A DNA stretch of 64,000 nt from an uncultured Gammaproteobacteria bacterium (GTDB lineage: Bacteria; Patescibacteriota; Patescibacteriia; Patescibacteriales; GWC2-42-12). This document shows, piece after piece, positions 1 to 64,000 of this stretch; within the stretch, counting starts at the first letter, position 1; each line of letters opens with the position of its first letter. Location: NCBI GenBank assembly GCA_964467155.1, contig CAYXNZ010000001.1:4070-68069 (forward strand). The letters are read 5' to 3'. A program made the translations under genes and the position numbers. The notes under the pieces were generated by a model that saw only the letters and a program-made list of their open reading frames with translations, did no database searches and was not told the origin of the DNA.

Positions 1-61
1 AATCGCTGGTGGAGTGATTATTGTTTTGATTGGGTTATTAATTAAATTAGGTAAAAAATAG
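1..61 (+). CDS. 3' end of an upstream CDS (hydrophobic C-terminus, product unknown), partial
   Basis: The frame beginning at nt 2 reads IAGGVIIVLIGLLIKLGKK, then TAG at 59-61. It is too short to assign. Confidence 0.3.
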   Translation, partial: IAGGVIIVLIGLLIKLGKK

Positions 62-157
62 GTGATTGACAAAAAATAATTTTCGGCTAGTATTAAAAAT
101 ATAAACTTGTCGTACTATTTTTTGTTTTTTCAAACTTTTATGAAGGAGGTGCGAGTA

Positions 158-511
158 ATGAAGAAGATGGAAATAAATATGGAGAATATTATTTTGGTCA
201 TCGCAGATTCCTTGGGCGTAGATAAAAAAAGAATTACGCCTGAAACAAAGCTGGTTGACCTGGACGTTGATATGAGAACTTTGGTAGATCTCGATCAACT
301 GATATTGGATTTTTCATTTGCTTTCGACGTGTCTATCCCAGACGATGTCTTGGAACAGTTCGTGATTGTTCAAGACGTGGTTAACGCTCTAATACTGGAG
401 ACAAAGGAAAAAGTGCTGAAGTCAGAGAAAAAAGTAACGCCTAAAGTAGCACGGGGCATTTCTAGAGACCCCCTGCTCAGAAGGGAAATGACCAGTTACT
501 ACCCCGGCTAA
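158..511 (+). CDS. acyl-carrier-protein-like protein lacking the phosphopantetheine-attachment serine
   Basis: ORF track 107..511, with the start moved to ATG 158, 7 nt after AAGGAGGT (143-150). The sequence aligns by eye to ACP helices (LGV..., DVSIPDD, VQDVVNALI). The DSL motif is replaced by DMR (DLDVDMRTLVDL). Confidence 0.55.
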   Translation: MKKMEINMENIILVIADSLGVDKKRITPETKLVDLDVDMRTLVDLDQLILDFSFAFDVSIPDDVLEQFVIVQDVVNALILETKEKVLKSEKKVTPKVARGISRDPLLRREMTSYYPG

Positions 512-533
512 CGTTTTCATTCCCTTGCAACAA

Positions 534-572
534 CCGCCCCCTAATTGTGCTAGACGGGGGCGGCTTTTTTTT
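534..572 (+). terminator. rho-independent terminator
   Basis: ccgccccc (534-541) pairs with gggggcgg (556-563), followed by a run of 9 T. Confidence 0.8.
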
Positions 573-584
573 ATATTCTAGTCG

Positions 585-593
585 TGGTATAAT
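585..593 (+). promoter_or_regulatory. extended -10 promoter element (TGgTATAAT) upstream of ftsK
   Basis: tggtataat lies at 585-593, 52 nt before ATG 645. No good -35 is present. Confidence 0.35.
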
Positions 594-644
594 TCACATA
601 TAACAAGTGGAAAATCCCAAAAAAATTTGGGTTAATTTATTATT

Positions 645-3131
645 ATGGCCAAAAGAAGACGCAGAAGAAAGTATAAAAAAGATTTATTGGATTATGTGGC
701 TCTACCCAACATAGACCTTGACCCTGATATTAAAAAGGGTATTTTTATTGTGTTTTTGTTAGCTTTTGGGGCAATCAGTTTATTGAGTTTGTTTGACTTG
801 TCTGGCAGTATGGGCGTGTATTTAGCTAGAGGAATGGTGTTTCTATTCGGTTGGGGTAAATGGTTATTTCCAATAATCTTATTGGCACTTGGATTTTTGC
901 TTTATAACGAAGATAAGTATTGGGTTGGTGGAGCTAATTATCTTGGCTTATTTTTATTTATTATTTCATCGACTGGTTTATTACATTTACTGGTTGAACC
1001 ACCGAGTTGGCAAGTAGCTATTAAAGGAGGTTTCGGCGGCGGTTATTTGGGTTTTATTATAGATAGCGGGTTGTTTAAAGTAATGGGTTTTTGGGCCAGT
1101 TTAATTATTTTGTTTTGTTTGTTTTTGATTTCTGTAATGTTGATGTTTAATTTAGCTTTGCGCAACTTAATCGGAGGAGAGAGTTGGTTAGCCAAAGTTT
1201 TATATCCAATTAATTTTATTATTGGTAAATTATTTGGTAGTCGCGATGAAGACGACGAAGAAGAGGAAGAAGAATTTGAAGAGGAGGAGGAAGAAATCAA
1301 AGAAGAAGAGGAGGAAGAAGTTGACGTAGGCAGTGGTTTTGTGAGCCATAAGTTACCTACCTTTTTTGAAAACGGTAATGGTGCGACAAAAGAAAAGGTT
1401 GAATCAACATGGAAGCCAAGTAATGTAAAGATTGATTTACCACTAGATTTGATTAATGGCAGTAAGGGCAAGGCAATGAGTGGAGATATAAAAGCTCATT
1501 CAGAAATAATTAGAAAAACATTAGAAAATTTTGGTATTGTGGTTGGCATGGGAGAAGTGAGTGTTGGACCAACAGTTACCCAATACACATTAAAACCAGC
1601 CGAGGGCGTAAAGGTGTCAAGGATTACCACCTTGAGTAATGACTTAGCTTTGGCTTTGGCAGCGCATCCGATTAGAATTGAAGCACCGATTCCAGGTAAA
1701 GCCTTGGTTGGTGTAGAAGTGCCGAATCAAACAAAAGCCATGGTTGGTCTAAAGGAAATTTTATCTGGCGAGCAATTTAAAAAACGAAAAAGTAGTTTAA
1801 TGGTAGCCTTGGGCAAAGATGTCTCGGGTAAGGTTTGGATGGACGATTTAGCACGGATGCCTCATCTCTTAGTAGCGGGTGCGACTGGTTCTGGTAAATC
1901 AGTTTGTTTAAATGGAATTATTATTAGTTTATTATATCAGAATAATCCTGATGATTTACGTTTTATTTTTGTTGACCCAAAGAGAGTTGAATTACCTGTC
2001 TACAATGGCATTCCTCATTTATTAACACCAGTGATTACAGATGTTAGCAAAACTATTAATGCTTTGAAATGGTGTTTAAATGAAATGGATAGAAGATTTG
2101 AATTATTAGCCAAAACTGGCAAGAGAAATATTGATAGTTATAATGCTAATGGCAGTAATGAAAAATTACCTTACATTATTTTTATCATTGATGAATTAGC
2201 TGATTTGATGGTCGTCGCAGCTAGAGATATTGAAACAGGTATAATACGTTTGGCACAGATGGCTCGAGCCGTTGGTATTCATTTGATTTTAGCCACGCAA
2301 AGACCGAGTGTTGATGTCATCACCGGTTTGATTAAGGCCAACATGCCGGCTCGTATCGCTTTCTCAGTTGCTTCTGGTGTAGATTCCAGAACAATTCTAG
2401 ATTCCTTAGGTGCGGAGAAACTTCTTGGTCGAGGCGACATGTTATTTACCACGGCTGAAATTTCTAAGCCAAAACGTTTGCAGGGAGCTTTTGTTAGTGA
2501 TAATGAAATAAAGAGAATAGTTAATTATATAAAAGAAAAAGGTGGTGAAGCGGACTATATTGAAGGAGTGACTGATCGACAAAAAGTTAAAGGTATGGGC
2601 GGGGTTGGAATTGATGGCGCAGGTTCAGATGACGATGAACTTTTGGGTGAAGCCAAAGAAATGATTATTAATACGGGTAAAGCAAGTGCTTCTTATTTAC
2701 AAAGAAGATTGAGTATCGGTTATGCTCGAGCAGCCAGATTACTGGATTTATTAGAAGAAGGAGGAGTGATTGGTCCATCTAATGGTGCTAAGCCAAGAGA
2801 GGTGTTGATTACCCCAGAACAGTATGATAATATGATTAACCAAGGCGTTAGCGGGGTTTCTTTACATAATTCAGAAGAGTCAGAAGCGCCTGATGAATTT
2901 TTATCTTCAGATGACGAAGAAGAAGATGAAGAAGAAGAAACGAATGATGACGAAGTATTAGATGAAGATGAAGTTTTAGAAGAGGACGAGGATGTGGCAG
3001 AAGAAGACGAAGAAGTTGATGAAGAAACAGACGACGATGAAGAGGAGAACGAGGAGGATGACGAAGAAGAAAAGGAAGAAGAAACCAAAAAAGCTGAAGA
3101 CGATGATGATGGAAAATATTTTTTAAGATAA
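645..3131 (+). CDS. ftsK: DNA translocase FtsK/SpoIIIE
   Basis: It has N-terminal TM helices, Walker A GATGSGKS, IFIIDELADLM, ATQRPSVDVITG and a gamma winged-helix (ASASYLQRRLSIGYARAARLLDLLEEGGVIG). Acidic low-complexity blocks lie in the linker and after the gamma domain. Confidence 0.95.
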   Translation: MAKRRRRRKYKKDLLDYVALPNIDLDPDIKKGIFIVFLLAFGAISLLSLFDLSGSMGVYLARGMVFLFGWGKWLFPIILLALGFLLYNEDKYWVGGANYLGLFLFIISSTGLLHLLVEPPSWQVAIKGGFGGGYLGFIIDSGLFKVMGFWASLIILFCLFLISVMLMFNLALRNLIGGESWLAKVLYPINFIIGKLFGSRDEDDEEEEEEFEEEEEEIKEEEEEEVDVGSGFVSHKLPTFFENGNGATKEKVESTWKPSNVKIDLPLDLINGSKGKAMSGDIKAHSEIIRKTLENFGIVVGMGEVSVGPTVTQYTLKPAEGVKVSRITTLSNDLALALAAHPIRIEAPIPGKALVGVEVPNQTKAMVGLKEILSGEQFKKRKSSLMVALGKDVSGKVWMDDLARMPHLLVAGATGSGKSVCLNGIIISLLYQNNPDDLRFIFVDPKRVELPVYNGIPHLLTPVITDVSKTINALKWCLNEMDRRFELLAKTGKRNIDSYNANGSNEKLPYIIFIIDELADLMVVAARDIETGIIRLAQMARAVGIHLILATQRPSVDVITGLIKANMPARIAFSVASGVDSRTILDSLGAEKLLGRGDMLFTTAEISKPKRLQGAFVSDNEIKRIVNYIKEKGGEADYIEGVTDRQKVKGMGGVGIDGAGSDDDELLGEAKEMIINTGKASASYLQRRLSIGYARAARLLDLLEEGGVIGPSNGAKPREVLITPEQYDNMINQGVSGVSLHNSEESEAPDEFLSSDDEEEDEEEETNDDEVLDEDEVLEEDEDVAEEDEEVDEETDDDEEENEEDDEEEKEEETKKAEDDDDGKYFLR

Positions 3132-3155
3132 ATAAAATAATTTAATATAAAATTT

Positions 3156-3800
3156 ATGATTATTACTTGGTTGGGGCATTCATGTTTTAAAATTCAAGAT
3201 AAATCTGGTTCTGATGGAGTAATTGTGGTGACTGATCCATTTGATAAAGCAGTTGGTTTAAAAGTGCCTAATTTTGAAGCAGATATTATTACAGTTAGTC
3301 ATGATCATCATGATCATAATAATGTAAAAGCTTTACGAGGCAATCCTTTTATCGTTAAAGATGCTGGTGAATATGAAACAAAAGAAGTTTTTGTGGAAGG
3401 AATTGAAGCTTATCATGATGACAAACAAGGCAAAGAAAGAGGCAAGAATATAATTTACCGGATAGATATTGATAATATTTCTATTGCTCACTTGGGAGAC
3501 TTAGGACATGTTTTAGATAATAAACAGTTAGAAGGTTTGGCTGGAACGGATATTCTTTTGATTCCAGTTGGAGGAAAATATACCCTTAACGCAAGTAAAG
3601 CTGTGGAAGTGGTTAATCAAATTGAACCGCGAATTGTTATTCCGATGCATTATAAAACACCAGGTTCTAAAATAGATATTGATACGGCAGATAAATTTAT
3701 TAAAGAACTGGGTATAAAACCAACCGAAGAAGAAAAGCTAAAAATAAGTAAGAAAGATTTGCCGCAAGAAGATGTGGAGTTAGTGATTTTAAAATCATAA
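3156..3800 (+). CDS. MBL-fold metal-dependent hydrolase (UPF0173-like)
   Basis: Motifs MIITWLGHSCF and SHDHHDHNN match the beta-lactamase-fold histidine pattern, at about 214 aa. Confidence 0.8.
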   Translation: MIITWLGHSCFKIQDKSGSDGVIVVTDPFDKAVGLKVPNFEADIITVSHDHHDHNNVKALRGNPFIVKDAGEYETKEVFVEGIEAYHDDKQGKERGKNIIYRIDIDNISIAHLGDLGHVLDNKQLEGLAGTDILLIPVGGKYTLNASKAVEVVNQIEPRIVIPMHYKTPGSKIDIDTADKFIKELGIKPTEEEKLKISKKDLPQEDVELVILKS

Positions 3801-3819
3801 ATAAACCTAAAATTAGCAT

Positions 3820-3848
3820 AAAATCAGGAGATTTATCTCCTGATTTTA
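3820..3848 (+). terminator. rho-independent terminator
   Basis: aaaatcaggaga / ttta / tctcctgatttt forms a perfect 12-bp stem ending in T residues. Confidence 0.7.
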
Positions 3849-3949
3849 TAGTTTAATAGCACTTTACTTTTTTATGTTTTTTTGCTAATATATATGTAGT
3901 ATTTAGGCACTCATTAGGGGTGATTTTTATTGTTAAAATTGATGAATTT

Positions 3950-4390
3950 ATGGCAAAAAAGGAGGCAGTAAAAACTAAAAATGTAAAAGCCAATCGTCGT
4001 CAACCGATTAAAAAGAAAGAAACAATAGAAGAAATAACCAAACATGAAAAAGACAAGATATTTGCTATGTGGGCGGGCGTTATTTTTTTCATGGTTTTAA
4101 TTTTTATATTTTGGCTTTTCACATTTAGATCTACTATAGAAACTAACTCATCAGTTAACCAGAGCGAACAATTCAATTGGCAAGAAGTAAAACAAGAATT
4201 TAGTCAGACCATGCAAGACGTCAGAGGTAATTTGAATGAGATAAAAGAATTGCGTGAAGAATTTGTAGCAGAGACCAAAGAAACGCAATTATCAGATGAA
4301 CAAATAGAGGAATTAAAGAAAAATATATTAGACAAAAATATTGAGGAAGAAAATATTGCTACTTCTAGTGAAATAATTATACATAATTAA
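3950..4390 (+). CDS. hypothetical membrane-anchored coiled-coil protein
   Basis: ORF track 3920..4390 (GTG), with ATG 3950 (MAKKEAV) preferred. It has a basic N-terminus, one TM (WAGVIFFMVLIFIFWLFTF) and a charged helical C-terminus. Confidence 0.5.
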   Translation: MAKKEAVKTKNVKANRRQPIKKKETIEEITKHEKDKIFAMWAGVIFFMVLIFIFWLFTFRSTIETNSSVNQSEQFNWQEVKQEFSQTMQDVRGNLNEIKELREEFVAETKETQLSDEQIEELKKNILDKNIEEENIATSSEIIIHN

Positions 4391-4412
4391 TCAATCGAAA
4401 TATTTATAACAT

Positions 4413-7139
4413 ATGCCAAAGAAGAAAGAAAAACAACCAAAACCAAAACCAAAAAAGAAAATTGTAAAACAGCCAGCCAAGAAAAAAGTAGTAAAACCAG
4501 TGGCTAAAAAAACAGTATCAACAAAACCAGTTACTAAAAGTACCAAGAAAGAAAAACCAGAGATAATAAAAGAGAAAACAGAAACAAAGAAAAAGGCTAT
4601 TGAAATAGACAAAAAATTAGTTGCTGAAGAAATAACTGAAGAAGCAAAAGAAGGTACAGTTAGTCGAATCGTAAATGGCCGAGAAAAAACTGAATATGGA
4701 TTAGTTCAATCCCAACCAATCGTTGAAGAAATGAGACGGTCTTATTTGGATTATGCTATGAGTGTTATTGTGGCTCGTGCTTTGCCTGATGTTCGAGATG
4801 GACTTAAACCAGTTCATCGTAGAATACTTTATGCTATGTGGAGTGTTGGTTTGAGAGCCAATGCTAAGTTTCGTAAGTCAGCTACAGTTGTTGGTGAAGT
4901 TTTAGGTAAATATCATCCACATGGCGATTCAGCTGTTTATGAATCAATGGTTAGAATGGCACAGGATTTTTCCATGAGACATCCTTTAGTTAGGGGTCAA
5001 GGTAACTTCGGTTCAATGGATGGTGATAGAGCAGCGGCTATGCGTTATACCGAAGCCAAACTAGCACCGATTGCTGAAGAGATGTTGTTTGATATAGAAA
5101 AAAATACAGTTGATTTTTCTCCAAACTTTGATGGATCTCACCAAGAGCCAAGAGTTTTACCAGCAAAATTACCTAATCTGCTTTTGAACGGAGTAATGGG
5201 TATTGCAGTCGGTATGGCAACTAATATTCCGCCTCATAATTTGAGAGAATTAGTTGGGGCAGTTATTTATTTATTAGAAAAACCTGAAGCAACAGTTGAG
5301 GAATTAATCCAATTTGTCAAAGGACCTGATTTTCCAACTGGAGGAATTATTTATAGTCAGAATGACATTAGACAGGCTTATTCAACTGGTCGAGGTGGAG
5401 TTGTTATTCGTGGACAAGCGGAGATAGTAGAAGCAAAAGCAGGTGGTTTTCAAATTATTATTTCCGAGATTCCTTATCAAGTCAATAAGGCGAATTTAGT
5501 TGAAAAGATAGCTGACTTGGTCAAGAATAAAAAATTAGAAGGCATAAGAGATTTGCGTGACGAATCAGATAAGGATGGTGTACGAGTAGTTATTGATCTC
5601 AAAAGAGATGCTTTTCCAAAAAAGATATTAAATAGTTTATACAAACAGACTCAGTTGCAGGAAACTTTTCATTTCAATATGTTGGCCTTGATTGATGGTA
5701 TTCAGCCAAAGGTTTTGAATTTGAAAATGATTTTGGAAGAATATATTAAACATCGAGAAGAAGTCGTGAAACGTCGTACTCAGTTTGATTTAGATAAAGC
5801 GAAAAGCAGAGCGCATATTTTAGAAGGTTTAATGATTGCTTTAAATAATATTGATGCGGTTATAAAAACTATTAAAGCTTCCAAAGATCGTGAAATTGCT
5901 AAAGTAAATTTAATAAAAAAGTTTAAATTAACTGAGAGACAGGCAATCGCTATTTTAGAAATGAAGCTAGCCACTTTGGCCAACTTAGAAAGACTAAAAA
6001 TAGAGAACGAATTAAAAGATAAAAAAGTTTTAATTAAAGAATTAGAAGCAATATTGAAATCAACTAAGGAGATGAGAGCTATTATTAGAACAGAAATAGA
6101 AGCTTTAGTTGAAAAATTTGGCGAGGATAGACGAACCAAAGTAATTGCTCATGGAGTCAAAGATTTTTCGGTTGAAGATTTAGTACCAAACGAAGAAACA
6201 GTTGTAGCTATGACTCGTGATGGTTATATTAAACGAGTACCAACAGATACTTTCAAAGTTCAAGGACGAGGTGGTAAAGGCGTGATCGGTCTAACGACCA
6301 AAGAAGAAGATATGGTTATGTTCTTGTTTACAACAATGACTCATAATGACATTTTATTCTTTACTACTAGCGGACGAGTTTTCCAATTAAAAGCTTATGA
6401 AATACCGCAGACAACGAGAACTGCTAAGGGAACACCAATCGTAAACTTTTTACAGTTATCTGGTGGAGAGAGTATTTCAACCATTTTGCCACTAGATAAG
6501 ATTTCAAAGAGTAAATACCTTTTCTTTGCAACTGAAAAAGGATTAGTTAAGAAAGTAAAGATTGAAGCTTTTGACAATGTCCGACGTTCAGGTTTAATTG
6601 CTATCAAAATAAAAGATAATGATAGATTGATTTGGACAAAACCAACTGATGGCAATGATCATATTGAATTAGTGACAGCTGAAGGTCAGGCAATTCGTTT
6701 CAAGGAAGCCAATGTTAGAGATATGGGTCGTGGTGCAGCTGGTGTCAAAGGAATTCGTTTGAAAAAGAAAGAGGACGCAGTTGTTGGCATGGGAGTTATC
6801 AAAAACGATAAGGAAAAAATGAAAAAATATCAGGTCTTAGTTATTACTGATAATGGTTTTGGCAAAAGAACACCATTAAATTTATACAAAGTTCAAGGAC
6901 GAGGTGGTTCAGGAGTAAAGACATCCAAGGTTACAACTAAAACTGGCCGATTGACTCAAGCCTATGTTGTCAATACGGAAACAATGAAAGATCAGGATTT
7001 AATAATAATCTCTGAAAAAGGCCAAGTTATTAGATTGCCTTTCAAAGCAGTTAATCAACTTGGGCGTGATACTCAAGGGGTTAGACTGATGAGATTTAAA
7101 GATAAAGACGATAAGGTAGCTTGTGTTACTTGGGTATAA
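4413..7139 (+). CDS. gyrA: DNA gyrase subunit A with a lysine-rich N-terminal extension
   Basis: Contains [39 protein letters not shown] and the catalytic AAMRYTE. C-terminal beta-pinwheel repeats (QGRGGKG twice) are present. Confidence 0.95.
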
Positions 7140-7168
7140 AAACGATAATTAATAATTAATTTTTTATT

Positions 7169-7345
7169 ATGGCTATAAAAATCGATCAAGAATCATGTAT
7201 TGGTTGTGGAGCTTGTACTGCTATTTGTCCGAGTGTATTTAGAATGAATGATGATGGCAAAGCAGAAGTTATTAAAGAAGACGATGTTGAATGTGCCAAG
7301 AATGGAGCGGAAAGTTGTCCAGTTCAAGCAATTAAAGTTGACTAA
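7169..7345 (+). CDS. small 4Fe-4S ferredoxin (58 aa), absent from the ORF track
   Basis: Manual translation gives MAIKIDQESCIGCGACTAICPSVFRMNDDGKAEVIKEDDVECAKNGAESCPVQAIKVD*. It shows the CxxCxxC...CP single-cluster pattern. Confidence 0.8.
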   Translation: MAIKIDQESCIGCGACTAICPSVFRMNDDGKAEVIKEDDVECAKNGAESCPVQAIKVD

Positions 7346-7366
7346 AACTATAGAGTTTATATAAAA

Positions 7367-7397
7367 GACAATTCCAATTTTTTGGGATTGTTTTTTG
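7367..7397 (+). terminator. rho-independent terminator after the ferredoxin gene
   Basis: acaattcca (7368-7376) pairs with tgggattgt (7383-7391) with one mismatch, then T6. Confidence 0.6.
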
Positions 7398-7426
7398 TAT
7401 TTGTAGAATGATAGTATAATGAAATT

Positions 7427-8770
7427 ATGAATTTAGATAATGTAAAAAAATTAACAATCCCTGTTTTACCTGGATGTTATGAGTTTTTTAATAAGCAAGG
7501 CAAGATTATTTATATCGGTAAGGCGGCTAATTTAAAAGCACGTGTTTTTTCTTATTGGCAAAAGAGCACTAATCATACATTAGCTAAGGAAGAAATGGTA
7601 AAGAAAGTATTTGAAATTAAATGGATAGAAACTGACAGTGAAGTAGAGGCCCTACTTTTAGAGGCAAACTTAATTAAAAAAAATAAGCCTTATTACAATA
7701 TTTTATTGCGTGATGATAAACGTTTTGTTTATATAAAAATTTCTACTGAAGAAAAATATCCTCGAATTTTTATGACTAGAGAAATAGAAAAAACTGGTCG
7801 ATATTTTGGTCCATTTACTAGTGTCGAATCAGTTCGAGAGACTTTGAAAATTATTAGAAAAATGTGGACGTATCGTTCTTGCCGTAATTTATCAAAAAAA
7901 GTTTGCTTGTATTATCGGATTGGTAAATGTCCGGGAATGTGCGAGGAAAAAATTAGTCAGACAGAGTATAAGAAAATTATTAAAGAAATAATTGATTTTT
8001 TATCTGGTAAAAAAAAGGCGATTGTGAAAAATTATGAAAAAAAGATAAAACAAGCTAATAACGAAGATGTTAATAGATTAAAATATCAATTAAATAATCT
8101 TAAAAAAGTTTTAGCAACTTCAAGCATAATCGGTGTTGGTGAAAAATATGAAAACGACGTGATTGAGTTATCGAAGGTTTTGGGTTTTGATAAAGATTTA
8201 GCCAGAATTGAAGGCTATGATATCTCAAATATTTTTGGCCGTGAAGCAGTTGGTTCAATGGTTGTTTTTAATAATGGTGAGCCAGACAAAAATGAATATA
8301 GAAAATTCAAAATAAAAATCGGCGAAGGATTAGCTAACGATACTGGAATGTTAAAGGAAATTTTAGAAAGAAGAATAAAACATAGTGTCATTCTGGAAGA
8401 AGCGAGGAACGAGCGACTGATAGAATCTCAAAACAATAAAAACAAAAGAGATACTATCGCTTCGCTCCAGCATGACAAAAAGTGGCCGTTGCCGGATCTG
8501 ATTGTCGTTGATGGAGCTCGGGCACAACTCAATGCGATTTTGTCAGTTTTAAAAAAAAGTAAGCTAAATATTTCAACCATTGCCATTTCAAAAGGTTTGG
8601 GTTTGCGTAGTGCTTTGGCGCCAGACAAGATATTTTTTCCAGGCGAGAAAAAACCATTGGAACTTCCCTTGGCTTCACCAGCTTTGCATTTGATTAAACG
8701 AGTCCGTGATGAAGCTCATCGCTTCGCTATTAATTATCATCGGAAATTAAGAAGTAAAAGATATAAATAA
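7427..8770 (+). CDS. uvrC: excinuclease ABC subunit C, short form without the C-terminal (HhH)2 domain
   Basis: It has a GIY-YIG N-terminus (PGCYEFFNKQGKIIYIGKA), a UVR-like helix, and an endonuclease domain (EGYDISN, PDLIVVDGARAQL, RDEAHRFAINYHR). The protein ends right after that motif. TATAAT at 7415-7420 lies 7 nt before the ATG, so the mRNA may be leaderless. Confidence 0.85.
   Translation: MNLDNVKKLTIPVLPGCYEFFNKQGKIIYIGKAANLKARVFSYWQKSTNHTLAKEEMVKKVFEIKWIETDSEVEALLLEANLIKKNKPYYNILLRDDKRFVYIKISTEEKYPRIFMTREIEKTGRYFGPFTSVESVRETLKIIRKMWTYRSCRNLSKKVCLYYRIGKCPGMCEEKISQTEYKKIIKEIIDFLSGKKKAIVKNYEKKIKQANNEDVNRLKYQLNNLKKVLATSSIIGVGEKYENDVIELSKVLGFDKDLARIEGYDISNIFGREAVGSMVVFNNGEPDKNEYRKFKIKIGEGLANDTGMLKEILERRIKHSVILEEARNERLIESQNNKNKRDTIASLQHDKKWPLPDLIVVDGARAQLNAILSVLKKSKLNISTIAISKGLGLRSALAPDKIFFPGEKKPLELPLASPALHLIKRVRDEAHRFAINYHRKLRSKRYK
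8386..8477 (+). repeat. family-1 palindromic element (tgtcat...atgaca) inserted in frame in uvrC
   Basis: It has the same termini as the intergenic copies. The left arm is near-identical to the leuS copy. It is translated as SVILEEARNERLIESQNNKNKRDTIASLQHD. Confidence 0.7.
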
Positions 8771-8785
8771 TTTTTTATTCTCTTT

Positions 8786-8876
8786 TGTCATGCCGGACTA
8801 TGATCCGGCATCCAGGAGTGAGTAGTAGGAATATAAATTTTTTCATAGATTCCGGCTCGGAGGCCGGAATGACATT
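8786..8876. repeat. family-1 palindromic element, two-hairpin form
   Basis: tgtcatgccggactatgatccggcatccagg ... agattccggctcggaggccggaatgacat. The terminal inverted repeat is tgtcat/atgaca and each arm is itself a GC-rich hairpin. Confidence 0.8.
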
Positions 8877-8880
8877 AACA

Positions 8881-8909
8881 GAAAACACTGGTTTTACACC
8901 AGTGTTTTC
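8881..8909. terminator. bidirectional terminator between convergent uvrC and proS
   Basis: gaaaacactgg (8881-8891) pairs perfectly with ccagtgttttc (8899-8909). Confidence 0.65.
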
Positions 8910-8924
8910 TGTTATATAGGTATT

Positions 8925-10151
8925 TTATTTTAACAATGAGTTTAATTCAGTTGTTTTGATTATTTCAGCTTTCTTTTCACTTCTCTTTTTTATTTCAATA
9001 CCGCCAGCTTTCAGTGATTTGTCGCTTATGACTACTCGATAGGGTAGACCAATCAAATCAGCATCAGCAAATTTTTCTCCAGCGCTGGCCTCACAATCAT
9101 CATAGAGAACTTCAACGCCATCTTTCATTAAATTATTATAAATTTTTTCTGCTTCTTCATTTTGTTTAATGCTGATCAAATGGACTTTAAATGGCGCGAT
9201 TTCTTCTGGCCAAATAATACCAGCTTCATCGTGGTAGGTTTCAACGATAGTGCCCATCGCGCGACCAAGTCCAATGCCATAACAACCCATAACCAGTTCT
9301 TGCTTTTTGCCATTTTCATCTAAGACCGACAAATCAAACGGTTTGGAATATTTATTCATTAATTTAAAAATATTACCAACCTCAATCGCTTTTTCTTCGC
9401 GGAATTTTTTTCCACCACACTCTGGGCATTCATTTATTTCGTCTTTGATTTCTTTGTTGATAGCTGATTGGCATTTCTCACAAATATAAATTGTGTCTTC
9501 GCCGACTGGATTAACAGTTTGGAATTCATGTGAGTATTTACAAAAGGAGCCACCAGAGGCAAAAGTGTAATAAGTTTTTTCTTTCAAACCCATGCGTTCA
9601 AATATTTTGAAATAAGCTTCTTTAGCTTTTTGATAATAGTCGTCTAAATCTTCTTTGGTTAAGTGAAAAGAGTAAAGGTCTTTCATTAGGAATTCGCGTC
9701 CGCGTAAAATACCAGACTTTGATCTTAACTCCATGCGGAATTTATTTTGAAATTGATAAACATAAGTCGGTATATCCTTATAAGAGTTGATAAACTTTTT
9801 TGCCAAAGGCACAATGATTTCTTCGTGCGTCGGACCCAGAGCATATTCTTTGTTGCCAGAGTCTTTGACTTTGTATAAATCATCCATAGCGTCCCAACGT
9901 CCGGTTTTTTCCCAATTCTCTTTTGGTTGTAGAGTTGGCATGACGATTTCCTGTCCATCAATTTTATTTATTTCTTCGCGGATGACATTTTCTATTTTTT
10001 TGATAGTTAGGAGTCCCAATGGTAGGAGAGTATAGACTCCCGCCATCAGTTTATCAATAAAGCCAGCACGAATTAAAAGACGGGCATTTATACTAGTCTC
10101 GTCTTTTGGATTTTCTTTGGTTGTTTTCGTGAAAAGTTGTGATTGTTTCAT
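8925..10151 (-). CDS. proS: proline--tRNA ligase (short form, no INS editing domain, CxxC...CxxC insertion)
   Basis: It has class II motifs, a ProRS-like N-terminus (SQLFTKTTKENPKDETSINARLLIRAGFI), LRGREFLMKD, and an anticodon-binding C-terminus. A zinc-ribbon-like CEKCQS...CPECGG is present. Confidence 0.85.
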   Translation of the reverse strand: MKQSQLFTKTTKENPKDETSINARLLIRAGFIDKLMAGVYTLLPLGLLTIKKIENVIREEINKIDGQEIVMPTLQPKENWEKTGRWDAMDDLYKVKDSGNKEYALGPTHEEIIVPLAKKFINSYKDIPTYVYQFQNKFRMELRSKSGILRGREFLMKDLYSFHLTKEDLDDYYQKAKEAYFKIFERMGLKEKTYYTFASGGSFCKYSHEFQTVNPVGEDTIYICEKCQSAINKEIKDEINECPECGGKKFREEKAIEVGNIFKLMNKYSKPFDLSVLDENGKKQELVMGCYGIGLGRAMGTIVETYHDEAGIIWPEEIAPFKVHLISIKQNEEAEKIYNNLMKDGVEVLYDDCEASAGEKFADADLIGLPYRVVISDKSLKAGGIEIKKRSEKKAEIIKTTELNSLLK

Positions 10152-10275
10152 ATGTCTTAATTATATTTTAGAACGGCGAGTGTGTCAAAGAGGAAAAGTA
10201 AATAACAGTATAACATTAAAAATTATAAGCTGCCGCTTAGGCCTACTTTTTGTAACCAAAAAGTAGCAAAAAGTT

Positions 10276-10361
10276 TTGGGGTGCTTTATTCCCCGCCAGT
10301 CGGCGGGGTAAACGCTACTAAGCTCAGGCCTGTCCCGCAGTATTGCGGGAACGCACCCCAA
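10276..10361. repeat. cluster of GC-rich nested hairpins (REP-like)
   Basis: An outer stem ttggggtgc/gcaccccaa encloses hairpins ccccgcc-agt-ggcgggg and tcccgca-gtat-tgcggga. Another hairpin (ctactttttg/caaaaagtag) lies just upstream. Confidence 0.6.
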
Positions 10362-10448
10362 ACCCCATGAATATTTTTATACCAAAATTACTATAAAATT
10401 AAAATAAAAGAATTAAGTAAATTTTTATTAAAATAGTTTTTTTTATTT

Positions 10449-10472
10449 CTCTCCCTTCATTGAAGGGGGAGA
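10449..10472. repeat. CCCT/AGGG-type hairpin (family 4)
   Basis: tctcccttcattgaagggggaga is the same stem type as the hairpins at 15443-15515 and 15816-15900. Confidence 0.5.
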
Positions 10473-10688
10473 TAAAGAGGGGGTTGTTTCTGGTTGACAA
10501 ATAACTGGAAATATGTAAAAATAAAAGTGTAATTCAGAATGACACTTTTTAAGCCATTTTTACGCTAATATTCGTATAGGGGGTTTAAAAATTGTTATTC
10601 TTTGATAAAAAAGGATAACAAATTGTTCTTATAAAATCATTCCATAAGGGATGAAAAATATAAAAAAAAGGAGAGGGAGGGCAAAATC

Positions 10689-10823
10689 ATGATGCCTACA
10701 TATTTTAGTCTCAGAGATCTGAGAAGAGGACTGCCGAAATATTTCGTCAGTACAATTGTTGACCTTGGGAAACTTGTCGTTGTTGGAGTTTTATTCCTGC
10801 CGGCGATTTTTATCTTCAGATGA
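10689..10823 (+). CDS. small hydrophobic-tailed peptide (44 aa), absent from the ORF track
   Basis: MMPTYFSLRDLRRGLPKYFVSTIVDLGKLVVVGVLFLPAIFIFR*. It is preceded by AGGAGAGGGAGG (10669-10680) and sits directly upstream of the methyltransferase gene. Confidence 0.4.
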   Translation: MMPTYFSLRDLRRGLPKYFVSTIVDLGKLVVVGVLFLPAIFIFR

Positions 10824-10876
10824 AAGGTTAAAATCCTTTCGTAAACGAAAAAACAGAAAGAAAGGAGGTATCGGTT

Positions 10877-11836
10877 ATGTCGTCATTAAGAAAAGAAGTT
10901 CGATTGGATAAAAACGATAGAATTGTTTTGCGCATGGCGAGTCTAACATATGCCGATATCAAAAATCGGCAATGGTCCTTGGATACGCCAGCAGCAATAG
11001 AGCTGTTTTCTTCAATAGATAGAGATATTGTGAAGAAAATAAAATCCAGTTTTCTTTCTCGCAAGATAAGTGAGATAGATAAAAAAATTATTCTTGACTA
11101 TTTAACATCGAATTCTGATATCGCAAGAATAATTTACGAGGAACCCAGTTCAGCTGAGGCTTTCGAGTTTCTTTACAAGGAAGAGACCATTAATACTCCT
11201 ATAGATAAGTATTTTATAGAGAGTTTAGCTGGGCAGCACGTCACAAAGAGACTTGTTGCTTTAGAAAAAAATTTGCTTAAATATATAAGCAAATATTTTA
11301 ATGGGCGACGTGTGTTGGTGGATAATGTCTGTTCTGGTCCTGGACGCGACATGATTCGGATGCTACAAAATCATCCGGAGATTGCGTCAAAAGTGCACGT
11401 TAGAAATATTGATACAAATCAACGTGCTTTGGACATAGGGCAAAAGGCAGTTGAAGAGCTGGGTCTTTTTGACTCTTTTGAGTTTATTCATGGAGATTTT
11501 ACTAGAGTTAAACCCAGATCAGCTGACATCATTATCTTGGCCGGGGTTTTATGTACCATTCCTATGTTCCCGAGCATTAAATTGTTAAGAATTTTGCTCA
11601 GGTATTGTGGTGAGAAGGGCATTATTATCTACAGTACCAACCAGACGGTAATGGTAGAAAAAGATCCGTTAACAGATCTTTTTATGAGACTTAGCGGTTG
11701 GCGTATGGACTACAAAACCAATCAAGAGTCTCGAGAAGTTGGTGAGTTGGCTGGATGGGAATTTGTTGATCAGTTTTTTGACGATGGATTGCATTTTCAA
11801 TGCATGACTGTATGTCAAAAAAAATTGAATTTTTAG
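10877..11836 (+). CDS. class I SAM-dependent methyltransferase with a ~130-aa N-terminal extension
   Basis: Motif I-like VLVDNVCSGPGRD, an acidic loop (RNIDTN) and IILAGVL are present. A strong SD AAGGAGGT lies at 10862-10869. Confidence 0.6.
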   Translation: MSSLRKEVRLDKNDRIVLRMASLTYADIKNRQWSLDTPAAIELFSSIDRDIVKKIKSSFLSRKISEIDKKIILDYLTSNSDIARIIYEEPSSAEAFEFLYKEETINTPIDKYFIESLAGQHVTKRLVALEKNLLKYISKYFNGRRVLVDNVCSGPGRDMIRMLQNHPEIASKVHVRNIDTNQRALDIGQKAVEELGLFDSFEFIHGDFTRVKPRSADIIILAGVLCTIPMFPSIKLLRILLRYCGEKGIIIYSTNQTVMVEKDPLTDLFMRLSGWRMDYKTNQESREVGELAGWEFVDQFFDDGLHFQCMTVCQKKLNF

Positions 11837-11892
11837 GGGGTAGATAGTATAATAACAATGTAAGTTATTATATCGTTTACTCCCTATTTTTT

Positions 11893-14064
11893 ATGTCTTT
11901 AAATTTTTACATCGTTTCACATTTTGCGATCGGAACAATTGCTTTTTTCCTTGGTTTTTTAATATTAAAAAATAATTGGAAAAATATTATCAATTTAACA
12001 TATTTTTTGTTAAGTACCAGTATCGCGATTTGGGCAATTTCATACGGCATATGGCTACTATCCAGTAGTCAAGAGATTGCTTTGTTCTGGGCAAGGACTC
12101 TAAATTTTGGTTCTTCATTAATCCCTGTTTTTTATTTACATTGGATAATAAGTGTTTTAAAGAAAGATAATCGTAAAATTTTAACTTTTTATTATTTTTT
12201 TACTTTAGTTTTTTTAATTTTTGGGTATAGCAAAGTATTTATTTCTGGCACACAGCAAATATTGCAATTTTCGTTTTTTCCACAGGCAAATTGGTTGTAT
12301 GTTGTATGGCTAATTTTTGGTTGGGGTTTTGTTATCATTTATACTCAAATTTTATTATTAAAAGAAATATCAAAATCTAATGGAAACTATAGACTTCAAA
12401 TTATCTATATTTACATAGGTTCATTGATTGGTTTTGTAGGTGGGTCAACAAATCATTTATTGATGCTTGGCATCAATTGGTTTCCGCCCATAGGTAGTCC
12501 TCTTGTAGTGGCTTATCCTATAATTTTTGCTTATGCCATAATTAAACATCGTCTCATGGATATTAAATTAGTGATGAGACGGTCATCGGTTTTTTTAATG
12601 AGTTTGTCAATTGTTTTATTGATTGCGATTGGAGTTAAATATTTAGTGGCGATTTATTTTATTGAAGTGTCAGTGTTGCTTGATTTTTTGATTTTAATTG
12701 TCGCGGTTTATTATTTTCCAATACTCAGAAAATATTTTTACAAAGTAGCTAATAAATATTTATTTTCTTCAATGTATGATAGTCGCGAAGTGATTGCCGA
12801 GTTGTCAGAAAAATTGCGTTTTACGCTTGAGATTTCATCAATTTACAAATATATTTCTGAAACACTAGAGCATGCTTTTCATTCTACAGCTATTGGTGTT
12901 TTAATTTTTAATGAAAAAAAAGGTGAGTATGTTGTGAAACATAATCATGGTTTTGCTCTCAATGGTAATAAGTTTTTTGCTGGTGATAAAAAATTGTATA
13001 AGATGTTTATTGAAAAAAATAAATCAATTGTAACTGAAGAAATACGGCAAAGTAATTTACCTCTCGGCATTAGTGGCAATAAGACGATTAAGTTGTTAGA
13101 AAAAATGAAAGTAGATATTTTAACACCATTAAATATTAAAGACAGGACAATTGGTCTGATTGCTTTGGGTTCAAAAGAATCTCGTGATATGTATAATGAT
13201 GAGGATTTACAGGTTTTGGAAGTGATCGGGGCGCAGGCGGCGATTGCCATTGAAAATGCTATTTTGTATGAAGAACAAAAGAATTTTAATATTAAATTAG
13301 AAAAGGAAGTTGAAAAAGCAACCCATGATTTGAAGAAAGCTAATAAACAGTTAATTAAACTTGATGAAGCCAAGTCAGAGTTTATTTCTATTGCTTCACA
13401 TCAGCTTCGTACGCCGTTGACGGTGGTTAAGGGATATATTTCTATGATTCTGGAAAAGAATTTTGGCGAGGTAACGTCAAAGATGGGAGACCCACTGGAA
13501 AAAATATATGAATCAAATGACAGATTAATTAAATTAGTAGAGAATTTACTCAATGTTTCCCGCATTGAATCTGGTAGAATGCAATTTGAAGCACAGGATA
13601 TGCATTTAGAAGATTTGGTAGCTAGTGTGGCTGAAGAATTAACATCCACTGCGAAGAAGAAAAAAATTAAATTAATTTTGAAAAATTCTAAAAAGGTTTT
13701 GCCAAAAGTAAAGATTGATGAGGAAAAGATTAGACAGGTAGTAATGAATCTGATTGATAATGCCATTAAATATACCAAGGAAGGTAGTGTGACAGTTGAA
13801 GTTAAAAAGAGAGATGATAATATTAGATTTTGCGTGGCAGATTCTGGCATGGGAATTGATCCAAAAGATCAGATTAATTTATTTAAAAAATTTTATCGGG
13901 GCGAAGGTACAGTTCTGATACACACTGAAGGTACAGGTTTAGGATTATATGTTGCTCGCAATATGCTCACCATGCACAAAGGTAAGATTTGGGCAGAAAG
14001 TAAAGGGGTTGGTAAAGGCAGTAAGTTTTGTTTTGAGTTACCGATTGAGACAATTAAGAATTAG
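11893..14064 (+). CDS. sensor histidine kinase (7TM N-terminal domain, GAF, HisKA, HATPase_c), no adjacent response regulator
   Basis: It has multiple N-terminal TM helices, a GAF-like segment (IGLIALGSKE), an H-box SHQLRTPLT, an N-box NLIDNAIKYT, and G-boxes DSGMGI / GTGLGL. Confidence 0.9.
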   Translation: MSLNFYIVSHFAIGTIAFFLGFLILKNNWKNIINLTYFLLSTSIAIWAISYGIWLLSSSQEIALFWARTLNFGSSLIPVFYLHWIISVLKKDNRKILTFYYFFTLVFLIFGYSKVFISGTQQILQFSFFPQANWLYVVWLIFGWGFVIIYTQILLLKEISKSNGNYRLQIIYIYIGSLIGFVGGSTNHLLMLGINWFPPIGSPLVVAYPIIFAYAIIKHRLMDIKLVMRRSSVFLMSLSIVLLIAIGVKYLVAIYFIEVSVLLDFLILIVAVYYFPILRKYFYKVANKYLFSSMYDSREVIAELSEKLRFTLEISSIYKYISETLEHAFHSTAIGVLIFNEKKGEYVVKHNHGFALNGNKFFAGDKKLYKMFIEKNKSIVTEEIRQSNLPLGISGNKTIKLLEKMKVDILTPLNIKDRTIGLIALGSKESRDMYNDEDLQVLEVIGAQAAIAIENAILYEEQKNFNIKLEKEVEKATHDLKKANKQLIKLDEAKSEFISIASHQLRTPLTVVKGYISMILEKNFGEVTSKMGDPLEKIYESNDRLIKLVENLLNVSRIESGRMQFEAQDMHLEDLVASVAEELTSTAKKKKIKLILKNSKKVLPKVKIDEEKIRQVVMNLIDNAIKYTKEGSVTVEVKKRDDNIRFCVADSGMGIDPKDQINLFKKFYRGEGTVLIHTEGTGLGLYVARNMLTMHKGKIWAESKGVGKGSKFCFELPIETIKN

Positions 14065-14070
14065 AAATTA

Positions 14071-14104
14071 ACCCGCCTGCCAAGCAAGTTCGCGAGCGGG
14101 CAGG
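14071..14104. repeat. family-2 palindromic element just past the kinase stop codon
   Basis: acccgcctgccaagcaagttcgcgagcgggcagg is about 90% identical to 47589-47621 inside rsmA. It is flanked by a 13-nt direct repeat aattaagaattag (14052-14064 and 14106-14118). Confidence 0.75.
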
Positions 14105-14146
14105 AAATTAAGAATTAGGCGAGGATTATTCTCGTTTTTTTTATCC

Positions 14147-14300
14147 CCCCCCCTCCCTAACCCTCCCCCGCAATAAATTGCAGGAGAGGGAACTATATAT
14201 TTTTTTGAAATTATTTGATATCTATCTATTTTATATTATGCGTATTCCCTCTCCCGTGAGGAACGAGCGGGGGGGGGGTTAGGGAGGGGGGATCCAGAAA
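14147..14300. repeat. long GC-rich inverted-repeat element with an AT-rich core
   Basis: cccccccctccctaaccctcccccgc ... gcggggggggggttagggagggggg form arms of about 25 nt. Inner arms are aggagagggaa / ttccctctccc. The element ends in ggatccagaaaggaatgaca, resembling family-1 ends. Confidence 0.7.
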
Positions 14301-14381
14301 GGAATGACAGAAAATTATTCTATTTACTTTTTTTAAGATTTTTGCTAATCTAATGTAGATAAGAATTAAATATTTAAAACT

Positions 14382-15383
14382 ATGAAAAAAGCTATATTAT
14401 TGTCTTTGTCGGCAATCGTTGTGGTCGGGGTTGTTGGTTTTGGTTTAAGTAAAAGCATTGGCACAAAAGATATTATTGGTATAGACGAGGCAAGGGCCAA
14501 GACAGAAAAGTTTATTAATGAAAATTTACTGTCAAACGGAATGACAGTTGAAATTAAAGAAGTAAAAGATGAAGGTGATCTTTACAGTATTGCCTTAGTT
14601 GTTAGTGGTCAAGAATACACTTCGTATATAACAAAAGATGGTAAAAAGTTTTTTCAATCAGCTATTGATATCGAAGAAATTGAAAAAGCTAAACAAGCAG
14701 AAACAGGTAGTCAGTCACAGAATACACCAACAGTGGCTAGTAAAAGCGACAAACCAACAGTTGAATTATTTGTTATGAGTCATTGTCCTTACGGCACACA
14801 GATTGAAAAAGGTATTTTGCCAGTTGTGGAATTATTGCAAGACAAAATTAATTTTGAATTGAAATTTTGCGATTACGCTATGCATGGACAGACAGAATTA
14901 AATGAACAGTTAAATCAATATTGCATTCAGAAACAAAGTTCAGATAAATTACTCGCTTATTTGAATTGCTTTTTAGCCGATAGCGATGGACAAGACTGTT
15001 TAGTAAAAGCTGGTATTGATCAATCTGTTTTGAATAGTTGTGTTAGTCAAACTGATAGTCAATACAAGGTGACAGAGAGTTTTAAGGATAAGGACACCTG
15101 GAGAAAGAAAAAAAATGAAAAGGGGGAATGGGAACCCGCCTATCCGGTTTTTAATGTTTACCAAGCGGATAATGAAAAATATGGCATTCAAGGTTCACCT
15201 GGTTTAGTAATTAATGGTGTTTCAGTTTCAGCTAATCGTGATTCAGCCAGTTTATTGTCAGTAATTTGTTCAGCCTTTAATGAAGTTCCAGAAGTTTGTG
15301 GCGCTCAATTGTCAACTACTTCACCATCACCAGGGTTTGGTTTTGAAGGCAGTGGTAGTGATACAGCAGCTACTTGTAATTAA
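14382..15383 (+). CDS. secreted/membrane-anchored thioredoxin-fold protein with CPYG motif, cysteine-rich
   Basis: It has an N-terminal TM/signal segment. ELFVMSHCPYGTQ resembles a thioredoxin-fold active site with the second Cys replaced by Gly. Several further Cys are present. Confidence 0.5.
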   Translation: MKKAILLSLSAIVVVGVVGFGLSKSIGTKDIIGIDEARAKTEKFINENLLSNGMTVEIKEVKDEGDLYSIALVVSGQEYTSYITKDGKKFFQSAIDIEEIEKAKQAETGSQSQNTPTVASKSDKPTVELFVMSHCPYGTQIEKGILPVVELLQDKINFELKFCDYAMHGQTELNEQLNQYCIQKQSSDKLLAYLNCFLADSDGQDCLVKAGIDQSVLNSCVSQTDSQYKVTESFKDKDTWRKKKNEKGEWEPAYPVFNVYQADNEKYGIQGSPGLVINGVSVSANRDSASLLSVICSAFNEVPEVCGAQLSTTSPSPGFGFEGSGSDTAATCN

Positions 15384-15403
15384 ATTATATTTTTTTGAGA
15401 TAA

Positions 15404-15438
15404 AAAGAATTACAGAGTTAACTCTGTAATTCTTTTTG
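15404..15438 (+). terminator. rho-independent terminator
   Basis: aagaattacagagttaactctgtaattctt is a perfect palindrome followed by T residues. Confidence 0.8.
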
Positions 15439-15442
15439 TTTT

Positions 15443-15515
15443 AACCTCCCTCCCCCTCCTTTAGAAGGAGGGCACTATTTTTTGTCCCCCTTGCCAAGGG
15501 GGAGTGAGGGGGTTA
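15443..15515. repeat. family-4 CCCT/AGGG hairpin pair
   Basis: ccctcc-tttagaa-ggaggg and cccc-ttgccaa-gggg are enclosed by aacctccctccc / gggagtgagggggtt. Confidence 0.6.
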
Positions 15516-15571
15516 GTTTTACCTTTCTTACCTCACCAATTCGGCGGACGATTTTTGGTTTTAATCTATTC

Positions 15572-15734
15572 TGTCATCTCGAGAAGACTCATCCTTATAA
15601 AGGATGAGTTGACGAGAGATCTCTGAAATTAGTAAAAACGTAAATTATTGTAAATTGATTTTAAATAAACAAGTTGATTTAATGAGATCTTTCCTCGCCC
15701 GTCCTTTGTTAAGTCCGGGGTCGTCAAGATGACA
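15572..15734. repeat. family-1 long-form element (163 nt) with tgtcat/atgaca termini
   Basis: tgtcatctcgagaagact[hairpin]gacgagagatctct ... atctttcctcg[hairpin]tcgtcaagatgaca. Its end modules are shared with 18750-18927. Confidence 0.75.
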
Positions 15735-15815
15735 AATAAGGAATGTTAATATGGTTGCCGAGGGTTCTGGTTTTTGCTAAAATTAAATAATAAAGAATAA
15801 TGGTAGATGATAATT

Positions 15816-15900
15816 TCCCCTCTTTAATAAGGAGGGGATGAAGGGGAGGTAAACAACACGTAAAACCCCACCTCAATCCTCCCCTTAGTAAGGGGAGGAA
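15816..15900. repeat. family-4 CCCT/AGGG hairpin pair
   Basis: ttcccctc-tttaataa-ggagggga and tcctcccc-ttagtaa-ggggagga. Confidence 0.6.
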
Positions 15901-15939
15901 TAAATATTTTTATTATTTAGTTTAAATAATATTTGATTT

Positions 15940-16650
15940 ATGGCATTAATCTTTGATATTGAAACAATTGGTTATAAATTTGACGAAATGGACGAGACAA
16001 CTAAATCTAGTTTGACTCGTTGGATTAAGCGTGAAGCTGGAGATAATCAAAACAAATACAATGTTTTATTTGAAGACTTGAAAGAAGGATTAGGCTTTTC
16101 ACCTTTAACTGGTGAAATTGTAGCGATTGGTGTTTATGATACGGAAAAAGGTAAAGGTGTTGTCTATTATCAGTCTCCTGATATTACTAGCCAAGAATCT
16201 CGGCAGGAGAATTTTATCTTTAAACCAGTAACCGAAGCAGAGATGTTACAGAAATTTTGGCAAGGCGTTAGAAATTACCAAGAGTTCGTTAGTTTTAATG
16301 GGCGGTCATTTGACGCGCCTTTTTTAATGCTTCGTTCAGCTGTTCACAAGATTAAACCAACAGTTAATTTGATGGCTAGACGATATTTATCTTCATACCA
16401 ACAAGATATTCGACATATTGATTTGATGGATCAGTTGACATTTTATGGAGCAGTTAGGCGTCGAGGTAATCTACATTTGTATTGTCAAACTTTTGGTATT
16501 CAATCGCCGAAGGACAGAGGTATCACTGGCGATGATGTCCAACGACTATTTGAAGAAAAAAAATATCAGGAAATCGCTGAATATAATAGTTGGGATTTGA
16601 TTGCCACTTTTGAACTTTATCAAAAATGGTTAAAGTATGTTAAAATGTAG
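15940..16650 (+). CDS. RNase H-like 3'-5' exonuclease (PolB-exonuclease-related)
   Basis: The N-terminal FDIETIG (Exo I-like), FNGRSFDAPFL (Exo II-like) and a C-terminal YNSWD motif are present. Confidence 0.6.
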   Translation: MALIFDIETIGYKFDEMDETTKSSLTRWIKREAGDNQNKYNVLFEDLKEGLGFSPLTGEIVAIGVYDTEKGKGVVYYQSPDITSQESRQENFIFKPVTEAEMLQKFWQGVRNYQEFVSFNGRSFDAPFLMLRSAVHKIKPTVNLMARRYLSSYQQDIRHIDLMDQLTFYGAVRRRGNLHLYCQTFGIQSPKDRGITGDDVQRLFEEKKYQEIAEYNSWDLIATFELYQKWLKYVKM

Positions 16651-16656
16651 AAAGAT

Positions 16657-17205
16657 ATGGAAACAAAAAGAAAAAATTGTTATCGTTTTAAAATAACACT
16701 TATTGTTCTCAGTTTTATTTTGGGCGAGTTTTTAATTTGGTTTATTTTTGTCCGACCAGAAAGTTTCATTTGGTTGAATCAAAAAATTAGTCAAGGCACC
16801 TCGCCTTATGCGATTAGCAAGATTGATGATGGGAGAACAATCATTAGTCATGTAGTTAAAGGTTTTGAATATATTTTGCCGATTGGTTTTGAAACTCAAG
16901 AAGAACCAGTTTTAGTTTTAAATTACAAAGAAAATGGCAAAAATATCTGTCAAGTAATTAGTCGAGCGATTGATAATAAAAACGGTATTGAAAAATTAAA
17001 GCAAGAAAAAGAATCGTATCGCGAAATAGGTATTAACGGAACTGAAGCCATGGAAAGATTGCCAACAGCAGAAGATAGTTCTTATCACCTGGCAATCGGT
17101 GGTGATGGCTATTATATTGAATATAGTTTAACGGCTGAAGAAGAGAATCAAGCCAGATGCCGATATTTTCTTCAACAAATTGTAAAAAGCTTCAGAAAGC
17201 ACTAA
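16657..17205 (+). CDS. hypothetical membrane-anchored protein
   Basis: It has one N-terminal TM (ITLIVLSFILGEFLIWFIFV) and no recognisable motif. Confidence 0.45.
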   Translation: METKRKNCYRFKITLIVLSFILGEFLIWFIFVRPESFIWLNQKISQGTSPYAISKIDDGRTIISHVVKGFEYILPIGFETQEEPVLVLNYKENGKNICQVISRAIDNKNGIEKLKQEKESYREIGINGTEAMERLPTAEDSSYHLAIGGDGYYIEYSLTAEEENQARCRYFLQQIVKSFRKH

Positions 17206-17209
17206 GGAC

Positions 17210-17237
17210 TTGCATTTTTTCTTAAATTCTGTATAAT
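17210..17237 (+). promoter_or_regulatory. sigma70-type promoter TTGCAT-16-TATAAT for rpsA
   Basis: ttgcat lies at 17210-17215 and tataat at 17232-17237. This predicts a leader of about 120 nt containing hairpins. Confidence 0.5.
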
Positions 17238-17363
17238 ATAGAGACAATTTAATACACCTATAATAAATCTTTTGGTCCGCTAACAAGCGGTAGGTGGCCA
17301 AAAGGCTCCGTATATGGGGTTAGACAGTCTTTTTTTATTTTTTAAAATAGACTGAACAAAAAA

Positions 17364-18644
17364 ATGACTAAAACTAAAGAAATTGAGCAAAAAGATTTTG
17401 AGAAGCTTCTTGATGAAGAAAATATAAAAATACCTCAAATTAGCGATATAGTTAAAGGTATTGTTTTATCGTCTTCTAAAGCTGAAGTAAGACTTGATAT
17501 TGATGGCATAAGAACTGGCGTAGTGAGAGGCAGAGAGCTTTATTTTGAAGCAGAAGAATATGCTGATTTAAAACCAGGCGATGAAGTTGAAGCAACAGTA
17601 ATTGAGGAAGAAAATGAAAATGGTGAATTAGAATTATCATTCAAGCATGCTGGACAGCAAAAAGCTTGGAGTAATTTAATTGACGCTTTTGAAAATAAAA
17701 AGATAATCAAGGTAAAAATAAATGATGCAAACAAAGGTGGTTTATTAGCATCTTATGCTCAGATTCAAGGCTTTTTACCAGTATCACAATTAGCACCAGA
17801 AAATTATCCGAGAGTTAATGGTGGTGACAAGGGAAAGATATTAGATAAATTAAAATCTTTTGTTGGCACTGAGTTTGAAGTAAAAATTATGAATTTGGAC
17901 GAGAAAGATGAAAAGTTAATTGTCAGTGAAAAGGATGCTTGGCAAGAGAAACAAAAAGATGTTATTTCTAAATATAAAGTTGGTACAGTTATTGAAGGTG
18001 AAATTACAGCATTGACTGATTTTGGTGTTTTTATCAGTTTTGGTGAAAATTTAGAAGGCTTAATTCATATTAGTGAGTTGGCTTGGCAGAGAATTGATAA
18101 TCCGTCTAATTTGTTTAATGTCGGCGATAATGTTAAAGCTGAAATAATTTCTATTGAAGGTTCAAAAATATTCTTGTCAATTAAGAAATTATTAACTGAT
18201 CCATGGGCTAATGTTGGAAAGAAGTATAAAATTGGACAAGCAGTACAAGGTAAGATTTTAAAGGTTAATCCTTTTGGTTTGTTTGTTGAATTAGATGATG
18301 ATATACATGGTTTAGCACATATTAGTCAACTTAATTTGGCACCAGGACAAAAAATCCATGAACTTTTCAAGGCAAATGAGGAAAAAGAATTTACAGTAGT
18401 TTCAATTGAACCGAAAGAGCATCGATTAGGTTTATCTTTTGGGGATAAGGCAGAAGATAAGAAAGCCCCGAAAGAAACTAAAGAAGCTAAAGAAAAGACA
18501 GAAGATAAAAAGAAAGATTCAAAAGAAATTGAAAAACCAAAAAAAGCTGTTAAAAAAACAGAGAAAAAAGAAGAAATAAAGAAAGAAGAGAAGACCGAGA
18601 AGGATGAGCAAAAAAAAGATAGTAAAACAAAAGAAGAAAAATAA
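17364..18644 (+). CDS. rpsA: 30S ribosomal protein S1 (four S1 domains) with a K/E-rich C-terminal tail
   Basis: Repeated S1 OB-fold signatures are present (G.V..V..fGvFv....eGLiHiSEl). The tail runs from about 18440. Confidence 0.85.
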   Translation: MTKTKEIEQKDFEKLLDEENIKIPQISDIVKGIVLSSSKAEVRLDIDGIRTGVVRGRELYFEAEEYADLKPGDEVEATVIEEENENGELELSFKHAGQQKAWSNLIDAFENKKIIKVKINDANKGGLLASYAQIQGFLPVSQLAPENYPRVNGGDKGKILDKLKSFVGTEFEVKIMNLDEKDEKLIVSEKDAWQEKQKDVISKYKVGTVIEGEITALTDFGVFISFGENLEGLIHISELAWQRIDNPSNLFNVGDNVKAEIISIEGSKIFLSIKKLLTDPWANVGKKYKIGQAVQGKILKVNPFGLFVELDDDIHGLAHISQLNLAPGQKIHELFKANEEKEFTVVSIEPKEHRLGLSFGDKAEDKKAPKETKEAKEKTEDKKKDSKEIEKPKKAVKKTEKKEEIKKEEKTEKDEQKKDSKTKEEK

Positions 18645-18667
18645 AGAAATAATATTAGTTATAGAAA

Positions 18668-18692
18668 AGACCCGTTTAAGGCGGGTCTTTTT
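18668..18692 (+). terminator. rho-independent terminator
   Basis: agacccg (18668-18674) pairs with cgggtct (18682-18688), followed by a T-run. Confidence 0.7.
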
Positions 18693-18749
18693 GGTTGATA
18701 TACGGAATGAGTGTGGATTTATAGCGAAATTTGTAGAGACAACACTATT

Positions 18750-18927
18750 TGTCATCTCGAGAAGACTAATTTGTTAGTCGACGAGAGATCTCTAGAATTG
18801 AGTTAAAAGTTAATTGTTATAAAATGGTTTTAAATATTTGTGATTTCTTTTAGTATTTCTTTATTGATAATTTAATTATATTTCCCGAAATCTTTCCTCT
18901 CTCTATCTGACTATCGTCAAGATGACA
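18750..18927. repeat. family-1 long-form element (178 nt)
   Basis: tgtcatctcgagaagact...gacgagagatctct ... atctttcctc...tcgtcaagatgaca. It is a homologue of 15572-15734 with a different AT-rich core. Confidence 0.75.
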
Positions 18928-19083
18928 AAGATAATTAGTTCGGCCCCTAAACCCCATGGATATTTTTATACAATATTACAATTAAAAAAGAAATAAAATA
19001 ATATATAAGAGAACAGAGGTTGTTATTTGATAAAAATAAGTATTTAATATATAATTTTATAGTAATTATTAGCCTATAAATAA

Positions 19084-20910
19084 ATGAAAAATCTAGTGAA
19101 AAATTTTTTGATTTTCTTTTTCGTATTTTTAGTGGTGGCGGCTTTATTTAGTTCGTTTACCCCATTCAATAATAACGTTGAAAAAGCTGGTCTGGAAACT
19201 TTAATTTTTCAGATAAACAATGATGAAGTGGAAAAAATAGAAGTTAGTGGTAGTGAAATGTCTGTGTTTTTAAAAGATGGTCGAGAAGAAATTGTTAAAA
19301 AAGAGGTTGGTGAAACTTTTTCTGGTTTGGTAAAGAATTTTAATGTAAATACTGAAAAAGTAGCAGCTGTTAAATTAGAAATTAAAGAAGGTGAAGGTCT
19401 TGATTATTGGCTAGCTACTTTGTTGCCTTTCCTTTTACCATTTTTGCTTATCGGTGTTTTTCTTTATTTTATGATGCGATCTGTCCAAGGAGCGAATTCT
19501 AAAGCAATGATGTTTGGACAATCTCAGGCCAAAGAATTTACTAAAGATAAAAAAGATAAGATAACTTTCAAAGATGTAGCCGGTGTTAAAGAAGCCAAAG
19601 AGGAATTAAAAGAGGTGGTTGAATTTTTAAGATTACCAAAGAAATTCGCTGAACTAGGTGCACGTATTCCACGAGGTGTGTTATTACTTGGTAGTCCTGG
19701 AACAGGTAAAACATTGTTAGCTCGGGCAGTTGCTGGAGAAGCAGACGTGCCTTTCTATAGTATTTCTGGTTCAGAGTTTGTTGAAATGTTCGTTGGTGTC
19801 GGTGCTTCTAGGGTAAGAGATTTATTTAAACGAGCCAAAAAAAATTCACCTTGTATTATTTTTATAGATGAAATTGATGCAGTCGGTCGTCGAAGGGGAT
19901 CTGGTTTGGGTGGTTCACATGATGAACGAGAACAAACATTAAATCAAATATTAGTCGAGATGGATGGTTTTGATCAAACGACTAATGTGATTGTAATGGC
20001 CGCGACTAATCGTCCTGATGTTTTGGACCCAGCTTTACTTCGTCCTGGTCGATTTGATCGTCGAGTTATGATTGATGAGCCTGATATTGCTGACCGAGAA
20101 GCAATTTTAAAAGTTCATGCCAAGAAAAAACCTTTAGGTAAAGAAGTAAGCTTACGTCAAATTGCTGAACGAACTCCTGGTTTTAACGGAGCTGATCTAG
20201 CCAATCTATTGAATGAGGCAGCTATTTTAGCAGCCAGAAGAAATAAAAAAATTATTGAAATGGATGAATTACGTGAGTCAATTGAAAAAGTTATGCTTGG
20301 TCCAGAAAGAAGATCTCGTGTTTTATCAGAGAAAGAGAAGAATATCACGGCTTATCATGAAGCTGGACATGCGATTGTGGCTCATTTTTTACCGAATACT
20401 GATCCAGTACATAAAATATCTATTATCGCTCGAGGACAAGCTGGTGGATACACTATTAAATTACCAATTGCCGATAAGCATATGCATACCAAGCAGGAAT
20501 TTCTCGAAGAATTGGCGGTATTATTAGCCGGTTATTTGGCGGAAAAGGAAATTTTTGGTGAGGTAACAACTGGTGCTACATCAGATTTACGCCGGGCAAC
20601 TTCGCTGGCTAGAAAATTGATTACTGACTATGGCATGAGTGAAACTCTAGGTTTACGAACTTTTGGAGAAAAAGAAGATATGATATTTTTGGGCAGAGAA
20701 ATTCATGAGCAAAGAGATTATAGTGAAAAAATCGCTGAAGAAATTGATAAAGAAATAGCCAATTATCTTGATCGGGCAGCACACCAAGCGCAAGGAGTTA
20801 TTCGGCAGAAGCGTGAAGAAATGGAAAAAGTTGTTAAAACTTTGCTTAAAAAAGAAACTTTAGAAAAAGATGCGTTTGAAAAAATAGTTGGTCCTAAAAA
20901 AGAACTATAA
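19084..20910 (+). CDS. ftsH: ATP-dependent zinc metalloprotease FtsH
   Basis: It has two TM helices, Walker A GSPGTGKT, Walker B IIFIDEID, the SRH region, and the HEAGH zinc motif. Confidence 0.95.
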
Positions 20911-20925
20911 AAATATATTAATTTG

Positions 20926-20934
20926 TGGTATAAT
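20926..20934 (+). promoter_or_regulatory. extended -10 element TGgTATAAT
   Basis: tggtataat lies at 20926-20934, 54 nt upstream of ATG 20988. Confidence 0.35.
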
Positions 20935-20987
20935 TTAAGCATAATAAAATAAACCGCGTTTAATATCGCGAGCAGGGGGAAAAATAT

Positions 20988-21968
20988 ATGTTTTTATATC
21001 GTAATATTTTAAAACAAGCTTGGATGATTTCCTGGCGCAATAAATATTTATGGTTTTTTGGTATTTTTGCTGCTTTGCTAGGTAACGGCGCTGGTTTGGA
21101 AATTGTAACTAGAGGTTTTAGTGACGGAACAGGTGGTAATTTTTGGATTGGTTGGGAGAGATTTTCATCAACTGGAATTTTTAGCTGGCAAGCACTACAC
21201 AACATAAGAATGTTAATGGTTGAGGACTCTTTTGCTATGATATTAGTCCTCTTGGTATTGTTAACAGTGTTGATTCTTCTAGGTTTTTTATTATGGTTAT
21301 CAATTGCTTCTCAAATAGCCTTGGTTAATAATTCAGCTGCCTTTATCAATAAAAAAAGTGCTAGTTTTCAAGATGGAGTGTCAGCTGGAGCAAAATATTT
21401 TTGGCCAGTTTTGGGTGTAAATATTTTAGTTAAAGTTTCTATATTTTTAATTTTTATTTTAATAAGTTTGCCTGTGATTTTTACTGCTGGAAAAGTGAAT
21501 TTACTAACAGCTAACTTTATTTATGTTATAGCTTTTATTCTTTTTATTCCTTTGGCAATTGGTTTATCTTTTATGGCTAAATATGCGATTGCATATTTAA
21601 TAATTAAAAAAGATGATTTTTGGGAATCACTGAAAAATGGTTGGAAATTGTTTCTTGATAATTGGTTAGTTAGTTTTGAAATGGCTTTCTTACTATTTTT
21701 TATAAGCTTAGTTATTAGTTTAGTTGTTGTATTGACCATTCTTACATTGACGATACCGTTTTTATTTCTAGGTTTTATTTTTTATTATTTATTTGCTTTG
21801 GTTGGTTTTTGGATAATGATTTTAATCGCTGGAATAAGTTTCTTAGCAATTATAATTTTAGCTGGATCAATTTTAGCTGTTTTTCAAATTGCTTCATGGA
21901 CAGATTTATTTCTTCAATTTGAGAAAGGTGGAGCAATTAGTAAAATAATAAGATTAGTTGAAAGATAA
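20988..21968 (+). CDS. hypothetical polytopic membrane protein
   Basis: It has at least six predicted TM helices and an SD-like AGGGGGA upstream. No family was recognised. Confidence 0.5.
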   Translation: MFLYRNILKQAWMISWRNKYLWFFGIFAALLGNGAGLEIVTRGFSDGTGGNFWIGWERFSSTGIFSWQALHNIRMLMVEDSFAMILVLLVLLTVLILLGFLLWLSIASQIALVNNSAAFINKKSASFQDGVSAGAKYFWPVLGVNILVKVSIFLIFILISLPVIFTAGKVNLLTANFIYVIAFILFIPLAIGLSFMAKYAIAYLIIKKDDFWESLKNGWKLFLDNWLVSFEMAFLLFFISLVISLVVVLTILTLTIPFLFLGFIFYYLFALVGFWIMILIAGISFLAIIILAGSILAVFQIASWTDLFLQFEKGGAISKIIRLVER

Positions 21969-22002
21969 TAAAAAAATATTAAAATTTGATTAGTATAATA
22001 AA

Positions 22003-22031
22003 AGAGAGTCTGAATATTCAGACTCTTTTTG
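22003..22031 (+). terminator. rho-independent terminator
   Basis: agagtctgaat/attcagactct is a perfect palindrome followed by T5. Confidence 0.75.
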
Positions 22032-22078
22032 GTTTGCCAAATTGATTGAAAAATAGTAAAGTAGAATAGTAATTATTT

Positions 22079-22657
22079 ATGAATATGATTTCATTTTTAC
22101 GTGGAAAAATTATAAATAAAGGTGATGGTTACATCATTTTGGAAGTTGCCAATGTGGGTTACCAGGTTTTTATTACACCAATAATGTTTGCCGAAATTGA
22201 TATTGGACAGGAAGTCGAAATGTACACCCATCAATACGTCAGAGAGGATACTTTGGATTTATTTGGTTTCGGTTCAATGGATGAATTAGAATTATTTAAA
22301 CTGTTAATTTCAATCTCTGGTATTGGTCCACGATCAGCCATTGGAGTATTGTCAATCGCAAAAACAGAAGATATTAAACAATCAATTGCTTCTGGCGACG
22401 CATCACTTTTAACTAAAGTATCTGGCATTGGTCGGAAGACTGCTGAACGAGTCGTTTTGGAATTGAAAGAAAAAATTGGTGCAATAAATTTAGGTTCTGG
22501 CAAGAAAGGATTTAGTACAATAGCAAACAGTGATGAAATAGATGCATTGATTGCTCTAGGTTATTCTGCCAGTCAGGCACGACAAGCTTTGAGTGAAATT
22601 GATCCAAAGATAAAAGACAGTGGAGATAAAATAAGAGCTGCTTTAAAAAAATTGTAA
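22079..22657 (+). CDS. ruvA: Holliday junction branch migration complex subunit RuvA
   Basis: It shows an OB-fold N-terminus (ISFLRGKI...GYQVF), two HhH motifs (ISGIGPRSA, VSGIGRKTAERV), and domain III. The start could be 22085. Confidence 0.9.
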   Translation: MNMISFLRGKIINKGDGYIILEVANVGYQVFITPIMFAEIDIGQEVEMYTHQYVREDTLDLFGFGSMDELELFKLLISISGIGPRSAIGVLSIAKTEDIKQSIASGDASLLTKVSGIGRKTAERVVLELKEKIGAINLGSGKKGFSTIANSDEIDALIALGYSASQARQALSEIDPKIKDSGDKIRAALKKL

Positions 22658-22720
22658 ATTACTCGTCTTGTCCGCCCAGACTCGACGAGGCGGAAAAATT
22701 TTTATAAATAGTAAATAGCA

Positions 22721-23698
22721 ATGGATATAGTAAATATAGAAAATAAAGACGAATTAAATAATTTTATTGCCAGTCAATCTGATGGTCAATTTTTGCAATC
22801 ATGGCAATGGGGTAAATTTCAGGAAAAAGTTGCTGGTAAAATATTTCGCTTAGCTGTTTTTGATGGTGATGAAATTCTAGCAATCGCTACTTTAATAAAA
22901 AAAACTTTGCCAATGGGTAAAAGTTATTTTTTTTGTCCACGAGGACCAATCATAAAACATACGGACAATGACGTAGAGACAATAAAATTTTTATTTGTAG
23001 AAATAAATAAAATAGCTAAAAGTGAAGGGGCAATTTTTATGCGTTTCGAACCGCTTCAAGAATTACCATCACTTGATAGTTCATTATTTATAAAAAGAAC
23101 CATAGATGTTGAACCAAAAAAAAGTTTAATTTTAGATTTAACTCAGACTGAGGACGAATTATTAAAACAAATGCATCCAAAGACTAGATATAATATTCGT
23201 TTAGCTACAAAGAAGGGAGTAAAAATTATCAAAGGTGATGTTAAAGATTTTGATGATTTATGGCAACTTTTATGTGAAACGAACAATAGAGATAATTTTC
23301 GTTTGCATGGAAAAAAATACTACCAGGAGATGTTGCAGCTGGATGATAATTTTTTGAAATTAGTTTTTGCTGAATATCGTGGCAAGAAAATTGCCGCTAA
23401 TATTATTACTAACTTTGGCGATACTGCTACTTATGTCCATGGCGCTTCAGCCAATGAAAGTCGAAATTTAATGGCACCTCATCTATTACAATGGCATAAT
23501 ATTACAACTGCTAAAGAACTAGGTTTTAAAAAATATGATTTTTTTGGCATTGATGAAAAAAAATGGCCAGGTGTGACTAGATTTAAAAAAGGTTTTTCTG
23601 GGCAGGAAATAGAATATCCTGGTACATTTGATTTAGTTATCGATACTAATTGGCATAATATTTACAAAATGATTAGAAAAGTGAGAAGAACGTTCTAA
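22721..23698 (+). CDS. FemAB-family peptidoglycan bridge-forming aminoacyltransferase
   Basis: FLQSWQWGKFQ, TRYNIRLA and a GASANESRNLMAPHLLQW pattern are typical of FemX/MurM-like transferases. Confidence 0.7.
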   Translation: MDIVNIENKDELNNFIASQSDGQFLQSWQWGKFQEKVAGKIFRLAVFDGDEILAIATLIKKTLPMGKSYFFCPRGPIIKHTDNDVETIKFLFVEINKIAKSEGAIFMRFEPLQELPSLDSSLFIKRTIDVEPKKSLILDLTQTEDELLKQMHPKTRYNIRLATKKGVKIIKGDVKDFDDLWQLLCETNNRDNFRLHGKKYYQEMLQLDDNFLKLVFAEYRGKKIAANIITNFGDTATYVHGASANESRNLMAPHLLQWHNITTAKELGFKKYDFFGIDEKKWPGVTRFKKGFSGQEIEYPGTFDLVIDTNWHNIYKMIRKVRRTF

Positions 23699-23728
23699 TA
23701 GCAATGTTTGAAATTTTAAATTAAAAAC

Positions 23729-25126
23729 ATGATAGATAGATTATTACATTTAATAAAAAAAATAATTCCTAAAAAAATATTTAAAAAGTTGCAACCAAGT
23801 TATCATTTTTTATTAGCTTGGTTAGCAGCTATTTTTTTTGGTCGACCCAGTGAAGACATGATTGTTATTGGTATTACAGGAACTACTGGAAAAACAACTA
23901 GTGCTTATATTATTGCTAAAATGTTAGAAGCTAGTGGTTGTAAAGTCGGTTATACTTCTACGGCCATGTTTAATGATGGGGAAAAAGAATGGGTTAATGA
24001 TAAAAAGATGACAATGCCTGGTAGGTTTTTTGCTCAAAAAATATTACGTAGCATGTTACGTAATGGTTGTCGATATGCAATCGTTGAGACTACTTCAGAG
24101 GGGATTGAACAATGGCGTCATCGATTTATCAATTATGACATCTTGATTTTTACGGGCCTTTATCCAGAGCATATTGATTCTCATGGTAGCTTTGATAATT
24201 ATCGAGCAGCTAAAATTAAATTATTTAAACATTTGAAAAATTGTCAAAGTAAATGTTTTAATCAAGATAATAAAATAGTTAAAGTTGAGGATAGTTTTAA
24301 AAAACTTGGGTTGAATCGAATTAAAAAAACGATTATTGCGAATTTAGATGATAATGAAGCAAATACCTTTTTGGATTGTTGGGCAGAGAAGAAATATGGT
24401 TATTATCAGCAAGCAGATAGTTTAAATAAAAATTTAAAAAATATAGAAACAATTAAATACGAACAAGTAACTGCAAATGAAAAAGGAATCAGTTTTCTTG
24501 TTAATAATAAAAAAATAAGTTTAGATTTATTAGGACAGTTTAATGCGACTAATGCTATGACGGCTGTTTGTTTGGGTTTGTCTCAAGACTTATCTTTAGA
24601 CAAAATTTTTAAAGGTTTGTCTAGCATACATGGTGTACCTGGACGATTGGAAAAAATTGATGAGGGACAAAAATTTACGGTGATTGTAGATTATGCTTTT
24701 GAGCCAAGAGCATTAGAGAAAATGTATGAAACTCTGAATAGTATTAAATATAAAAAAATAATTCATGTCTTGGGTTCGGCTGGCGGTGGTCGCGATATTT
24801 CTCGTCGACCAAAGCTAGGCAAGATTGCTGGTGAACAAGCCGATATAGTTATTGTGACAAACGAAGATCCATATGATGATAATCCACAAATAATTATTGA
24901 TCAAGTGGCCGTGGGTGCAGAAAAATCTGGAAAAATTTTAGAAAAAGATTTATTTAAAATATTAGATCGACGAGAAGCTATTGCTAAAGCTTTATTTTTA
25001 GCTGATGACATGTCTCTGGTGATTATTACCGGTAAGGGTAATGAACAGGCGATATGTCTAGTTAATGGCAAAAAAATGCCTTGGGACGATCGAACTGTCG
25101 TTAGAGAAGAAATAAAGAAAAAGTAA
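23729..25126 (+). CDS. murE: Mur ligase family protein, MurE-like
   Basis: It has the ATP-binding GITGTTGKTT, the Mur ligase middle domain, and a C-terminal domain (VLGSAGGGRD, NEDPYDD). Confidence 0.7.
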   Translation: MIDRLLHLIKKIIPKKIFKKLQPSYHFLLAWLAAIFFGRPSEDMIVIGITGTTGKTTSAYIIAKMLEASGCKVGYTSTAMFNDGEKEWVNDKKMTMPGRFFAQKILRSMLRNGCRYAIVETTSEGIEQWRHRFINYDILIFTGLYPEHIDSHGSFDNYRAAKIKLFKHLKNCQSKCFNQDNKIVKVEDSFKKLGLNRIKKTIIANLDDNEANTFLDCWAEKKYGYYQQADSLNKNLKNIETIKYEQVTANEKGISFLVNNKKISLDLLGQFNATNAMTAVCLGLSQDLSLDKIFKGLSSIHGVPGRLEKIDEGQKFTVIVDYAFEPRALEKMYETLNSIKYKKIIHVLGSAGGGRDISRRPKLGKIAGEQADIVIVTNEDPYDDNPQIIIDQVAVGAEKSGKILEKDLFKILDRREAIAKALFLADDMSLVIITGKGNEQAICLVNGKKMPWDDRTVVREEIKKK

Positions 25127-25278
25127 AATTAATTTATTGAAATATAAATTAATATTTTATACATTGTGGATAAATAGATTTGTCTAATTTTTTTTAAGAT
25201 AAAAATAGTTTTTATTTGGCTAACTTTAGTCTAAAAATTATTTATTGGTAAAATACTTAAAATAAAGAGTAAAAAACC

Positions 25279-25308
25279 TTGACAAGTTATAGTAATTATT
25301 GTTAATAT
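25279..25308 (+). promoter_or_regulatory. candidate strong promoter TTGACA-18-TGtTAATAT about 340 nt upstream of rpoB
   Basis: ttgaca lies at 25279-25284, tg at 25300-25301 and taatat at 25303-25308. Confidence 0.4.
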
Positions 25309-25647
25309 TGAAAAAGACTTCGAGAAGAAAATGGTAAAAATCATTAAAGTTAATATACAAACTAAGTAGTTCATAAGAACGGCCCCGTCTATGGTCGGGT
25401 AAAAATTTGCATAAATACAATTTAAGTGCATAAAAAGCCGTTTTTTGTTTTTTTAAATGATTTTTATAGAATTTTTTTAAAACAAAAACAAAAATTATCT
25501 CCCCATGCACGCTTATTCATCAAGCTTCAAATAAGTGGCAAAAATCTCAATTAATTAAAAAAGATTTCAGTAACTCAATTTAATAAAAATGAATTGGGAT
25601 TTTTTGTATTAGATAAATTTAACTCATTTTAATATACGATAAATTTT

Positions 25648-28600
25648 ATGCTAAATACTTCCGCCGATCGTAAATTTTTTATAGATTCAAGTAAGTCTAT
25701 ACCGTTACCGGATTTAATTGAAATACAAAAGGATTCTTATAAATGGTTTTTAGAAGAAGGCTTGTCTGATTTATTTGAAGAGGTAAATCCTATTACCGAT
25801 TTTATTGGCCGAGACTTAGAGCTCAGTTTCGTTGATTATTCTTTTGACGAACCTAAATTTAGTGAAGCGGAAAGCAAAGCTAAAAATATTACTTTTGAAG
25901 CTTCATTACGTGTTAATGCTAAGCTATCAAATAAGAAAACTACTTTCAGTACTACTCAGGAAGTTTTTCTGGGAGATTTTCCATTAATGACTGAAAACGG
26001 TACTTTTATCGTTAACGGTATTGAAAGAGTGGTTGTCTCTCAGTTAATCAGAAGTGCTGGAGTTATTTTTACTTCAGAATTTATAAAAGGTAAAAAGTAT
26101 TACGGTGCCAAGATTATTCCTAATCGAGGTGCTTGGCTTGAGATTGAAACAGATATGAATAATGTTATCTGGGTCAGGATTGATCGAAAAAGAAAAGTAG
26201 CGATTACTTCATTATTGCGTGTTTTTGGTTATTCTAGTGATGAAGAAATAAAAGCATTATTTTCTGGTGGCGATGAAGCGATTAATAACGAAAATGGAGA
26301 TATTCAAACTTCCAAAGAGATTGATTATATTGAAGCAACTATTGCTAAAGATGTAGCAAAGAATGAAGCTGAGGGATTGAAGGAAGTTTACAAAAGAATT
26401 CGTCCCGGTGATTTAGCTACTACTGATAATGCCCGACAATTGATTCATGCAATGTTTTTCAGATTTGATCGTTATGACTTTGATCGAGTTGGTCGCTATA
26501 AACTTAATAAAAGATTTGGTTTTGATATACCTAATACAAAAGAAAATAGAGTTTTACGTCGAGAAGATTTAATTACCATTATTAAAGAAGTAATTAAAAA
26601 GAACATAACACAAGAAGTAGATGATGATATCGATCACTTAGGCAATCGTCGTGTTAGAGCTATTGGTGAATTAATTCAGAATAAATTTAGAGTTGGTTTA
26701 GCACGTATGGAAAGAATTATCAGAGACAGGATGAGTATTATGGAAGTTGATACTTTAACACCAAACAAACTTGTGAATGCCCGACCAGTTATTAGTGTTG
26801 TTAAAGAATTTTTTATGTCTTCACAATTATCTCAGTTTATGGATCAAACTAATCCATTGGCTGAACTTGAACATAAACGAAGATTATCAGCTATGGGACC
26901 TGGTGGTTTAACTAGAGAACGAGCTGGTTTTGAAGTTCGTGACGTACATTCAACTCACTATAGTCGTATCTGTCCAATTGCTACACCTGAAGGTCCGAAT
27001 ATTGGTTTAGTCGGTCACTTGGCTAGTTATGCCCGATTAAATAGCTATGGTTTTATCGAAGCACCTTATCGTCGAGTTTTACATGATATTGAAAATAAGC
27101 CTGAAATTGCTGAGGGTAAAATTTTGCGAGAGGATATTTATGAAATAAAAACTGACGGAGAACAAGGTAAAAAAATTGCTTTAGCTGGAACAATGATTGA
27201 TAAGAAATTAGCTAAAGAAATAAAAGAAAGGAGAGGAAACTCAACTATTCCAATTAAACCTGTTGTGACTGACGAAATATTATATTTAGATGCTTTTGAA
27301 GAAGAAAAATATATATCAACCGCTTCCACTACGCCAACCGATGATAATGGTTATTTTTTGGTAGATAAAACTGAAGTCAGAAAATACGGGGAGCCTTCCA
27401 TGGAAGAAGTATCCGACATTGATTTAATTGGTGTGTCAGCTAATCAAATTGTTTCTGTTGCTACATCTTTGATTCCTTTTTTAGAACATGATGATGGTAT
27501 TAGAGCTTTGATGGGAACAAACATGCAACGTCAAGCTGTACCATTGATTACTGCTGAATCACCAGTTGTTGGTACTGGTATTGAAGCTCGAGCCGCTCAA
27601 GACTCAGGCCATGTGATTATAGCCAAAGAGGACGGAGAAGTTTCTAAAATGGATGGTTTAAATATTAGTATAAAAAACAAAGAGGGTAAAGTAAAAGAAT
27701 ATACTTTGAGTAAATATCTACGATCCAACGCTTCAACTTGCATTAATCAAAGACCAATTGTTAACAAGGGAGACAAAATAAAGAAAGGTCAGGTTTTAAC
27801 GGATAGTTCAGCAGTTGACAAAGGAGAGTTAGCTTTGGGACGTAATGTACTCGTCGCCTTTATGTCTTGGGAAGGTTATAACTATGAAGATGCGATTATT
27901 ATTTCAGAACGTTTAGTTAAAGAAGATATTTATTCATCTATACATATTGAAAATTATACACTTGATGTTCGAGATACAAAATTAGGCTCAGAAGTTATCA
28001 CTAACGATATACCAAATATTAGTGAAGAAAAATTAAAAGACTTAGATGAAAGAGGTATTGTCAGAATCGGTGCTCAAGTGTCAAGTGGTGACATACTTGT
28101 TGGTAAAATAACACCAAAAGGTGAGACAGAATTATCAGCTGAAGAAAAATTATTAAGAGCAATTTTTGGTGATAAGGCTAAAGACGTTAGAGACTCTTCT
28201 TTGTATCTGGAGCATGGTGAGCATGGCAAGGTTGTTGATATAAAGATTTTTTCTCGAGAAGATGGAGATAAATTATCAGCCGGAGTGATTCAATCAATTC
28301 AAATAACGGTAGCTAATCTGAGAAAAATTCAAGTTGGCGATAAAATGGCTGGTCGTCATGGTAATAAAGGTGTTACTTCAAGAATTGTACCAGCAGAAGA
28401 TATGCCATACATGGAAGATGGTACTCCAATTGATATAATTTTGTCACCGTTAGGCGTTGTTTCAAGAATGAATTTGGGACAGCTTCTAGAAACTCATTTG
28501 GGTTGGGCGGCAAAAACTTTAGGCTATAAAGTAGCCACCCCACCATTAGATGGAATTACACAGGAGCAAATTGTTGGTGAATTGAAGAAAGCTGGTTTGC

Positions 28601-29103
28601 CAGAAGATGGTAAAGCACAATTGTATAGCGGAAGAACTGGTGAACCTTTTGATAATCGAGTGGTGGTTGGTATAAAGTATATGTTGAAATTAAATCATAT
28701 GGTTGAAGATAAAGTTCACCAACGTTCAATTGGTCCTTATTCTTTAATTACTCAGCAACCTTTAGGCGGTAAAGCTCAGTTTGGTGGACAAAGATTTGGT
28801 GAGATGGAAGTTTGGGCATTAGAAGCTTATGGTGCAGCCCATTGTCTTCAAGAGATTTTAACTATTAAATCAGATGACGTTCCAGGTCGAAGTAAAGCCT
28901 ATGAGGCGATTATCAAAGGTGAGCCGATTAGAAAAATGAATGTACCAGAATCTTTTAACGTGTTGTTAAGAGAGTTAAAAGGTTTGGGTTTGAATATCGA
29001 ATTAATGAGAGATAATCAAGTGGTTGATTTTGAAAGTTCTACTGAAGAAGACAAAAAAACAGAAGCTAATGAAGAATCTTCGAATGAAAAACGAATAAAT
29101 TAA
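25648..29103 (+). CDS. rpoB: DNA-directed RNA polymerase subunit beta
   Basis: Conserved blocks are present throughout (GTFIVNGIERVVVSQL, NMQRQAVP, GRHGNKGV, GGQRFGEMEVWALEAYGAA). Confidence 0.98.
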   Translation: MLNTSADRKFFIDSSKSIPLPDLIEIQKDSYKWFLEEGLSDLFEEVNPITDFIGRDLELSFVDYSFDEPKFSEAESKAKNITFEASLRVNAKLSNKKTTFSTTQEVFLGDFPLMTENGTFIVNGIERVVVSQLIRSAGVIFTSEFIKGKKYYGAKIIPNRGAWLEIETDMNNVIWVRIDRKRKVAITSLLRVFGYSSDEEIKALFSGGDEAINNENGDIQTSKEIDYIEATIAKDVAKNEAEGLKEVYKRIRPGDLATTDNARQLIHAMFFRFDRYDFDRVGRYKLNKRFGFDIPNTKENRVLRREDLITIIKEVIKKNITQEVDDDIDHLGNRRVRAIGELIQNKFRVGLARMERIIRDRMSIMEVDTLTPNKLVNARPVISVVKEFFMSSQLSQFMDQTNPLAELEHKRRLSAMGPGGLTRERAGFEVRDVHSTHYSRICPIATPEGPNIGLVGHLASYARLNSYGFIEAPYRRVLHDIENKPEIAEGKILREDIYEIKTDGEQGKKIALAGTMIDKKLAKEIKERRGNSTIPIKPVVTDEILYLDAFEEEKYISTASTTPTDDNGYFLVDKTEVRKYGEPSMEEVSDIDLIGVSANQIVSVATSLIPFLEHDDGIRALMGTNMQRQAVPLITAESPVVGTGIEARAAQDSGHVIIAKEDGEVSKMDGLNISIKNKEGKVKEYTLSKYLRSNASTCINQRPIVNKGDKIKKGQVLTDSSAVDKGELALGRNVLVAFMSWEGYNYEDAIIISERLVKEDIYSSIHIENYTLDVRDTKLGSEVITNDIPNISEEKLKDLDERGIVRIGAQVSSGDILVGKITPKGETELSAEEKLLRAIFGDKAKDVRDSSLYLEHGEHGKVVDIKIFSREDGDKLSAGVIQSIQITVANLRKIQVGDKMAGRHGNKGVTSRIVPAEDMPYMEDGTPIDIILSPLGVVSRMNLGQLLETHLGWAAKTLGYKVATPPLDGITQEQIVGELKKAGLPEDGKAQLYSGRTGEPFDNRVVVGIKYMLKLNHMVEDKVHQRSIGPYSLITQQPLGGKAQFGGQRFGEMEVWALEAYGAAHCLQEILTIKSDDVPGRSKAYEAIIKGEPIRKMNVPESFNVLLRELKGLGLNIELMRDNQVVDFESSTEEDKKTEANEESSNEKRIN

Positions 29104-29134
29104 TTAAAATTATAAATATAAAATTACTAATATT

Positions 29135-32100
29135 ATGCTTAATCCCATAAAAACGACAGATTTTGACGCGATAAAATTAAAATTAGCTTCACCAGAAGAA
29201 ATTTTATCGTGGTCGCATGGAGAAATTACTCGTCCGGAGACAATTAACTATCGTACTCAAAAACCGGAAAAAGAAGGTCTTTTCTGTGAGAAAATATTCG
29301 GTCCGTCAAAAGATTGGGAATGTTATTGTGGTAAATATAAAAAGATACGTTATAAAGGTATTATTTGTGATAAATGTGGTGTAGAGGTAACTCGTAGCGC
29401 TGTTAGACGTGAAAGAATGGGCCATATCAAATTAGAAGCACCAACAACACATATTTGGTTTTTGCGAGGAACTTCTTCTAAAATTGGTTTAATTTTAGAT
29501 ATGACAATGCAAGCGTTGGAAAAAGTTGTTTATTTCGCTAGTTTTATTATTAGTGAAGTTAATGAAGATTTACGACAGGCAACTTTGGATCAAGTAAAAC
29601 AAGAATTTAAATTAAAGAAAAAATCAATTGAATCAGAATTTACCAAACAAACATCTGAAATAAAAAACAAAAAAGGTAAGTTTAAAAATGAAGGAAAAGA
29701 TGAGGCAGAAATTGGAGAAATTATTACTCAAGAGATAGATTCTTTAGAGACTGTAAAAAATGAGAAAATACAAAAATTAGAGCAAGCTCTTGATCAAGCA
29801 CAAAAAGAACTGAAAGAATTAAAACCAATGGCTGTTATATCAGAGACTGCTTACCAAAACTTGAGTTTAAAGTATGGACATATCTTTACTGCTGGCATCG
29901 GTGCAGAAGCTATTAGAAAATTGTTGGAAGATATTGATATGGATAAAACTATTAGTGCATTAGAAAAAGAATTAACTGTATGCATAGATTCTAAAAAAGA
30001 AAAATTAGTTAGACGATTAAAATTATTAAAAAATCTTAGAGCGACTGAGATTAATCCAGCATGGATGGTTATGACAGTTATTCCAGTTATACCACCTGAT
30101 TTAAGACCAATGGTTCCGTTGGATGGTGGTAGATTTGCTACTTCAGATTTAAATGACTTATATCGAAGAATAATTAATCGTAATAATCGTTTAAGACAGT
30201 TAATTGAACTGAATGCACCAGAGGTAATTTGTCGAAATGAAAAAAGAATGCTTCAAGAAGCGGTTGATGCTTTGATTGATAATTCAATTAGACATGGTAA
30301 AACAGTTGTCGCATCAACTGGACAAAAACGTATGTTGAAGTCTTTGGCCGATTCACTGAAAGGTAAGCAAGGTAGATTTAGACAAAATCTTTTAGGTAAA
30401 AGAATTGATTATTCTGGTAGAAGTGTAATTGTAGTTAATCCAAGTTTAAAACTTGGTGAATGTGGATTACCAAAAAGAATGGCCTTAGAATTATTCAAAC
30501 CATTTATTATTAGTAAATTGATTAAACAAGAAATTGTTCATAATGTTCGTAGTGCTTCAAGATATATTGAATCAGGCAAAGAGGAGGTCTGGGATATATT
30601 GGAAGAAATTGTAAAAAAATCTTATGTTATGCTTAATCGAGCGCCAACTTTGCATCGTTTAGGTATTCAAGCTTTTCGACCAATTTTAATTGAAGGACTG
30701 GCCTTGCAAATTCATCCTTTGGTTTGTACTGCTTTTAATGCTGACTTTGACGGTGACCAAATGGCAGTTCATTTACCATTAACTGAAGAGGCAGTAGCTG
30801 AAGCAAGGGATATAATGCTAGCGACCCATAATTTATTAAAGCCAGCTACTGGAGATCCAGTCGTCGCGCCAAACCAAGATATTGTTTGGGGAGCTTATTA
30901 TATGACTGGTCTTCAATCAGAAAAAGATGAAAATAAATTAAAATGTTTTTCTTCTGAAACAGAAGCAAAATTAGCTTATTCATTAAAAAAGATAGGTTTA
31001 CGACAGTTGGTAAAAGTAAAAATTGGTAAGGAAATAATGGACACAACTGTTGGTCGGGTAATTTTCAATGAAGTTTTGCCAGATAAATTAAGATATGTAA
31101 ACGAAGTAGCCGGCAAAAATAAAGTAAAAGACATAGTGAAAAAATGTTTACGTTTATACGGAGAAGATACAACTGTAAAATTATTGGACGACATAAAAAC
31201 AAATAGTTTTAAATATATTACTCAGAGTGGGTTGTCTTGGGGGATCGGCGATTTGGTTGATTTTAAAGAAAAGGATGAATTAATTGAAAAAGCAAATAAA
31301 GAAGCAGAAAAAATTGAAGAACAATACGAAGAAGGTTTATTAACCAAGAGTGAACGTTTCGGAAAGATTATTGAGCTTTGGACAAATACAAAAGAAAAGG
31401 TAACTGAAATTTGTCGCAAAGAATTACCTCGAGATGGATCTATTTTTTCCATGATTGATTCAGGTGCTAGAGGAAGTTGGGCACAATTAACCCAAGTTCT
31501 AGGTATGAAAGGATTGGTTACTTCTCCAAGCGGTGAAATTATTGAATTACCGATCAAATGTAATTTTAAAAAAGGTTTTAGTGTTTTGGAATATTTTATT
31601 GCTACTCATGGTGTAAGAAAAGGTTTATCTGATACGGCTTTGAGAACTTCTAACGCTGGTTATTTAACTAGACGTTTAGTAGACGTTGCTCAAGACGTAA
31701 TTGTAGTAAAAGAAGACTGTGGAGATAAAGAAGGTTTAGTAATAAATAAAATAGAGAGCGAAGAAATGAGTTCAAGTGTTATTAAGAGAATCACCGGAAG
31801 ATATTTAGTAGATGATTTAAAAAATGTTAAAGGAAAAGTTTTAGTTAAGGTTGGTGAACTTGTTACTGAAGAAATAGTTGAAAAGATAAGCAAAGAAGAC
31901 ATTGAAGAAGCAAAAACAAGATCAGTTTTAAGTTGTAAATTAGAAAGAGGTATTTGTGCTAAATGCTATGGTTATGATTTAGCTTATAATAAAGCAGTTA
32001 AACTGGGTGTTTCAGCTGGTACTATAGCGGCTCAATCAATTGGTGAGCCTGGTACTCAATTAACCATGAGAACCTTTCATACTGGCGGTGTAGCTGGACA

Positions 32101-33064
32101 AGACGATATTACTCAGGGTTTGCCAAGAGTTGAAGAAATTTTTGAAGCGCGTATTCCAAAAAAACGAGCTTTTATTGCCGACGTTGCTGGTAAAATACAA
32201 ATTGAAACAGCTGAAAGAACTATCGAAGGTGAATTTGGTGACATGGTAGTCATTAGCACGCAAACAAAAATATTAAAGATTTATTATACAGGTGAAGAGA
32301 CAGATAAATATGCCTTTAATGAAATAATGAAAGAAGCTGGCTTAAAAAAGAGTGATAAAGTTGATATGAAAGTTATAGTTAAGAACGAAGAAGAAATAAG
32401 TAAAGGGTCAGCACTTCTCAGTTTGGGTGATAAAATTATTAAAGCTAAACGAGGCGGAAAAGTTAAAGTAGACGATAAATCCATCAAGATTACAACTGAA
32501 GCTGAAAAGGTAAAAGAATTCATCGTGCCAAAGAGTTTTAATATTTGGGTAAAGGATGGAGACATGGTTGAAGTAGGTGATCAGCTCACAGAAGGCAGTC
32601 TAGATCTTCAGCAATTATATAAATTGCGTGGTCGTTTAGCAACTCAGAAATACATAATTAAGGAAATTCAATACGTTTATTCATCTCAAGGACAGCCTCT
32701 GAATGATAAGCATATTGAAATAATTGCAAAACAGATATTTTCTAGAATTCACATATTAGATGAAGGCGATACAGGTTTATTATCAGGTGAAATAATTGAG
32801 AAAGCTGTTTTTGAGAAGACTAACAGAGAAGCAAAAAAAGCAGGCAAAAAACCAGCCAAAGGCGAGTTATTATTGTTAGGTATAACTAAATCTTCTTTAA
32901 CAACTGACAGCTTTTTGTCTTCAGCTTCATTTCAAGAAACAGCTAGAGTATTAATTGAAGCAGCAGTGACTGGTAAAGTTGATCATTTGATTGGCTTGAA
33001 AGAAAATGTGATAATTGGACGGCCGATTCCAGCTGGAACTGGTTTTAAGATTAGTAAAGAATAG
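29135..33064 (+). CDS. rpoC: DNA-directed RNA polymerase subunit beta'
   Basis: It has the zinc-binding CxC...CxxC, the catalytic NADFDGDQMAVH, the trigger loop and bridge helix. A coiled-coil lineage insertion lies near aa 140-300. Confidence 0.98.
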   Translation: MLNPIKTTDFDAIKLKLASPEEILSWSHGEITRPETINYRTQKPEKEGLFCEKIFGPSKDWECYCGKYKKIRYKGIICDKCGVEVTRSAVRRERMGHIKLEAPTTHIWFLRGTSSKIGLILDMTMQALEKVVYFASFIISEVNEDLRQATLDQVKQEFKLKKKSIESEFTKQTSEIKNKKGKFKNEGKDEAEIGEIITQEIDSLETVKNEKIQKLEQALDQAQKELKELKPMAVISETAYQNLSLKYGHIFTAGIGAEAIRKLLEDIDMDKTISALEKELTVCIDSKKEKLVRRLKLLKNLRATEINPAWMVMTVIPVIPPDLRPMVPLDGGRFATSDLNDLYRRIINRNNRLRQLIELNAPEVICRNEKRMLQEAVDALIDNSIRHGKTVVASTGQKRMLKSLADSLKGKQGRFRQNLLGKRIDYSGRSVIVVNPSLKLGECGLPKRMALELFKPFIISKLIKQEIVHNVRSASRYIESGKEEVWDILEEIVKKSYVMLNRAPTLHRLGIQAFRPILIEGLALQIHPLVCTAFNADFDGDQMAVHLPLTEEAVAEARDIMLATHNLLKPATGDPVVAPNQDIVWGAYYMTGLQSEKDENKLKCFSSETEAKLAYSLKKIGLRQLVKVKIGKEIMDTTVGRVIFNEVLPDKLRYVNEVAGKNKVKDIVKKCLRLYGEDTTVKLLDDIKTNSFKYITQSGLSWGIGDLVDFKEKDELIEKANKEAEKIEEQYEEGLLTKSERFGKIIELWTNTKEKVTEICRKELPRDGSIFSMIDSGARGSWAQLTQVLGMKGLVTSPSGEIIELPIKCNFKKGFSVLEYFIATHGVRKGLSDTALRTSNAGYLTRRLVDVAQDVIVVKEDCGDKEGLVINKIESEEMSSSVIKRITGRYLVDDLKNVKGKVLVKVGELVTEEIVEKISKEDIEEAKTRSVLSCKLERGICAKCYGYDLAYNKAVKLGVSAGTIAAQSIGEPGTQLTMRTFHTGGVAGQDDITQGLPRVEEIFEARIPKKRAFIADVAGKIQIETAERTIEGEFGDMVVISTQTKILKIYYTGEETDKYAFNEIMKEAGLKKSDKVDMKVIVKNEEEISKGSALLSLGDKIIKAKRGGKVKVDDKSIKITTEAEKVKEFIVPKSFNIWVKDGDMVEVGDQLTEGSLDLQQLYKLRGRLATQKYIIKEIQYVYSSQGQPLNDKHIEIIAKQIFSRIHILDEGDTGLLSGEIIEKAVFEKTNREAKKAGKKPAKGELLLLGITKSSLTTDSFLSSASFQETARVLIEAAVTGKVDHLIGLKENVIIGRPIPAGTGFKISKE

Positions 33065-33104
33065 AATAATTATAATTTGTTCTTTTATATATAGAACAAA
33101 AAAG

Positions 33105-33136
33105 GCGTCTCAGCTTAAACTGTGGCGTCTTTTTTG
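33105..33136 (+). terminator. probable rho-independent terminator after rpoC
   Basis: gcgtctcag pairs with ctgtggcgt (one mismatch, one GU), followed by T6. Confidence 0.4.
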
Positions 33137-33145
33137 GTTACTTTT

Positions 33146-33175
33146 TGTCATACCGGACCACGATCCGGTATCCAG
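33146..33175. repeat. family-1 half element (left arm only)
   Basis: tgtcataccggaccacgatccggtatccag closely matches the left arm at 8786-8816. No right arm is present. Confidence 0.7.
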
Positions 33176-33202
33176 AAAATATTTTGATATTTTTAGTAAT
33201 AA

Positions 33203-34120
33203 TTATTTTAGATTGTATTTTACTATATTATTTTCTGCCAATTCCTGAATGTATTCTATTTGTTTTTTCCCTCGTTCGGTTTTAAAAAGATGATTAAAAC
33301 GACCTTGTAATTTTAAGTATTCCTCAACTCTTGGTTGATTTTTTGGTGTTTTAATACTTTTAGACAGATTGCCATTTATATATTCAACAGCGGGGTAGTG
33401 ACCTGTTTGAGCAGCTAATTTGGCGACCTTAATTGTTTGATTTGGTTCAATCTTCCAGCCGGGAATACAAGGTACTAATATTTGCAAGTAAGACGGGCCA
33501 GGTGTGTTGATAGCTTTTTTTACCTTTTCAGTAATATCTGCCAGATAACCAGTTGTAGTTTGAGCAACATAGTTTAATCCATGTGCTAGAGCAATCGCTA
33601 GCATATCTTTTTTCCTCAAATGTGAGCCAATTGCATCAATAGTTTTCCCTTTGCCTGATGGTGTGGTGGTGGTGTGAGCACCCCACGGAGTGGCAGTACT
33701 AGCTTGCATGCCAGTATTCATATAAGCTTCATTATCATAACAAACATATAAAATATTTTCACCGCGTTCCCACATACCGCTGATTAAACCAAAGCCGATA
33801 TCAAAAGTTCCACCATCACCTCCTTGAACAACAACCTTTACTTGTTTTTCTTTTTTTTGTTGTTTTAAAGCAGCTGAAATACCAGAAGCAACAGCTGAGG
33901 CATTTTCAAACAGAGAATGAATCCAAGGCATTCCCCAGGCTGATTGTGGATATGGCGTTGAGACAACCTCAAGACAGCCAGTGGCGTTAGATATAATAAC
34001 ATTTGGTCCAAGCGCTTCGGCAACTGTTCGAGCAGCAATGGCTTGTCCGCAACCAGCACAAGCTCGATGTCCAGGCGAAAAGAGAGGTCGTTTAATTGAT
34101 TTTGTTTTGTTTTTTGGCAT
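33203..34120 (-). CDS. porB: 2-oxoacid:ferredoxin oxidoreductase, beta (TPP-binding) subunit
   Basis: PGHRACAGCG, GDGGTFDIGF and a TPP-binding pattern are present. The substrate is not determinable from sequence. Confidence 0.85.
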   Translation of the reverse strand: MPKNKTKSIKRPLFSPGHRACAGCGQAIAARTVAEALGPNVIISNATGCLEVVSTPYPQSAWGMPWIHSLFENASAVASGISAALKQQKKEKQVKVVVQGGDGGTFDIGFGLISGMWERGENILYVCYDNEAYMNTGMQASTATPWGAHTTTTPSGKGKTIDAIGSHLRKKDMLAIALAHGLNYVAQTTTGYLADITEKVKKAINTPGPSYLQILVPCIPGWKIEPNQTIKVAKLAAQTGHYPAVEYINGNLSKSIKTPKNQPRVEEYLKLQGRFNHLFKTERGKKQIEYIQELAENNIVKYNLK

Positions 34121-34141
34121 GCTATTTATAATTATTATTTT

Positions 34142-34354
34142 TTAATTTAATACCGGAATAGTTTTTTTTATATCTTCAATATTTTTTATTTTATTAAATT
34201 GACCTTTGAATTTAGAAGCATTTAATATTTCAATTAAAACTGGTTTTTTATTTTTTGATAAATGAATAATAAAATTACCAAGCTCAATTGCATGATCAAT
34301 TGAATCTTCTGTTATCTCCCAACTCAAAATGTCCGCTTCAATGTCGTAATCCAT
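34142..34354 (-). CDS. DUF2283-like small protein (putative antitoxin-like)
   Basis: MDYDIEADILSWEI...VLIEILNASKF matches the DUF2283 pattern from memory. Confidence 0.5.
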   Translation of the reverse strand: MDYDIEADILSWEITEDSIDHAIELGNFIIHLSKNKKPVLIEILNASKFKGQFNKIKNIEDIKKTIPVLN

Positions 34355-34385
34355 GATATTTGTATTATGTATTTAGTATAATGTA

Positions 34386-34760
34386 TTAAGTATTATTTCT
34401 TAAATATTTAATCAATCCGTTAATTAACTTATGAACGACAACTGTTAATTCTGCTATTTTATCAAATTTATTTTGATCAACATACCCAATATCTAAGGAA
34501 ATTAATAATTGATTTTGTAATTCAGTTAATGAGCCTTGAGCAATATAATAAAATTGCATTTTTTCTTTCGGTGATTGTCTGCTAAAACCTTCAGCGATAT
34601 TTGAAGTTATCGAAACTGCAGCTCTTCTGATTTGGTTAGTTAAGCCGAACAATTCTTCTTTAGGAAAATCTTTAGTTATTCTGTAGATTTCTATGACTAA
34701 TTTATGCCCCTCTTTCCATGCGTTAAGATCAGTAAAAGATTTAATTTTATTATTATCCAT
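34386..34760 (-). CDS. four-helix-bundle protein (23S rRNA intervening-sequence protein family, TIGR02436-like)
   Basis: FTDLNAWKEGHKLVIEIYRITKDFPKEE...QIRRAAVSITSNIAEGFSR...AQGSLTELQNQL. Confidence 0.85.
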   Translation of the reverse strand: MDNNKIKSFTDLNAWKEGHKLVIEIYRITKDFPKEELFGLTNQIRRAAVSITSNIAEGFSRQSPKEKMQFYYIAQGSLTELQNQLLISLDIGYVDQNKFDKIAELTVVVHKLINGLIKYLRNNT

Positions 34761-34780
34761 AATACTTTATACAAAATACA

Positions 34781-35002
34781 TTATACATTTTTGATTGGGT
34801 AAAAAGTAATTATTTTTACAGTGTCCGATTCTTTAGTGTAAATGACACCAATATTTTCTTTGTGTGATATTTGATAAATTGATTTTTTGCTAGTCTGGTC
34901 AGGCACGTTAACAGCATCTTCTATTTGCTCACGGGTGAAATAAACCTTATGTTTGTTTAATGTAGTGAATTTATTTTCAGCGTATTTGGTGAAATAAAGC
35001 AT
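34781..35002 (-). CDS. DUF4258-like small protein (putative toxin-like)
   Basis: It is about 73 aa with a YAENKF...VKIITFYP pattern. The assignment is tentative. Confidence 0.4.
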   Translation of the reverse strand: MLYFTKYAENKFTTLNKHKVYFTREQIEDAVNVPDQTSKKSIYQISHKENIGVIYTKESDTVKIITFYPIKNV

Positions 35003-35020
35003 AAACTCATAATTTAAAAA

Positions 35021-35776
35021 TTATTTATTGGGGCATCCTTCAATTTCACTACACGCTCTTGCATCAAAAACTACATATGGAGACCATGCTTTGCAGTCTG
35101 CTTCTGTGTCTTTTTGAACACATTGACTTATCTTGTCGACCTTATATTTTTTGCAGCAACCCTTAACTTCTATGGCACATTTTTTTGCTGTTGAATCCCA
35201 AAGAGTGCCTTCTCCTCCCCAACCATCCTTAGCTAGTCGATCACATTCAGACCTAGTTACATAACTTTTTCCATTATTTTCATCTATTTTACAACACCCG
35301 ACAACTGTTTTGTTAACTACTGTTGTTTCTATTGGTTTAAACTCAACCAGATTGGGGTTAACTGTATAGAGAATCATGTAAGAGCAGAGAGCCAAAACTA
35401 GACCAGACAATGAAGCAGCTATCCAAGATTTAGCGCTACTGATTCGCTCGTTATTACCGCCAGCCGTAATCCACAGTACTCCGCCAAACATTAAAACAAC
35501 AGCTGCTAATATGCCAACAATGCCTATGGCATATTTATAAATTGCAACGATGTATTTGCTTAATAATGTGCTCTGTAATTTGTCTCCAACTTTTTTACTG
35601 ACATCGTAAGTACCGGTTGTTTTAAAATCATCACCAATTCCAACTTGTGGTTTAAATTGTATTGGGGCCGCCTGAACAGTTTGAGGAGAGCTGATAATAC
35701 AAATTAATCCAACTAATTGAAAAGCAAAAATAAGTAGGAAGGATACAGCTATAATTTTTGGCAACTTGTTGTGCAT
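35021..35776 (-). CDS. VirB2/TrbC-like T4SS pilin family protein fused to a C-terminal cysteine-rich domain
   Basis: It has a signal peptide ending VQA and two TM helices around the loop (AIGIVGILAAVVLMFGGVLWITAGGNNERISSAKSWIAASLSGLVLALCSYMILYTVNP), typical of the CPR pilin family. Ten Cys then follow in about the last 90 aa, with two GCCK motifs. Confidence 0.65.
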   Translation of the reverse strand: MHNKLPKIIAVSFLLIFAFQLVGLICIISSPQTVQAAPIQFKPQVGIGDDFKTTGTYDVSKKVGDKLQSTLLSKYIVAIYKYAIGIVGILAAVVLMFGGVLWITAGGNNERISSAKSWIAASLSGLVLALCSYMILYTVNPNLVEFKPIETTVVNKTVVGCCKIDENNGKSYVTRSECDRLAKDGWGGEGTLWDSTAKKCAIEVKGCCKKYKVDKISQCVQKDTEADCKAWSPYVVFDARACSEIEGCPNK

Positions 35777-35802
35777 AGGTTTTTTAAATTTCTAAATTAT
35801 AA

Positions 35803-35810
35803 ATTATAAT
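35803..35810 (-). promoter_or_regulatory. candidate -10 box (ATTATAAT) for the pilin gene
   Basis: attataat lies about 27 nt upstream of ATG 35776 on the minus strand. This implies a promoter internal to the oxidoreductase operon. Confidence 0.3.
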
Positions 35811-35894
35811 ATCTAATAAATTTTTACTTTGATTTTTTATTTCGTGAATTTTTAATTAATTAACAGTACTTACGTATATTGAAGATTTACAAAT

Positions 35895-37037
35895 TTATCC
35901 AATAAATTCTAATTTATCTTTATTTTTTTTAACATCAGTGATAATATTTTCAATCATTTTTTTTGTGATATCACGACCACCGAGACCGACAATGTAATTT
36001 TTTATTTTTACTTTAATTTTTCCTTGAGCAGTTGCCATGATATCTATGCCCAATGGTCCAGAGCTACCCAGAGAGATAGCTTTGTCTAATACAGCGATAT
36101 ATTTTGCTTTATTAATGACGGATAAAATGGCTTCTTCTGGGAATGGACGATAACATTTTATTTTTAATACACCAACATTTTTTTCTGATTTAATTGTATC
36201 TTTAATTGTACCAACTACCGAACCCATGGCAACAATAATTGTTTTTGGATTTTTCGGACCAGAATATTCTATTAAACCATTGTTATGATTTGAATTCTTG
36301 GTTTTAAATATTTTTTGAAAGTTATTGTATTCCTTATTGATTGTTTTTTGACTATCCGTTAATTTGTCGTGCAAATCTTGGCGAATATCCATGTAATGCG
36401 TTGGTGTAGCCAAATAACCCATAGTAATTGGGTTCTTTGGGTCTAAATATTCATTAGTTTTTGGTTTATAATTAGGTAAATATTTTTTTATTTGTTTTTC
36501 TGTCGGTATATAAACTGGTTCATACGAATGAGTTAAAATAAAACCATCAACATTAACCATGACTGGTAATTTCAGTTGCTCGGCAAGTTTGTAGGCCATA
36601 ATATGTTGGTCAACAGCTTCTTGATGATTTTCTGAAAATAGCATAATCCAGCCAGCGTCTCGGACAGTCATGGCGTCTTGATGATCATTCCAGATACTAA
36701 TTGGAGCTGATATGGCTCGATTAGCACAAGTTAAAACAATTGGCAAACGCATGCCAGCGATATTAAAAATTACCTCAGCCATCAGAAGTAAACCTTGTGA
36801 ACTAGTGGCAGAATAAGTACGAACTCCAGTTGCACTAGCACCAGCGACAATGGAAGCAGCAGCAAATTCTGATTCAGCGCGAACATATTCATAGTTGGCT
36901 TCACCGTCAGCTTTAAATTTTGCCAAGTCTTCTACGATATGAGTTTGCGGAGTGATTGGATAAGCGGATATTACATTTGGTTTTATGTTTTTTATTGTTA
37001 GAGCAATTGCTCTTGAACCTTCTAAAATTTGTTTCAT
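35895..37037 (-). CDS. porA: 2-oxoacid:ferredoxin oxidoreductase, alpha subunit
   Basis: The N-terminus EGSRAIALTIKNIKPNVISAYPITPQT and a transketolase-like pyrimidine-binding domain are present. Confidence 0.85.
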   Translation of the reverse strand: MKQILEGSRAIALTIKNIKPNVISAYPITPQTHIVEDLAKFKADGEANYEYVRAESEFAAASIVAGASATGVRTYSATSSQGLLLMAEVIFNIAGMRLPIVLTCANRAISAPISIWNDHQDAMTVRDAGWIMLFSENHQEAVDQHIMAYKLAEQLKLPVMVNVDGFILTHSYEPVYIPTEKQIKKYLPNYKPKTNEYLDPKNPITMGYLATPTHYMDIRQDLHDKLTDSQKTINKEYNNFQKIFKTKNSNHNNGLIEYSGPKNPKTIIVAMGSVVGTIKDTIKSEKNVGVLKIKCYRPFPEEAILSVINKAKYIAVLDKAISLGSSGPLGIDIMATAQGKIKVKIKNYIVGLGGRDITKKMIENIITDVKKNKDKLEFIG

Positions 37038-37046
37038 ATAATGTTA

Positions 37047-37115
37047 TGTCATTCCCGCGAAAGCGGGAATCTATTTTTTAAATTATTCTGGATTCCCGCT
37101 TTCGCGGGAATGACA
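37047..37115. repeat. family-1 element between porD and porA
   Basis: tgtcattcccgcgaaagcgggaatc ... ggattcccgctttcgcgggaatgaca forms a near-perfect 25-nt inverted repeat. Confidence 0.85.
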
Positions 37116-37149
37116 AGTTTTTTATTTTGATTTTATATTTGCATTATTC

Positions 37150-37440
37150 CTACTTTTTTTCTAATTTCATAATAATAGCTTTGACTGGACATTCCTCCGC
37201 ACATAAACCACAACCCTTGCAATAATTAAGATCAACTTTGGGTTTTAGTTTTCCATTAGTTAATTCCATTTTTATAGCACCCTCTGGACAGAGTCGAGAA
37301 CAGGTCCCACAACCAATGCATTTATCAAAATCAAATTCAGGTCGATTAGTCCGCCAACCACCAGTTTTGTTTTTTTGAGCAGAAGCTGGATAAACTTTTA
37401 AATTTATTTTATTTTTCATAAACTTTATAAGCTTGTTCAA
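37150..37440 (-). CDS. porD: 2-oxoacid:ferredoxin oxidoreductase, delta subunit (2x[4Fe-4S] ferredoxin)
   Basis: CIGCGTCSRLCP and CKGCGLCAEECP motifs are present. Confidence 0.85.
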   Translation of the reverse strand: MNKLIKFMKNKINLKVYPASAQKNKTGGWRTNRPEFDFDKCIGCGTCSRLCPEGAIKMELTNGKLKPKVDLNYCKGCGLCAEECPVKAIIMKLEKK

Positions 37441-37960
37441 TCGCTTTAATATTTTTATTAATAATGATATTACCTTTGTCTTTAAATTTTTCCTTGATAG
37501 CTAATTTTAAAGACGCTAAGCTAACTAGATTTGTAATCTTGGCAAAAGCACCTAGTATGGTGGTATTAACAATATTTTTACCGATAATATCTAGAGCAAT
37601 AGTAGTAGCATCAATAGCGAAAATATTTTCTTTGGGTAGTTTAATTTTTAATTGATTAGTTTTTTTTGCTGTGTTGATTATCACTTTAGTTTTTTCTGAA
37701 CAACCAGTTGACACATCAATAGCATCAAGCAGAGAAGCATCTTGAATAACCAAAATATCTGGTTCATAAATATGTTCACGAGTATTGATTGGTTGATTAT
37801 CAATTCTAACAAAAGATTCGACTGGTGCGCCAGTTCTTTCGACACCAAAAGATGGAAAAGCTTGTGATTGCTGACCGTCCTTGAAGGCAGCGATAGCGAT
37901 TAATTCAGCGGCAGTAACTACGCCTTGTCCGCCTCGCCCATGGATTCGTATTTGGATCAT
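37409..37960 (-). CDS. porG: 2-oxoacid:ferredoxin oxidoreductase, gamma subunit
   Basis: The N-terminus MIQIRIHGRGGQGVVTAAELIA is typical of the gamma subunit. The ORF-track start at 37975 uses an ATG supplied by the tgtcat terminus of the adjacent repeat, so 37960 is preferred. The gene overlaps porD by 32 nt. Confidence 0.8.
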   Translation of the reverse strand: MIQIRIHGRGGQGVVTAAELIAIAAFKDGQQSQAFPSFGVERTGAPVESFVRIDNQPINTREHIYEPDILVIQDASLLDAIDVSTGCSEKTKVIINTAKKTNQLKIKLPKENIFAIDATTIALDIIGKNIVNTTILGAFAKITNLVSLASLKLAIKEKFKDKGNIIINKNIKAIEQAYKVYEK

Positions 37961-37969
37961 AATTTTATT

Positions 37970-38069
37970 TGTCATCCTCGACTTGATCGGGGATCCAGAA
38001 AGTTGTAATATCGGTAAATGGTAAATCTCTAGATTCCCTCCGCCAGTTGGTGGATTCGCGGGAATGACA
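37970..38069. repeat. family-1 element upstream of porG
   Basis: tgtcatcctcgacttgatcggggatccag ... agattccctccgccagttggtggattcgcgggaatgaca. Confidence 0.75.
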
Positions 38070-38077
38070 AGGAATTA

Positions 38078-38743
38078 TTAATTTATTAGACCTTCTATAA
38101 TTTGTATAAAAGTATCGTGGGGGATATCACCCTCAACTTTATAACCATTTATAAACCAAATTGGGGTACCCGTCAAACCTAGGCTTTCTCCAGCAGAAAA
38201 ATCTTTTTGAATTTGTGTTAAATATTTTTTTTGTGTTAAACAAGAACTAAATTTATCAACATCAGCTCCAATTTGATTGGCAAGTTCAATTAAATCTGCA
38301 GTTTCTGTTACTCCTTGATTTTGAAAAAGCTTATCGTGCATTAGCCGAAATAATCCTTGTTCACCAGCGCAACGGGCAGTCATAGCTAAGTCAAGAGATT
38401 GTTCAAAAAGAGGATAATCTTTAAAAATTATTTTTACTTTATCTTTATAGTTTACGCTTATTTCTCTAATATTTGAATAGGAATTTTTACAATACGGACA
38501 GGCAAAATCAACAAATTCGACAATGGTAACTTCAGGGTTAGCAGAGCCAAGCCAATAATTGTTATCAGTATTTATGGCAACAGTATTACCAGTTAAATTT
38601 ACATTAGAAGCGTCAATTTTTGCCTTTTCTTGTTTGACTAAATTTATGAAATAAAAAGATAAAGCGACTAAAAGGGTTAGAAATAAAGCCAAAATTAAAA
38701 CGATAATTATGCCCCACCATTTTTTGTACCACGACTTTGACAT
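38078..38743 (-). CDS. membrane-anchored DsbA-family thiol:disulfide oxidoreductase
   Basis: It has an N-terminal TM helix and a thioredoxin-fold active site FVDFACPYCKN (CPYC). Confidence 0.8.
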   Translation of the reverse strand: MSKSWYKKWWGIIIVLILALFLTLLVALSFYFINLVKQEKAKIDASNVNLTGNTVAINTDNNYWLGSANPEVTIVEFVDFACPYCKNSYSNIREISVNYKDKVKIIFKDYPLFEQSLDLAMTARCAGEQGLFRLMHDKLFQNQGVTETADLIELANQIGADVDKFSSCLTQKKYLTQIQKDFSAGESLGLTGTPIWFINGYKVEGDIPHDTFIQIIEGLIN

Positions 38744-38813
38744 GCTTTCCTGAAAAATTAAATTAATTATGATATAATTGATAATATTATAACATTTTTA
38801 AACATCAGCCACA

Positions 38814-38966
38814 ATGAAGAAACAAATGACTAAACAAATTGAGGGTTTAGAGAAAAAAATTGTAGCCAAAGGTGCTCGTCGAGAGAAAAAGAATAAACCG
38901 ATAATGAAAGTTAGCGGTGCAAGTGTTAAGAATCTGGGAAAAATGATAGAGAAAAAAGGTAAATAA
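38814..38966 (+). CDS. small basic protein (50 aa), absent from the ORF track
   Basis: MKKQMTKQIEGLEKKIVAKGARREKKNKPIMKVSGASVKNLGKMIEKKGK*. The stop lies 1 nt before the xth ATG. No family was recognised. Confidence 0.35.
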   Translation: MKKQMTKQIEGLEKKIVAKGARREKKNKPIMKVSGASVKNLGKMIEKKGK

Positions 38967-38967
38967 T

Positions 38968-39741
38968 ATGAAAATTTTATCTTGGAATATTAATGGTATT
39001 AGAGCAGTAATTCGTAAAGGGTTTTTGTATTTTTTAAAAAAAGAAAAACCAGATGTATTATTGTTGCAAGAAATAAAAATTAGTGACAAAGATATTTTGA
39101 AAGAAAAATTTGATTTTTTAAATTATACTGAATATTGGAACTCAGCTGAAAGACCTGGCTACAGTGGAACAGCTATTTTGATAAAAAATAATCTCAACGT
39201 TAAGCCAATTAATGTAAGTAATGGAATTAGGCAAAAAATATTTGATAGTGAAGGCAGAATTCAAACATTGGAATTTAAAAAATATTTTTTGATTAATACG
39301 TATTTTCCTCATGCCAATCATGAATTAACTCGCTTAGGTTTTAAAATAAAATTTAATCAGGCAATCACTAAATATTTAAATAAATTACAAAAGATAAAAC
39401 CAGTTATTATTGGTGGAGATTTTAATGTAGCTCATCAAGATATTGATCTCGCCCGACCAAAAGACAATGTTGGTAACCCTGGTTTTACAGACGAAGAGAG
39501 AAAATGGATGAGTGGTTTTTTGAAGAATAATTTTATTGATACTTATCGATATATTAATAAAGATAAAATACAATATTCGTGGTGGAGTTATCGTTTTGAT
39601 GTTAGAGCGCGAAATATTGGTTGGCGGATTGATTACTTGTGCGTTTCAAATAAAATTGTAAAAAATGTAAAAAAAGCTTTTATTTTAGATAAAATATTAG
39701 GCTCTGATCATTGTCCAGTTGGCATAGAAATTAAACAATAA
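38968..39741 (+). CDS. xth: exodeoxyribonuclease III
   Basis: MKILSWNINGIRA, LQEIK, GDFNVAH and SDHCPV are present. Confidence 0.92.
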   Translation: MKILSWNINGIRAVIRKGFLYFLKKEKPDVLLLQEIKISDKDILKEKFDFLNYTEYWNSAERPGYSGTAILIKNNLNVKPINVSNGIRQKIFDSEGRIQTLEFKKYFLINTYFPHANHELTRLGFKIKFNQAITKYLNKLQKIKPVIIGGDFNVAHQDIDLARPKDNVGNPGFTDEERKWMSGFLKNNFIDTYRYINKDKIQYSWWSYRFDVRARNIGWRIDYLCVSNKIVKNVKKAFILDKILGSDHCPVGIEIKQ

Positions 39742-39803
39742 CTTGATTTTTTATTTTATTTTAGCTAAAATTACTAATATATTTAAAATATATTTAAAAA
39801 TTT

Positions 39804-40814
39804 ATGGCATATTTTATTGTTGTCGCCTTAGTCTTATTATCAGCGCTTTTTTCCGGGTTAACTCTTGGTTTTTTTAGTTTAAATAAAGATGACTTGCAAA
39901 GAAAGGTAAAGCTGAAAGATGCTCAGGCGATTAAAGTTTATCAAGTGCGTAAAAATGGCAATTTACTTTTATGCACGCTCTTGATTGGTAACGTGGCTGT
40001 TAATTCAACTTTATCAATATTCTTAGGTTCTATTGCTTCTGGATTTATGGCTGGTTTAATAGCTACTAGTTTAATCGTTGTGTTTGGCGAAATAATCCCA
40101 CAGGCAGCTTTTTCTCGCTATGCTTTAGTCTTGGGTTCAAAGATAGCTTGGTTAGTTAGATTATTTATTTTTATACTATATCCAATTTGTAAACCACTTG
40201 CTTGGCTTCTTGATAAGGCCTTGGGTGATGAAATGCCAACCGTTTATTCAAAACATGAATTAATGAAAATAATTGAAGATCACGAACATCTAAAAGAAAG
40301 TGAAGTTGACAAAGAAGAAGAGAGGATAGTTAAAGGCGCACTTTCTTTTTCAGACAAGACTGTTCAAGATATTTTGACTCCAAGAACAACAGTTTTTTCA
40401 TTATCAAGTGAGGAAAAATTAAATGATAAAACTATTATGAAGATTTGTAGAACTGGTCATTCAAGAATTCCTGTTTATGAAAAAAAATTAGATAATACTA
40501 TTGGCATATTGTATGTTAAGGATTTACCAGCCGTTAATTGTAAAAATAAAACAGCTGGCGAGATAGCTAGAAAAGATATCATTTTTACGGATTATAATAA
40601 ACCATTAGATGAATTACTAGACGCTTTCAAAAAAAGTCGACATCATTTATTTTTAGTATTAGATGAATACGGTGGTGTTTCTGGTATAGTGACGATTGAA
40701 GATGTACTAGAAGAGATAATAGGGGCAGAGATTTTGGACGAGTATGATAAAGACGAAGACATGCAAGAGGTTGCTAGAAAAAAATTAAATAATAGAAAGA
40801 TAAAGAGAGCTTAA
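39804..40814 (+). CDS. CNNM/DUF21 plus CBS-pair membrane protein (CorB/hemolysin-like ion transporter)
   Basis: It has a DUF21 TM region followed by two CBS motifs (HSRIPVY, GIVTIEDVLEEIIG). No CorC_HlyC C-terminal domain is present. Confidence 0.75.
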   Translation: MAYFIVVALVLLSALFSGLTLGFFSLNKDDLQRKVKLKDAQAIKVYQVRKNGNLLLCTLLIGNVAVNSTLSIFLGSIASGFMAGLIATSLIVVFGEIIPQAAFSRYALVLGSKIAWLVRLFIFILYPICKPLAWLLDKALGDEMPTVYSKHELMKIIEDHEHLKESEVDKEEERIVKGALSFSDKTVQDILTPRTTVFSLSSEEKLNDKTIMKICRTGHSRIPVYEKKLDNTIGILYVKDLPAVNCKNKTAGEIARKDIIFTDYNKPLDELLDAFKKSRHHLFLVLDEYGGVSGIVTIEDVLEEIIGAEILDEYDKDEDMQEVARKKLNNRKIKRA

Positions 40815-40822
40815 ACAATATA

Positions 40823-43444
40823 ATGGAAAAATATAATCACAAAAAAATAGAAGAAAAATGGCAGGAGAAATGGGATAAAGATAAATCATATCAGACGAGT
40901 GAAGATAAAAAGAAGCCAAAATATTATATTTTAGACATGTTTCCATATCCTTCAGGAGTAGGTCTACATGTCGGTCATCCAAAAGGTTATATTGCGACCG
41001 ATATTTTTTCTCGAATGAAAATGATGCAAGGATACAACGTTCTTCATCCAATGGGTTGGGATGCTTTTGGTTTACCAGCAGAGAATTATGCTTTAGAAAA
41101 TAAAACACATCCTCGAGAAACAACTAATAAAAACGTGGCAACATTCAAAGCCCAATTGGAAAAGCTAGGTTTTACTTATGATTGGGAAAGAGAAATCAAT
41201 ACAACTGATCCAGAATATTACAAATGGACACAATGGATATTTTTGCAAATGTTTAAAAAAGGATTGGCTTATGAATCCTATGAACCTATAAACTGGTGTC
41301 CGTCATGTAAAACTGGTTTGGCTAACGAAGATTTAGAGGGTGGTCGTTGCGAACGTTGTGGAACAGAGATAGAAAGAAAGCCAATGAGACAATGGGTTTT
41401 GAGGATTACGGATTATGCTGATAGATTACTTAATGATTTAGAGAAATTGCCAGACTGGGAGGAGTCTATAAAAGAAATGCAAAAGAATTGGATTGGGAGA
41501 TCAGAAGGAGCAAGTGTGAAATTTTCTGTCATTCTGGAACAAGCGAATCAAAATGAGCGAAGTGATAGAATCTCGAGATCCTATCGCTCCGATTCATCGG
41601 AGCTCCGGGATGACAATTATAATTTAGAAGTGTTTACTACTCGACCAGATACTTTGTTCGGTTGTACTTACATGGTGGTGGCGCCAGAGCATGAGTTAAT
41701 TAAAAATCATGAGTCAAGCATAAAGAATTATAAAGAAGTTGAAAAATATATTAAGCAAGCTGGAAATAAATCTGATTTAGAGCGGACCGATTTAGCTAAA
41801 AATAAGACTGGCGTGAAAATTGAAGGATTAACAGCCATCAATCCAGTTAATAATCAAGAAATACCAATTTTTGTGGCAGATTATGTCTTAGCTGGTTATG
41901 GCACGGGAGCCATTATGGCTGTGCCAGCTCATGATGAAAGAGATTGGGAGTTTGCTAAAAAATATAAGTTACCCATAATTTGCGTAATATATCCCGAAAA
42001 AATAGAAAATTTTTCAAATTATTTTATTGAGGATGAAAAAACTGGTAAAAGTCAGTTAAGAGGAAGTACAGTTGTTTCTTATGATCCAAAAAATGAAACA
42101 ATAAAAGAAGGTATTAAAAGATTTCTAGAAGAAGTAAAAGAAGGTAAACATTGTCATATTGGTAATGGCAAATTGATAAATTCGGGGTTTTTAAACGGAC
42201 TCGGGATTAAAGAAGCAATTACAAAAATGAATGAATGGCTAGAAAAGAAAAAGGTTGGTAAGAAAGCAATTAATTATCGTTTGCAAGATTGGGTGTTTTC
42301 TCGTCAAAGGTATTGGGGAGAACCAATTCCGATTATTCACTGTGAAAAATGCGGAGCAGTTGGTGTGCCAGAGAAAGATTTGCCAGTAAAACTTCCTGAA
42401 GTAAAAAATTATGAACCAACTGGTACAGGTGAATCACCGTTAGCAAATATTTCTGAATGGGTAAATACAACTTGCCCAAAATGTGGTGGTCCAGCTAAAC
42501 GAGAAACTAACACTATGCCTCAATGGGCTGGTTCAAGCTGGTATTATTTACGTTATATTGATCCAAAAAATAAGAAAGCTTTAGTTGATAAGCAAAAAGA
42601 AAAATATTGGTCGCCGGTTGATTTCTATGTTGGTGGTGCTGAACACGCAACGCGACATTTAATTTACGCTCGTTTTTGGCACAAGTTTTTATTTGATATT
42701 GGGGCAGTTAGTCACGAAGAACCATTTAAACGTTTGCAACATGTCGGTTTAATCAATGCTGAAGATGGCCGAAAAATGAGTAAACGTTGGGGGAACGTAA
42801 TAAACCCTGACGATATAGTAGAAGATTTTGGAGCTGATTCTATGAGGGTTTATGAAATGTTTATGGGACCGTTTAGTCAGCCGTGTGCTTGGAGCACTAA
42901 TGGTTTGATTGGCGCTAGAAAATTTTTGGATAAAGTTTGGGAATCGCAATCAAAAATTAGTAAAGAAAATGATGAACAAAAAGAATTAAATAATTTATTG
43001 CATAAAACCATAAAAAAAGTTGGAGAAGATATTGAAGAATTTAAATTTAATACTGCTATAAGTGCGATGATGATTTTGGTAAACAAAATAAATGAACAAA
43101 AGAATATATCCCTAGAAACTTCTGAAAGTTTAATTAAAATCTTATGTCCATTTGCCCCACACTTATCTGAAGAACTTTGGGAAAATCTAGGTCATAAAGA
43201 AAGTATATTTAAAGAGAGTTGGCCGGAATATGATAAAGATTTAATAAAAGACGAGATGATTGAATTAGTATTGCAAATTAATGGCAAAGTACGAGACAAG
43301 ATTGAAGTTAGTGCTGATATTACCGAAGAGAAAGCAAAAAAAATAGCTCAAGAAAGCGAAGTAATTAAAAAATGGATAGAGGACAAAGAAATAATTAAAG
43401 CTATATTTGTCAAAGGTAAATTAGTGAACATTGTTATTAAATAA
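40823..43444 (+). CDS. leuS: leucine--tRNA ligase
   Basis: It has the HIGH-type motif (HVGHPKGY), a zinc-binding CPSC...CERC, the CP1 motif TTRPDTLFG, and KMSKR. Confidence 0.97.
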   Translation: MEKYNHKKIEEKWQEKWDKDKSYQTSEDKKKPKYYILDMFPYPSGVGLHVGHPKGYIATDIFSRMKMMQGYNVLHPMGWDAFGLPAENYALENKTHPRETTNKNVATFKAQLEKLGFTYDWEREINTTDPEYYKWTQWIFLQMFKKGLAYESYEPINWCPSCKTGLANEDLEGGRCERCGTEIERKPMRQWVLRITDYADRLLNDLEKLPDWEESIKEMQKNWIGRSEGASVKFSVILEQANQNERSDRISRSYRSDSSELRDDNYNLEVFTTRPDTLFGCTYMVVAPEHELIKNHESSIKNYKEVEKYIKQAGNKSDLERTDLAKNKTGVKIEGLTAINPVNNQEIPIFVADYVLAGYGTGAIMAVPAHDERDWEFAKKYKLPIICVIYPEKIENFSNYFIEDEKTGKSQLRGSTVVSYDPKNETIKEGIKRFLEEVKEGKHCHIGNGKLINSGFLNGLGIKEAITKMNEWLEKKKVGKKAINYRLQDWVFSRQRYWGEPIPIIHCEKCGAVGVPEKDLPVKLPEVKNYEPTGTGESPLANISEWVNTTCPKCGGPAKRETNTMPQWAGSSWYYLRYIDPKNKKALVDKQKEKYWSPVDFYVGGAEHATRHLIYARFWHKFLFDIGAVSHEEPFKRLQHVGLINAEDGRKMSKRWGNVINPDDIVEDFGADSMRVYEMFMGPFSQPCAWSTNGLIGARKFLDKVWESQSKISKENDEQKELNNLLHKTIKKVGEDIEEFKFNTAISAMMILVNKINEQKNISLETSESLIKILCPFAPHLSEELWENLGHKESIFKESWPEYDKDLIKDEMIELVLQINGKVRDKIEVSADITEEKAKKIAQESEVIKKWIEDKEIIKAIFVKGKLVNIVIK
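41527..41615 (+). repeat. family-1 element inserted in frame in leuS
   Basis: tgtcattctggaacaagcgaatcaaaatgagcgaagtgatagaatctc...ggagctccgggatgaca is translated as SVILEQANQNERSDRISRSYRSDSSELRDD, just before the conserved VFTTRPDT. Confidence 0.75.
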
Positions 43445-43518
43445 TTTAATTTTATAAAATATTAATTATTTTGCAGTTCGACAAAAGTAAGCCGTAAACT
43501 GTTTTTTAATGTAAAATT

Positions 43519-44697
43519 ATGGTGAAATTTACCAAATTTAGCTTCAAAAAATTAAAGTATCTCAATAATGATTTAACTCCTGGCTTCGTAGCTCTTTTTT
43601 CTGGTAGAATGATTCAATTTGCTGCTAATGGTATGCTAGGATTATTTTTACCAGTTTTTTTATTACAAAAAACTGGACGAGTAGATTATGTTTTTTTATA
43701 TTATTTAATCGGAAGTTTATTTTATATTTTAGCACTGCCTTTTTTGTCTAGTTTTATTATAAATAAAATAGGTATTAGTCGCTCTTTAAGAATTAGTGTT
43801 ATTTTTGATGTTCTTTTTTATCTTTGTATGATTTTTATTGATAAAAACGTTTGGTTGTTTTTAGGACTTTCAGTTTTTATTTTAACTTTGAGTCGTTTAA
43901 CTTTTTGGACACCTTTCCATACTGACTTTGCTAAATTTACCAACAAGATTGATCGAGGTAAGGAGATAAGTTTAATGTGGGCGACTAAAGCATTTTTAAG
44001 TATTTTAATGCCAATTGCTGCTGGATTTTTAATTACCATCTATGGTTTTAATATAGTATTTGTAATTGTTTTAATATTATTAGCCTCAGTAGTGATTCCA
44101 TTTTTGGCTTTGCCCAACGCTCAGGAAACTTTTTCTTGGACAGCTTGGCAAACAATTAAAAATTTATTTAAAAAAGATAACAGAAAATTGGTAGTTGCTA
44201 ACATAGCTAATGGTGCGGAAAATGTTGTCGGGCTTATTATTTGGCCGATTTTTATTTGGCAGATTTTAAAAGGAAATTTTTTAGAGATGGGTGCGATTTC
44301 TTCTGGTATTATTTTGATAACCATTTTACTGCAGCTAATAGCTGGGAAATATGTTGATTTATTAGACAAACGTTCTATGTTGCGGTGGGGAACGGGATTT
44401 TATGCTATTGGTTGGTTAGCAAAAACTTTTATTTTAACTGCTTCACAAATTTTTATATTAGGTGCTTATCACAGTATAACCCAGATATTTAAAGATACGC
44501 CGTTTGATTCGTTGAATTATGAAATTGTTGCCGACAAAGGTCATTATGTTGATGAATTTACAGTCTTAAGAGAAGTGTCGGTTCATATTGGTAAAATTAT
44601 TATGTTAGCTTTAGCGGTTTATTTGTCATTAAATTTTGGATTAAATATAACATTTATTTTAGCGGCTTTAGCTTCTTTGTTTATTAATGTTTTGTAG
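43519..44697 (+). CDS. MFS-type transporter
   Basis: About 12 TM helices in two halves separated by a short basic loop. The substrate is unknown. Confidence 0.6.
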   Translation: MVKFTKFSFKKLKYLNNDLTPGFVALFSGRMIQFAANGMLGLFLPVFLLQKTGRVDYVFLYYLIGSLFYILALPFLSSFIINKIGISRSLRISVIFDVLFYLCMIFIDKNVWLFLGLSVFILTLSRLTFWTPFHTDFAKFTNKIDRGKEISLMWATKAFLSILMPIAAGFLITIYGFNIVFVIVLILLASVVIPFLALPNAQETFSWTAWQTIKNLFKKDNRKLVVANIANGAENVVGLIIWPIFIWQILKGNFLEMGAISSGIILITILLQLIAGKYVDLLDKRSMLRWGTGFYAIGWLAKTFILTASQIFILGAYHSITQIFKDTPFDSLNYEIVADKGHYVDEFTVLREVSVHIGKIIMLALAVYLSLNFGLNITFILAALASLFINVL

Positions 44698-44703
44698 AGT
44701 TTA

Positions 44704-44742
44704 TAAAAAACGTCTTCCTAATTTGGGAAGACGTTTTTTTTA
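44704..44742. terminator. bidirectional terminator between convergent genes
   Basis: acgtcttcc (44710-44718) pairs with ggaagacgt (44726-44734), flanked by an A-run and a T-run. Confidence 0.75.
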
Positions 44743-44761
44743 TTTTTAAATTATAATATTA

Positions 44762-45742
44762 TTACAGATTGGTTAATAGCCACGAATTATCGTCTTGTTT
44801 TTCTACATAAAAATATATCGATACTTCATAACCTCCGAGAGAAAAATATACTTCGTTAGAGTATGTTTTTTTGTTTTCAGTTGATTCAGTCAATGTGGCG
44901 CCAGACAAAATATTACCTAAAGTTAGCCTACCTTCTGCATCTAAAAATTCCATTGTATATTCTACCGCTTTTTGCATACTGGGCGTGAAATAACTAAGTG
45001 TCTTTTCAGTATTACCAGTTCGAATAGCTGAAGCAGCTGATGACATAATAGAACTGGAAGTAATCTGGGTTTGGCAAGTGGAACAAGTATTTGGAATTTG
45101 TACTGATTCAGATTGAACCTCGGTTTGTAGGTAACCAATAACAAGTTGATAAAGATTAGAATTGGTAATGCCTAAACCAAGATTTTGCATAACAGAAAAA
45201 GCATCTGCCGGACGACCTAAATAATATCTTTTGTTATCAATTGGGTTGATATACCAAGCTTCGCCATTTGATTCAACTTGCAAAAATATTTTTCCTGAGT
45301 TTTCTAAAGAAAAATTATTATCTATTGGTAAGACTCCATTAGACAAGGGAGAGTAATTATTCTCAATTTCAATTTTGTCATTATAGCCATCATTATCAGT
45401 ATCAATATTGTTTGGATTCGTGCCAATAGCTTCCTCGAATCGGTTAGTCAAACCATCGTTGTCGTTGTCTAAATCATCATAATCAATCAGACCAATCGAT
45501 ATTTTATTTAAATCGTTATTGGTTATGCCAATACCAAGATTTTTCATTAAAGCAAAAGCATCTGCTGGACGACCCATAGAGTATCGTTGATAATTGGACG
45601 GATTAACATACCAAGCTTCGCCATTTGACTCAATTTGTAATAATATTTTACCAGAAAGCGTTTCAGCTAAAGTTTCTGCCGCTTGCATGTTCGGTGCAAT
45701 AAACAGAAATAACAGGATGATAATTGTAATATATTTTTTCAT
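44762..45742 (-). CDS. secreted protein with a duplicated ~60-aa module and thrombospondin-type-3-like Ca-binding repeats
   Basis: It has a signal peptide. GKI(L/F)LQ(I/V)ESNGEAWY(V/I)NP...GRPADAF...LG(I/L)GITN occurs twice, and DNDNDGLTN / DTDNDGYND repeats are present. Confidence 0.6.
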   Translation of the reverse strand: MKKYITIIILLFLFIAPNMQAAETLAETLSGKILLQIESNGEAWYVNPSNYQRYSMGRPADAFALMKNLGIGITNNDLNKISIGLIDYDDLDNDNDGLTNRFEEAIGTNPNNIDTDNDGYNDKIEIENNYSPLSNGVLPIDNNFSLENSGKIFLQVESNGEAWYINPIDNKRYYLGRPADAFSVMQNLGLGITNSNLYQLVIGYLQTEVQSESVQIPNTCSTCQTQITSSSIMSSAASAIRTGNTEKTLSYFTPSMQKAVEYTMEFLDAEGRLTLGNILSGATLTESTENKKTYSNEVYFSLGGYEVSIYFYVEKQDDNSWLLTNL

Positions 45743-45745
45743 GAA

Positions 45746-46420
45746 TTATTCTAATAAAAATTTTTTAAATTCGTTTTTTTGTTGTTTTGAATCGTTTATA
45801 ATTATATTTGTTAATTTTTCGTATTCTTTTGTGTTTTTAAATTGATCGAGAACAATATTTTTATTACAGAGATTACCTTTTCTTAAATTTAAATAATCCA
45901 TATAACTAGACCACGGCCAACTTGTAGCTTTAGTAATATTGTGAATTTCCGAATTGCCGTTAATGTAGCAAGAGACTTTTTGTAATTGACCGTCTGATTT
46001 TATTTCAACAGCTTTAAATGTTCCCTGAAACAATGAGCCTGATCGATTATGTTTGTTGTTAAAATATCTTGTGTAGCCATAGCCTAATTTGTGCATAAAT
46101 TTTGTTATTCCCTCGTTGATAGATTGCTGGACTAATAAATGGAAATGATTTGGTAAGAGCGAATAGCAAATTATTTTTACCAAAGGAATCTTTTTAGAAG
46201 CTAAGCTACTACAAAAAGAATGTTTTTGTAGTAGCTTAGCTTCTTTATCTTTTAATTGTTTTAAGCGATAAATGCTTTCGATTGGATTAATATTATTAAA
46301 TTCACGCAAGCTAATTAAAAATCTTAAATAATCATTTTTATCAAGAAAAATGTTACGTTTATCTACGCCTCGGTTAAAAATATGATAATAGTTATCTGTT
46401 TGAAATTTAATTTTTCTCAT
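45746..46420 (-). CDS. IS200/IS605-family Y1 (HUH) transposase, RAYT-like
   Basis: The start is moved to MRKIKFQ (46420). It has the HUH motif LLPNHFHLLV, a C-terminal Tyr context (SCYINGNSEIH), and WPWSSY. An in-frame hairpin repeat lies at 46196-46244. Confidence 0.75.
   Translation of the reverse strand: MRKIKFQTDNYYHIFNRGVDKRNIFLDKNDYLRFLISLREFNNINPIESIYRLKQLKDKEAKLLQKHSFCSSLASKKIPLVKIICYSLLPNHFHLLVQQSINEGITKFMHKLGYGYTRYFNNKHNRSGSLFQGTFKAVEIKSDGQLQKVSCYINGNSEIHNITKATSWPWSSYMDYLNLRKGNLCNKNIVLDQFKNTKEYEKLTNIIINDSKQQKNEFKKFLLE
46196..46244. repeat. family-3 hairpin (22-bp perfect stem) inside the RAYT-like gene
   Basis: agaagctaagctactacaaaaa / gaatg / tttttgtagtagcttagcttct. It has the same arms as 49149-49193. 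Confidence 0.9.
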
Positions 46421-46443
46421 CGCAAGACGTTTGGTTGAATTTT

Positions 46444-46452
46444 TGCTATAAT
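46444..46452 (+). promoter_or_regulatory. extended -10 element TGcTATAAT
   Basis: tgctataat lies 26 nt upstream of ATG 46478. Confidence 0.35.
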
Positions 46453-46477
46453 CTAAGTATAACATTAAATAAAAAAT

Positions 46478-46942
46478 ATGTTTACAAAAAGAACAATTAC
46501 TTGGGCAATCGTGATAATTATAATTTTAGGTTTGACAGTTTGGCTAGTGCCAAACATAATAAAATACAGAAGTGCAGTCCAGGCAAGCTCAGGTTTTCCA
46601 TATCAGATTGGATTAACTAAAGTGGTGATAATTCCTTGTTTTACTATTGGAACGCCACCAGTATGTGTTGGTGGCACTTTGTGTACCGTAAAGGATGCTG
46701 CGACTTGTACATTGTATTCAGATGTTTCAGGAATGCCAGCTGGCGGTATGGGCGAGAAAGGACTTTTTTTAAATACCGCTATAACTAAAACTGGTTTAAT
46801 ATCTGGTGGGCAATTGATTGCTGGAGGTACATCTCCAGTTTTAATGGATAATGGAGTTTTAGCTTCGGTTGGTGGAGTTTCTTATGCTGTGTCCAATAAA
46901 GTAAATCAAACGATTGATTTTGTGGTTGCCTTATTTGAATAA
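46478..46942 (+). CDS. hypothetical membrane-anchored secreted protein
   Basis: It has an N-terminal TM helix and a Gly/Cys-containing extracellular part. No family was recognised. Confidence 0.45.
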   Translation: MFTKRTITWAIVIIIILGLTVWLVPNIIKYRSAVQASSGFPYQIGLTKVVIIPCFTIGTPPVCVGGTLCTVKDAATCTLYSDVSGMPAGGMGEKGLFLNTAITKTGLISGGQLIAGGTSPVLMDNGVLASVGGVSYAVSNKVNQTIDFVVALFE

Positions 46943-46946
46943 AATT

Positions 46947-47846
46947 ATGGATATATATCAACAAACATTAGAACTGTGTAAACAGTATAATATTAAACCT
47001 GCTCGTTCCAAAGGGCAGAATTTTTTAATTAAAGAAGAAGTTTACAATAATATTATTGAAGCAGCTGATTTGAAAAAAGATAATATTGTTTTGGAGATTG
47101 GACCTGGCTTGGGTTTTTTAACAACCAAATTAGCTGATAAAGCAAAACAGGTAATAACAATAGAACTAGATGATAAATTAGCAAAGTATTTAAAGTTTAG
47201 TTTGGAGATACAAAAAATAAAGAATGTTGAAATTATAAACGAGAATATTTTAGATATTGAAATTGAAAAGTTGAAAGTTAAAAATTTTGAATATAAGATT
47301 GTTGCTAATTTGCCATATAATATCACTTCTATTTTTTTGCGCAAATTTTTATCTTTAAAAAATAAACCAAACACAATGGTTTTGATGTTGCAAAAAGAAG
47401 TAGCAGAGAGAATTTTAGCCAAACCAGGCAAAATGAGTTTACTGGCTGTGTCAGTTCAATATTATGCTGAGCCAGAAATAATTGACTATGTCCCAGCTAA
47501 TGCTTTTTGGCCAGAGCCTCAAGTAGATAGCGCAATAGTTAAGTTGAAAGTCAAAAGTCCCTCCAATTCGGCGGGCAGGCAAAAGTCACCCGCCTGCCAA
47601 GCAAGCTTGCGAACGGGCAGGAAAGTTAAACAGGTTGGTGTGGATAAGGAAAGAGATTTTTTTAGATTAATAAAGTTTGGTTTTAGCTCAAAACGAAAGA
47701 TGTTGAAGAATAATTTATCTGTTGGGTACAAAATAACCCAAGAATTAGCAGAAAATAAACTAAAACAAGTAGGTTTTGACCCAAAAATTAGAGCACAAGA
47801 ATTGTCAGTTGAAGGTTGGGTTAAATTGTTTGGAGAATTTAATTGA
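46947..47846 (+). CDS. rsmA: 16S rRNA (adenine1518/1519-N6)-dimethyltransferase RsmA/KsgA
   Basis: The start is moved to MDIYQQT (46947). SKGQNFL, the motif I sequence LEIGPGLGFLT, NLPYNITS and PQVDSAIV are present. It contains a 25-codon repeat-derived insertion. Confidence 0.9.
   Translation: MDIYQQTLELCKQYNIKPARSKGQNFLIKEEVYNNIIEAADLKKDNIVLEIGPGLGFLTTKLADKAKQVITIELDDKLAKYLKFSLEIQKIKNVEIINENILDIEIEKLKVKNFEYKIVANLPYNITSIFLRKFLSLKNKPNTMVLMLQKEVAERILAKPGKMSLLAVSVQYYAEPEIIDYVPANAFWPEPQVDSAIVKLKVKSPSNSAGRQKSPACQASLRTGRKVKQVGVDKERDFFRLIKFGFSSKRKMLKNNLSVGYKITQELAENKLKQVGFDPKIRAQELSVEGWVKLFGEFN
47547..47630 (+). repeat. family-2 element inserted in frame in rsmA
   Basis: acccgcctgccaagcaagcttgcgaacgggcagg (47589-47621) matches 14071-14104. 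It is bounded by aaagtcaaa / aaagttaaa exactly 75 nt apart, and encodes SPSNSAGRQKSPACQASLRTGRKVK. Confidence 0.75.
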
Positions 47847-47884
47847 AATATGTTATAATAAAATAGTTAACATAGAAAATTTTA

Positions 47885-48574
47885 ATGGAAGAAGATTATA
47901 AAAATGAAGGCGAAGAGTATCGTGAAGAATATGAAAGTGATCAGGAAATTCCGCAAGCTCAACCACTAGACCGCAATCGCAAAATTGCTGCTGGTGCTTT
48001 GGGTGTGTTTGCATTTGTAATCATTATTATGTGGGCAGTTCAGTTGAAAAATAGTATAAATAGTCCATTGAGTTATAAAAGTAGTAGTAATAATCAAGCA
48101 GAAACATGTACTGGACCGAATTGTGGTGGAATTAGCGACGAAGCTTTAAAGGTAAAAGATACCGATGGTGACGGGTTAAACGATTATGATGAATTAAATA
48201 TTTATAATACATCGCCATATCTGGAAGATAGTGATAGCGATGGTTTTAGTGATAAAGAAGAGATAGATAATGGAAATGATCCGAATTGTCCGACTGGACG
48301 GGATTGTTATTCTGAGCCATTAGCTACAGCTGAAACAGAAGTAAACACACAAGATAGTACATTAAATAGTTTATTAGACCAATATGGTTCTGAAGAACCA
48401 ACAACCGAATTAAACAATACTGAAAGTTTAAATATAGAAGCATTGCTTGGGAGTAGTTTAGATGCAAGTGCATTGCGTGAAATGCTTATACAAGCAGGTA
48501 TGGATGCAAATATGTTAAATCAGATTAGTGATGAAGAATTATTGGCGAGTTATGAAGAGATATTAGGCAGTTAG
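47885..48574 (+). CDS. membrane-anchored protein with thrombospondin-type-3-like Ca-binding repeats
   Basis: It has one TM helix (AAGALGVFAFVIIIMWAV), followed by DTDGDGLNDYDE and DSDSDGFSDKEE repeats. Confidence 0.55.
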   Translation: MEEDYKNEGEEYREEYESDQEIPQAQPLDRNRKIAAGALGVFAFVIIIMWAVQLKNSINSPLSYKSSSNNQAETCTGPNCGGISDEALKVKDTDGDGLNDYDELNIYNTSPYLEDSDSDGFSDKEEIDNGNDPNCPTGRDCYSEPLATAETEVNTQDSTLNSLLDQYGSEEPTTELNNTESLNIEALLGSSLDASALREMLIQAGMDANMLNQISDEELLASYEEILGS

Positions 48575-48601
48575 ATTTTTGAATTTTTTATACTTAAAGA
48601 C

Positions 48602-49126
48602 ATGAATAAAAAAATCAATAATATAGTTTCTGTCGAAACAATTGAAAGTAAAATTTTACATATTCGTGGACAGAAAGTTATTACAGATAGAGATTTAGCT
48701 AATTTTTATGGGGTTGAAACAAAAGTATTAAACCAGGCGGTTAAAAGAAATATGGATAGATTTCCTGCAGATTTTATGTTTCAATTGAATAAGATTGAAA
48801 CTGATGTACTGGTCACAAATTGTGACCGGTTTAGAACATTAAAACATTCTTCAAGTTTGCCCTATGCTTTTACCGAACAGGGTGTAGCGATGTTATCAAG
48901 CGTTTTGAAAAGCAAAAGAGCAATTGGTGTGAACATTGCTATTATGAGAATATTTGTAAATATTAGAAAATTTATATCTTCTTATGATGGGTTAGCTAGA
49001 AAAATAGCAGAATTAGAGAGTAAATACGACATAAAGATAAGTGAAATTATGAATATAATTGATTATTTAGTTAAAGATAAAGAGATAGAAAAAGATAAAA
49101 AAGAGATTGGCTTTAAAACAAGTTAG
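48602..49126 (+). CDS. ORF6N (KilA-N-related) DNA-binding domain protein
   Basis: IRGQKVITDRDLANFYGVETKVLNQAVKRNMDRFPADFMFQL ... PYAFTEQGVAMLSSVLKS matches the ORF6N pattern. Confidence 0.8.
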   Translation: MNKKINNIVSVETIESKILHIRGQKVITDRDLANFYGVETKVLNQAVKRNMDRFPADFMFQLNKIETDVLVTNCDRFRTLKHSSSLPYAFTEQGVAMLSSVLKSKRAIGVNIAIMRIFVNIRKFISSYDGLARKIAELESKYDIKISEIMNIIDYLVKDKEIEKDKKEIGFKTS

Positions 49127-49148
49127 ATTTTTGAAAATTATAAAATAA

Positions 49149-49193
49149 AGAAGCTAAGCTACTACAAAAACTTTTTGTAGTAGCTTAGCTTCT
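49149..49193. repeat. family-3 hairpin, intergenic copy
   Basis: agaagctaagctactacaaaaa / c / tttttgtagtagcttagcttct, with arms identical to 46196-46244. Confidence 0.9.
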
Positions 49194-49271
49194 AGTATTA
49201 ATTAGGAGAGGGGAAGCGAACGAAGTGAGCGGGGTGAGGTAATATAGATTGAACATTTAATTTTAAAAATG

Positions 49272-49308
49272 AAAAACCCTCGCAACTTTAATGAATAAAG
49301 TGCGAGGG
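49272..49308 (-). terminator. rho-independent terminator for the minus-strand lipoprotein gene
   Basis: ccctcgca (49277-49284) pairs with tgcgaggg (49301-49308). The A5 on the plus strand is a T-run on the minus strand. Confidence 0.65.
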
Positions 49309-49369
49309 CTAGAGATTGTCGAGCGTTTCCATTTGTAAATCCTTTCGAGTTTGAGAATGAGCGTGAGTG

Positions 49370-49879
49370 TTAACGAGGAGCAAAAGAAGAAGTCGGTTCC
49401 TCAAGTAGTTCAACTGAAAAGGATGTTCTTTCCTTCTTCGGCGGAGCAGGAAATTCTGTAATGGTTGACATAGCGGGGTCAAGATCAACATTTTTAATTT
49501 CCAAAAATTCATTACGGACAAACTTTTTCTTTTTTTTACTGTCCATGTCCATGTATTTTTGGATTTTCCGCATATCTTTGTAGTATATTCTGTACGTGGG
49601 ATTACCTTTAAGATAGGCTACTAATACCCAAGAAGGGTTTTTAAGATATGTCGCACGACTCATCTGAACTTCATATTCGCCGATTTGCAGTTTTTCAATT
49701 TGTCCAATGGTTTCTGAATTTGTTTTTTTTGTTTCATTTTTTGATTCCATTATACTCGCGAGACCGCTTCCTGCTAAACCAGTAGCCACTTGAAGTGCCC
49801 CGCCACAACCGATGACAAAAAAAAATGATGTGACCACCAATGTTATTGTAAACAAAGTAGACCCTCTTATTTTTTTCAT
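49370..49879 (-). CDS. putative lipoprotein
   Basis: It has a signal peptide with the lipobox FVIGC and a strong SD AGGAGGA 8 nt upstream. It is divergent from the giant gene. Confidence 0.6.
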   Translation of the reverse strand: MKKIRGSTLFTITLVVTSFFFVIGCGGALQVATGLAGSGLASIMESKNETKKTNSETIGQIEKLQIGEYEVQMSRATYLKNPSWVLVAYLKGNPTYRIYYKDMRKIQKYMDMDSKKKKKFVRNEFLEIKNVDLDPAMSTITEFPAPPKKERTSFSVELLEEPTSSFAPR

Positions 49880-49935
49880 CTCTATATCCTCCTGTTTTAT
49901 AGTAGTTTAAATTTAATGTTCAATGTATTAGTTTA

Positions 49936-49941
49936 TATAAT
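49936..49941 (+). promoter_or_regulatory. candidate -10 box TATAAT 11 nt before the giant-gene ATG (short or no leader, no SD)
   Basis: tataat lies at 49936-49941 and the ATG at 49953. Confidence 0.3.
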
Positions 49942-49952
49942 ATAGCATATTT

Positions 49953-52900
49953 ATGAAAATTAGTCAAATAAGAACAAAATTAATTATTTTTTTAATATTA
50001 TCAATATCTATAATATTGTTTTTTTCTCCATTTATAGGAGTAAAAGCAGCAGATAGTTTTGCGCCATTTCAAATTGAAAAAGGGAGTTTGTCTGGAAATG
50101 ATTTAACAGCTGGCTATAAAATAGAAACTAGAGCTGACGGAACTGAATGGGTTGTTAAACAAGGAGCAATAGAAAGAACAATGAATCAAGTAAAAACCTG
50201 GGCCATTGATGAGGCATGGAAAGAATTAAAAAAATCAAGTGCAGTTGCATTCAAGCAGTCTTTAAAAAAATATCTTAATACTTTGGCTTATGATATGGCT
50301 ACTTATATAGCCACTGGTGACAAAGGACAAGCACCAATGTTTGAAGTTGATAGTTTTGGTGATTTTGTAAGAAATGCAGCGGATGATTATACAGGATATT
50401 TTATAGAAGAACTTGGTAAAAAAGGAATGTGGGGAACTAAATTTAATCTTTGTGAGCCTGATCCGAATGTTAAACTAACGATAAGTCTAGGTTTACAAAA
50501 AATTTCTCGTCCTGATAAGCCGGAATGTACTTTTACAGAAATGAAGAAAAATTGGGATGAAGCTCTGAGTGATCCAAATTTTTTGAATGATTTTCAGGAC
50601 ATGTTTAATCCATGGTCAAATGATTTAGGTATAGCTTTAACGTTACAAACAGGAATGGAAACAGGTGCTAGTCAAGCGGCTGAAGATGCAGCAAACGAAC
50701 GTTTGGAAGGAATGGGTATAAAGGCTAAAACTGACCCAGTAAGTGGAAAAATTAAAACACCTGTAACAATAGTTAGAGAATTTTTTTATAAACCAATAGA
50801 AGATTCATCTGCTTCGGAAAAAATTTTTACAGGTTCTATAGCAGCAGATGTAATTGATGTTTTTTTGAATACTTTGTTGGGCAAATTGGTTGATAAATGG
50901 TTAGACGAAGGTATCGTGACTGATTTTTTTTCAGACAGCAACTCTGCTGATTATACTTATTCTGGTTCTGGTGGAGGAATAGCTGCAGCAAAAGAAAGAT
51001 TTAAAAGTTTAATTGAACCACAGTTTGGTGTTCGGGGTGACTATGATATTTTAGCAGAATTAACGATGTGTTCTGACCCGACTAAAGCTGGACCAACTAA
51101 TTGTGTTATTACAGATAATTTTCGCCAGGCAATTGAAAACCGATTGACGGTTGGGCAGGCGCTAACACAAGGATATTTAAATACGAGTGGAATTTTTGGT
51201 TTTAATGCAGATGGTTTGGAGCCAAATTACAATGAAGGTTATCCGTATCGTTCTATGATAATTTTAAGAAAATTTAGGATATTACCGGTTGGTTGGGAAC
51301 TAGCAGCAGAATATATTAAAGATCATCCAGCAGAGATTGACGGAACAAAAAATTTAGGTGATTTAGTAGCTTGTTATTCAGCTAGCGATGATTATAACGG
51401 GTATTATGCTAATTGGTGTGATGGGCTGGTTGACCCGACATGGGTTTTGAAAGCGCCGTTGAACTATTGTAAGCGCGAAGGTGCTGGACCAGAAATAATT
51501 TCTGAGCAAATTATGGGTGAAGGGTACGACAGCGAATTGACGATATTGAGAGATGACACTTATTGTGCTGATGAGCAGTCCTGCATCCAGGAAAATAGTG
51601 ATGGTTCGTGTAATCTCTATGGCTACTGCACAGAAGAGAGGCGAACATGGAATTTTAATGCTGATTCGTGCGATCCAATTTATAATACTTGTCAGACTTT
51701 CCGTAGTTCAGACGGACAAACAATATCTTATTTAGAAAATACTTTGGATTATGGTATTTGCTCTATTGATAATGTCGGTTGCCAGGCTTATTGTCAGGAT
51801 TACGATAATACAACTGAAAATTACACTTGTACCGAGAGTACTGGTGATAAAATATATTTAGATAGTAATGCCGAAGAATGTTCGGCTGAAAATGAAGGCT
51901 GCCACGAGTTTATTAGAATGAAACCTGGATTGGGTGCAAACATTTTAACTAATTCTGGTTTTGAAGACGATATTGATGGGACGATTTGGCAAGGCGCAGG
52001 AACGCAGGTTTATGATAGTTACGAAGGCAGTCGAGGGTTGGAACTAGTTAGTAATTTATCAAAAACTATTACTTTTGGACCAAATGATTATAATGTAGCT
52101 GGTCAGTATTTTTCCCTATCTTTTTATGCTAAAGATTGTGGTTTGGGAGACAATTTTGAACTAGGTGAGCAAGAAACAGCAACTAGTTTAAATCAAGCTG
52201 AGGATTGGCAATATTATAATACAGCGTATGTTTATTCAACGGATTTTAATTCTAATCAAGTAAACTTTTCTATAAATTCTGATTCTTGCGTGATTGACGC
52301 AATTAAATTAGAACGCGGACAAGTCACTACGACTTATAGTGATTATCGTGGGCAGGGTTTAGTCTATCAAAAATTAGCACCTGATTATTTGTCATGTGAT
52401 GGCGTGGGTGATTCGTCAGCCTGTGATAATTTTGCTCGTACTTGTTTAGAAGATGAAGTTGGTTGTGAAATGTATACTTCAGTCAACGATGATATAAGCG
52501 TGGCAGCAAAAGTTGTAGCACAAGATTATTGTCCGAGTGAATGTGTTGGTTACGATACCTATATTCAAAGTGAGACGATTTTTGATTCTCTACGTGATTC
52601 ATATTTTATTCCAACTACAGCTCAAGTCTGTGGAGCAGAAGCCGTTGGCTGTGATGAATTTACGAATTTAGACGAAGTGGAGTCTGGTGGCGAAGCACGA
52701 GAATATTATTCTTATTTAAGACAATGTATTGGTGTAAATGATAGTCAATGTGCCGAATTTTACACATGGGAAGGTTCTGATGAATCTGGTTATCAATTAA
52801 AAGTTCTGGTGTTAAAAGAAAACCAGACAACCGGCGAGCCAGCATTAACAGAAGATGATTCTACACAATGTAATGAAGCAATTTATAATTTAGACGAAAC

Positions 52901-55900
52901 TGATCCAAGCTATAATACAGATTGTCGACAATTTTACAACAGAGACGGACAATTGTCTTATCATCTCTATACTCGAACAGTTAGCTGTAGTGATAATTGC
53001 CATCCTTATCGTCGAACTGAAATTAATGTCGATCCAGAAATTGTTTTGAGTGGCGAGTGTGTTGGTTCTGATAGACATTGGGATACGCCAACTGCTCAAT
53101 GTGTTGTTTGTAAAAATAGCGGAGAGTGGAGCGACCAACATCAATCTTGTATTTATATGGCTATACCAGGCGAAGGTATGACTTGCGCAGCTAACCAAGC
53201 AGGTTGCCGTGAATATAGTGGTAATACTGGCAATAACATGAGGTTTGTTTTGAACGATGATTTTGAGGGTAGTTTGCAGGACTGGACAGGTGTTAATGGC
53301 ACAACCATTAGTTTGTCCAATGAGTCACTTGTCGTTGGTGGAAATTCATTAGAAATAACAGGTAGCCCATTTACTATAAGTAAAACAGTCGGGCAGAATG
53401 TCTTTAAAGGTAACGCCTATGTTTTAACCTTTAGTGCAAAAGCGAGTAGTGCTTCAGCAATTACTTCAATCCAAATGTCTGACAGTGAAGCTTCAACTGA
53501 TTTTACAACAGTAAATTTGTCTAATGAATGGCAATATTATGAAGTTAATTTAACTAATCTTGACCATGACGTTTTGAGTGACGAAGCGATAGTTATGGAT
53601 GCCGATGGTAGTTTATATATTAATGATATTAGATTAACTGAGATTACTGATCGCTACTATTTAATCAAAAATTCATGGGTAACACCAGACAGTTGTAATC
53701 GTAATATTAAAGGTGAGCCATCTCCTTTATATATGTTAGGCTGTGAAGCTTATTATGACCGAGAAAATGATATACATAATTTACATAATTTTGATTATTT
53801 ATGTGGTAGTTCCGCGGTTGGTTGCGAATTAATGATTGATACGCATAATTATAGCGATTATCAATCAGAAGTATTTAATGAAAATGATGATAGTGAAATT
53901 ACTGTTTTGGCTGATAATTATTCATATATTGTTTATGACTCAAATAAACAATGCAATCAGGATGACAAAGGTTGCCAAAAATTAGGTGAGCCTTATCAAT
54001 ATGAAGATGATTTATTGTATAGTGATAAATATTTAAAAAACAATCCAGATAAATATAATGAAATATTATGTGAAGCAGAAGCAGTTGGTTGTCAGGAATG
54101 GACATCTACTGATGGTACAAATTACTTTAAAGATCCAGGTGATATGGTTTGTCAGTGGCGTCAAGCAGCTGATACGACTGAGCAAGGTTGGGGCTGGTAT
54201 AAGAAAAAAATTAAACGTTGTAATGGTAACGACGGAGATGTTTGTTTGGTTGATAATGATTGTTCAGACGGACAGACTTGCCAAATGGAAACTGAAGATA
54301 TTTCTTGTGCAACAACATATTGGAAAACTTTTGGTTATGGTGGACAAGAATCTCGTATCTATCAACCAGGCGGCGATTGGACCGGTTTATGTTCAGCTAG
54401 TCAAGCTGGTTGTACAGAATATATTGACCCAGTTTCACAATTTAGTTCAAATATTATTTTTAATAATAACTTGGCATCACCTCAAGACGTTGATTCTAAT
54501 GGAATCCCTGATGGTTGGATAAGTTTCGGAGGTGGTTTTAGTCAGGAAGTATCAGCTAATCCTTATACTTTATATCGTTTAAGTAGAAACAGTTTAGCTG
54601 GAAACATTAGTTTAACTTGTAATAATAATATTTATACCTTGGGTAGCAATAATATATTATCAAGCGGAGCAACGACAATTAGCTTGTCAGATGAGAATTA
54701 TAATTCTAGTAAATTAATTTATATATCCAATAATGAATCTTGTGTAATAAATGTGAGTAGTGCCTCAGGTCAAATTGGACTAGCAGAGGCAGTTATAGAT
54801 TATCAATTAAAAGAAGACATTGATAAACAAAGTTGTAATGGCATAATTGATTTTGAAGATGGTTGTGTTTTATTCAATGAACGAGACAGTAGTGGTTCGT
54901 CTTTATCTGGTTTAACTTGGGACGCTGATTTAACTATTTCTGATCAAAGTGGCGTAACTCCACTCGTAGGAGAAGAAAGCAACAGAGATGCTAATGTCAT
55001 AATAAAAGTAACGCCAGATAGAATTTGTGATAAATGGTTGGCTTGTCGTAGCTACATTAAAGATGAAAACGATAATAACGTATGTTTTGATATAGGTTTA
55101 TGTAATAGTGTTGATCCGAATGGTAACTGCAATAGTTTTTTAACAATCGAAAAAGAAAATCAAATTTATCCTGTTGTACTAGATAATTCTGATATTGCTA
55201 ATATGACTGGATATGCTAAAGTCGGTTATTCTAACGGATCAATGGTTAGTGATTATTATTCGTTTGGTGCAATGGAGCAAGAAGGAGAAATGACTAATGT
55301 TGCCAATAGCGGTTTTGAAATAGCTGGTTCAAATGGTTATCCAATTGGATGGATTTGGGAGGGCGGAACGTGGAATGCTAGCGTATTTAAAGTAATAAAT
55401 AATCCAATTGAAACACAGACTGAAGGACTTGGTTATGCACCTGAAGGACAAAACTTTTTAAAACTTGGCTCAAGCTATAATGCAATTAGTGAATTTGTGG
55501 ATGTAGTTGGTGGAACAGCAAATGATCCAATTGAATATATTGTTACCGCCTACATCAATACTCTTAATTTGAAATCAGGTTCAGCCAAAATAAAAATTGG
55601 TTTATATGATAGCGCTGGTAATCATCTAGCTGATGCTTCAATGAACCCAGAAATAACATTAGAGCCTGGTCATGATTGGATATTTAAATTAGGTAGATTT
55701 AATATATCGTCAACAAACGTTAGCCGAATTAAAATTATTCTTTATTCAGATATTGGGACTGAAGGTAATTATTATTTTGATGATATAAAAATAAAACCAG
55801 CCTTGAATTCAAGAGATAGTTGGTACACACCGCAAAGTTGCCGATTGTATCCGCAAACTGATTCTTTGTCGTGTGATTATTATGATAATTCTGGTAAACG

Positions 55901-57518
55901 ACAAAAAGGTTGGTCAGGTTATTGTCTTGAATATGACAGATATCCTGGTTCGGATGATGCTTGTCTTTTGTGGTGGCCAGTTGATAAAGTCAAAGGTGAA
56001 GGTGTAGAGGAAGGAGCAGGATATATTGGAAAAGTACCAGTGTATTATTGCACGGGATTTCAGAGTGGTATTTTAGTTGAGGCCAGAAAAGCTATATGGG
56101 CAAGTGGTTCTTGTAGTTGTCGAGGATATGGAGATGATGATGAATATAATTTAAGTGTTTGTGAAGGATATGGCTGTGAAGATAATATACCAAACGGTTA
56201 TCATGTAGTTGGCACAGGCCATGAGTCTGGCTGTGGGCATGATTGCCCTGGAGGAGGATTACAGAATGCTCGATTTCATCTATATCCAGATTCAGAAGAT
56301 TTTGTTGTTGCTAGTGATGGTTATGATTGGTATAAATATGATGGTGATTTGCAACTAATGGTTGGAAAAGAGACTTGGGATGAAGCTAATCCTGATTTAC
56401 GATTGTACAATCCTGATGATGGCAATTTATATGATCCTAGAATTGCTTGCACTAAAGTTGTTCAAACTGTTACAACAATTGGACAAAATAAATATTGGTC
56501 AGGTCGAGTTTATGAGGGTAGCGATTATGAAACACCATTATCATCCAGAGAATACAGCACAAGAAATTCTCCTTTTGGGTCTATGCAACCTCCTTCCCCC
56601 GTAAATAATCCCTATGAATGGGATGGAATACTTAATACTGAAGATGATAGTTCGGTTCAGCCTGTATATATTACCGTGGATTCAGATTTGGCTAATGCAG
56701 GGACTCCTTACGGTTGTTTAGGAAGTCAGTGTGATAAATTTGGAGTTTGTTCAATTTCAAGAGAGTTGTGTTACAGAGGAGGACTTGAAGCTTCGGGTGA
56801 TAATTTGCGTATGCCCGATGAGTCGTTATTGTGTAATCAAGAAGAAGATTGTGAATATTTTTCCATTAGAGCTAATGGGCAAAAAGAAGTAAAAGGTCTT
56901 TTCGCTCAAAGTTATGGTACATGGGAATGGGATAATAACCTTGGTCGATATAAGATAAGTAATGGTCAAGACTGGGGACCACCAGATAATTTATGCTATT
57001 CTGACGCCACGGGGCCTGATTGTTTACAAAGAACTGGATCATATTCTCGACCAGCTTTTCCTTGTGATTATTGCGCTATTTTACCGAGGATAGAAAATAT
57101 TAGAGTCAACAATAAAAAAAGAGTTATTGGTGAATTTGATGGATTTATAGAATTAACAAAAAGTCAATTCGTTAAGCTGACTTTTAATAGCATAGTTGAC
57201 AGTCAACAGTTGCCTGTGGTTATGTATGCGATTGATTGGGGAGATGGTGAGGAGACAGTAGTGACTGGGGTAGAGATGAGAGCTAGACCAGACGAAAGTA
57301 ATCCTCATTCACTTTATCATTTATATAGTTATTGGGATTTGAAAGCAAAAGATGCTAGCGGAGTGTCTGACATTGATTGTTCAGTTGAAGGTGAATGTCG
57401 GGTAAAACCAAAAATTAAAATTAAAGATAATTGGGGTTGGTGTAATGGTGGTACAGCAATGAATGACTGTGACCAGTGGGTGGATTTTAGTAGTTGGATT
57501 GTAGTGAAGGAAAAATAA
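49953..57518 (+). CDS. giant (2521 aa) secreted cysteine-rich surface protein with CBM-like beta-sandwich modules and a C-terminal PKD-like domain
   Basis: A single uninterrupted ORF with an N-terminal signal/TM segment. The motif C-x5-G-C-x-E-[FYWM] occurs nine times. NSGFE/DDFEG..W modules lie near 51930, 53240, 54450 and 55300. A WGDGEE PKD-like motif lies near 57240. Confidence 0.85.
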   Translation: MKISQIRTKLIIFLILSISIILFFSPFIGVKAADSFAPFQIEKGSLSGNDLTAGYKIETRADGTEWVVKQGAIERTMNQVKTWAIDEAWKELKKSSAVAFKQSLKKYLNTLAYDMATYIATGDKGQAPMFEVDSFGDFVRNAADDYTGYFIEELGKKGMWGTKFNLCEPDPNVKLTISLGLQKISRPDKPECTFTEMKKNWDEALSDPNFLNDFQDMFNPWSNDLGIALTLQTGMETGASQAAEDAANERLEGMGIKAKTDPVSGKIKTPVTIVREFFYKPIEDSSASEKIFTGSIAADVIDVFLNTLLGKLVDKWLDEGIVTDFFSDSNSADYTYSGSGGGIAAAKERFKSLIEPQFGVRGDYDILAELTMCSDPTKAGPTNCVITDNFRQAIENRLTVGQALTQGYLNTSGIFGFNADGLEPNYNEGYPYRSMIILRKFRILPVGWELAAEYIKDHPAEIDGTKNLGDLVACYSASDDYNGYYANWCDGLVDPTWVLKAPLNYCKREGAGPEIISEQIMGEGYDSELTILRDDTYCADEQSCIQENSDGSCNLYGYCTEERRTWNFNADSCDPIYNTCQTFRSSDGQTISYLENTLDYGICSIDNVGCQAYCQDYDNTTENYTCTESTGDKIYLDSNAEECSAENEGCHEFIRMKPGLGANILTNSGFEDDIDGTIWQGAGTQVYDSYEGSRGLELVSNLSKTITFGPNDYNVAGQYFSLSFYAKDCGLGDNFELGEQETATSLNQAEDWQYYNTAYVYSTDFNSNQVNFSINSDSCVIDAIKLERGQVTTTYSDYRGQGLVYQKLAPDYLSCDGVGDSSACDNFARTCLEDEVGCEMYTSVNDDISVAAKVVAQDYCPSECVGYDTYIQSETIFDSLRDSYFIPTTAQVCGAEAVGCDEFTNLDEVESGGEAREYYSYLRQCIGVNDSQCAEFYTWEGSDESGYQLKVLVLKENQTTGEPALTEDDSTQCNEAIYNLDETDPSYNTDCRQFYNRDGQLSYHLYTRTVSCSDNCHPYRRTEINVDPEIVLSGECVGSDRHWDTPTAQCVVCKNSGEWSDQHQSCIYMAIPGEGMTCAANQAGCREYSGNTGNNMRFVLNDDFEGSLQDWTGVNGTTISLSNESLVVGGNSLEITGSPFTISKTVGQNVFKGNAYVLTFSAKASSASAITSIQMSDSEASTDFTTVNLSNEWQYYEVNLTNLDHDVLSDEAIVMDADGSLYINDIRLTEITDRYYLIKNSWVTPDSCNRNIKGEPSPLYMLGCEAYYDRENDIHNLHNFDYLCGSSAVGCELMIDTHNYSDYQSEVFNENDDSEITVLADNYSYIVYDSNKQCNQDDKGCQKLGEPYQYEDDLLYSDKYLKNNPDKYNEILCEAEAVGCQEWTSTDGTNYFKDPGDMVCQWRQAADTTEQGWGWYKKKIKRCNGNDGDVCLVDNDCSDGQTCQMETEDISCATTYWKTFGYGGQESRIYQPGGDWTGLCSASQAGCTEYIDPVSQFSSNIIFNNNLASPQDVDSNGIPDGWISFGGGFSQEVSANPYTLYRLSRNSLAGNISLTCNNNIYTLGSNNILSSGATTISLSDENYNSSKLIYISNNESCVINVSSASGQIGLAEAVIDYQLKEDIDKQSCNGIIDFEDGCVLFNERDSSGSSLSGLTWDADLTISDQSGVTPLVGEESNRDANVIIKVTPDRICDKWLACRSYIKDENDNNVCFDIGLCNSVDPNGNCNSFLTIEKENQIYPVVLDNSDIANMTGYAKVGYSNGSMVSDYYSFGAMEQEGEMTNVANSGFEIAGSNGYPIGWIWEGGTWNASVFKVINNPIETQTEGLGYAPEGQNFLKLGSSYNAISEFVDVVGGTANDPIEYIVTAYINTLNLKSGSAKIKIGLYDSAGNHLADASMNPEITLEPGHDWIFKLGRFNISSTNVSRIKIILYSDIGTEGNYYFDDIKIKPALNSRDSWYTPQSCRLYPQTDSLSCDYYDNSGKRQKGWSGYCLEYDRYPGSDDACLLWWPVDKVKGEGVEEGAGYIGKVPVYYCTGFQSGILVEARKAIWASGSCSCRGYGDDDEYNLSVCEGYGCEDNIPNGYHVVGTGHESGCGHDCPGGGLQNARFHLYPDSEDFVVASDGYDWYKYDGDLQLMVGKETWDEANPDLRLYNPDDGNLYDPRIACTKVVQTVTTIGQNKYWSGRVYEGSDYETPLSSREYSTRNSPFGSMQPPSPVNNPYEWDGILNTEDDSSVQPVYITVDSDLANAGTPYGCLGSQCDKFGVCSISRELCYRGGLEASGDNLRMPDESLLCNQEEDCEYFSIRANGQKEVKGLFAQSYGTWEWDNNLGRYKISNGQDWGPPDNLCYSDATGPDCLQRTGSYSRPAFPCDYCAILPRIENIRVNNKKRVIGEFDGFIELTKSQFVKLTFNSIVDSQQLPVVMYAIDWGDGEETVVTGVEMRARPDESNPHSLYHLYSYWDLKAKDASGVSDIDCSVEGECRVKPKIKIKDNWGWCNGGTAMNDCDQWVDFSSWIVVKEK

Positions 57519-57521
57519 GGT

Positions 57522-57568
57522 GTCTGAACCACTGAAGCACACTGAAAAAACTGAATTACACTGATAAA
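57522..57568. repeat. left inverted repeat flanking the GxxExxY gene
   Basis: gtctgaaccac is followed by reiterated cac(a)tgaa units. It is the partner of 57964-58010. Confidence 0.65.
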
Positions 57569-57660
57569 TATTGAAAATTATGGATTATATTGATGATAAA
57601 TAGTATAAGTCGGATATTACGGCAAAAATAATTAAGGGCGCTTATCAGGTACATAATAAT

Positions 57661-57963
57661 TTGGGTATTGGTTTTCAGGAAATAATATATCAAAGAGCAT
57701 TAGCAATTGAGCTTGGTGAATTAGGATTGAATTTTGAAAGAGAAAAAGAAATGTTGATATTTTATAAGGAATTAGAAATTGGTCAGAGAAGAGTAGATTT
57801 TTTAGTAGAGGATGATATTATGGTTGAATTAAAAGCTTTGGTGCAATTGGATGATGTTCATATAGCTCAATTAATGAATTATATTGAAGCTTACAAAACA
57901 AAGGTTGGTTTGCTTATAAATTTTGGAGCCAAGAAATTGGAAGTAAAAAGATTTATTAAATAA
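57661..57963 (+). CDS. GxxExxY protein (PD-(D/E)XK-like, IVS-associated family); N-terminus interrupted by an in-frame TAG at 57601
   Basis: GFQEIIY, RVDFLVEDDIMVELKA and LLINFG are present. Family-typical residues (ITAKIIKGAYQVHNNLG) continue upstream of the TTG start, back to a TAG that follows ATG 57580. Confidence 0.75.
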   Translation: MGIGFQEIIYQRALAIELGELGLNFEREKEMLIFYKELEIGQRRVDFLVEDDIMVELKALVQLDDVHIAQLMNYIEAYKTKVGLLINFGAKKLEVKRFIK

Positions 57964-58010
57964 ATCATGTGTTTTCAGTGTATTCATGTGTGAATTCATG
58001 TGGTTCAGAC
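57964..58010. repeat. right inverted repeat flanking the GxxExxY gene
   Basis: The reverse complement reads gtctgaaccacatgaattcacacatgaatacactgaaaacacatgat. Confidence 0.65.
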
Positions 58011-58014
58011 GATT

Positions 58015-58596
58015 ATGGGAGATTTAGATAGTACATTATTGAGAAACAATAAGTTGGCTGGACCAGCGCAAGAGGCTTTGGCGCAAAGAAAATTAAGACA
58101 AGGGAGAAGCAATGGAGAAGATAGCGCTCTAGAAGACGAATCAAGTTCTTTAAGACAGAGAATTGCCGCTAAGAAAAAAGCTTTGAATTTGAAAGAAAAA
58201 GCTAAAGAAAAAGTTATGTCGCCGATGAGTCAGGCGACTAAGGGTGCTTTACGCTGGGCATGGTTTAGTCTAATTCCGAGCTTTGGTTTGTCACTGATAT
58301 ACATAAATATGCATGTGTTTCTCCGGTGGGTTTTTCCGAGTGCATTTTGTAAATTAGGAGAGGAGTGGATACCAAAGCAAGTTCAAGCAACTAGTGGAAG
58401 TGCTGGGAAAACGGGAGGCAAGGCGATTGGGATAGTTGAAGTGATGGGACTTTTAATATTAGATATTCTATTAATTTTTATAACAATAAGTGCTTTAGGA
58501 CTTTTGTCTTTAATAGTATCAGCCATAGCTAGTCCGCTAAAAGCAATTTGGGATTTAGGGTGGGGAGGCATACAAGCGTTAATTGATTTATTTTAA
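58015..58596 (+). CDS. hypothetical small membrane protein (2-3 TM)
   Basis: The start is moved to ATG 58015 (MGDLDS). It has a charged N-terminal half and hydrophobic segments WFSLIPSFGLSLIYI and VMGLLILDILLIFITISALGLLSLIV. Confidence 0.5.
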   Translation: MGDLDSTLLRNNKLAGPAQEALAQRKLRQGRSNGEDSALEDESSSLRQRIAAKKKALNLKEKAKEKVMSPMSQATKGALRWAWFSLIPSFGLSLIYINMHVFLRWVFPSAFCKLGEEWIPKQVQATSGSAGKTGGKAIGIVEVMGLLILDILLIFITISALGLLSLIVSAIASPLKAIWDLGWGGIQALIDLF

Positions 58597-58601
58597 TTTT
58601 A

Positions 58602-61055
58602 ATGTTAAAAAATATAAAAAATAAAATTGATATCAAGAAGCATGCCATTTTATTAATAGTTACTTCTTGTTTCGTTGTATCAGTTATTTTTTTTATACCT
58701 TCTATCGTAGAAGCGACAACATCAGATTTAATAAGCGGTACTGTGGGAGTGGCTGTGGCAACAGTAATCGGCTGGATAACGTCCATATTGTCTGCCATAA
58801 TCGGTTTAATACTAACTTTATTGATAAAAATTTTAGTTAATGTAGCTCAATTTAACAATATAATAAATGTGGAAGCGGTATCACAAGGATGGAAAATAGT
58901 TCGTGATTTGTGCAATATGTTTTTTATACTAATTTTATTAGTTATTGCCTTTGCGACTATTTTAAAATTGGAAAATTATAGTGTTAAAAAACTATTGCCG
59001 AAGTTATTAATAATGGCAGTATTGATTAATTTTTCAAGAACTATTTGTGGTTTGATAATAGATTTTGGACAAGTGATAATGCTTACTTTTGTTAATGGTT
59101 TTGGTGACCATGGCGTTAATAATTTTATAAATTTATTTAATATACAAAATTATCAAAGAATATCTAGTAGTTTAGGCGATAAAAAGGTGTCTAATTTTTC
59201 AGTTGCAGGTGCCTTTATTGCTGGTTTAATAGCCATGATAATAACTACAATTGTTGTTTTAATGATGTTAGCAATTCTTGTTATGAGAATAATAATGCTA
59301 TGGGTTTATACAATTTTATCTCCACTCGCTTTTTTGGCTTCTGCTTTTCCAGCTGGGGCAAAGTATGCCCAGCAATGGTGGGGTGAATTTACAAAACAAG
59401 TTATAGTTGGACCAGTGTTGGCATTTTTTATTTGGTTAGCATTGACAACTGCACAAAAATCGTCTACAGCATTAGGTACTTTTGGTGCAGGAGAAGGTTT
59501 GGATGGTCAGGCTTGTGCTGGCATAAATGCCTTTTTTTGCGAAGGTAATTTACAGACATATATAATAACAATAGGTTTATTGGTTGGTGGTCTTATGGTG
59601 GCTCAACAAATGGGTAGTATAACAGGAAATATTGCTGGAAAAGGGTTGAGTTGGGCAAAGGGAGTTGGAAGAGGTCTAGGAAAAGGTTCGTTGGTGGGAC
59701 TGGATTGGGTAAACAGAAAACAGGCGTCTGGTAAAAGAGGAGCAGGAATTGATCTTAATCCTTTTCGACAAGCTGAAAGGATTAAGGCATCTCTTGATAG
59801 AAGTAAAGCAAAAGATTTAGATGATGTTGAAGACAAAGGTAGTGCTCGATTAAAAAAAGGAGGGTGGACAGGGGCGGTTGGTGGATTTACCGCTGCCGGT
59901 TGGGGTGATCAGCATTTGAGAGGATTTTTAGGATACAAGGGATTAATGTCAGCCGTGAGAGGTAATGAAGATAATGTAGGGGAATGGAGAAAAGAAGAGA
60001 AAGAAAACAAATGGATGGCAGAAAATGCTGGAGATAGTTATACAAAAAATTTAAGAGGATTAATTCATAATAAAATTAATGCTAACGCGGCTGGCGATGA
60101 AGATGCTGTTCAAAAATATACTGACGAAATTCTAAAATTAAATAAAAATAAAAAAGAATTAACTAGCCATAACGCCGAGTATTTTACAAAAAAACAAACA
60201 AAAGCCGCAAATTTAGCTGCCAAATATGAAGTTAGAGATTACGAAGGAGGAAAAAGAAGACGTACTGCTGAAAACGAAGAAAGAAGCAAGATTACTTCAA
60301 AAAACGAAGATGAACTAATAGCTCAATTTGGAAATGCTATTTCTCATAACAATAAATCTTTGACTGGGGCATTAGCTAAGGCAATAACTGAAGTGGGTGG
60401 TGGTAACGCATTGTTAAAAAAATATGGTTACCAAGCTACGGCTGGCTTAACTGAAGATGAAGCGAAGGGTAAATCAGATAAAGAGATTATGGATAAAAGA
60501 GGTTTGAATGACTTTATGAGAGATATTTTTGAAAAAAAATTAGGATTAGATAAACAAAGCACATTGGCTTTGCAGAGTGATTTAGGCGGAATTGGTGAAG
60601 CAATAGGACATGATTATTTAATAAAAACGGTTGGTGTTGATGATCAAGGTAGATTTTACCAGAACAACGAAAAAGACAGAAATCGTGTAAAAACAGAAGA
60701 AAAGATTAAGAGAGAACCAGAAGGTGTAATAAGAAAAAATAATCGTTTAGAATATGGAGCCGAAGATATTCATACGGGTGATTTTAATTGGTCAGACTCT
60801 GGCTTAGCTACTTTTATTTCTAATATTGATATGGTTAATAAAGAAATAGATGGTAAAAGATTTAATCGTAGTGCTGCTCAGGCAATTACCCAAGATGATT
60901 CTATGGCTAAATTAATGCAAAAATTGCAACAGCTAAATATTAAGAAAATACAAACTAAAGAAGGGCACTCTATTTCTTTGAAGGAATTTACAGATAAACT
61001 TAATGCCTACGGAAAACAAGCTAGTACAGATCAATTAGACAAGCTGTTGGCTTAA
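58602..61055 (+). CDS. polytopic membrane protein, VirB6/TrbL-like, with a ~450-aa soluble C-terminal domain
   Basis: It has a signal-like N-terminus and about 6-7 TM helices with TrbL-like spacing (LCNMFFILILLVIAF, LLIMAVLINFSRTICGLIIDFGQVIMLTF). A charged C-terminal region follows. The assignment is by resemblance only. Confidence 0.45.
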   Translation: MLKNIKNKIDIKKHAILLIVTSCFVVSVIFFIPSIVEATTSDLISGTVGVAVATVIGWITSILSAIIGLILTLLIKILVNVAQFNNIINVEAVSQGWKIVRDLCNMFFILILLVIAFATILKLENYSVKKLLPKLLIMAVLINFSRTICGLIIDFGQVIMLTFVNGFGDHGVNNFINLFNIQNYQRISSSLGDKKVSNFSVAGAFIAGLIAMIITTIVVLMMLAILVMRIIMLWVYTILSPLAFLASAFPAGAKYAQQWWGEFTKQVIVGPVLAFFIWLALTTAQKSSTALGTFGAGEGLDGQACAGINAFFCEGNLQTYIITIGLLVGGLMVAQQMGSITGNIAGKGLSWAKGVGRGLGKGSLVGLDWVNRKQASGKRGAGIDLNPFRQAERIKASLDRSKAKDLDDVEDKGSARLKKGGWTGAVGGFTAAGWGDQHLRGFLGYKGLMSAVRGNEDNVGEWRKEEKENKWMAENAGDSYTKNLRGLIHNKINANAAGDEDAVQKYTDEILKLNKNKKELTSHNAEYFTKKQTKAANLAAKYEVRDYEGGKRRRTAENEERSKITSKNEDELIAQFGNAISHNNKSLTGALAKAITEVGGGNALLKKYGYQATAGLTEDEAKGKSDKEIMDKRGLNDFMRDIFEKKLGLDKQSTLALQSDLGGIGEAIGHDYLIKTVGVDDQGRFYQNNEKDRNRVKTEEKIKREPEGVIRKNNRLEYGAEDIHTGDFNWSDSGLATFISNIDMVNKEIDGKRFNRSAAQAITQDDSMAKLMQKLQQLNIKKIQTKEGHSISLKEFTDKLNAYGKQASTDQLDKLLA

Positions 61056-61068
61056 TAATTTAATAAAC

Positions 61069-61920
61069 ATGGATACAAAAAAAATATTAAAAGAAGTTGA
61101 AGAAGTCATAAAATTTGATGAGGTGAATACTGCTCATCAGTTTATTGTTGAATTGGAAAATTATTCTAAAACAAATGAATTCCAAAAACAGGATTTAAAA
61201 ATACAAGAGAGTATAAAAAAAATAATTACGCAATTAAAATGGGTGGCTTTACCTTATTGTTTTGAAAAAGATATCTTAGAGATGTTCAGTAGTCATTTTC
61301 AAATTGCTTTAGAAATGGAGTATTTTGATATTTGGGATAAAATTAAAAACACTTTAGTGGCAATTATTCTTCACGAAGATAGAGATAAATTTAAACAACA
61401 AATAAAAAAAATAATAGAAAGAAATAAAGCAAAAATATCCAAAGATAAATTAAATAATAGCATTGAACCAACAGTGGAAAATTGGATAAAAAAATATAGT
61501 GGTTATATTGGTCTAGGGGTAGCTGATAAATTAAAATTTAATCAATTTATTGTTAACGACATAGACATAAAAAAATTAGATGGAATTTATAAAAAAAATG
61601 TTATAGATTTCTTTAAATTTTATGAAAAATTAAAATTATCTTCTCTAACTGTTGTAGGAATAGAAGAATCAATTCCAGTTAACACCCCACAATTCAAAGG
61701 ATATATTAGAGATGGGAGATTGGAAAAAGAAACAAAATTAAGTCCAGAAATTCAAAAAATACTTGATGTTGTTAGTGCAGGAGAAGATGCAACAATTGAA
61801 ATAGCCGTAGATAAAGACGGTAATAAGAGCAGTTTGCAACAATTATTACAAAATTATCCCGAAGGAAGTCTGGAGAGACGGGCAATTGAAGAGGAAATGA
61901 AGAAAATTTCTAAATTATAA
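61069..61920 (+). CDS. hypothetical soluble protein
   Basis: 283 aa, helical and charged, with no recognised motif. Confidence 0.45.
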   Translation: MDTKKILKEVEEVIKFDEVNTAHQFIVELENYSKTNEFQKQDLKIQESIKKIITQLKWVALPYCFEKDILEMFSSHFQIALEMEYFDIWDKIKNTLVAIILHEDRDKFKQQIKKIIERNKAKISKDKLNNSIEPTVENWIKKYSGYIGLGVADKLKFNQFIVNDIDIKKLDGIYKKNVIDFFKFYEKLKLSSLTVVGIEESIPVNTPQFKGYIRDGRLEKETKLSPEIQKILDVVSAGEDATIEIAVDKDGNKSSLQQLLQNYPEGSLERRAIEEEMKKISKL

Positions 61921-61946
61921 TGTCTAATTACTAATTTAAAAAGTAA

Positions 61947-62312
61947 ATGAGCGTCAATGGTAAGAAGTATGATTTAGAAGAGCGAACTGCAATTTTTGGT
62001 GAAAATATAATAAATTTTACTAAAAAATTACCAAAAAATATTATTACTAGCTCAATAATTAGCCAATTAGTTAAGGCGAGTACTAGTGTCGGGGCAAATT
62101 ATTGTGAGGCTGATTGTGCTGAAACAAAAAAAGATTTTGAACATAAAATAGGAATTAGTAAAAAAGAATCAAGAGAATCAAAACATTGGTTAAGAATGAT
62201 AGCCATGGCAGTGCCAGAAATAAAAAATGAAGCTAGAATATTATGGAAAGAAGCCAATGAATTAAATTTAATATTTATAGCTATTGTTAATAATTCTAGA
62301 AAGAATAGTTAA
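61947..62312 (+). CDS. four-helix-bundle protein (23S rRNA IVS protein family)
   Basis: YDLEERTAIFGENIINFTKKLP...QLVKASTSVGANYCEA...ESRESKHWLRM. Confidence 0.8.
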   Translation: MSVNGKKYDLEERTAIFGENIINFTKKLPKNIITSSIISQLVKASTSVGANYCEADCAETKKDFEHKIGISKKESRESKHWLRMIAMAVPEIKNEARILWKEANELNLIFIAIVNNSRKNS

Positions 62313-62353
62313 GTTTTATTTTTTAGAAATTATAATTTAGAAATTATAAATTC

Positions 62354-63754
62354 ATGCTTGGTTATTTAGAAAAATACAATCAATTATCTCAGGAAATTCG
62401 GGATAAGGTTTCAACGCCGGCAATCATGTCGGCTATTGATGATTTGGAAAAAAAATATGGCGTTGATTTAGCACCGACGATAATGAAAGTAATGGTTAAG
62501 GATATCGATTTGAATAATGTTTTACAGATGCAAAAAGAATTAAGTATTGACGAAGTAACTGTTTTGGATTTAGTTGGCGAGTTAAAAGAGCAAATTTTTA
62601 GTGAGGTAGCTGACTATTTGGGGTTAATTAAAAAAGTTTCAGAAGTAGCACTAACTCAGAGTAGTCAAGCTAAAGAAAAGCCAAAAGTTATGTCAGACGA
62701 GATAAGGAAAAATGCTAATTTATTTTTTTCGTCAGAAGATGAACGTGAAATTATGGAATTGTCTAAAGTGGCAGGAAAAATTGATTTACAACCAGCCATT
62801 AAAATATCCGATCAACTCGATAATATAATTGCTAAATTACAGATTAATTTTGGTTCAGATGATTTGAGAAATAGATTTAGGCAAATTATGGAGACATATT
62901 TAAAAGGTATTAGAAGTAGCGTAGAAACCAAACAAGCATTGATTAAATCTTTTGAATCGGGTGGACTGGGTTTTGATGAAGAATCTGTTGATAAAATTGT
63001 GGCGATTGCTAATGATAATTCAAAAAATATAGGTGAAATAAAAATAAAAGTACCAGAGAAAATAAAAACATTAGACACGGAAGAAGAAAAAATTGCTAGC
63101 TTAAGGCAAAGTGGTATTAGAGATGTTGAATATGATTTAGCTAGTGAATTAAAGAAAAAAGAAAAAGAAACTCAAAAACAAAAGAATACAGAAATTGATG
63201 TTAGTCATGAATTAGCGCCACCACCACCAGCTAAAATAATAACTCCTCATAAAATTAAAATTACTGAGCCAAAAAATACAATGCCCGTTCCGTCAGAAAC
63301 AAAAAAGGCAGAAACACAAAAGACGCAAAAAACAATCATTAAACCAGATTTTTCAATTAAACCTAAAGCTAGAATAGTTCAGAGAAAAGAAGGGAAAATA
63401 AAAATGGAGGACGTGAAACAAATGCCAAAGGTTATGAGTCCGATTGATGAATTAAAATATATGGACTTAACTAATTTTCGTCGACTAGGCGAGACTCCAG
63501 AGGCTATTATAGAGGAAATTAAAGAAAGATTATTATTGCTTGAAAATGACAATTATGCAAAAAGATTAGAAGGAGTGAAAGCTTGGCGGAATAGTCCAGT
63601 TAATAAATTATATTTGAGTATTGGGCAAGCCAGCATTAGCGAGAATAAGGCGATTGATGATATAATAGAAGAACAGAAAAAGCAAAATAAAGAAATTTTA
63701 ACTAATCAAGAATTTAAAGCCATCATGGATCTAAACAGAAGCTTGCGTTTCTAG
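62354..63754 (+). CDS. hypothetical protein with a central K/P-rich linker
   Basis: 466 aa with no TM helix and no recognised motif. Confidence 0.45.
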   Translation: MLGYLEKYNQLSQEIRDKVSTPAIMSAIDDLEKKYGVDLAPTIMKVMVKDIDLNNVLQMQKELSIDEVTVLDLVGELKEQIFSEVADYLGLIKKVSEVALTQSSQAKEKPKVMSDEIRKNANLFFSSEDEREIMELSKVAGKIDLQPAIKISDQLDNIIAKLQINFGSDDLRNRFRQIMETYLKGIRSSVETKQALIKSFESGGLGFDEESVDKIVAIANDNSKNIGEIKIKVPEKIKTLDTEEEKIASLRQSGIRDVEYDLASELKKKEKETQKQKNTEIDVSHELAPPPPAKIITPHKIKITEPKNTMPVPSETKKAETQKTQKTIIKPDFSIKPKARIVQRKEGKIKMEDVKQMPKVMSPIDELKYMDLTNFRRLGETPEAIIEEIKERLLLLENDNYAKRLEGVKAWRNSPVNKLYLSIGQASISENKAIDDIIEEQKKQNKEILTNQEFKAIMDLNRSLRF

Positions 63755-63791
63755 TTAATTAGGGCTTGGTTAATTAGGGATTAGTCTAATT

Positions 63792-64000
63792 ATGTCCAAT
63801 AAAATAAAGGGGATTGAAAATTTTAAAATATATAAACTAGCTGAAAGATTAGAAATATTTATATACAAAGTTACTAAAAAATTTCCTATTGAAGAAAAAT
63901 ATAGAAGCATTGATCAGCTGAGGAGATCATCTGCTTCTGCGAGCGAAAATATTTCGGAAAGTTATCACAGATATCATTATAAAGATAAGATTAACAGGAT
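63792..64000 (+). CDS. four-helix-bundle protein (23S rRNA IVS protein family), 5' partial at window end
   Basis: Manual translation gives MSNKIKGIENFKIYKLAERLEIFIYKVTKKFPIEEKYRSIDQLRRSSASASENISESYHRYHYKDKINR... It is not in the ORF track because it runs off the window. Confidence 0.75.
   Translation, partial: MSNKIKGIENFKIYKLAERLEIFIYKVTKKFPIEEKYRSIDQLRRSSASASENISESYHRYHYKDKINR

What the first reader, a model, noticed from the sequence alone, without database searches (positions are those of the whole stretch)
8386..8477. Palindromic intergenic-type element translated in frame inside uvrC (RPE-like behaviour)
Seen: a GC-rich segment of about 92 nt is bounded by tgtcat...atgaca, the same termini as the intergenic elements at 8786-8876, 37047-37115, 37970-38069, 15572-15734 and 18750-18927. 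Its left 45 nt is nearly identical to the copy inside leuS (41527-41615). It reads through as SVILEEARNERLIESQNNKNKRDTIASLQHD, between the conserved EILERR and PDLIVVDGA blocks of the UvrC endonuclease domain. As far as I recall, homologues have only a short variable linker at this point. Both genic copies use the same element frame (GTC ATT CTG GAA = VILE, ending (C/G)AT GAC). Established knowledge: Rickettsia palindromic elements insert in frame into protein genes. Inference: an analogous selfish element family operates in this genome and adds peptide loops to essential proteins.
Basis: partly seen in the sequence, partly recalled or inferred. Interest (0 to 1): 0.75.

Follow-up and report, generated by a model that had tools for sequence, protein, structure and literature searches.

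The report
Hairpin repeat translated inside uvrC
A 92-base hairpin-forming repeat, of the kind that travels with small GIY-YIG "Ssn" nucleases, sits in frame inside the DNA-repair gene uvrC (a sister copy is in leuS) of a candidate-phyla-radiation bacterium, adding a floppy 30-residue loop much as Rickettsia palindromic elements do.

Summary
Window 8386-8477 is bounded by TGTCAT...ATGACA, folds as a hairpin (z = -4.6), and is read in frame as residues 321-350 of a 447-aa UvrC. Solved UvrC structures have 0-6 residues at this point, and 22 of 61 parsed relatives have 4-5. The closest relative without it (75% identity) has an empty site. The closest relative overall (78%) has an orthologous, longer copy.

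The element is two inverted hairpin units: TGTCATTCTGGA, a covarying stem-loop, then GATAGAATCT. In the sister contig the same units directly flank a 101-aa single-domain GIY-YIG gene just downstream of uvrC, and they abut homologous genes in nine other genomes. That is the architecture published in 2025 for Ssn nucleases and their NTS/SRM repeats. The two-unit elements line up with that cassette minus its gene. There is no target-site duplication.

leuS carries a second copy at an equally permissive linker. Both sites are recurrent insertion spots across Patescibacteria. Units of this subfamily also lie in frame in SecA, RecG, TrmD, MnmA, Map and other genes in other phyla.

This is a new member of known kinds, and of moderate interest. 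No Ssn-type gene was found in the 64-kb window or about 20 kb of flanks (the only small GIY-YIG ORF, 5.3 kb past the end, is YhbQ-like and lacks flanking units), and mobilisation by Ssn is inferred.

The parts
7427..8770 (+). uvrC, 447 aa: GIY-YIG domain plus UvrC RNase H-like endonuclease domain. Host gene of the insert.
   Evidence: ORF. Pfam PF01541 and PF08459. Matches to solved UvrC structures.
8386..8477 (+). The in-frame element: two inverted hairpin units plus a spacer, encoding residues 321-350 (VILEEARNERLIESQNNKNKRDTIASLQHD).
   Evidence: fold z = -4.6; empty site in L001, orthologous copy in L003; pLDDT below 50 for residues 323-351.
8386..8429 (+). Left unit: TGTCATTCTGGA, core AGAAGCGAGGAACGAGCGACT, then GATAGAATCTC.
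   Evidence: Matches the pattern TGTCATTCTGGA-N15-36-GATAGAATCT. The core keeps the 2 WC / 2 purine-purine / 2 WC stem. It differs at 3 of 44 nt from an intergenic unit in Patescibacteria MAG locus L106.
8430..8447 (.). A-rich spacer between the two units.
   Evidence: Aligns with the spacer of the L003 orthologue and with the gene-proximal ends of the L003 GIY-YIG cassette.
8448..8477 (-). Right unit in inverted orientation. Its reverse complement is TGTCATGCTGGA-GCGAAGC-GATAGTATCTC, with a minimal GC-GAA-GC core.
   Evidence: Read from the sequence. Aligned to other two-unit elements.
40823..43444 (+). leuS, 873 aa. Host of the second genic copy.
   Evidence: ORF. Matches to solved LeuRS structures. 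Homologues.
41527..41615 (+). Second in-frame element: left unit 41527-41574 and inverted right unit 41575-41615, with no spacer. It encodes VILEQANQNERSDRISRSYRSDSSELRDD.
   Evidence: T. thermophilus and E. coli LeuRS have about 5 residues here. The closest LeuS, P0122, has an empty site.
8786..8874 (.). Intergenic two-unit element of a sister subfamily (TGTCATGCCGGA... / ...GCCGGAATGACA). It lies just downstream of uvrC, at the spot where L003 carries the unit-flanked GIY-YIG gene.
37047..37115 (.). Intergenic two-unit element made of two inverted TGTCATTCCCGCGAAAGCGGGAATC units. Both match the published SRM search pattern and are close to the Neisseria NTS consensus.
   Evidence: 2 pattern hits against 0.06 expected. 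NTS consensus. Fold z = -12.
37970..38069 (.). Degenerate intergenic two-unit element. Together with 37047-37115 it brackets the POR gamma and ferredoxin genes.
15572..15734 (.). Longer element with TGTCAT termini (subfamily TGTCATCTCGAG...), a paralogue of 18750-18927.
   Evidence: (repeat family D13).
18750..18927 (.). Longer element with TGTCAT termini, a paralogue of 15572-15734. The pair brackets a three-gene block.
   Evidence: (repeat family D13).
33146..33172 (+). Solo unit TGTCATACCGGACCACGATCCGGTATCCA, 88% identical to the left unit at 8786.

Best explanation
**What it is.** Window 8386-8477 is a non-autonomous, hairpin-forming DNA repeat inserted in frame into the linker between the first sheet/helix and the next strand of the UvrC endonuclease domain. 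It is made of two inverted units.

**Unit structure.** Each unit reads 5'-T GTCAT TCTGGA, then a variable stem-loop, then GATAGAAT CT-3'. It has a closing ATTCT/AGAAT stem, a purine-purine internal loop, and a stem that varies by compensatory changes.

**Family.** The units belong to the class of repeats that flank small single-domain GIY-YIG genes, the Ssn / NTS-SRM system. The two-unit form looks like that cassette with the gene deleted, as a MITE relates to its insertion sequence.

**History.** The insertion happened before the window organism and the L003 organism diverged. It has since been carried as a 30-residue hydrophilic, probably disordered surface loop.

**Why it survives.** Its length keeps the frame ((L-2) mod 3 = 0). 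The frame used is the only open one in that orientation. The site tolerates extra residues.

**What it evolves as.** It behaves as a DNA element, not a protein segment: amino-acid identity is lower and synonymous-site identity higher than in the flanks.

**Shown:** repeat identity, unit structure, empty and occupied sites, association with GIY-YIG genes in relatives, and absence of target-site duplication.

**Inferred:** that an Ssn-type ssDNA nuclease, acting in trans, spreads the units by a single-strand hairpin route that leaves no duplication, and that the insert is translated and harmless.
For: - **Repeat and fold statistics:**
- **Insert relative to solved UvrC structures:**
- **Empty site and orthologue:** L001/P0003 has an empty site. 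L003/P0002 has an orthologous 137-nt copy whose spacer is also similar.
- **Cassette in the sister contig:** L003:6333-6638 encodes a 101-aa GIY-YIG protein (Pfam E = 7e-13). It is flanked by units at 6280-6318 and 6640-6678, and further two-unit elements follow.
- **Same arrangement elsewhere:** homologous GIY-YIG genes (tblastn E from 1e-10 to 7e-31) abut units in nine more loci from Patescibacteria, Clostridia, Fibrobacterales and Pseudomonadales.
- **Two-unit elements match the cassette minus its ORF:**
- **Published precedent:** NTS-ssnA-NTS architecture, ssDNA cleavage just 5' of the hairpin, and dependence on the GTC triplet (PMC11893778).
- **Canonical copies in the window:** 37047-37115 matches the published SRM pattern twice, against 0.06 expected.
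- **Unit stem covariation:** 46 double-sided changes against 13.9 +/- 3.1, reached by 0 of 500 shuffles. The covariation score is 0.368, against at most 0.127 in the slid controls.
- **No target-site duplication** at any of the 7 window copies.
- **Structure prediction:** AlphaFold2 gives pLDDT below 50 for residues 323-351, flanked by blocks of 82-90.
- **Open frames:** only the used frame is open in the sense orientation.
- **DNA-level constraint:** inside the element, amino-acid identity is 0.60 and third-position identity 0.83. Outside, the values are 0.82 and 0.59.
- **Generality:** 18 of 142 units in other genomes lie in long open frames. 9 of 10 tested hosts are bona fide genes: SecA, RecG, TrmD, MnmA, Map, HemA, CobA-HemD and two glycosyltransferases.
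Against: - The uvrC and leuS copies do not match the published SRM search pattern, because their loops are longer.
- No Ssn-type gene lies in the window or in about 20 kb of flanks. The only small GIY-YIG ORF nearby (L123:16945-17187) is YhbQ-like, only 32% identical to the L003 protein, and not flanked by units.
- Homology of the L003 protein to N. meningitidis SsnA (cd10448) was not tested. NCBIfam and PDB searches gave nothing useful.
- No near-identical paralogues were found in the window, so there is no sign of recent movement.
- Nobody has shown that Ssn enzymes transpose their repeats. The source paper only raises the idea.
- Translation of the insert is inferred from the intact frame only.
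- The third-position test rests on 18 codons.
Confidence: 0.75

Rival explanations
1. The units spread by recombination or repair, not transposition. Existing hairpin repeats act as landing pads or as gene-conversion partners. Breaks made at hairpins, by Ssn or by replication stalling, are repaired by copying another repeat. This would explain why the same protein sites are hit repeatedly by different subfamilies.
For: - The UvrC linker is occupied in 39 of 61 parsed homologues by at least three unrelated repeat families. The LeuS linker carries several subfamilies with the TGTCAT terminus.
- Occupied UvrC sites share the flank K-H-S/T.
- One homologue, P0038, has three elements in tandem at the site.
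- There is no target-site duplication.
- Synonymous-site identity is raised inside the element.
Against: - Copies occur at many unrelated loci and genes in many phyla. This requires de novo insertion at naive sites at least sometimes.
- The window and L003 copies are best matches of each other, including the spacer. That points to vertical descent and not to replacement.
Confidence: 0.15
2. The genic copies are kept because they are useful. They could be Ssn cleavage sites inside essential genes that limit allelic replacement by incoming single-stranded DNA during natural transformation, or the loop could have acquired a function in UvrC or LeuS.
For: - In Neisseria, NTS repeats around genes lower transformation of those regions in an SsnA-dependent way (PMC11893778).
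- The insert has persisted over a divergence of about 22% at the protein level, with its terminal DNA motifs intact.
Against: - Close relatives do well without the insert (P0003, P0122).
- Insert sequences at the same site are unrelated between lineages.
- The loop is predicted to be disordered.
- No Ssn gene was found near the window.
Confidence: 0.06
3. The segment is not part of the mature protein. It could be removed from the transcript, or the gene could be a decaying pseudogene.
For: - The element forms a strong hairpin.
- Candidate-phyla-radiation bacteria are known, from my own knowledge, for intervening sequences in rRNA and tRNA genes.
Against: - All three genic copies examined (uvrC in the window and in L003, and leuS) have lengths that keep the frame and contain no stop codon. 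Five of six intergenic two-unit elements have other length classes.
- The uvrC copies in the window and in L003 differ by in-frame indels of 6 and 39 nt.
- No Rfam family matches anywhere in the window.
- The flanking UvrC and LeuS sequence is highly conserved.
Confidence: 0.03
4. The segment is an ordinary lineage-specific loop or an assembly chimera, and its similarity to the repeats is coincidental.
For: None beyond the modest 81% arm identity within the window.
Against: - The sequence is identical in two independent assemblies.
- It matches the units flanking the L003 GIY-YIG gene at E between 1e-5 and 7e-5.
- TGTCAT...ATGACA pairs are 12-fold enriched.
- The unit architecture is shared with 142 copies in other genomes.
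Confidence: 0.01

Closest known systems
Rickettsia palindromic elements (RPE; Ogata et al. 2000 and 2002, as summarised in PMC10969869)
   Same: - Palindromic repeats of about 90-150 nt that insert in frame into unrelated housekeeping genes.
- They add a peptide segment at positions compatible with the protein fold.
- They also occur between genes.
- The host has a reduced genome and a host-dependent lifestyle.
   Different: - The phylum is different (Patescibacteria).
- Sequence relatedness to RPE-1 to RPE-10 could not be tested.
- Here the element resolves into two inverted hairpin units that also flank a GIY-YIG gene.
- Insertion sites are reused by several repeat subfamilies across relatives.
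- Chenal et al. list Rickettsia among genomes with more than 300 SRM elements, so the two families may overlap. No paper in the held library links RPEs to GIY-YIG.
NTS / SRM hairpin repeats and the Ssn family of single-domain GIY-YIG ssDNA nucleases (Chenal et al. 2025, PMC11893778)
   Same: - A GTCAT motif lies 5' of a hairpin, with a GAATC-Y tail.
- The units flank a GIY-YIG gene of about 100 aa on both sides, in inverted orientation.
- There are many copies per genome, across many phyla.
- The window copy at 37047-37115 is nearly the Neisseria NTS consensus and fits the published pattern.
   Different: - The uvrC/leuS subfamily (TGTCATTCTGGA...GATAGAATCT) has a longer two-tier stem with tandem purine-purine mismatches and fails the published pattern.
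- The paper does not mention the words 'in-frame' or 'intragenic', and does not mention Patescibacteria.
- No ssn gene was seen in this window.
- Homology of the L003 protein to SsnA itself was not tested.
REP / REPIN elements and their RAYT (IS200/IS605-like) transposases
   Same: - Short hairpin units occur as inverted pairs that fold into a long hairpin.
- They are dispersed in many copies and linked to a single-copy gene that they flank.
- There is no target-site duplication.
- The presumed mechanism involves a single-stranded DNA hairpin.
   Different: - The associated gene is a GIY-YIG nuclease, not a Y1 HUH transposase.
- The conserved 5' motif is GTCAT, not GTAG.
- REPs are, by name and from my own knowledge, mostly extragenic, whereas these are often translated.
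Classical bacterial MITEs (Correia, QMITE, ERIC and others; PMC10969869, PMC5896051)
   Same: - Small non-autonomous elements with terminal inverted repeats.
- They are sometimes fused in frame to host ORFs.
- They appear derived from a larger gene-carrying element by internal deletion.
   Different: - No target-site duplication was found at any of the 7 copies.
- There is no DDE transposase parent.
- The ends are structured hairpin units with compensatory variation, not simple inverted repeats.

Membership tests
Ssn-related motif (NTS/SRM) hairpin repeats | A conserved GTCWY motif immediately 5' of the hairpin, which gives the unit an orientation. | tested here: met
   TGTCAT begins both units of the uvrC and leuS elements and all other window copies.
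Ssn-related motif (NTS/SRM) hairpin repeats | A semi-palindromic core likely to form a hairpin. | tested here: met
   - The subfamily has an ATTCT/AGAAT closing stem plus a variable stem.
- Double-sided changes: 46 cells against 13.9 +/- 3.1, reached by 0 of 500 shuffles.
- Watson-Crick pairs in the 7 outer core positions: 4.36 against 1.69 in shuffled cores.
- The uvrC left core keeps the pattern. The leuS left core is degenerate.
Ssn-related motif (NTS/SRM) hairpin repeats | A match to the published degenerate search pattern HGTCWYN(0-2)YYVSBRHN(0-5)WNVSBRGN(0-2)RNCYNB. | tested here: not met
   Only 37047-37074 (+) and 37088-37115 (-) match. The uvrC and leuS units and all L003 units fail because of their longer cores.
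Ssn-related motif (NTS/SRM) hairpin repeats | Units flank a single-domain GIY-YIG (ssn) gene of about 100 aa. | tested here: met
   - Met in relatives: L003:6333-6638 is flanked by units at 6280-6318 and 6640-6678.
- Nine more loci have a homologous gene next to units.
- Not met in the window itself: tblastn finds nothing in 64 kb.
Ssn-related motif (NTS/SRM) hairpin repeats | The associated protein belongs to the SsnA clade (CDD cd10448, or E below 1e-10 to N. meningitidis SsnA). | not tested
   No SsnA sequence or CDD library was available. Pfam GIY-YIG E = 6.8e-13. NCBIfam and PDB gave no informative hit.
Ssn-related motif (NTS/SRM) hairpin repeats | The cognate Ssn cuts single-stranded DNA next to the hairpin. 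| not testable with these tools
   This needs a biochemical assay.
Rickettsia palindromic elements (RPE) | A palindromic repeat inserted in frame in conserved protein genes without disrupting them. | tested here: met
   uvrC and leuS ORFs are intact. The inserts are absent from solved homologues and from the closest relatives.
Rickettsia palindromic elements (RPE) | The inserted peptide lies at a position compatible with the fold (surface or loop). | tested here: inconclusive
   The AlphaFold2 model has pLDDT below 50 for residues 323-351, between confident blocks. Low confidence is consistent with a disordered loop but does not prove one. The overall model is only moderate (mean pLDDT 70.9).
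Rickettsia palindromic elements (RPE) | Sequence similarity to an RPE family consensus. | not tested
   No RPE sequences were available. The Genome Research 2002 paper is not held.
Rickettsia palindromic elements (RPE) | The host is Rickettsia. | tested here: not met
   UvrC and LeuS relatives are named Patescibacteria, Falkowbacteria or Parcubacteria.
Classical MITE | A target-site duplication flanks the terminal inverted repeats. | tested here: not met
   The flanks of all 7 window copies show no direct repeat.
REP/REPIN-RAYT | Inverted pairs of hairpin units that flank, and are mobilised by, a Y1 (IS200/IS605-like) RAYT gene. | tested here: inconclusive
   The two-unit architecture is present. 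The flanked gene is a GIY-YIG. No search for a RAYT gene was made. The 5' motif is GTCAT, not GTAG.

The most novel reading that the evidence does not exclude
The SRM-ssn-SRM cassette may be a true mobile element of a new class: a GIY-YIG nuclease acting on single-stranded hairpins, with no target-site duplication. Its gene-less two-unit derivatives would behave like REPINs or MITEs. They would colonise permissive linkers of essential proteins across several phyla (Patescibacteria, Fibrobacterota, Clostridia and Gammaproteobacteria MAGs), reusing the same protein sites again and again. On this reading the Rickettsia palindromic elements would be one branch of the same system, and a long-open question (what moves RPEs, and why they end up in frame) would become testable.
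Probability: 0.3. Interest if true: 0.8.

Novelty: new member of a known kind. Interest (0 to 1): 0.55.

Why it matters
**Selfish DNA shaping essential proteins.** Hairpin DNA repeats are remodelling essential proteins (UvrC, LeuS, and probably RsmA in this same window) in candidate-phyla-radiation bacteria. These genomes are usually described as streamlined.

**A link between two literatures.** One is the 25-year-old puzzle of in-frame palindromic elements in Rickettsia. The other is the 2025 discovery of Ssn single-strand nucleases and their hairpin repeats. I found no paper in the held library that connects the two.

**Practical consequences**
- Such inserts inflate and diversify protein lengths in metagenome-assembled genomes.
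- They create spurious 'lineage-specific loops' in alignments and structure predictions.
- They mark sites where extra peptide is tolerated.

Tried and rejected
- **Rfam:** a scan of the whole window at gathering thresholds found no family, so the element is not a known structured RNA.
- **Published SRM pattern:** it matches only the copy at 37047-37115, not the genic copies.
- **Ssn-like gene in the window:** tblastn with the L003 GIY-YIG protein found nothing.
- **Extending the contig:** 10 kb beyond each end gave only a YhbQ-like GIY-YIG ORF embedded in a tRNA cluster, without flanking units.
- **NCBIfam and PDB searches with the L003 GIY-YIG protein:** uninformative.
- **Two metagenome scans:** one looked for an empty uvrC site in conspecific strains, the other for the uvrC-type left unit. 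Both found nothing. The second did not recover the window's own sequence, so that collection does not hold this organism and the negatives carry no weight.
- **DNA for P0128:** this is the LeuS with a homologous insert, but its DNA could not be fetched.
- **Ogata 2002 RPE paper:** not held, so RPE sequence similarity was not tested.
- **Literature searches:** no paper in the held library describes palindromic or REP-type elements in candidate-phyla-radiation bacteria, or links RPEs to GIY-YIG.
- **A fixed reading frame as a property of the family:** rejected. Other genomes use five different frames. The bias towards VILE...xD follows from stop codons built into the unit: TGA in ATGACA and TAG in GATAGAATCT.
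Full report
**1. The observation**

The window is low in G+C (33%). Its UvrC and LeuS relatives are named Patescibacteria, Falkowbacteria or Parcubacteria, so it comes from a candidate-phyla-radiation genome.

- ORF 7427-8770 (+) is a 447-aa UvrC with a GIY-YIG domain and a UvrC RNase H-like endonuclease domain.
- At 8386-8477 lies a 92-nt segment bounded by TGTCAT...ATGACA. It is read in frame as residues 321-350, VILEEARNERLIESQNNKNKRDTIASLQHD.
- As single-stranded DNA it folds at -16.7 kcal/mol, z = -4.6. Its GC is 0.41, against 0.31 for the rest of the gene.
- TGTCAT...ATGACA pairs spaced 50-200 nt apart occur 7 times in the window. Dinucleotide shuffles give 0.60 +/- 0.81, with a maximum of 4 in 300.
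- The left arm matches the left arm of the copy in leuS (41527-41615) at 39 of 48 columns, E = 5e-6.
- uvrC, insert included, is base-for-base identical in two independent assemblies. The segment is not an assembly artefact.

**2. It is an insertion**

*UvrC*
- Alignments to three solved UvrC endonuclease domains break at exactly this point. Those structures have 0-6 residues where this protein has 32-34.
- Of 120 close homologues, 61 could be parsed at the site. 22 have a 4-5 aa linker (F-N/K-N-D/S) and 39 carry inserts of 13-99 aa.
- The closest homologue without an insert, P0003, is 75% identical. At the DNA level it has an empty site...AGAAGATTTAATAATAGCTGGCCG....
- The closest homologue overall, P0002, is 78% identical and lies on contig L003. 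It has a longer copy (137 nt, L003:5771-5907) at the same position. That copy shares the termini and the A-rich spacer with the window copy and is its best match.
- The insertion therefore predates the split of these two lineages. The copies have since differed by in-frame indels of 6 and 39 nt.

*LeuS*
- T. thermophilus and E. coli LeuRS have about 5 residues between ...F.V and ...TTRPDT, where the window protein has 30 more.
- The closest LeuS, P0122 (71% identical), has an empty site.
- P0128 has a homologous insert.

**3. Anatomy**

Each genic element consists of two units in inverted orientation.

- *uvrC left unit (8386-8429):* TGTCATTCTGGA, core AGAAGCGAGGAACGAGCGACT, then GATAGAATCTC.
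- *uvrC spacer (8430-8447):* 18 nt, A-rich.
- *uvrC right unit (8448-8477):* its reverse complement is TGTCATGCTGGA-GCGAAGC-GATAGTATCTC.
- *leuS:* the two units (41527-41574 and 41575-41615) abut with no spacer.

The hosts include:
- many Patescibacteria lineages;
- Clostridia;
- Gammaproteobacteria and Pseudomonadales MAGs;
- Fibrobacter;
- one Acidobacteria MAG.

The 142 units recovered have 118 distinct cores. The cores form a stem that varies by compensatory change:
- On the 37-nt length class, 46 cells are changed on both sides, against 13.9 +/- 3.1 in shuffles. 0 of 500 shuffles reach the observed value.
- The covariation score is 0.368, against at most 0.127 when partners are slid by 1-3 columns.
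- Two central positions are mostly G.A / A.G pairs.

The units are therefore selected as hairpins. None of the 7 window copies has a target-site duplication.

**4. What the units belong to**

A full-text search for the terminal sequence found Chenal et al. 2025 (PMC11893778). That paper reports:
- Ssn, a family of small single-domain GIY-YIG nucleases that cut single-stranded DNA next to hairpin repeats;
- the Neisseria NTS repeat, CGTCATTCCCGCGMAVGCGGGAATCYRG, and the generalised SRM motif;
- that these repeats typically flank the ssn gene on both sides;
- that the authors liken the arrangement to an insertion sequence and to REP/RAYT.

The window and its relatives fit this picture:
- Window 37047-37115 is two inverted near-consensus NTS units. 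Both match the published SRM pattern, 2 hits against 0.06 expected.
- In the sister contig L003, a 101-aa GIY-YIG gene (Pfam E = 7e-13) lies immediately downstream of uvrC. It is flanked by units of exactly the uvrC/leuS subfamily, and further two-unit elements follow.
- At the syntenic spot in the window (8786-8874) there is only a two-unit element.
- Homologues of the L003 protein abut units in nine more loci from four phyla.
- The two-unit elements align end to end with the L003 cassette once its ORF is removed. They look like internal-deletion derivatives of the cassette.

There are caveats:
- The genic copies fail the published pattern.
- No Ssn-type gene lies in the window or in about 20 kb of flanks. 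The only small GIY-YIG ORF nearby is YhbQ-like and not flanked by units.
- Homology to SsnA itself was not tested.

**5. Why it is tolerated, and why this frame**

- AlphaFold2 gives pLDDT below 50 for residues 323-351, flanked by blocks of 82-90. This is consistent with a floppy loop.
- In the sense orientation only the used frame is open. TGA within ATGACA and TAG within GATAGAATCT close the other frames.
- The symmetric open frame (V-I-L-E ... x-D) requires (L-2) mod 3 = 0. All three genic copies meet this. Only one of six intergenic two-unit elements does.
- Between the window and L003, amino-acid identity inside the element is 0.60, against 0.82 in the flanks. Third-position identity at conserved residues inside is 0.83 (15 of 18), against 0.59 (n = 343) in the flanks. 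This is what a DNA-level constraint would produce, not a protein-level one. The sample is small.

**6. Generality**

- 18 of the 142 units lie in frames that stay open for at least 60 codons on both sides.
- Pfam confirms 9 of 10 such hosts as real genes: SecA, RecG, TrmD, MnmA, methionine aminopeptidase, HemA, CobA-HemD and two glycosyltransferases.
- 12 of the 18 use the VILE frame or its mirror frame, and 6 use others.
- The UvrC and LeuS linkers are recurrent insertion spots. Relatives carry other subfamilies with the same terminus (VILRPQAEESR...ILRSAQDD, VILNEAERNEES...LRYAQND, VIASEAKQS..., CHPERSGAE...). UvrC relatives also carry unrelated proline/glycine-type hairpin repeats.

**7. 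Comparison with known systems, and verdict**

The behaviour is that of Rickettsia palindromic elements. The repeat class is that of the NTS/SRM-Ssn system. The two-unit, no-duplication architecture recalls REPIN/RAYT. The element is not a classical MITE, because it has no target-site duplication.

I found no paper in the held library that describes such elements in candidate-phyla-radiation bacteria, or that links RPE-type coding insertions to GIY-YIG nucleases.

- It is a new member of known kinds.
- Confidence that it is an in-frame hairpin-repeat insertion is very high.
- Confidence that an Ssn-type nuclease moves it is moderate. That step is inferred, not shown.

Noticed in passing
window 46914-47846 (about 47569-47624) and 14065-14107: The rRNA adenine dimethyltransferase-like ORF (RsmA/KsgA; it carries the QNFLIKEEV motif) contains an in-frame copy of a different hairpin repeat (...CGGCGGGCAGGC...CCCGCCTGCCAAGCAAGCTTGCGAACGGGCAGG...). 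It is read as ...SAGRQKSPACQASLRTGRK.... It is 88% identical to an intergenic copy lying right after the stop codon at 14064. This would be a third protein in the window remodelled by a repeat.
   Followed up: partly
UvrC homologues, alignment A1 columns 238-280 and the C-terminus: UvrC has a second variable spot, between the helices before LKYQL. It also carries repeat-like inserts in relatives, for example SVIANEAERSVAIS... in P0038. P0016 has a proline/leucine-rich C-terminal extension.
   Followed up: no
window 37047-37115 with 37970-38069, and 15572-15734 with 18750-18927: Two-unit elements bracket gene blocks: the POR gamma subunit plus ferredoxin, and a PolB-exonuclease-like gene plus an unknown gene plus an S1-domain protein. 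This recalls the NTS-gene-NTS arrangement described for Neisseria.
   Followed up: partly
window 10445-10480 and 14260-14316: Hairpins of a third family, C-rich/G-rich (TCTCCCTTCATTGAAGGGGGAGA). A degenerate GTCAT unit has a poly-C/CCCTCCC hairpin embedded in it. The same family seems to give the SPPTPLL...RRGE / IPPSPF.KGG inserts seen in UvrC relatives.
   Followed up: no
window 7427-8770 and homologues P0001-P0120: These Patescibacteria UvrC proteins are short (about 416-425 aa without inserts). They show only GIY-YIG, UvrC_M and RNase H-like domains. No C-terminal helix-hairpin-helix domain was reported by Pfam.
   Followed up: no
L123:16400-17300 (about 5 kb beyond the window's 3' end): An 80-aa YhbQ-like GIY-YIG ORF sits inside a cluster of tRNA-like sequences, and its C-terminus runs into one of them. 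It is surrounded by repeated ...CCCCGCCAGGGCGGGGTAAACTCAGCTTGTCCCGCTA(C/T)GGCGGGAGCACCTCTCCA... segments.
   Followed up: no
window 49953-64000 and L123: A 2521-aa ORF with no Pfam hit is followed by a conjugation / type IV secretion-like block: TrbL_3, PrgI, TraC-like, TraG P-loop, two 23S_rRNA_IVP proteins and a PDDEXK_3 protein. This may be an integrated mobile element.
   Followed up: no
window 1248-1331 and 2889-3116 (FtsK-like ORF 645-3131): Long acidic GAA/GAT-rich low-complexity tracts (repeat family D1) lie inside the FtsK/SpoIIIE-like gene.
   Followed up: no
L122:3001-5397 (P0122 leuS, the empty site): The empty LeuS linker reads ...TTTTCAATTTCCAATGATGAAATTGAT.... The stretch GATGAAATT resembles the element end plus flank in the window (GATGACAATT). 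This could be a footprint of an old excision, or a coincidence.
   Followed up: no
L106 (Patescibacteria MAG JBDRJA010000044), reverse strand from about position 474: An intergenic two-unit element whose left unit differs at only 3 of 44 nt from the left unit inside the window's uvrC. It is the closest paralogue found.
   Followed up: partly

Follow-up and report, generated by a model that had tools for sequence, protein, structure and literature searches.

A REP-like 33-nt element probably inserted without target duplication into heptamer arrays of a Patescibacteria genome

The 3′ end of a histidine-kinase gene in the 64-kb stretch of DNA analysed here (the window) carries a GC-rich element of 33 nt, bracketed by two copies of a 13-nt direct repeat. 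As far as sequence comparison can establish it, the alignments with related loci show that the element was inserted precisely, that the repeat was already present, and that no duplication of the target was made. We consider it probable that this is a REP-like element which inserts precisely and without duplication into pre-existing heptamer arrays, with a Y1 transposase as the candidate enzyme for its mobilisation.

The kinase 3′ end and its element-free counterpart

The histidine-kinase ORF (11893–14064; 723 aa, HisKA_7TM-GAF-HisKA-HATPase_c) ends with the codons ACA ATT AAG AAT TAG, which continue into an array of heptamers. The left part of this array, AATTAAG AATTAGA AATTAA, lies at 14052–14071 and begins with the 13-mer AATTAAGAATTAG (14052–14064), which comprises the final codons and the TAG stop (14062–14064) of the ORF. 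It is followed at 14072–14104 by the GC-rich element CCCGCCTGCCAAGCAAGTTCGCGAGCGGGCAGG, the core of the repeats designated family 2, and then by the right part of the array, A plus AATTAAG AATTAGG (14105–14119), in which an exact second copy of the 13-mer is found at 14106–14118, offset by 54 nt. All of these features are on the plus strand, as is an intrinsic-terminator-like hairpin, GCGAGGA-TTA-TTCTCG with a T run (14117–14142), which is conserved next to the array in the orthologous loci L076 and L124.

The exact repeat, its spacing and the GC-rich core within it had been reported in the initial annotation and are confirmed, as is the closure of the frame in EIKN-stop when it is read past the first TAG: translation gives ETIKN, a stop, KLTRLPSKFASGQEIKN and a second stop. 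The element had also been described as flanked by the repeat and as inserted into the extreme 3′ end of the gene. The repeat does bracket the element but does not abut it, since 7 nt (AAATTAA) follow the left 13-mer and 1 nt (A) precedes the right one. The insertion is likewise genuine, but its point lies in the 3′ UTR, 7 nt past the stop codon, at AAATTAA/AAATTAA.

The two occurrences of the 13-mer are the only ones in the window, even with one mismatch allowed. In first-order Markov simulations exact local repeats of 13 nt arise by chance with a mean of 0.62 per 64-kb window, and 36% of windows contain at least one. The repeat by itself is not rare by chance in 64 kb of such AT-rich DNA. That it surrounds a copy of the element, of which the window has just two, is non-chance, and the orthologous loci show it to be a genuine local duplication.

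The locus that decides the order of events is L124, the ortholog from a relative. The kinase fragment encoded there falls into the 90% cluster of protein P0038 (82% identity to the window kinase), and the downstream gene is the same as in the window. The L124 kinase also ends in ETIKN-stop and is followed by five 7-base units, AATTAAG AATTAAA AATTAAA AATTAAG AATTAG, with no element. The repeat pair is present as AATTAAGAATTAA and AATTAAGAATTAG, 12/13 identical and 21 nt apart, and between the two the intervening AAATTAAA is kept without the core, so that the junction reads GAGACAATTAAGAATTAAAAATTAA/AAATTAAGAATTAGATGGG. When the window is aligned with L124, a single clean gap of 33 nt results, which corresponds exactly to CCCGCC...GGCAGG (14072–14104). 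Removal of the core from the window leaves flanks that form exactly an in-phase 5 x 7 nt array. Because L124 has the array and the repeat without the element, the 13-nt repeat appears older than the element and is therefore not the footprint of its mode of insertion. The proposal that the insertion generated a long target duplication, and with it the direct look at the insertion mechanism that this duplication had promised, is not borne out. Both observations that the initial annotation had named as speaking against it were made: a related locus with the repeat but no element, and further copies free of insertion-made duplications. In principle, L124 could be a product of precise excision instead of a never-occupied site.

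The more distant ortholog L076, whose kinase is 65% identical, has two array units and a single 13-mer, and relative to it the window is longer by 54 nt. An older upstream TAG is still present in L076 and in L075. Judging from these loci, the kinase terminus was already created through the loss of this TAG; it was not preserved by a duplication, as had been suggested for the upstream 13-mer. We propose that the element entered a pre-existing five-unit array, AATTAAG AATTARA AATTAAA AATTAAG AATTAG, which separated the stop codon from the terminator. Units 1–2 and 4–5 of this array would be the two 13-mers, and the array had probably grown by 21 nt, or three units, through local duplication ahead of the arrival of the element.

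The 33-nt family and its target sites

Five copies of the element were identified: those in the kinase 3′ UTR and in the KsgA gene of the window, and those in L090 (Dus), L118 (Dus) and L117 (KsgA), which are other Patescibacteria contigs. The family consensus is CCCGCCTGCCA-(10 variable nt)-CGARCGGGCAGG. The termini of 11 and 12 nt are invariant in all five copies except for one G/A position, and the ends are always CCCG... and ...CAGG; the middle 10 nt vary and the flanks are unrelated. The description of the element as palindromic holds in so far as it is an imperfect palindrome, but a weak one, with stems of 6 bp (5–7 bp over the five copies). Its folding energy is no better than that of shuffled sequences (z = −0.3 to −1.3), and the predicted fold varies among the copies. 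The sub-terminal complementarity CCTGCC/GGCAGG covers just 6 nt and is set 4 nt in from the 5′ end. Subterminal hairpins at both ends were not found, 33 nt accommodating one hairpin only.

The second window copy (47589–47621, plus strand; 30/33 identical) lies between AAAGTCA and AAAGTTA and is read in frame as PACQASLRTGR in the gene for the 16S rRNA dimethyltransferase KsgA/RsmA (46914–47846, plus strand; the TTG at 46914 is the start given in the ORF list, and translation may in fact begin further downstream). The same loop of KsgA holds a degenerate 21-nt relative of the element, CCCTCCAATTCGGCGGGCAGG (PSNSAGR; 47559–47579, plus strand), which is missing from the relative L113. L113 also provides the empty KsgA site, GGAAAGTCA/AAAGTTAAT, against AAAGTCA-core-AAAGTTA in the window. 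The window KsgA copy adds exactly 11 codons with no duplication, and exactly 11 additional codons are likewise present in each of L090, L118 and L117 in comparison with about 120 orthologs. The KsgA and Dus insertions are thus in frame in conserved protein genes. The empty Dus site in L123 already contains the array TTACGAA TTAACAA/TTACGAA TTACGAA. In the window KsgA copy and in L090 the host already had the 7 nt that precede the core in its ancestral sequence, and for this reason the element is 33 nt and not 41 nt long. The absence of duplication is seen in DNA empty sites for the kinase 3′ UTR (L124), the window KsgA (L113) and Dus (L123), and in protein alignments for the KsgA site of L117. 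None of the four copies outside the kinase locus has a duplication made by insertion (two sites by DNA, the rest by protein alignments). A KsgA variant, L116, was left out of these comparisons; it diverges right after the degenerate element and is likely an assembly chimera at a repeat.

All five copies lie in AT-rich, 7-nt-periodic DNA, directly after an A. At four of the five sites the flanks have a lag-7 identity of 0.49–0.61; in the background the mean is 0.28 and the 99th percentile 0.49. The 7-mers abutting the core match at 5–7 of 7 positions; a match of at least 6/7 occurs at just 0.4% of window positions. The flanking heptamers themselves differ by copy (AAATTAA, AAAGTCA, TTATTAA, TTCACAA and TTTCGAA). 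With left flanks TTAA, GTCA, TTAA, ACAA and CGAA, and AACAA at the empty Dus site, the A at −1 is invariant and A at −2 is found in five of the six flank sequences. The AT-rich target of the AATTAAG type that had been noted at the kinase site agrees with these data. The arrays vary in length, as is evident from KLKV..KLKV, QLTI..QLTI and FSI..FSI pairs and from P0182, whose array is expanded. The window also has a 14-nt tandem duplication without an element, at 62322–62350.

Two shorter duplications were considered as products of insertion and rejected. The match of the abutting heptamers at 5–7 of 7 positions had prompted the idea of a 7-nt duplication; it is ruled out by a net insertion of 33 nt and by the presence of both heptamers in the empty sites. 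A duplication of 21 nt, in which case the 7-residue repeats seen in KsgA and Dus would be footprints of excision, is also ruled out: the left and right 21-mers of the kinase site match at only 14/21 positions, orthologs without the element do not exceed non-repetitive ones in length, and L124 decides the kinase case.

All five copies are in the sense orientation relative to the host gene, a small number, and the two window copies share the strand whose GC skew is positive (+0.15 to +0.31; n = 2). At one and the same Dus nucleotide, L090 has a subfamily of the element that differs from the one in L118. Four of the five copies were reached via coding regions, so that tolerance of some insertions over others could in part account for both the heptamer association and the sense orientation. 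About 18 kb of additional sequence of the source contig (about 9 kb per end) contained no further copy, which gives two copies in about 82 kb read of the source genome. An exact 17-mer scan of the genome collection returned 71 matches, about the chance expectation. The 12 matches in viral contigs were all due to chance, and the metagenome scan yielded one true new family member, L090. Rfam gave no match to the element in the kinase-end region, where the only matches were spurious ones of miRNA models to a neighbouring long inverted repeat. A few element-like matches were seen in non-CPR genomes of the collection.

A candidate mobilising enzyme and alternative explanations

The window contains an apparently single-copy gene (45746–46465, minus strand) for a protein of 239 aa similar to RAYT-like HUH Y1 transposases, which is syntenic in the relative L113. 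The protein matches Pfam Y1_Tnp with 35.6 bits, above the cut-off of 23. REP_Tyr_transpos is its sole NCBIfam match, at 32 bits and under the cut-off of 80; this model is matched by 35 of the 41 members of its family. The HUH motif N106-H107-x-H109 and Y167 are conserved; 90% or more of the aligned sequences have H109. Among PDB structures, an alignment-based AF2 model (pLDDT 89.6) matches 4ER8 best (E = 3e-6), a complex of the REP-associated transposase of E. coli with a REP hairpin; the TnpA structures of IS608 and ISDra2 come next. We infer from these similarities that the Y1 enzyme is a candidate catalyst for the element. It counts against this link that no family-2 copy adjoins the gene, the nearest being 1.1 kb away within KsgA, that in the relative L113–L115 the Y1 ortholog is present with a KsgA that lacks the element, and that several other hairpin families occur in the window. 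No long direct repeat was found when the flanks of these families were checked. A 51-nt palindrome within the Y1 gene is flanked only by a 7-nt ATCTTTT pair, and at its site the window and L113 genes carry different inserts.

In the proposed mechanism, the element would add its own 33 nt by precise insertion without a target-site duplication, possibly by "peel and paste", the single-strand route of the IS200/IS605/REP type. Heptamer arrays are prone to slippage, and the single-stranded DNA exposed in this way may make them favoured targets. A more specific version, in which the element is a 33-nt REP-like singlet mobilised by a RAYT-type HUH enzyme that specifically targets the unit boundaries of slippage-prone 7-nt tandem arrays, is put forward tentatively and is rather doubtful. 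The reason would perhaps be that slipped arrays extrude single-stranded loops. If this were true, array targeting would allow repeated in-frame insertion of the element at one and the same nucleotide of the essential genes KsgA and Dus in different Patescibacteria. The filled and empty site pairs would then be natural evidence, at nucleotide resolution, of REP-type integration.

The reading closest to the original proposal is that of a 41-nt element (AAATTAA, core and A) for which staggered cutting and fill-in produced a 13-nt target-site duplication, L124 being a later revertant that is missing the 33-nt core. The single 13-mer of L076, the additional 54 nt of the window and the identity of the two window 13-mers would be accounted for in this way. 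It would nevertheless leave the in-phase 5 x 7 nt array as a coincidence, and it is at odds with the repeat and AAATTAAA in the coreless L124, with the ancestral 7 nt left of the core in the window KsgA copy and L090, and with the lack of an insertion-made duplication in any other copy; the tandem duplication at 62322–62350, moreover, has no element. The target-duplication model is close to refuted, and we regard it as very unlikely. If accepted, it would mislabel the element as a cut-and-fill (DDE-type) transposon.

Two further explanations dispense with a dedicated transposase or with mobility altogether. Microhomology template switching or short-tract gene conversion during replication could have moved the core between AT-rich heptamer arrays, which would supply the homology. 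Such a process would fit the heptamer-periodic surroundings and similar abutting 7-mers of every copy, and arrays that evolve in concert and expand or contract (the KLKV, QLTI and FSI pairs; P0182). It is considered unlikely, as homology-driven tracts should differ in length and bring donor flanks, whereas the boundaries are nucleotide-identical in five copies with differing flanking heptamers, and the conserved 11- and 12-nt termini around a free middle resemble enzyme recognition sites. An immobile core, that is a protein-binding site or RNA hairpin which arose or was selected independently at each site, would agree with the strong conservation of the termini between genomes that have protein identities of no more than about 55–60%, and with a kinase copy located in a transcribed 3′ UTR beside a terminator. 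This is the most improbable of the explanations: the copies have no common context, one being in a 3′ UTR and the others in surface loops of two enzymes that are unrelated, and are read in three frames, close relatives differ by clean presence or absence, and neither an Rfam match nor a conserved fold was obtained.

Relation to known mobile repeats

The preferred reading, a REP-like element inserted without duplication, places the element next to the REP/RAYT systems. It shares with them the form of a dispersed, occasionally intragenic imperfect palindromic repeat of 20–40 nt (PMC3733652), here 33 nt, and the absence of target duplication; the candidate enzyme, encoded by an apparently single-copy syntenic HUH Y1 gene, has a predicted fold closest to that of E. 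coli TnpA-REP (4ER8). REPs inside genes are known, and a conserved GTAG or CGTC tetranucleotide tag is found at one REP end (PMC3733652). The element has no such tag, its ends being CCCG... and ...CAGG. Other differences are that its copies do not flank the Y1 gene (no REPtron), that their density is low, at two in about 82 kb, and that the insertion points are nucleotide-defined in heptamer arrays, which is not described for REPs. Reports of tnpA-REP-like genes come mostly from larger genomes (PMC6006769), in contrast to the very small, AT-rich genome of the Patescibacteria host. Elements of the IS200/IS605 type and their miniature derivatives are similar in their precise, duplication-free insertion, their hairpins and the fold of their enzymes; the transposition acts on single-stranded hairpins (PMC6006769). 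Their consistent strand orientation may have a counterpart in the sense orientation of the five copies. They have a hairpin at the left end and another at the right end, and a fixed tetra- or pentanucleotide lies directly 5′ of their insertion point (PMC6006769). The 33-nt element can form no more than one hairpin, and of its left flank just the A at −1 is constant. The element behaves as a REP-like miniature element with precise insertion without duplication. A search of the full-text literature on palindromic elements, MITEs and REPs found no paper describing such elements in Patescibacteria or the Candidate Phyla Radiation. The spread of REPs is called poorly understood in PMC8266576, and for mobile-DNA biology the element offers a compact natural system for how REP-type sequences spread.

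Classical MITEs mobilised by DDE transposases, such as Correia/NEMIS and RUP, are also small non-autonomous repeats that can sit at gene ends and alter termini. They have terminal inverted repeats, where the element has the 6-nt sub-terminal complementarity, and a target duplication of fixed length at each copy; such a duplication was looked for here and not found, the empty sites in L124, L113 and L123 already holding the flanking repeats. The mobile GC clusters of yeast mitochondria are short GC-rich palindromes in a very AT-rich genome, located in AT-rich spacers and sometimes in genes. They are organellar and have other sequences, short flanking repeats such as TAG have been reported for them, and no HUH enzyme is known to be implicated. 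Rickettsia palindromic elements (RPEs) measure about 100–150 bp, in contrast to the 33 nt found here; to our knowledge they have no associated transposase and their sequences are unrelated to the element. The resemblance lies in palindromic repeats of a reduced genome that are in frame in conserved genes, including those of RNA-modification enzymes (cited in PMC3733652). Conserved RNA-modification enzymes similarly tolerate the 33-nt element, as a loop insertion of 11 residues. When these genomes are annotated, elements of this kind account for loops of variable length and for gene ends that have shifted.

The 33-nt element and the 3′ end of the kinase gene

The histidine kinase ORF (11893..14064) encodes a protein of 723 aa, and its last codons together with the TAG stop form the 13-mer AATTAAGAATTAG at 14052-14064. 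A second exact AATTAAGAATTAG is located at 14106-14118, and the window has no other occurrence with up to one mismatch allowed. The GC-rich sequence CCCGCCTGCCAAGCAAGTTCGCGAGCGGGCAGG (14072-14104) lies between them, and a hairpin resembling a terminator, with a T run (14117-14142), follows the downstream copy. Translation past the kinase stop gives ...ETIKN-stop-KLTRLPSKFASGQEIKN-stop. The repeat, the GC-rich sequence between its copies and their position agree with the initial annotation. The description of the element as palindromic holds in part: 6-bp stems are present, but the palindrome is weak and its folding energy is no better than that of shuffles. Local 13-nt repeats are not rare by chance (mean of 0.62 per window in Markov simulations of 64 kb at 33% GC); a repeat bracketing one of just two element copies is, however, another matter than a chance repeat anywhere in 64 kb.

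The homologs of the kinase, of the 16S rRNA dimethyltransferase KsgA and of the tRNA-dihydrouridine synthase Dus assign the window to Patescibacteria (Falkowbacteria/Parcubacteria-type names), and the same strain, with an identical kinase locus, is present in several metagenome assemblies. The second copy of the element (47589-47621) lies in frame within the ksgA gene and is identical to the first at 30 of 33 positions, where no matches are expected by chance. A scan of a genome collection without the source genome returned chance-level matches only. The metagenome scan led to one real new member, in the Dus gene of another low-GC contig (L090), and searching the homolog sets for element-encoded peptides, followed by retrieval of the DNA, led to two more, in KsgA (L117) and Dus (L118). 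Each of the five copies measures exactly 33 nt and is sense to the host gene. The copies share the ends CCCGCCTGCCA (5′) and CGARCGGGCAGG (3′), while the middle 10 nt are variable and the flanks unrelated.

The ends CCCGCCTGCC ... CGGGCAGG with other middles were also seen outside the lineage, in contigs L059/L096 (Prolixibacteraceae), L012/L064/L085 (Desulfobacteraceae bin), and likewise L082/L083/L099 and L054/L066 (Saccharibacteria). L012 contains a further unit nested between CCCGCCTGCCATTGC... and ...GGCACGAGCGGGCAGG, which match halves of the L118 type. Such sequences suggest a wider family or horizontal spread, but it was the search pattern that picked them out.

Probable order of events at the kinase locus

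The 13-nt repeat had been read as a target duplication made by insertion of the element. The more distant kinase orthologs on contigs L076 (65% identical) and L075 (82%), taken alone, resemble an empty site with a single 13-mer and favour the duplication reading: in both, the kinase terminates at an earlier TAG, after which TTAATTAAGAATTAG occurs once. The terminator follows this sequence directly in L076; the L075 contig stops within the 13-mer. The decisive ortholog is P0366, a fragment that clusters with the L075 protein at 90% identity and, like the window kinase, ends ...EIPIETIKN. The gene downstream on its contig, L124, is the same as in the window, and the contig reads CCAATTGAGACAATTAAGAATTAAAAATTAA/AAATTAAGAATTAGATGGGAAGAATATTCTCGTCTTTTTT (here and below, a slash marks the insertion point). 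The sole length difference in the alignment with the window is one clean 33-nt gap, exactly CCCGCC...GGCAGG, and L124 therefore has a complete five-unit array without the element: AATTAAG AATTAAA AATTAAA AATTAAG AATTAG. This array includes the 13-nt repeat, its copies being identical at 12 of 13 positions and 21 nt apart. The window array differs from it in unit 2 (AATTAGA) and in the core inserted at AAATTAA/AAATTAA. The duplication reading is thus refuted by an ortholog that has the repeat without the element, the very observation named against it in the initial annotation. Insertion of the element into an AT-rich target was borne out by the clean gap and the AT-rich heptamer array at the site. 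It is likely that the old kinase stop was lost and the array expanded by 21 nt, from two units to five, and that the element subsequently inserted in the window lineage, at a point 7 nt beyond the new stop.

The kinases of L076 (3486-3506) and L075 (1346-1368) end ...PI[MA]-TAG, followed by TTAATTAAGAATTAG, in which each of the three frames contains a stop (compare window 14050-14064). In the window and L124 the old TAG is gone (TAGTTA to ACA), and the kinase ends four residues later with ETIKN. The untranslated 13-mer is more conserved than neighbouring synonymous sites. The 14-mer TTTAGAAATTATAA is duplicated exactly and in tandem at 62322-62350, in the spacer after a 23S_rRNA_IVP-family gene, where the GC-rich element is absent; local AT-rich duplications therefore arise on their own in this genome. 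The orthologous kinases P0019, P0058, P0014 and P0037 have C-terminal extensions resembling translated GC-rich hairpins (e.g. ...CCHPGPRSGIQK, ...GECRPKVGQPLAE), so insertions at the kinase 3′ end seem to recur in other genomes. The kinase terminator is followed immediately by a long inverted repeat (14143-14296), whose C-rich (14148-14169) and G-rich (14270-14291) arms are 95% complementary and 100 nt apart. Its left arm CCCCTCCCTAACCCTCCCCC is also present at the matching place in L076 (3538-3562). The L124 spacer has quite different GC-rich hairpins, which indicates that this spacer turns over quickly.

Insertion sites in KsgA and Dus and the heptamer register

Compared with about 120 orthologs, the window KsgA has 19 extra residues in one loop. 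In the closest ortholog, on contig L113 (71% identical), the DNA is GGAAAGTCA/AAAGTTAAT, against AAAGTCA-core-AAAGTTA in the window. Since this DNA already has both flanks, copy 2 corresponds to 33 nt added with nothing duplicated. Most of the other added residues are encoded by a 21-nt degenerate relative of the element (47559-47579). The L117 insert is exactly 11 codons. Insert-free Dus orthologs have ...F[SP]ISNFQF[SP]I... or ...LRINNYELRI..., and those of L090 and L118 have exactly 11 extra codons following the Asn; the empty Dus site of L123 reads TAAACAA TTACGAA TTAACAA/TTACGAA TTACGAA TTAAGGA. By sequence comparison, the direct repeats around the non-kinase copies are ancestral host sequence, because empty orthologs (at the DNA level for the window KsgA and Dus sites) already have them. 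The insertion-made duplications expected around other copies are found neither in KsgA (window copy 2, L117) nor in Dus (L090, L118). L090 and L118 carry different subfamilies at the identical Dus nucleotide, which suggests repeated targeting; shared ancestry followed by conversion is a possible alternative.

When the core is removed, the flanks of every copy fall in heptamer register. They read CAATTAA GAATTAG AAATTAA/AAATTAA GAATTAG at the window kinase, TTTTCAA TTATTAA/TTTTCAA TTATCAA in L090 Dus, TTAACAA TTCACAA/TTCACAA TTAACAA in L117 KsgA, TTTCGAA TTTCGAA/TTACGAA TTTCGAA in L118 Dus and AAAGTCA/AAAGTTA at window copy 2. Four of the five sites have a lag-7 identity of 0.49-0.61 (background mean 0.28, 99th percentile 0.49), and abutting heptamers matching at at least six of seven positions occur at 0.4% of window positions. 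The base just 5′ of the insertion point is A at all sites. Coding arrays form 7-residue (21-nt) repeats with both units co-varying between species (KLKV..KLKV, KLEV..KLEV, QLTI..QLTI, FSI..FSI and FPI..FPI in KsgA/Dus homologs), and are therefore dynamic and slippage-prone. The heptamer pattern could partly reflect survivorship, with only insertions in tolerant, repeat-built loops persisting.

In alignments of KsgA homologs P0121-P0240 and Dus homologs P0245-P0364, one loop of each protein is a hot spot, across Patescibacteria, of in-frame GC-rich insertions of many kinds (e.g. HPVKSRQAGILPKAKLFHG, SPQPPFTKGG, PSRPRRAEAD, TRLPGRQVCAD), and homolog lengths differ by up to ~60 residues. Contig L116, which carries the KsgA variant P0242, shows no difference from the window KsgA as far as the degenerate element (...GGCGGGCAGG), beyond which it has unrelated sequence beginning with the hairpin CCTCCTTTGGAAGGAGG; L116 is probably an assembly chimera at a repeat, or possibly a rearrangement.

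A candidate mobilizing enzyme and other repeats

In L113, a Y1_Tnp gene adjoins ksgA; its window ortholog (68% identical) lies at 45746-46465 on the minus strand. The window protein scores 35.6 bits on Pfam Y1_Tnp (cut-off 23 bits). In NCBIfam it matches only the model of the REP-associated tyrosine transposase, with a score under the cut-off, and the same is true of 35 of 41 family members. The family comprises 15,899 cluster representatives at E ≤ 1e-3 and conserves the Asn-His-x-His (HUH) motif 106-109 and Tyr167, with H109 in at least 90% of aligned sequences. The alignment-based model (pLDDT 89.6) best matches 4ER8, the E. coli REP-associated transposase with REP hairpin (E = 3e-6), followed by IS608 and ISDra2 TnpA. 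Enzymes of this kind mobilize single-stranded DNA bearing hairpins, make no target duplication and operate at the replication fork (PMC6006769); REPs, which sometimes lie inside genes, are presumed to be mobilized by such enzymes (PMC3733652, PMC3116915). Both window copies are on the positive-GC-skew strand, and precise, duplication-free, strand-consistent insertions fit the known action of Y1-class enzymes. We infer that the Y1 protein is a candidate mobilizer of the element. However, the element does not flank the Y1 gene, lacks a GTAG or CGTC tag, has one weak hairpin at most and a weakly conserved 5′ flank, and other hairpin families are present in the window.

The element is closest in its workings to a REP or an IS200/IS605-type miniature element. 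It is placed in no named family, because it fails the defining tests of canonical REPs (no tag, no adjoining RAYT gene) and of classical MITEs (no target duplication). It resembles Rickettsia palindromic elements in occupying conserved genes in frame in a reduced genome, and yeast mitochondrial GC clusters in being a GC-rich island in AT-rich DNA. No paper on elements of this sort came up in full-text searches pairing Patescibacteria or CPR with palindromic, MITE or REP element terms. The finding as originally stated is explained away; the occupied and empty site pairs, together with the heptamer-array preference, provide a useful, testable lead on the integration of REP-type sequences.

Another, AT-richer perfect palindrome, AGAAGCTAAGCTACTACAAAAA ... 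TTTTTGTAGTAGCTTAGCTTCT, occurs twice in the window (46195-46245, 49144-49192). One copy is in frame within the Y1 gene (KEAKLLQKHSFCSSLASKK) with ATCTTTT on both sides, and the other is intergenic; the L113 Y1 ortholog has a different insert at this spot. A perfect 25-nt inverted repeat, TGTCATTCCCGCGAAAGCGGGAATC ... GATTCCCGCTTTCGCGGGAATGACA, whose arms are each a hairpin, lies at 37047-37115, and a related ...GGATTCGCGGGAATGACA motif is found in L124 (~1005-1045). A two-hairpin GC-rich unit, CCCCGCC-loop-GGCGGGG TAAAC ... GTCCCGC-loop-GCGGGA, is present at 10289-10360 and again in the same genome (L121 17211-17253); one portion, CCC[CT]AAACCCCATG with AT-rich sequence after it, has a further copy at 18945 (10356-10413 versus 18945-19002). 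This unit may represent a separate repeat family or a small RNA. Window 58602-64000 and contigs L121/L122 carry a conjugation/type IV secretion-like cluster (TrbL_3, PrgI, TraC-like, TraG-type P-loop) interleaved with 23S_rRNA_IVP-family genes. Over the whole window the plus strand has a strongly and uniformly positive GC skew (+0.05 to +0.31 per 8 kb) and carries almost all long ORFs.

Follow-up and report, generated by a model that had tools for sequence, protein, structure and literature searches.

The por genes in the 64-kb stretch of DNA analysed here (the window) pose the question of how the alpha and beta genes of one oxidoreductase came to lie 1,774 nt apart with four other genes between them, and whether those genes are recent arrivals. 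A sequence-only reading had taken the locus for an insertion hotspot within the por operon, holding four unrelated genes whose own promoter and terminators the beta gene must tolerate or exploit. The arrangement it described is real, as the order and identities of the genes on the minus strand are dsbA, porC (gamma), porD (delta), a 69-nt perfect palindrome, porA (alpha), four genes and porB (beta), with hairpin repeats at either end of the por cluster. The host is a small-genome, Falkowbacteria-type Patescibacterium (CPR). The features of the locus are as follows.

33099-33134, no strand: A6-stem-loop-T6 hairpin (folds of both strands of 33062-33208)
33147-33177, plus: single TTGTCAT-ACCGGA...TCCGGT-ATCCAG hairpin in the convergent porB/rpoC spacer (repeat search)
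33203-34120, minus: porB, beta subunit with TPP and a [4Fe-4S] cluster (TPP_enzyme_C 8e-22; PDB 9bt4_C)
34142-34354, minus: DUF2283 protein, second gene of a two-gene module (PF10049 28.9 bits, cutoff 23)
34361-34788, minus: IVP cassette, a 23S_rRNA_IVP four-helix-bundle ORF (34386-34760) between inverted repeats (PF05635 133.6 bits)
34781-35002, minus: orf73, DUF4258-like toxin-type protein of predicted RelE/ParE fold, first gene of the module (predicted fold, Foldseek)
35021-35776, minus: T4SS_pilin (VirB2-like) membrane protein with a Cys-rich tail (PF18895 32 bits, cutoff 26.6)
35803-35810, minus: ATTATAAT box in the 118-nt porA/pilin spacer (sequence scan)
35895-37037, minus: porA, alpha subunit (POR_N 2.8e-74; PFOR_II 1.9e-23)
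37047-37115, no strand: porD/porA palindrome of two GTCATTCCCGCGAAAGCGGGAATC hairpins (perfect 25-nt inverted repeat, 19-nt loop)
37150-37419, minus: porD, delta subunit, 2x[4Fe-4S] (Fer4 families; PorD_KorD TIGR02179 92.5 bits, cutoff 60)
37409-37975, minus: porC, gamma subunit (PF01558 3e-40; NF006321 237.8 bits, cutoff 225, aligned from residue 6)
37978-38069, no strand: composite of two TTGTCAT-hairpin-ATCCAG units in inverted orientation in the dsbA/porC spacer (repeat search)
38078-38743, minus: membrane-anchored DsbA-like thioredoxin-fold gene (Pfam Thioredoxin_4 6e-29, DSBA 2.3e-19)

The por enzyme and its subunit genes

The domains of all four subunits were found with Pfam scores far above gathering (POR gamma; 2x[4Fe-4S] delta; POR_N and PFOR_II alpha; TPP_enzyme_C beta). 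Against the pyruvate-type equivalog cutoffs PorC lies above that of NF006321 (237.8 against 225) and PorA (456.8 against 550), PorB (350.9 against 405) and PorD (96.9 against 120) lie below, though the best NCBIfam models of these three are Por models (PorA_Arch for PorA) and the subfamily model TIGR02179 is passed. PorB matches the PFOR beta subunit of PDB 9bt4_C over its full length (E 6e-89) in an alignment that keeps CAGC, TGCLEV, GGDGGTFDIG...DNEAYMNTG and PC, with the TPP-binding GDG...N motif and the proximal-cluster Cys ligands retained, and PorD carries two CxxCxxCxxxCP motifs. By these matches the four por genes are intact and appear to be of the pyruvate type, pyruvate being the putative substrate.

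The family model for PorC aligns from residue 6 and the gene callers agree with it, a call on an identical contig giving 183 aa, so that the true porC start is probably the ATG at 37960. With that start the composite hairpin element at 37978-38069, correctly described as abutting the gamma gene, adjoins porC without overlapping it. For porD the homology begins at the Met encoded at 37419 and independent gene calls give 89 aa, which makes this ATG the most likely start and shortens the overlap with porC to 11 nt from the 32 nt given earlier.

Genes between porA and porB

The gene following porA encodes a VirB2-like pilin, with a PF18895 match above the gathering score over residues 76-138. Its topology, read from the sequence, comprises a signal peptide and two TM helices together with an extracytoplasmic tail of 115 aa that contains 12 Cys. 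VirB2-like pilin genes and pilin arrays have been described in Patescibacteria (bioRxiv 10.1101/2025.01.22.634366). We found a pilin homologue after porA in 41/43 CPR loci, and every one of the 41 homologues that lie within a porA-porB interval is rich in Cys (4-30 Cys); their sequence and copy number vary widely among relatives (1-2 copies, plus copies after porB). No T4SS gene adjoining the pilin gene was identified in the window, several large ORFs of which lack a Pfam match. At the other end of the cluster the neighbour on the upstream side of porC is conserved too, being dsbA in almost every CPR locus.

The next gene, orf73, had been called DUF4258-like, a label that NCBI gives to a few of its relatives. 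The window's orf73 has no Pfam match and DUF4258 is matched weakly in 6/18 relatives (best E 7.8e-4), but the fold predicted for it is RelE-like. The AF2 model (pLDDT 92.5) predicts a RelE/ParE-type toxin fold, the top ~45 PDB matches in Foldseek all being RelE, YoeB, YafQ or ParE toxins (TM 0.55-0.68, with E only ~7e-3). In relatives orf73 and the DUF2283 gene lie 0-10 nt apart, with an ATGA overlap in locus L022, as an adjacent and translationally coupled pair, whereas in the window the IVP cassette parts them. Given the predicted fold and the abutting DUF2283 gene in relatives we treat the two as one module, DUF2283 presumably being the antitoxin-type partner. The supposed four unrelated genes are instead a pilin gene and a two-gene module split by an inverted-repeat-bounded cassette.

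This pair is found in 20 CPR loci and in independent JGI, ENA and Logan contigs. The orf73 family has 921 members, all tightly similar, and in the contigs examined it was seen in the por context alone. Mean identity to the window is 57% for orf73 and 62.5% for DUF2283 compared with 61% for PorD and 67% for PorA, values that suggest purifying selection on both small genes of much the same strength as on the por subunits.

The por genes are not contiguous in the window, nor in any of the 33 Patescibacteria loci with a complete porA-porB interval, where the gap is 538-4,050 nt (median 1,911), in contrast with 18 outgroup (non-CPR) loci in which porCDAB is contiguous and the porA-porB gap is 51-483 nt. 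The order porA, pilin(s), orf73, DUF2283, porB recurs in 20 or more species-level relatives whose PorA is 62-83% identical. Contiguity outside the CPR together with split loci throughout it indicates that the pilin gene and the orf73/DUF2283 pair are ancestral to the clade and not recent insertions. In a neighbour-joining (NJ) tree of PorA the pilin-only loci are basal and the loci with pilin, orf73 and DUF2283 lie in the crown.

The NJ tree is a simple one, and a few pilin-only loci nest in its crown. Synteny extends upstream to xth, cbs and orf873 and downstream to the convergent rpoC, and part of the conservation of order may come from synteny that is frozen throughout the region and not from selection on the arrangement. 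In one subgroup (L043, L045, L049, L054) dsbA-porC-porD is inverted relative to porA-pilin-porB, so the clade does not require all por genes to share one transcript; the porA-pilin adjacency persists where porC-porD has been inverted away.

The IVP cassette and the hairpin repeats

The ORF of the IVP cassette belongs to its family by both PF05635 (133.6 bits) and TIGR02436 (129 bits). Its arms (34759-34788 and 34361-34396; 30-36 nt, 80-83% complementary) are the longest inverted repeats of the window, and their duplex (-24.3 kcal/mol, z -5.9) is kept in both the MFE and the centroid fold. Median flank complementarity is -21.8 kcal/mol (z -3.6) for IVP, as against -9.3 (z 0.5) for orf73 and -11.0 (z 0.1) for DUF2283. 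The cassette occupies the orf73/DUF2283 junction, which is empty (0-10 nt) in L008, L004, L022, L038 and L069; the IVP homologue nearest in sequence (70%) occupies a different slot, in L003, and the IVP that shares this slot in L001 is only 36% identical with unrelated arms. These comparisons suggest a recent and mobile cassette that splits the module. The same protein family is known from insertions in CPR 16S/23S rRNA (PMC11270868). Here the ORF lies between two protein-coding genes, and no rRNA or Rfam match was found in the window. Arm mismatches on the sense strand comprise 22 G-U and 36 A-C, that is no G-U excess, and hence no sign of RNA-level selection on the stems.

Among genomes the IVP gene occurs in five different intergenic slots, and the orf73/DUF2283 junction is elsewhere filled by IVP, PDDEXK_3, HigBA or Phd/ParE-like genes or by ORF-less hairpins; ORF-less copies share arms with ORF-bearing cassettes. 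Of the small cassettes (IVP, PDDEXK_3, GIY-YIG) ~21 were counted within por clusters, every one of them in sense orientation, and 4 in the flanks, which are larger; this amounts to a ~7.5-fold higher density in the clusters (binomial P 1.3e-5, in a test that treats gene-junction density as equal between cluster and flanks and genomes as independent). The window overall holds 4 cassettes in 64 kb, which is a similar density. The enrichment supports a hotspot in a narrower sense: the cluster is an accretion zone for IVP and other cassettes, and the claim does not extend to the ancestral pilin gene and orf73/DUF2283 pair. We tentatively propose that IVP, PDDEXK_3/GxxExxY and GIY-YIG ORFs and their ORF-less hairpin derivatives could be one class of IVS-like mobile cassettes, not confined to rRNA, which colonise intergenic junctions of strongly transcribed protein-coding operons and do so always in sense orientation; the por cluster would be a preferred landing site in Falkowbacteria-type CPR, and the pilin and the domesticated RelE-like pair would be fixed passengers.

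The repeat reported between the delta and alpha genes (37047-37115) proved to be a 25/25 perfect inverted repeat with 0 matches in 100 shuffles and an RNA fold of -47.9 kcal/mol (z -11). It is the core of a ~108-nt lineage-specific insertion absent from the closest relatives (L001, L051, L065, L008), in which 4-28 nt separate the stop of porD from the start of porA, and it appears to be a recent addition. The composite element upstream of porC has decayed: one hairpin carries an insertion of 13 nt in its loop, and the stem of the other contains a single mismatch. Its orthologues in L001 and L008 are intact pairs. The half repeat noted after the beta gene is indeed a single hairpin (33147-33177), with analogous hairpins downstream of porB in L004 and L008. 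No transposase associated with the repeats was found in the window. Membership of the palindrome in Rfam RF02625 WsnRNA46 was considered and rejected (46.8 bits against a gathering score of 65.3).

Transcription and origin of the arrangement

A box before the pilin gene had been pointed out, and the sequence at 35810-35803 does read ATTATAAT, perhaps a -10 element or perhaps no more than AT-rich leader. L002 has a similar motif, TATAATTTATAAT, and L001 a degenerate form, and with the TATAAT-like motif partly conserved in L002 a promoter inside the porA/pilin spacer is possible; promoters within coding sequence are also conceivable. The inserted promoter and terminators suggested earlier were not borne out, as the promoter scan gave 22 sites against 26 +/- 6 in shuffles, the porA/pilin spacer is unstructured by RNA folding and the search between the alpha and beta genes (34120-35895) found no terminator-like site on the sense strand. 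The porA/pilin gap is <=44 nt in at least 9/41 relatives. Pilin, orf73, IVP, DUF2283 and porB follow one another on one strand, separated by 18, 20, 31 and 21 nt, gaps which leave no room for an intergenic promoter before porB; these gaps and the lack of terminators suggest that pilin to porB are co-transcribed. A terminator-like hairpin appears only 3' of porB, where both strands of 33062-33208 fold well (z -4.1 and -5.6) and the hairpin at 33099-33134, lying between A and U runs, is likely a bidirectional intrinsic terminator common to porB and rpoC.

Were the four genes a recent insertion, or insertions, into a formerly contiguous operon, bringing a promoter and terminators that porB must tolerate, the contiguous outgroup operons, the lower GC (25-28%) over orf73, IVP and DUF2283, the ATTATAAT box and the recent origin of the IVP cassette and palindrome would all be accounted for. 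This is nevertheless highly improbable in view of a gene order shared with metagenome contigs and with at least 20 species-level relatives whose PorA is 62-83% identical, the conservation of orf73 and DUF2283 at the level of PorD, and the transcription signals, with terminators lacking and promoters in no excess over shuffles. The comparison of synteny thus recovers the same order for three of the four genes (pilin, orf73, DUF2283) and leaves the IVP cassette and the palindrome as recent. An alternative is that the palindrome and IVP stems act like the intervening sequences (IVS) of 23S rRNA, RNase III cuts splitting the mRNA and decoupling expression of porC-porD, porA and porB. The rRNA-like architecture of an ORF within a long stem, the 25-bp perfect stem of the palindrome, arms that differ among cassettes yet stay complementary, the uniform sense orientation and the occurrence of the family inside CPR rRNA insertions are all consistent with it. 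We regard it as doubtful however, as the arm mismatches carry no sign of RNA-level selection, terminal inverted repeats at the DNA level explain the data equally well, and ORF-less copies sharing arms with ORF-bearing ones resemble MITE-type DNA elements.

Selection might also hold the cluster together through function, with the pilin, an upstream DsbA oxidising its Cys tail and the RelE-like/DUF2283 pair co-regulated with or acting on pyruvate oxidation, for instance through host-contact structures tied to fermentative metabolism or a RelE-like protein tuning por mRNA. The persistence of porA-pilin adjacency after the porC-porD inversion, the Cys-rich tails of all pilins in the slot beside a conserved dsbA, the restriction of the orf73 family to the por context in the contigs examined and the purifying selection on orf73 and DUF2283 speak for such coupling. 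We consider it unlikely, and slightly more so than RNA processing, given that no physical or biochemical link of VirB2-like pilins or RelE-like proteins with POR is known, that in the inverted subgroup dsbA goes with porC-porD and not with the pilin, that the flanking genes are equally syntenic so that order conservation is not specific to the por cluster, and that the pilin varies so widely in sequence and copy number.

The reading we favour, and hold to be probable, is that of a vertically inherited, lineage-specific expanded por cluster (dsbA, porC, porD, porA, Cys-rich VirB2-like pilin, RelE-fold toxin-like orf73 with DUF2283, porB) in which only the IVP cassette and the palindrome are recent. 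A pilin gene would have entered between porA and porB at the root of the CPR por clade and the orf73/DUF2283 module would have been added later, in the crown group, both then being kept under purifying selection roughly like that on the enzyme subunits. Recent additions in this genome would be the inverted-repeat-bounded cassette splitting orf73 from DUF2283 and, between porD and porA, the pair of GTCAT hairpins that makes up the perfect palindrome. These would belong to genome-wide families of small selfish elements which insert into the intergenic junctions of co-directional gene arrays, in every case in the sense direction, and which reach a high density in the por cluster. Pilin to porB, and probably everything from porC onward, would be read as one transcript ending at the terminator shared with rpoC, PorB supply would depend on read-through across the embedded genes and not on adjacency to porA, and the pilin and cassettes may gain from transcription of a core fermentation operon.

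Several known systems bear comparison with this locus. Four-subunit PFOR operons (porCDAB/porGDAB in archaea, Thermotoga and others; structure PDB 9bt4) have the same four subunits, with cofactor motifs intact and the gamma-delta-alpha-beta order likewise retained here, but in the window alpha and beta are 1.8 kb apart (0.5-4 kb across the clade) with a pilin gene, a toxin-antitoxin-like pair and mobile cassettes in between, and one CPR subgroup has gamma-delta on the opposite strand. Patescibacterial VirB2-like pilins (PF18895) share the profile, the signal peptide and two TM helices, and relatives of this locus have 1-2 tandem, highly divergent copies; the por-cluster pilin differs in its long Cys-rich C-terminal tail and in being embedded among metabolic-enzyme subunit genes and not near virB4.

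As in toxin-first RelE/ParE type II toxin-antitoxin systems such as HigBA, orf73 has a RelE-type predicted fold and a small partner gene next to it, and bona fide HigBA and Phd/ParE-like pairs sit in the same interval of other genomes. Unlike these, the putative toxin-antitoxin pair orf73/DUF2283 is fixed at one chromosomal site clade-wide and conserved like enzyme subunits, insertions between its two genes are tolerated, and DUF2283 has no solved relative. REP/MITE-like repeats, among them RF02625 WsnRNA46 (Wolbachia) and RF02748 FtrB (Francisella), are comparable to the hairpins here, in which TGTCAT...ATCCAG termini enclose an 8-bp GC-rich stem, often in an inverted pair, a layout that the Rfam consensus shares; the stems here differ among copies yet stay complementary, and the sub-threshold score and lack of an associated transposase in the window set them apart from WsnRNA46. 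Intervening sequences of 23S rRNA, finally, share with the IVP cassette the protein family and an ORF within inverted repeats able to form a long stem, whereas the cassette lies in an intergenic junction of a protein-coding operon, bears no sign of RNA-level selection, and has ORF-less derivatives and PDDEXK_3 or GIY-YIG versions in the same slots.

The por cluster of the window and its relatives

The gene order read from the sequence alone, in which the por (pyruvate:ferredoxin oxidoreductase) genes run gamma, delta, alpha, four further genes and then beta on the minus strand, was confirmed with an ORF list and Pfam/NCBIfam scans, and 1,774 nt separate porA from porB in the window.

Genes of the por cluster (ORF list and Pfam/NCBIfam scans; orf73 from the ORF list)
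38743-38078, minus strand: DsbA-like gene
37975-37409, minus strand: porC (gamma)
37419-37150, minus strand: porD (delta)
37037-35895, minus strand: porA (alpha)
35776-35021, minus strand: T4SS_pilin-family protein with Cys-rich tail
35002-34781, minus strand: orf73, a 73-aa ORF
34760-34386, minus strand: 23S_rRNA_IVP four-helix-bundle protein
34354-34142, minus strand: DUF2283 protein
34120-33203, minus strand: porB (beta)

Delta and gamma do overlap, most likely by 11 nt and not the 32 nt first described, with ATG at 37419 the most likely start of porD and ATG at 37960 most likely that of porC, as indicated in common by homology, the family models and gene calls made independently on identical contigs. 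The full length of PorB can be aligned to 9bt4_C, the beta subunit in a solved structure of a four-subunit PFOR (E 6e-89), its cluster-binding and TPP-binding motifs being intact in that alignment, and no second por paralogue was found in the window. A small 2x[4Fe-4S] ferredoxin-like reading frame at 7181-7333 (plus strand), 39% similar to PorD over 54 aa, is a possible electron acceptor for the enzyme.

A PorA scan using one genome per species gave 80 loci, onto which all nine proteins of the window cluster were mapped. Sixty-one of these, with PorA identity of at least 56%, are Patescibacteria (CPR), many of them named Falkowbacteria, and the remaining 19 are outgroups from Zixibacteria, Ignavibacteria, Chloroflexota and others. 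The outgroups keep porC-porD-porA-porB together, with 51-483 nt between porA and porB (18 loci); in the CPR every complete porA-porB interval (33/33) is split, by 538-4,050 nt with a median of 1,911. A pilin homologue follows porA in 41 of the 43 CPR loci with enough sequence there, orf73 and then DUF2283 additionally stand directly before porB in 20 loci, and a matching layout recurs in independent JGI, ENA and Logan contigs. Synteny also reaches beyond the cluster: upstream it covers an 873-aa ORF, xth and a CBS-domain gene, downstream the convergent rpoC. On a neighbour-joining tree of PorA the pilin-only loci are basal, and those with pilin, orf73 and DUF2283, including the window, form the crown group. 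Judged by mean identity to the window (orf73 57%, DUF2283 62.5%, PorD 61%, PorA 67%), orf73 and DUF2283 are as well conserved as the enzyme subunits.

The intervening genes had been taken as an insertion, a claim which fails for three of the four, whose order recurs in CPR relatives, and shared order in relatives was what the sequence-only reading had itself set against insertion. Most of the apparent insertion is ordinary inherited gene order. Our results thus partly support the sequence-only interpretation. The pilin gene and a RelE-like/DUF2283 pair split the operon ancestrally; what survives of the insertion claim is an accretion site, at which the IVP cassette and a palindrome between porD and porA are recent.

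Nor are the four genes all unrelated to one another, as had been stated. At "empty" junctions in relatives 0-10 nt separate the orf73 stop from the DUF2283 start, with an ATGA overlap in locus L022, and the two thus constitute one toxin-antitoxin-like module, split in the window by the IVP gene. The orf73 of the window matches no Pfam family, and weak hits to DUF4258 come from only 6 of 18 relatives, but its AlphaFold model (43 homologues) is confident (pLDDT 92.5) and the best PDB matches of that model are all RelE, YoeB, YafQ or ParE toxins (TM 0.55-0.68). Neither orf73 nor DUF2283 had a significant match when their profiles were searched against PDB sequences, and literature searches returned nothing relevant on DUF4258 with DUF2283, DUF2283 with antitoxin, or GxxExxY. 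Toxin-antitoxin modules are not usually inherited vertically for so long at a single site, and the pair, whose toxin activity is putative, may for that reason have been domesticated.

The pilin passes the PF18895 gathering score in the Pfam scan and has two TM helices besides a signal peptide, while its tail of 115 aa contains 12 Cys; homologues in the slot following porA are all Cys-rich, with 4-30 Cys in mostly even counts.

Cassettes and palindromes at por junctions

Cassettes, small ORFs (IVP, PDDEXK_3 or GIY-YIG) bracketed by inverted-repeat arms, occur at these junctions. The arms of the window IVP gene (34759-34788 and 34361-34396) abut its start and stop codons, and no other inverted repeats in the window are as long. 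Across loci the flanks of IVP genes are strongly complementary (median dG -21.8, z -3.6, 8 of 13 below -3; z -5.9 for the window copy), and those of orf73 and DUF2283, with z about 0, have no such complementarity. Arm sequences are unrelated between IVP cassettes, each being made of degenerate 7-8-nt units. Across genomes the IVP gene occupies five slots (dsbA/porC, porD/porA, porA/pilin, orf73/DUF2283 and DUF2283/porB); the closest relative of the window copy (70%) lies in a different slot in L003, and the same-slot IVP of the nearest genome, L001, is just 36% identical to it. Other expanded spacers in relatives are occupied by PDDEXK_3 (GxxExxY) or GIY-YIG ORFs, and their pilin-to-porB interval also holds HigBA, Phd/ParE-like and RelE-like pairs. 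In locus L014 a Y1 (IS200/RAYT-like) transposase gene (10042-10584) lies within the porA-porB interval, flanked by GC-rich hairpins (CTCCATG...CATGGAG) with a flank duplex of -43.8 kcal/mol; no RAYT transposase was found in the window.

In a census of the CPR loci, 270 kb of por clusters contained about 21 cassettes, every one of them in sense orientation, and 389 kb of flanks contained 4; the binomial enrichment (P 1.3e-5) takes no account of junction density or the relatedness of genomes. The window carries three more elsewhere.

Further inverted-repeat-bounded cassettes in the window
57661-57963, plus strand: PDDEXK_3 gene, arms 57539-57572 and 57948-57981, element 57539-57981
61947-62312, plus strand: IVP gene, arms 61905-61934 and 62316-62345, 87% complementary
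63795 to beyond the window end (64000), plus strand: IVP gene

These are set among ORFs without a Pfam hit, and the region 58000-63754 holds four co-directional ORFs (198, 817, 283 and 466 aa) with no Pfam hit at E <= 0.001, preceded by a 2,521-aa ORF at 49953-57518. The proposed insertion hotspot therefore stands as a favoured cassette site, denser than its flanks, and not as a unique one, and the por operon has long been a place where small selfish elements accrete.

An exact-protein look-up across ENA and JGI samples addressed strain-level presence or absence of the cassette and the porD/porA palindrome. Eleven contigs from several samples (window-identical contigs: ENA ERZ27315495, ERZ27315522, ERZ27315831 and ERZ27315536; JGI 3300025586, 3300022855 and 3300005915) are 100% identical to the window and all carry both elements, so no polymorphism was seen among them, and a metagenome pattern scan for variants returned only a twin of L001. 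Two short contigs from different samples (L091 and L092), each 100% identical to the window, begin exactly at 34387, the base that directly follows the IVP ORF and with which the 3' arm starts; this break is suggestive and might reflect an assembly branch at the cassette boundary, and with it an alternative allele.

The repeats reported at porD/porA, at dsbA/porC and after porB are real. At 37047-37115, GTCATTCCCGCGAAAGCGGGAATC forms a perfect inverted repeat (25/25) that no shuffle matched and whose fold has an energy of -47.9 kcal/mol (z -11). This element, about 108 nt long, is an insertion specific to the lineage, since porD and porA lie 4-28 nt apart in L001, L051, L065 and L008. The composite pair of related hairpins at 37978-38069 (dsbA/porC) is older, being orthologous in L001 and L008 and decayed in the window, and a single hairpin of the same kind lies at 33147-33177. 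Further TGTCAT-stem-ATCCAG elements lie between genes elsewhere in the window and in relatives, their stems differing yet staying complementary. An inverted pair of TTGTCAT-stem-ATCCAG hairpins (8787-8817, plus; 8843-8873, minus; stems ATGCCGGA and ATTCCGGC) lies in the spacer where a UvrC-like gene and a class II tRNA synthetase gene converge. At 14148-14291, in a genome of about 32% GC, is a GC-rich nested inverted repeat (CCCCCCTCCCTAACCCTCCCCC / GGGGGGGGGTTAGGGAGGGGGG, 100 nt apart; -87 kcal/mol, z -5.6), which may be a large variant of this family because ATCCAG...AATGACAG follows it. An identical perfect 22-nt palindrome in two copies (46196-46244 and 49149-49193; AGAAGCTAAGCTACTACAAAAA / TTTTTGTAGTAGCTTAGCTTCT) represents a different repeat family. 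Over the whole window, neither the tRNA scan nor Rfam at its gathering thresholds gave a hit.

Probable transcription of the split operon

The gaps from pilin to porB measure 18, 20, 31 and 21 nt, and the porA/pilin spacer, 118 nt and unstructured in the window, is at most 44 nt in at least nine relatives. Inserted terminators between alpha and beta had been proposed, together with an inserted promoter; a pattern scan of the sense strand found no terminator-like site there, and the sites found in a promoter pattern scan were not in excess of shuffles. The sole terminator-like structure is an A6-hairpin-T6 at 33099-33134, common to porB and the convergent rpoC. A single transcript through to porB is the simplest reading; PorB synthesis would then depend on read-through of the genes in between, and the pilin gene and cassettes would exploit the transcription that a core fermentation operon receives. 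It is conceivable that the pilin gene has a promoter of its own, as the promoter-like box noted there is present (ATTATAAT at 35810-35803) and L002 has a similar motif. The stems might also work as RNA, in the manner of the intervening sequences that RNase III cuts from rRNA, but this is unsupported: sense-strand mismatches in the arms of 20 cassettes comprise 22 G-U versus 36 A-C, with no G-U excess, and terminal repeats acting at the DNA level account for the cassette data equally well.

One CPR subgroup (L043, L045, L049 and L054) has dsbA-porC-porD inverted, with xth between them and porA-pilin-porB-pilin, so that its por genes form two divergent units. Because of this arrangement strict co-transcription of all four subunits is not required in the CPR clade. 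Co-inheritance of DsbA and pilin was considered as a sign that the two are functionally linked and was discounted, since this subgroup keeps dsbA with porC-porD and not with the pilin.

Implications and comparison with known systems

Subunit genes of a core enzyme can remain split by unrelated genes for very long in CPR bacteria, and pathway calls expecting contiguous por genes may for this reason miss or mis-split the enzyme. Patescibacteria are known for VirB2-like pilins in variable tandem arrays (bioRxiv 10.1101/2025.01.22.634366), a report with no mention of a pilin within the por operon; a surface pilin gene tied lineage-wide to the main fermentation operon offers a lead on how host-dependent cells express contact structures.

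The locus represents a well-known operon in a form specific to its lineage, and the more novel lead is a class of sense-oriented, palindrome-bounded cassettes outside rRNA genes, for which the por cluster provides natural filled and empty sites (IVP, GxxExxY, GIY-YIG). The TGTCAT-stem-ATCCAG elements resemble Rfam WsnRNA46, below its threshold (46.8 versus 65.3 bits). At the orf73/DUF2283 junctions of L007, L010, L013, L019, L021, L025 and L052 there are long hairpins lacking an ORF (z -4 to -13, with energies down to -55 kcal/mol), located at the exact sites of IVP or PDDEXK_3 cassettes in other genomes, and their gctaatctgcgaataaatgctaatc arms in L007, L010 and L052 resemble those of the PDDEXK_3 cassettes of L003 and L012, which parallels the relation of MITEs to autonomous elements.
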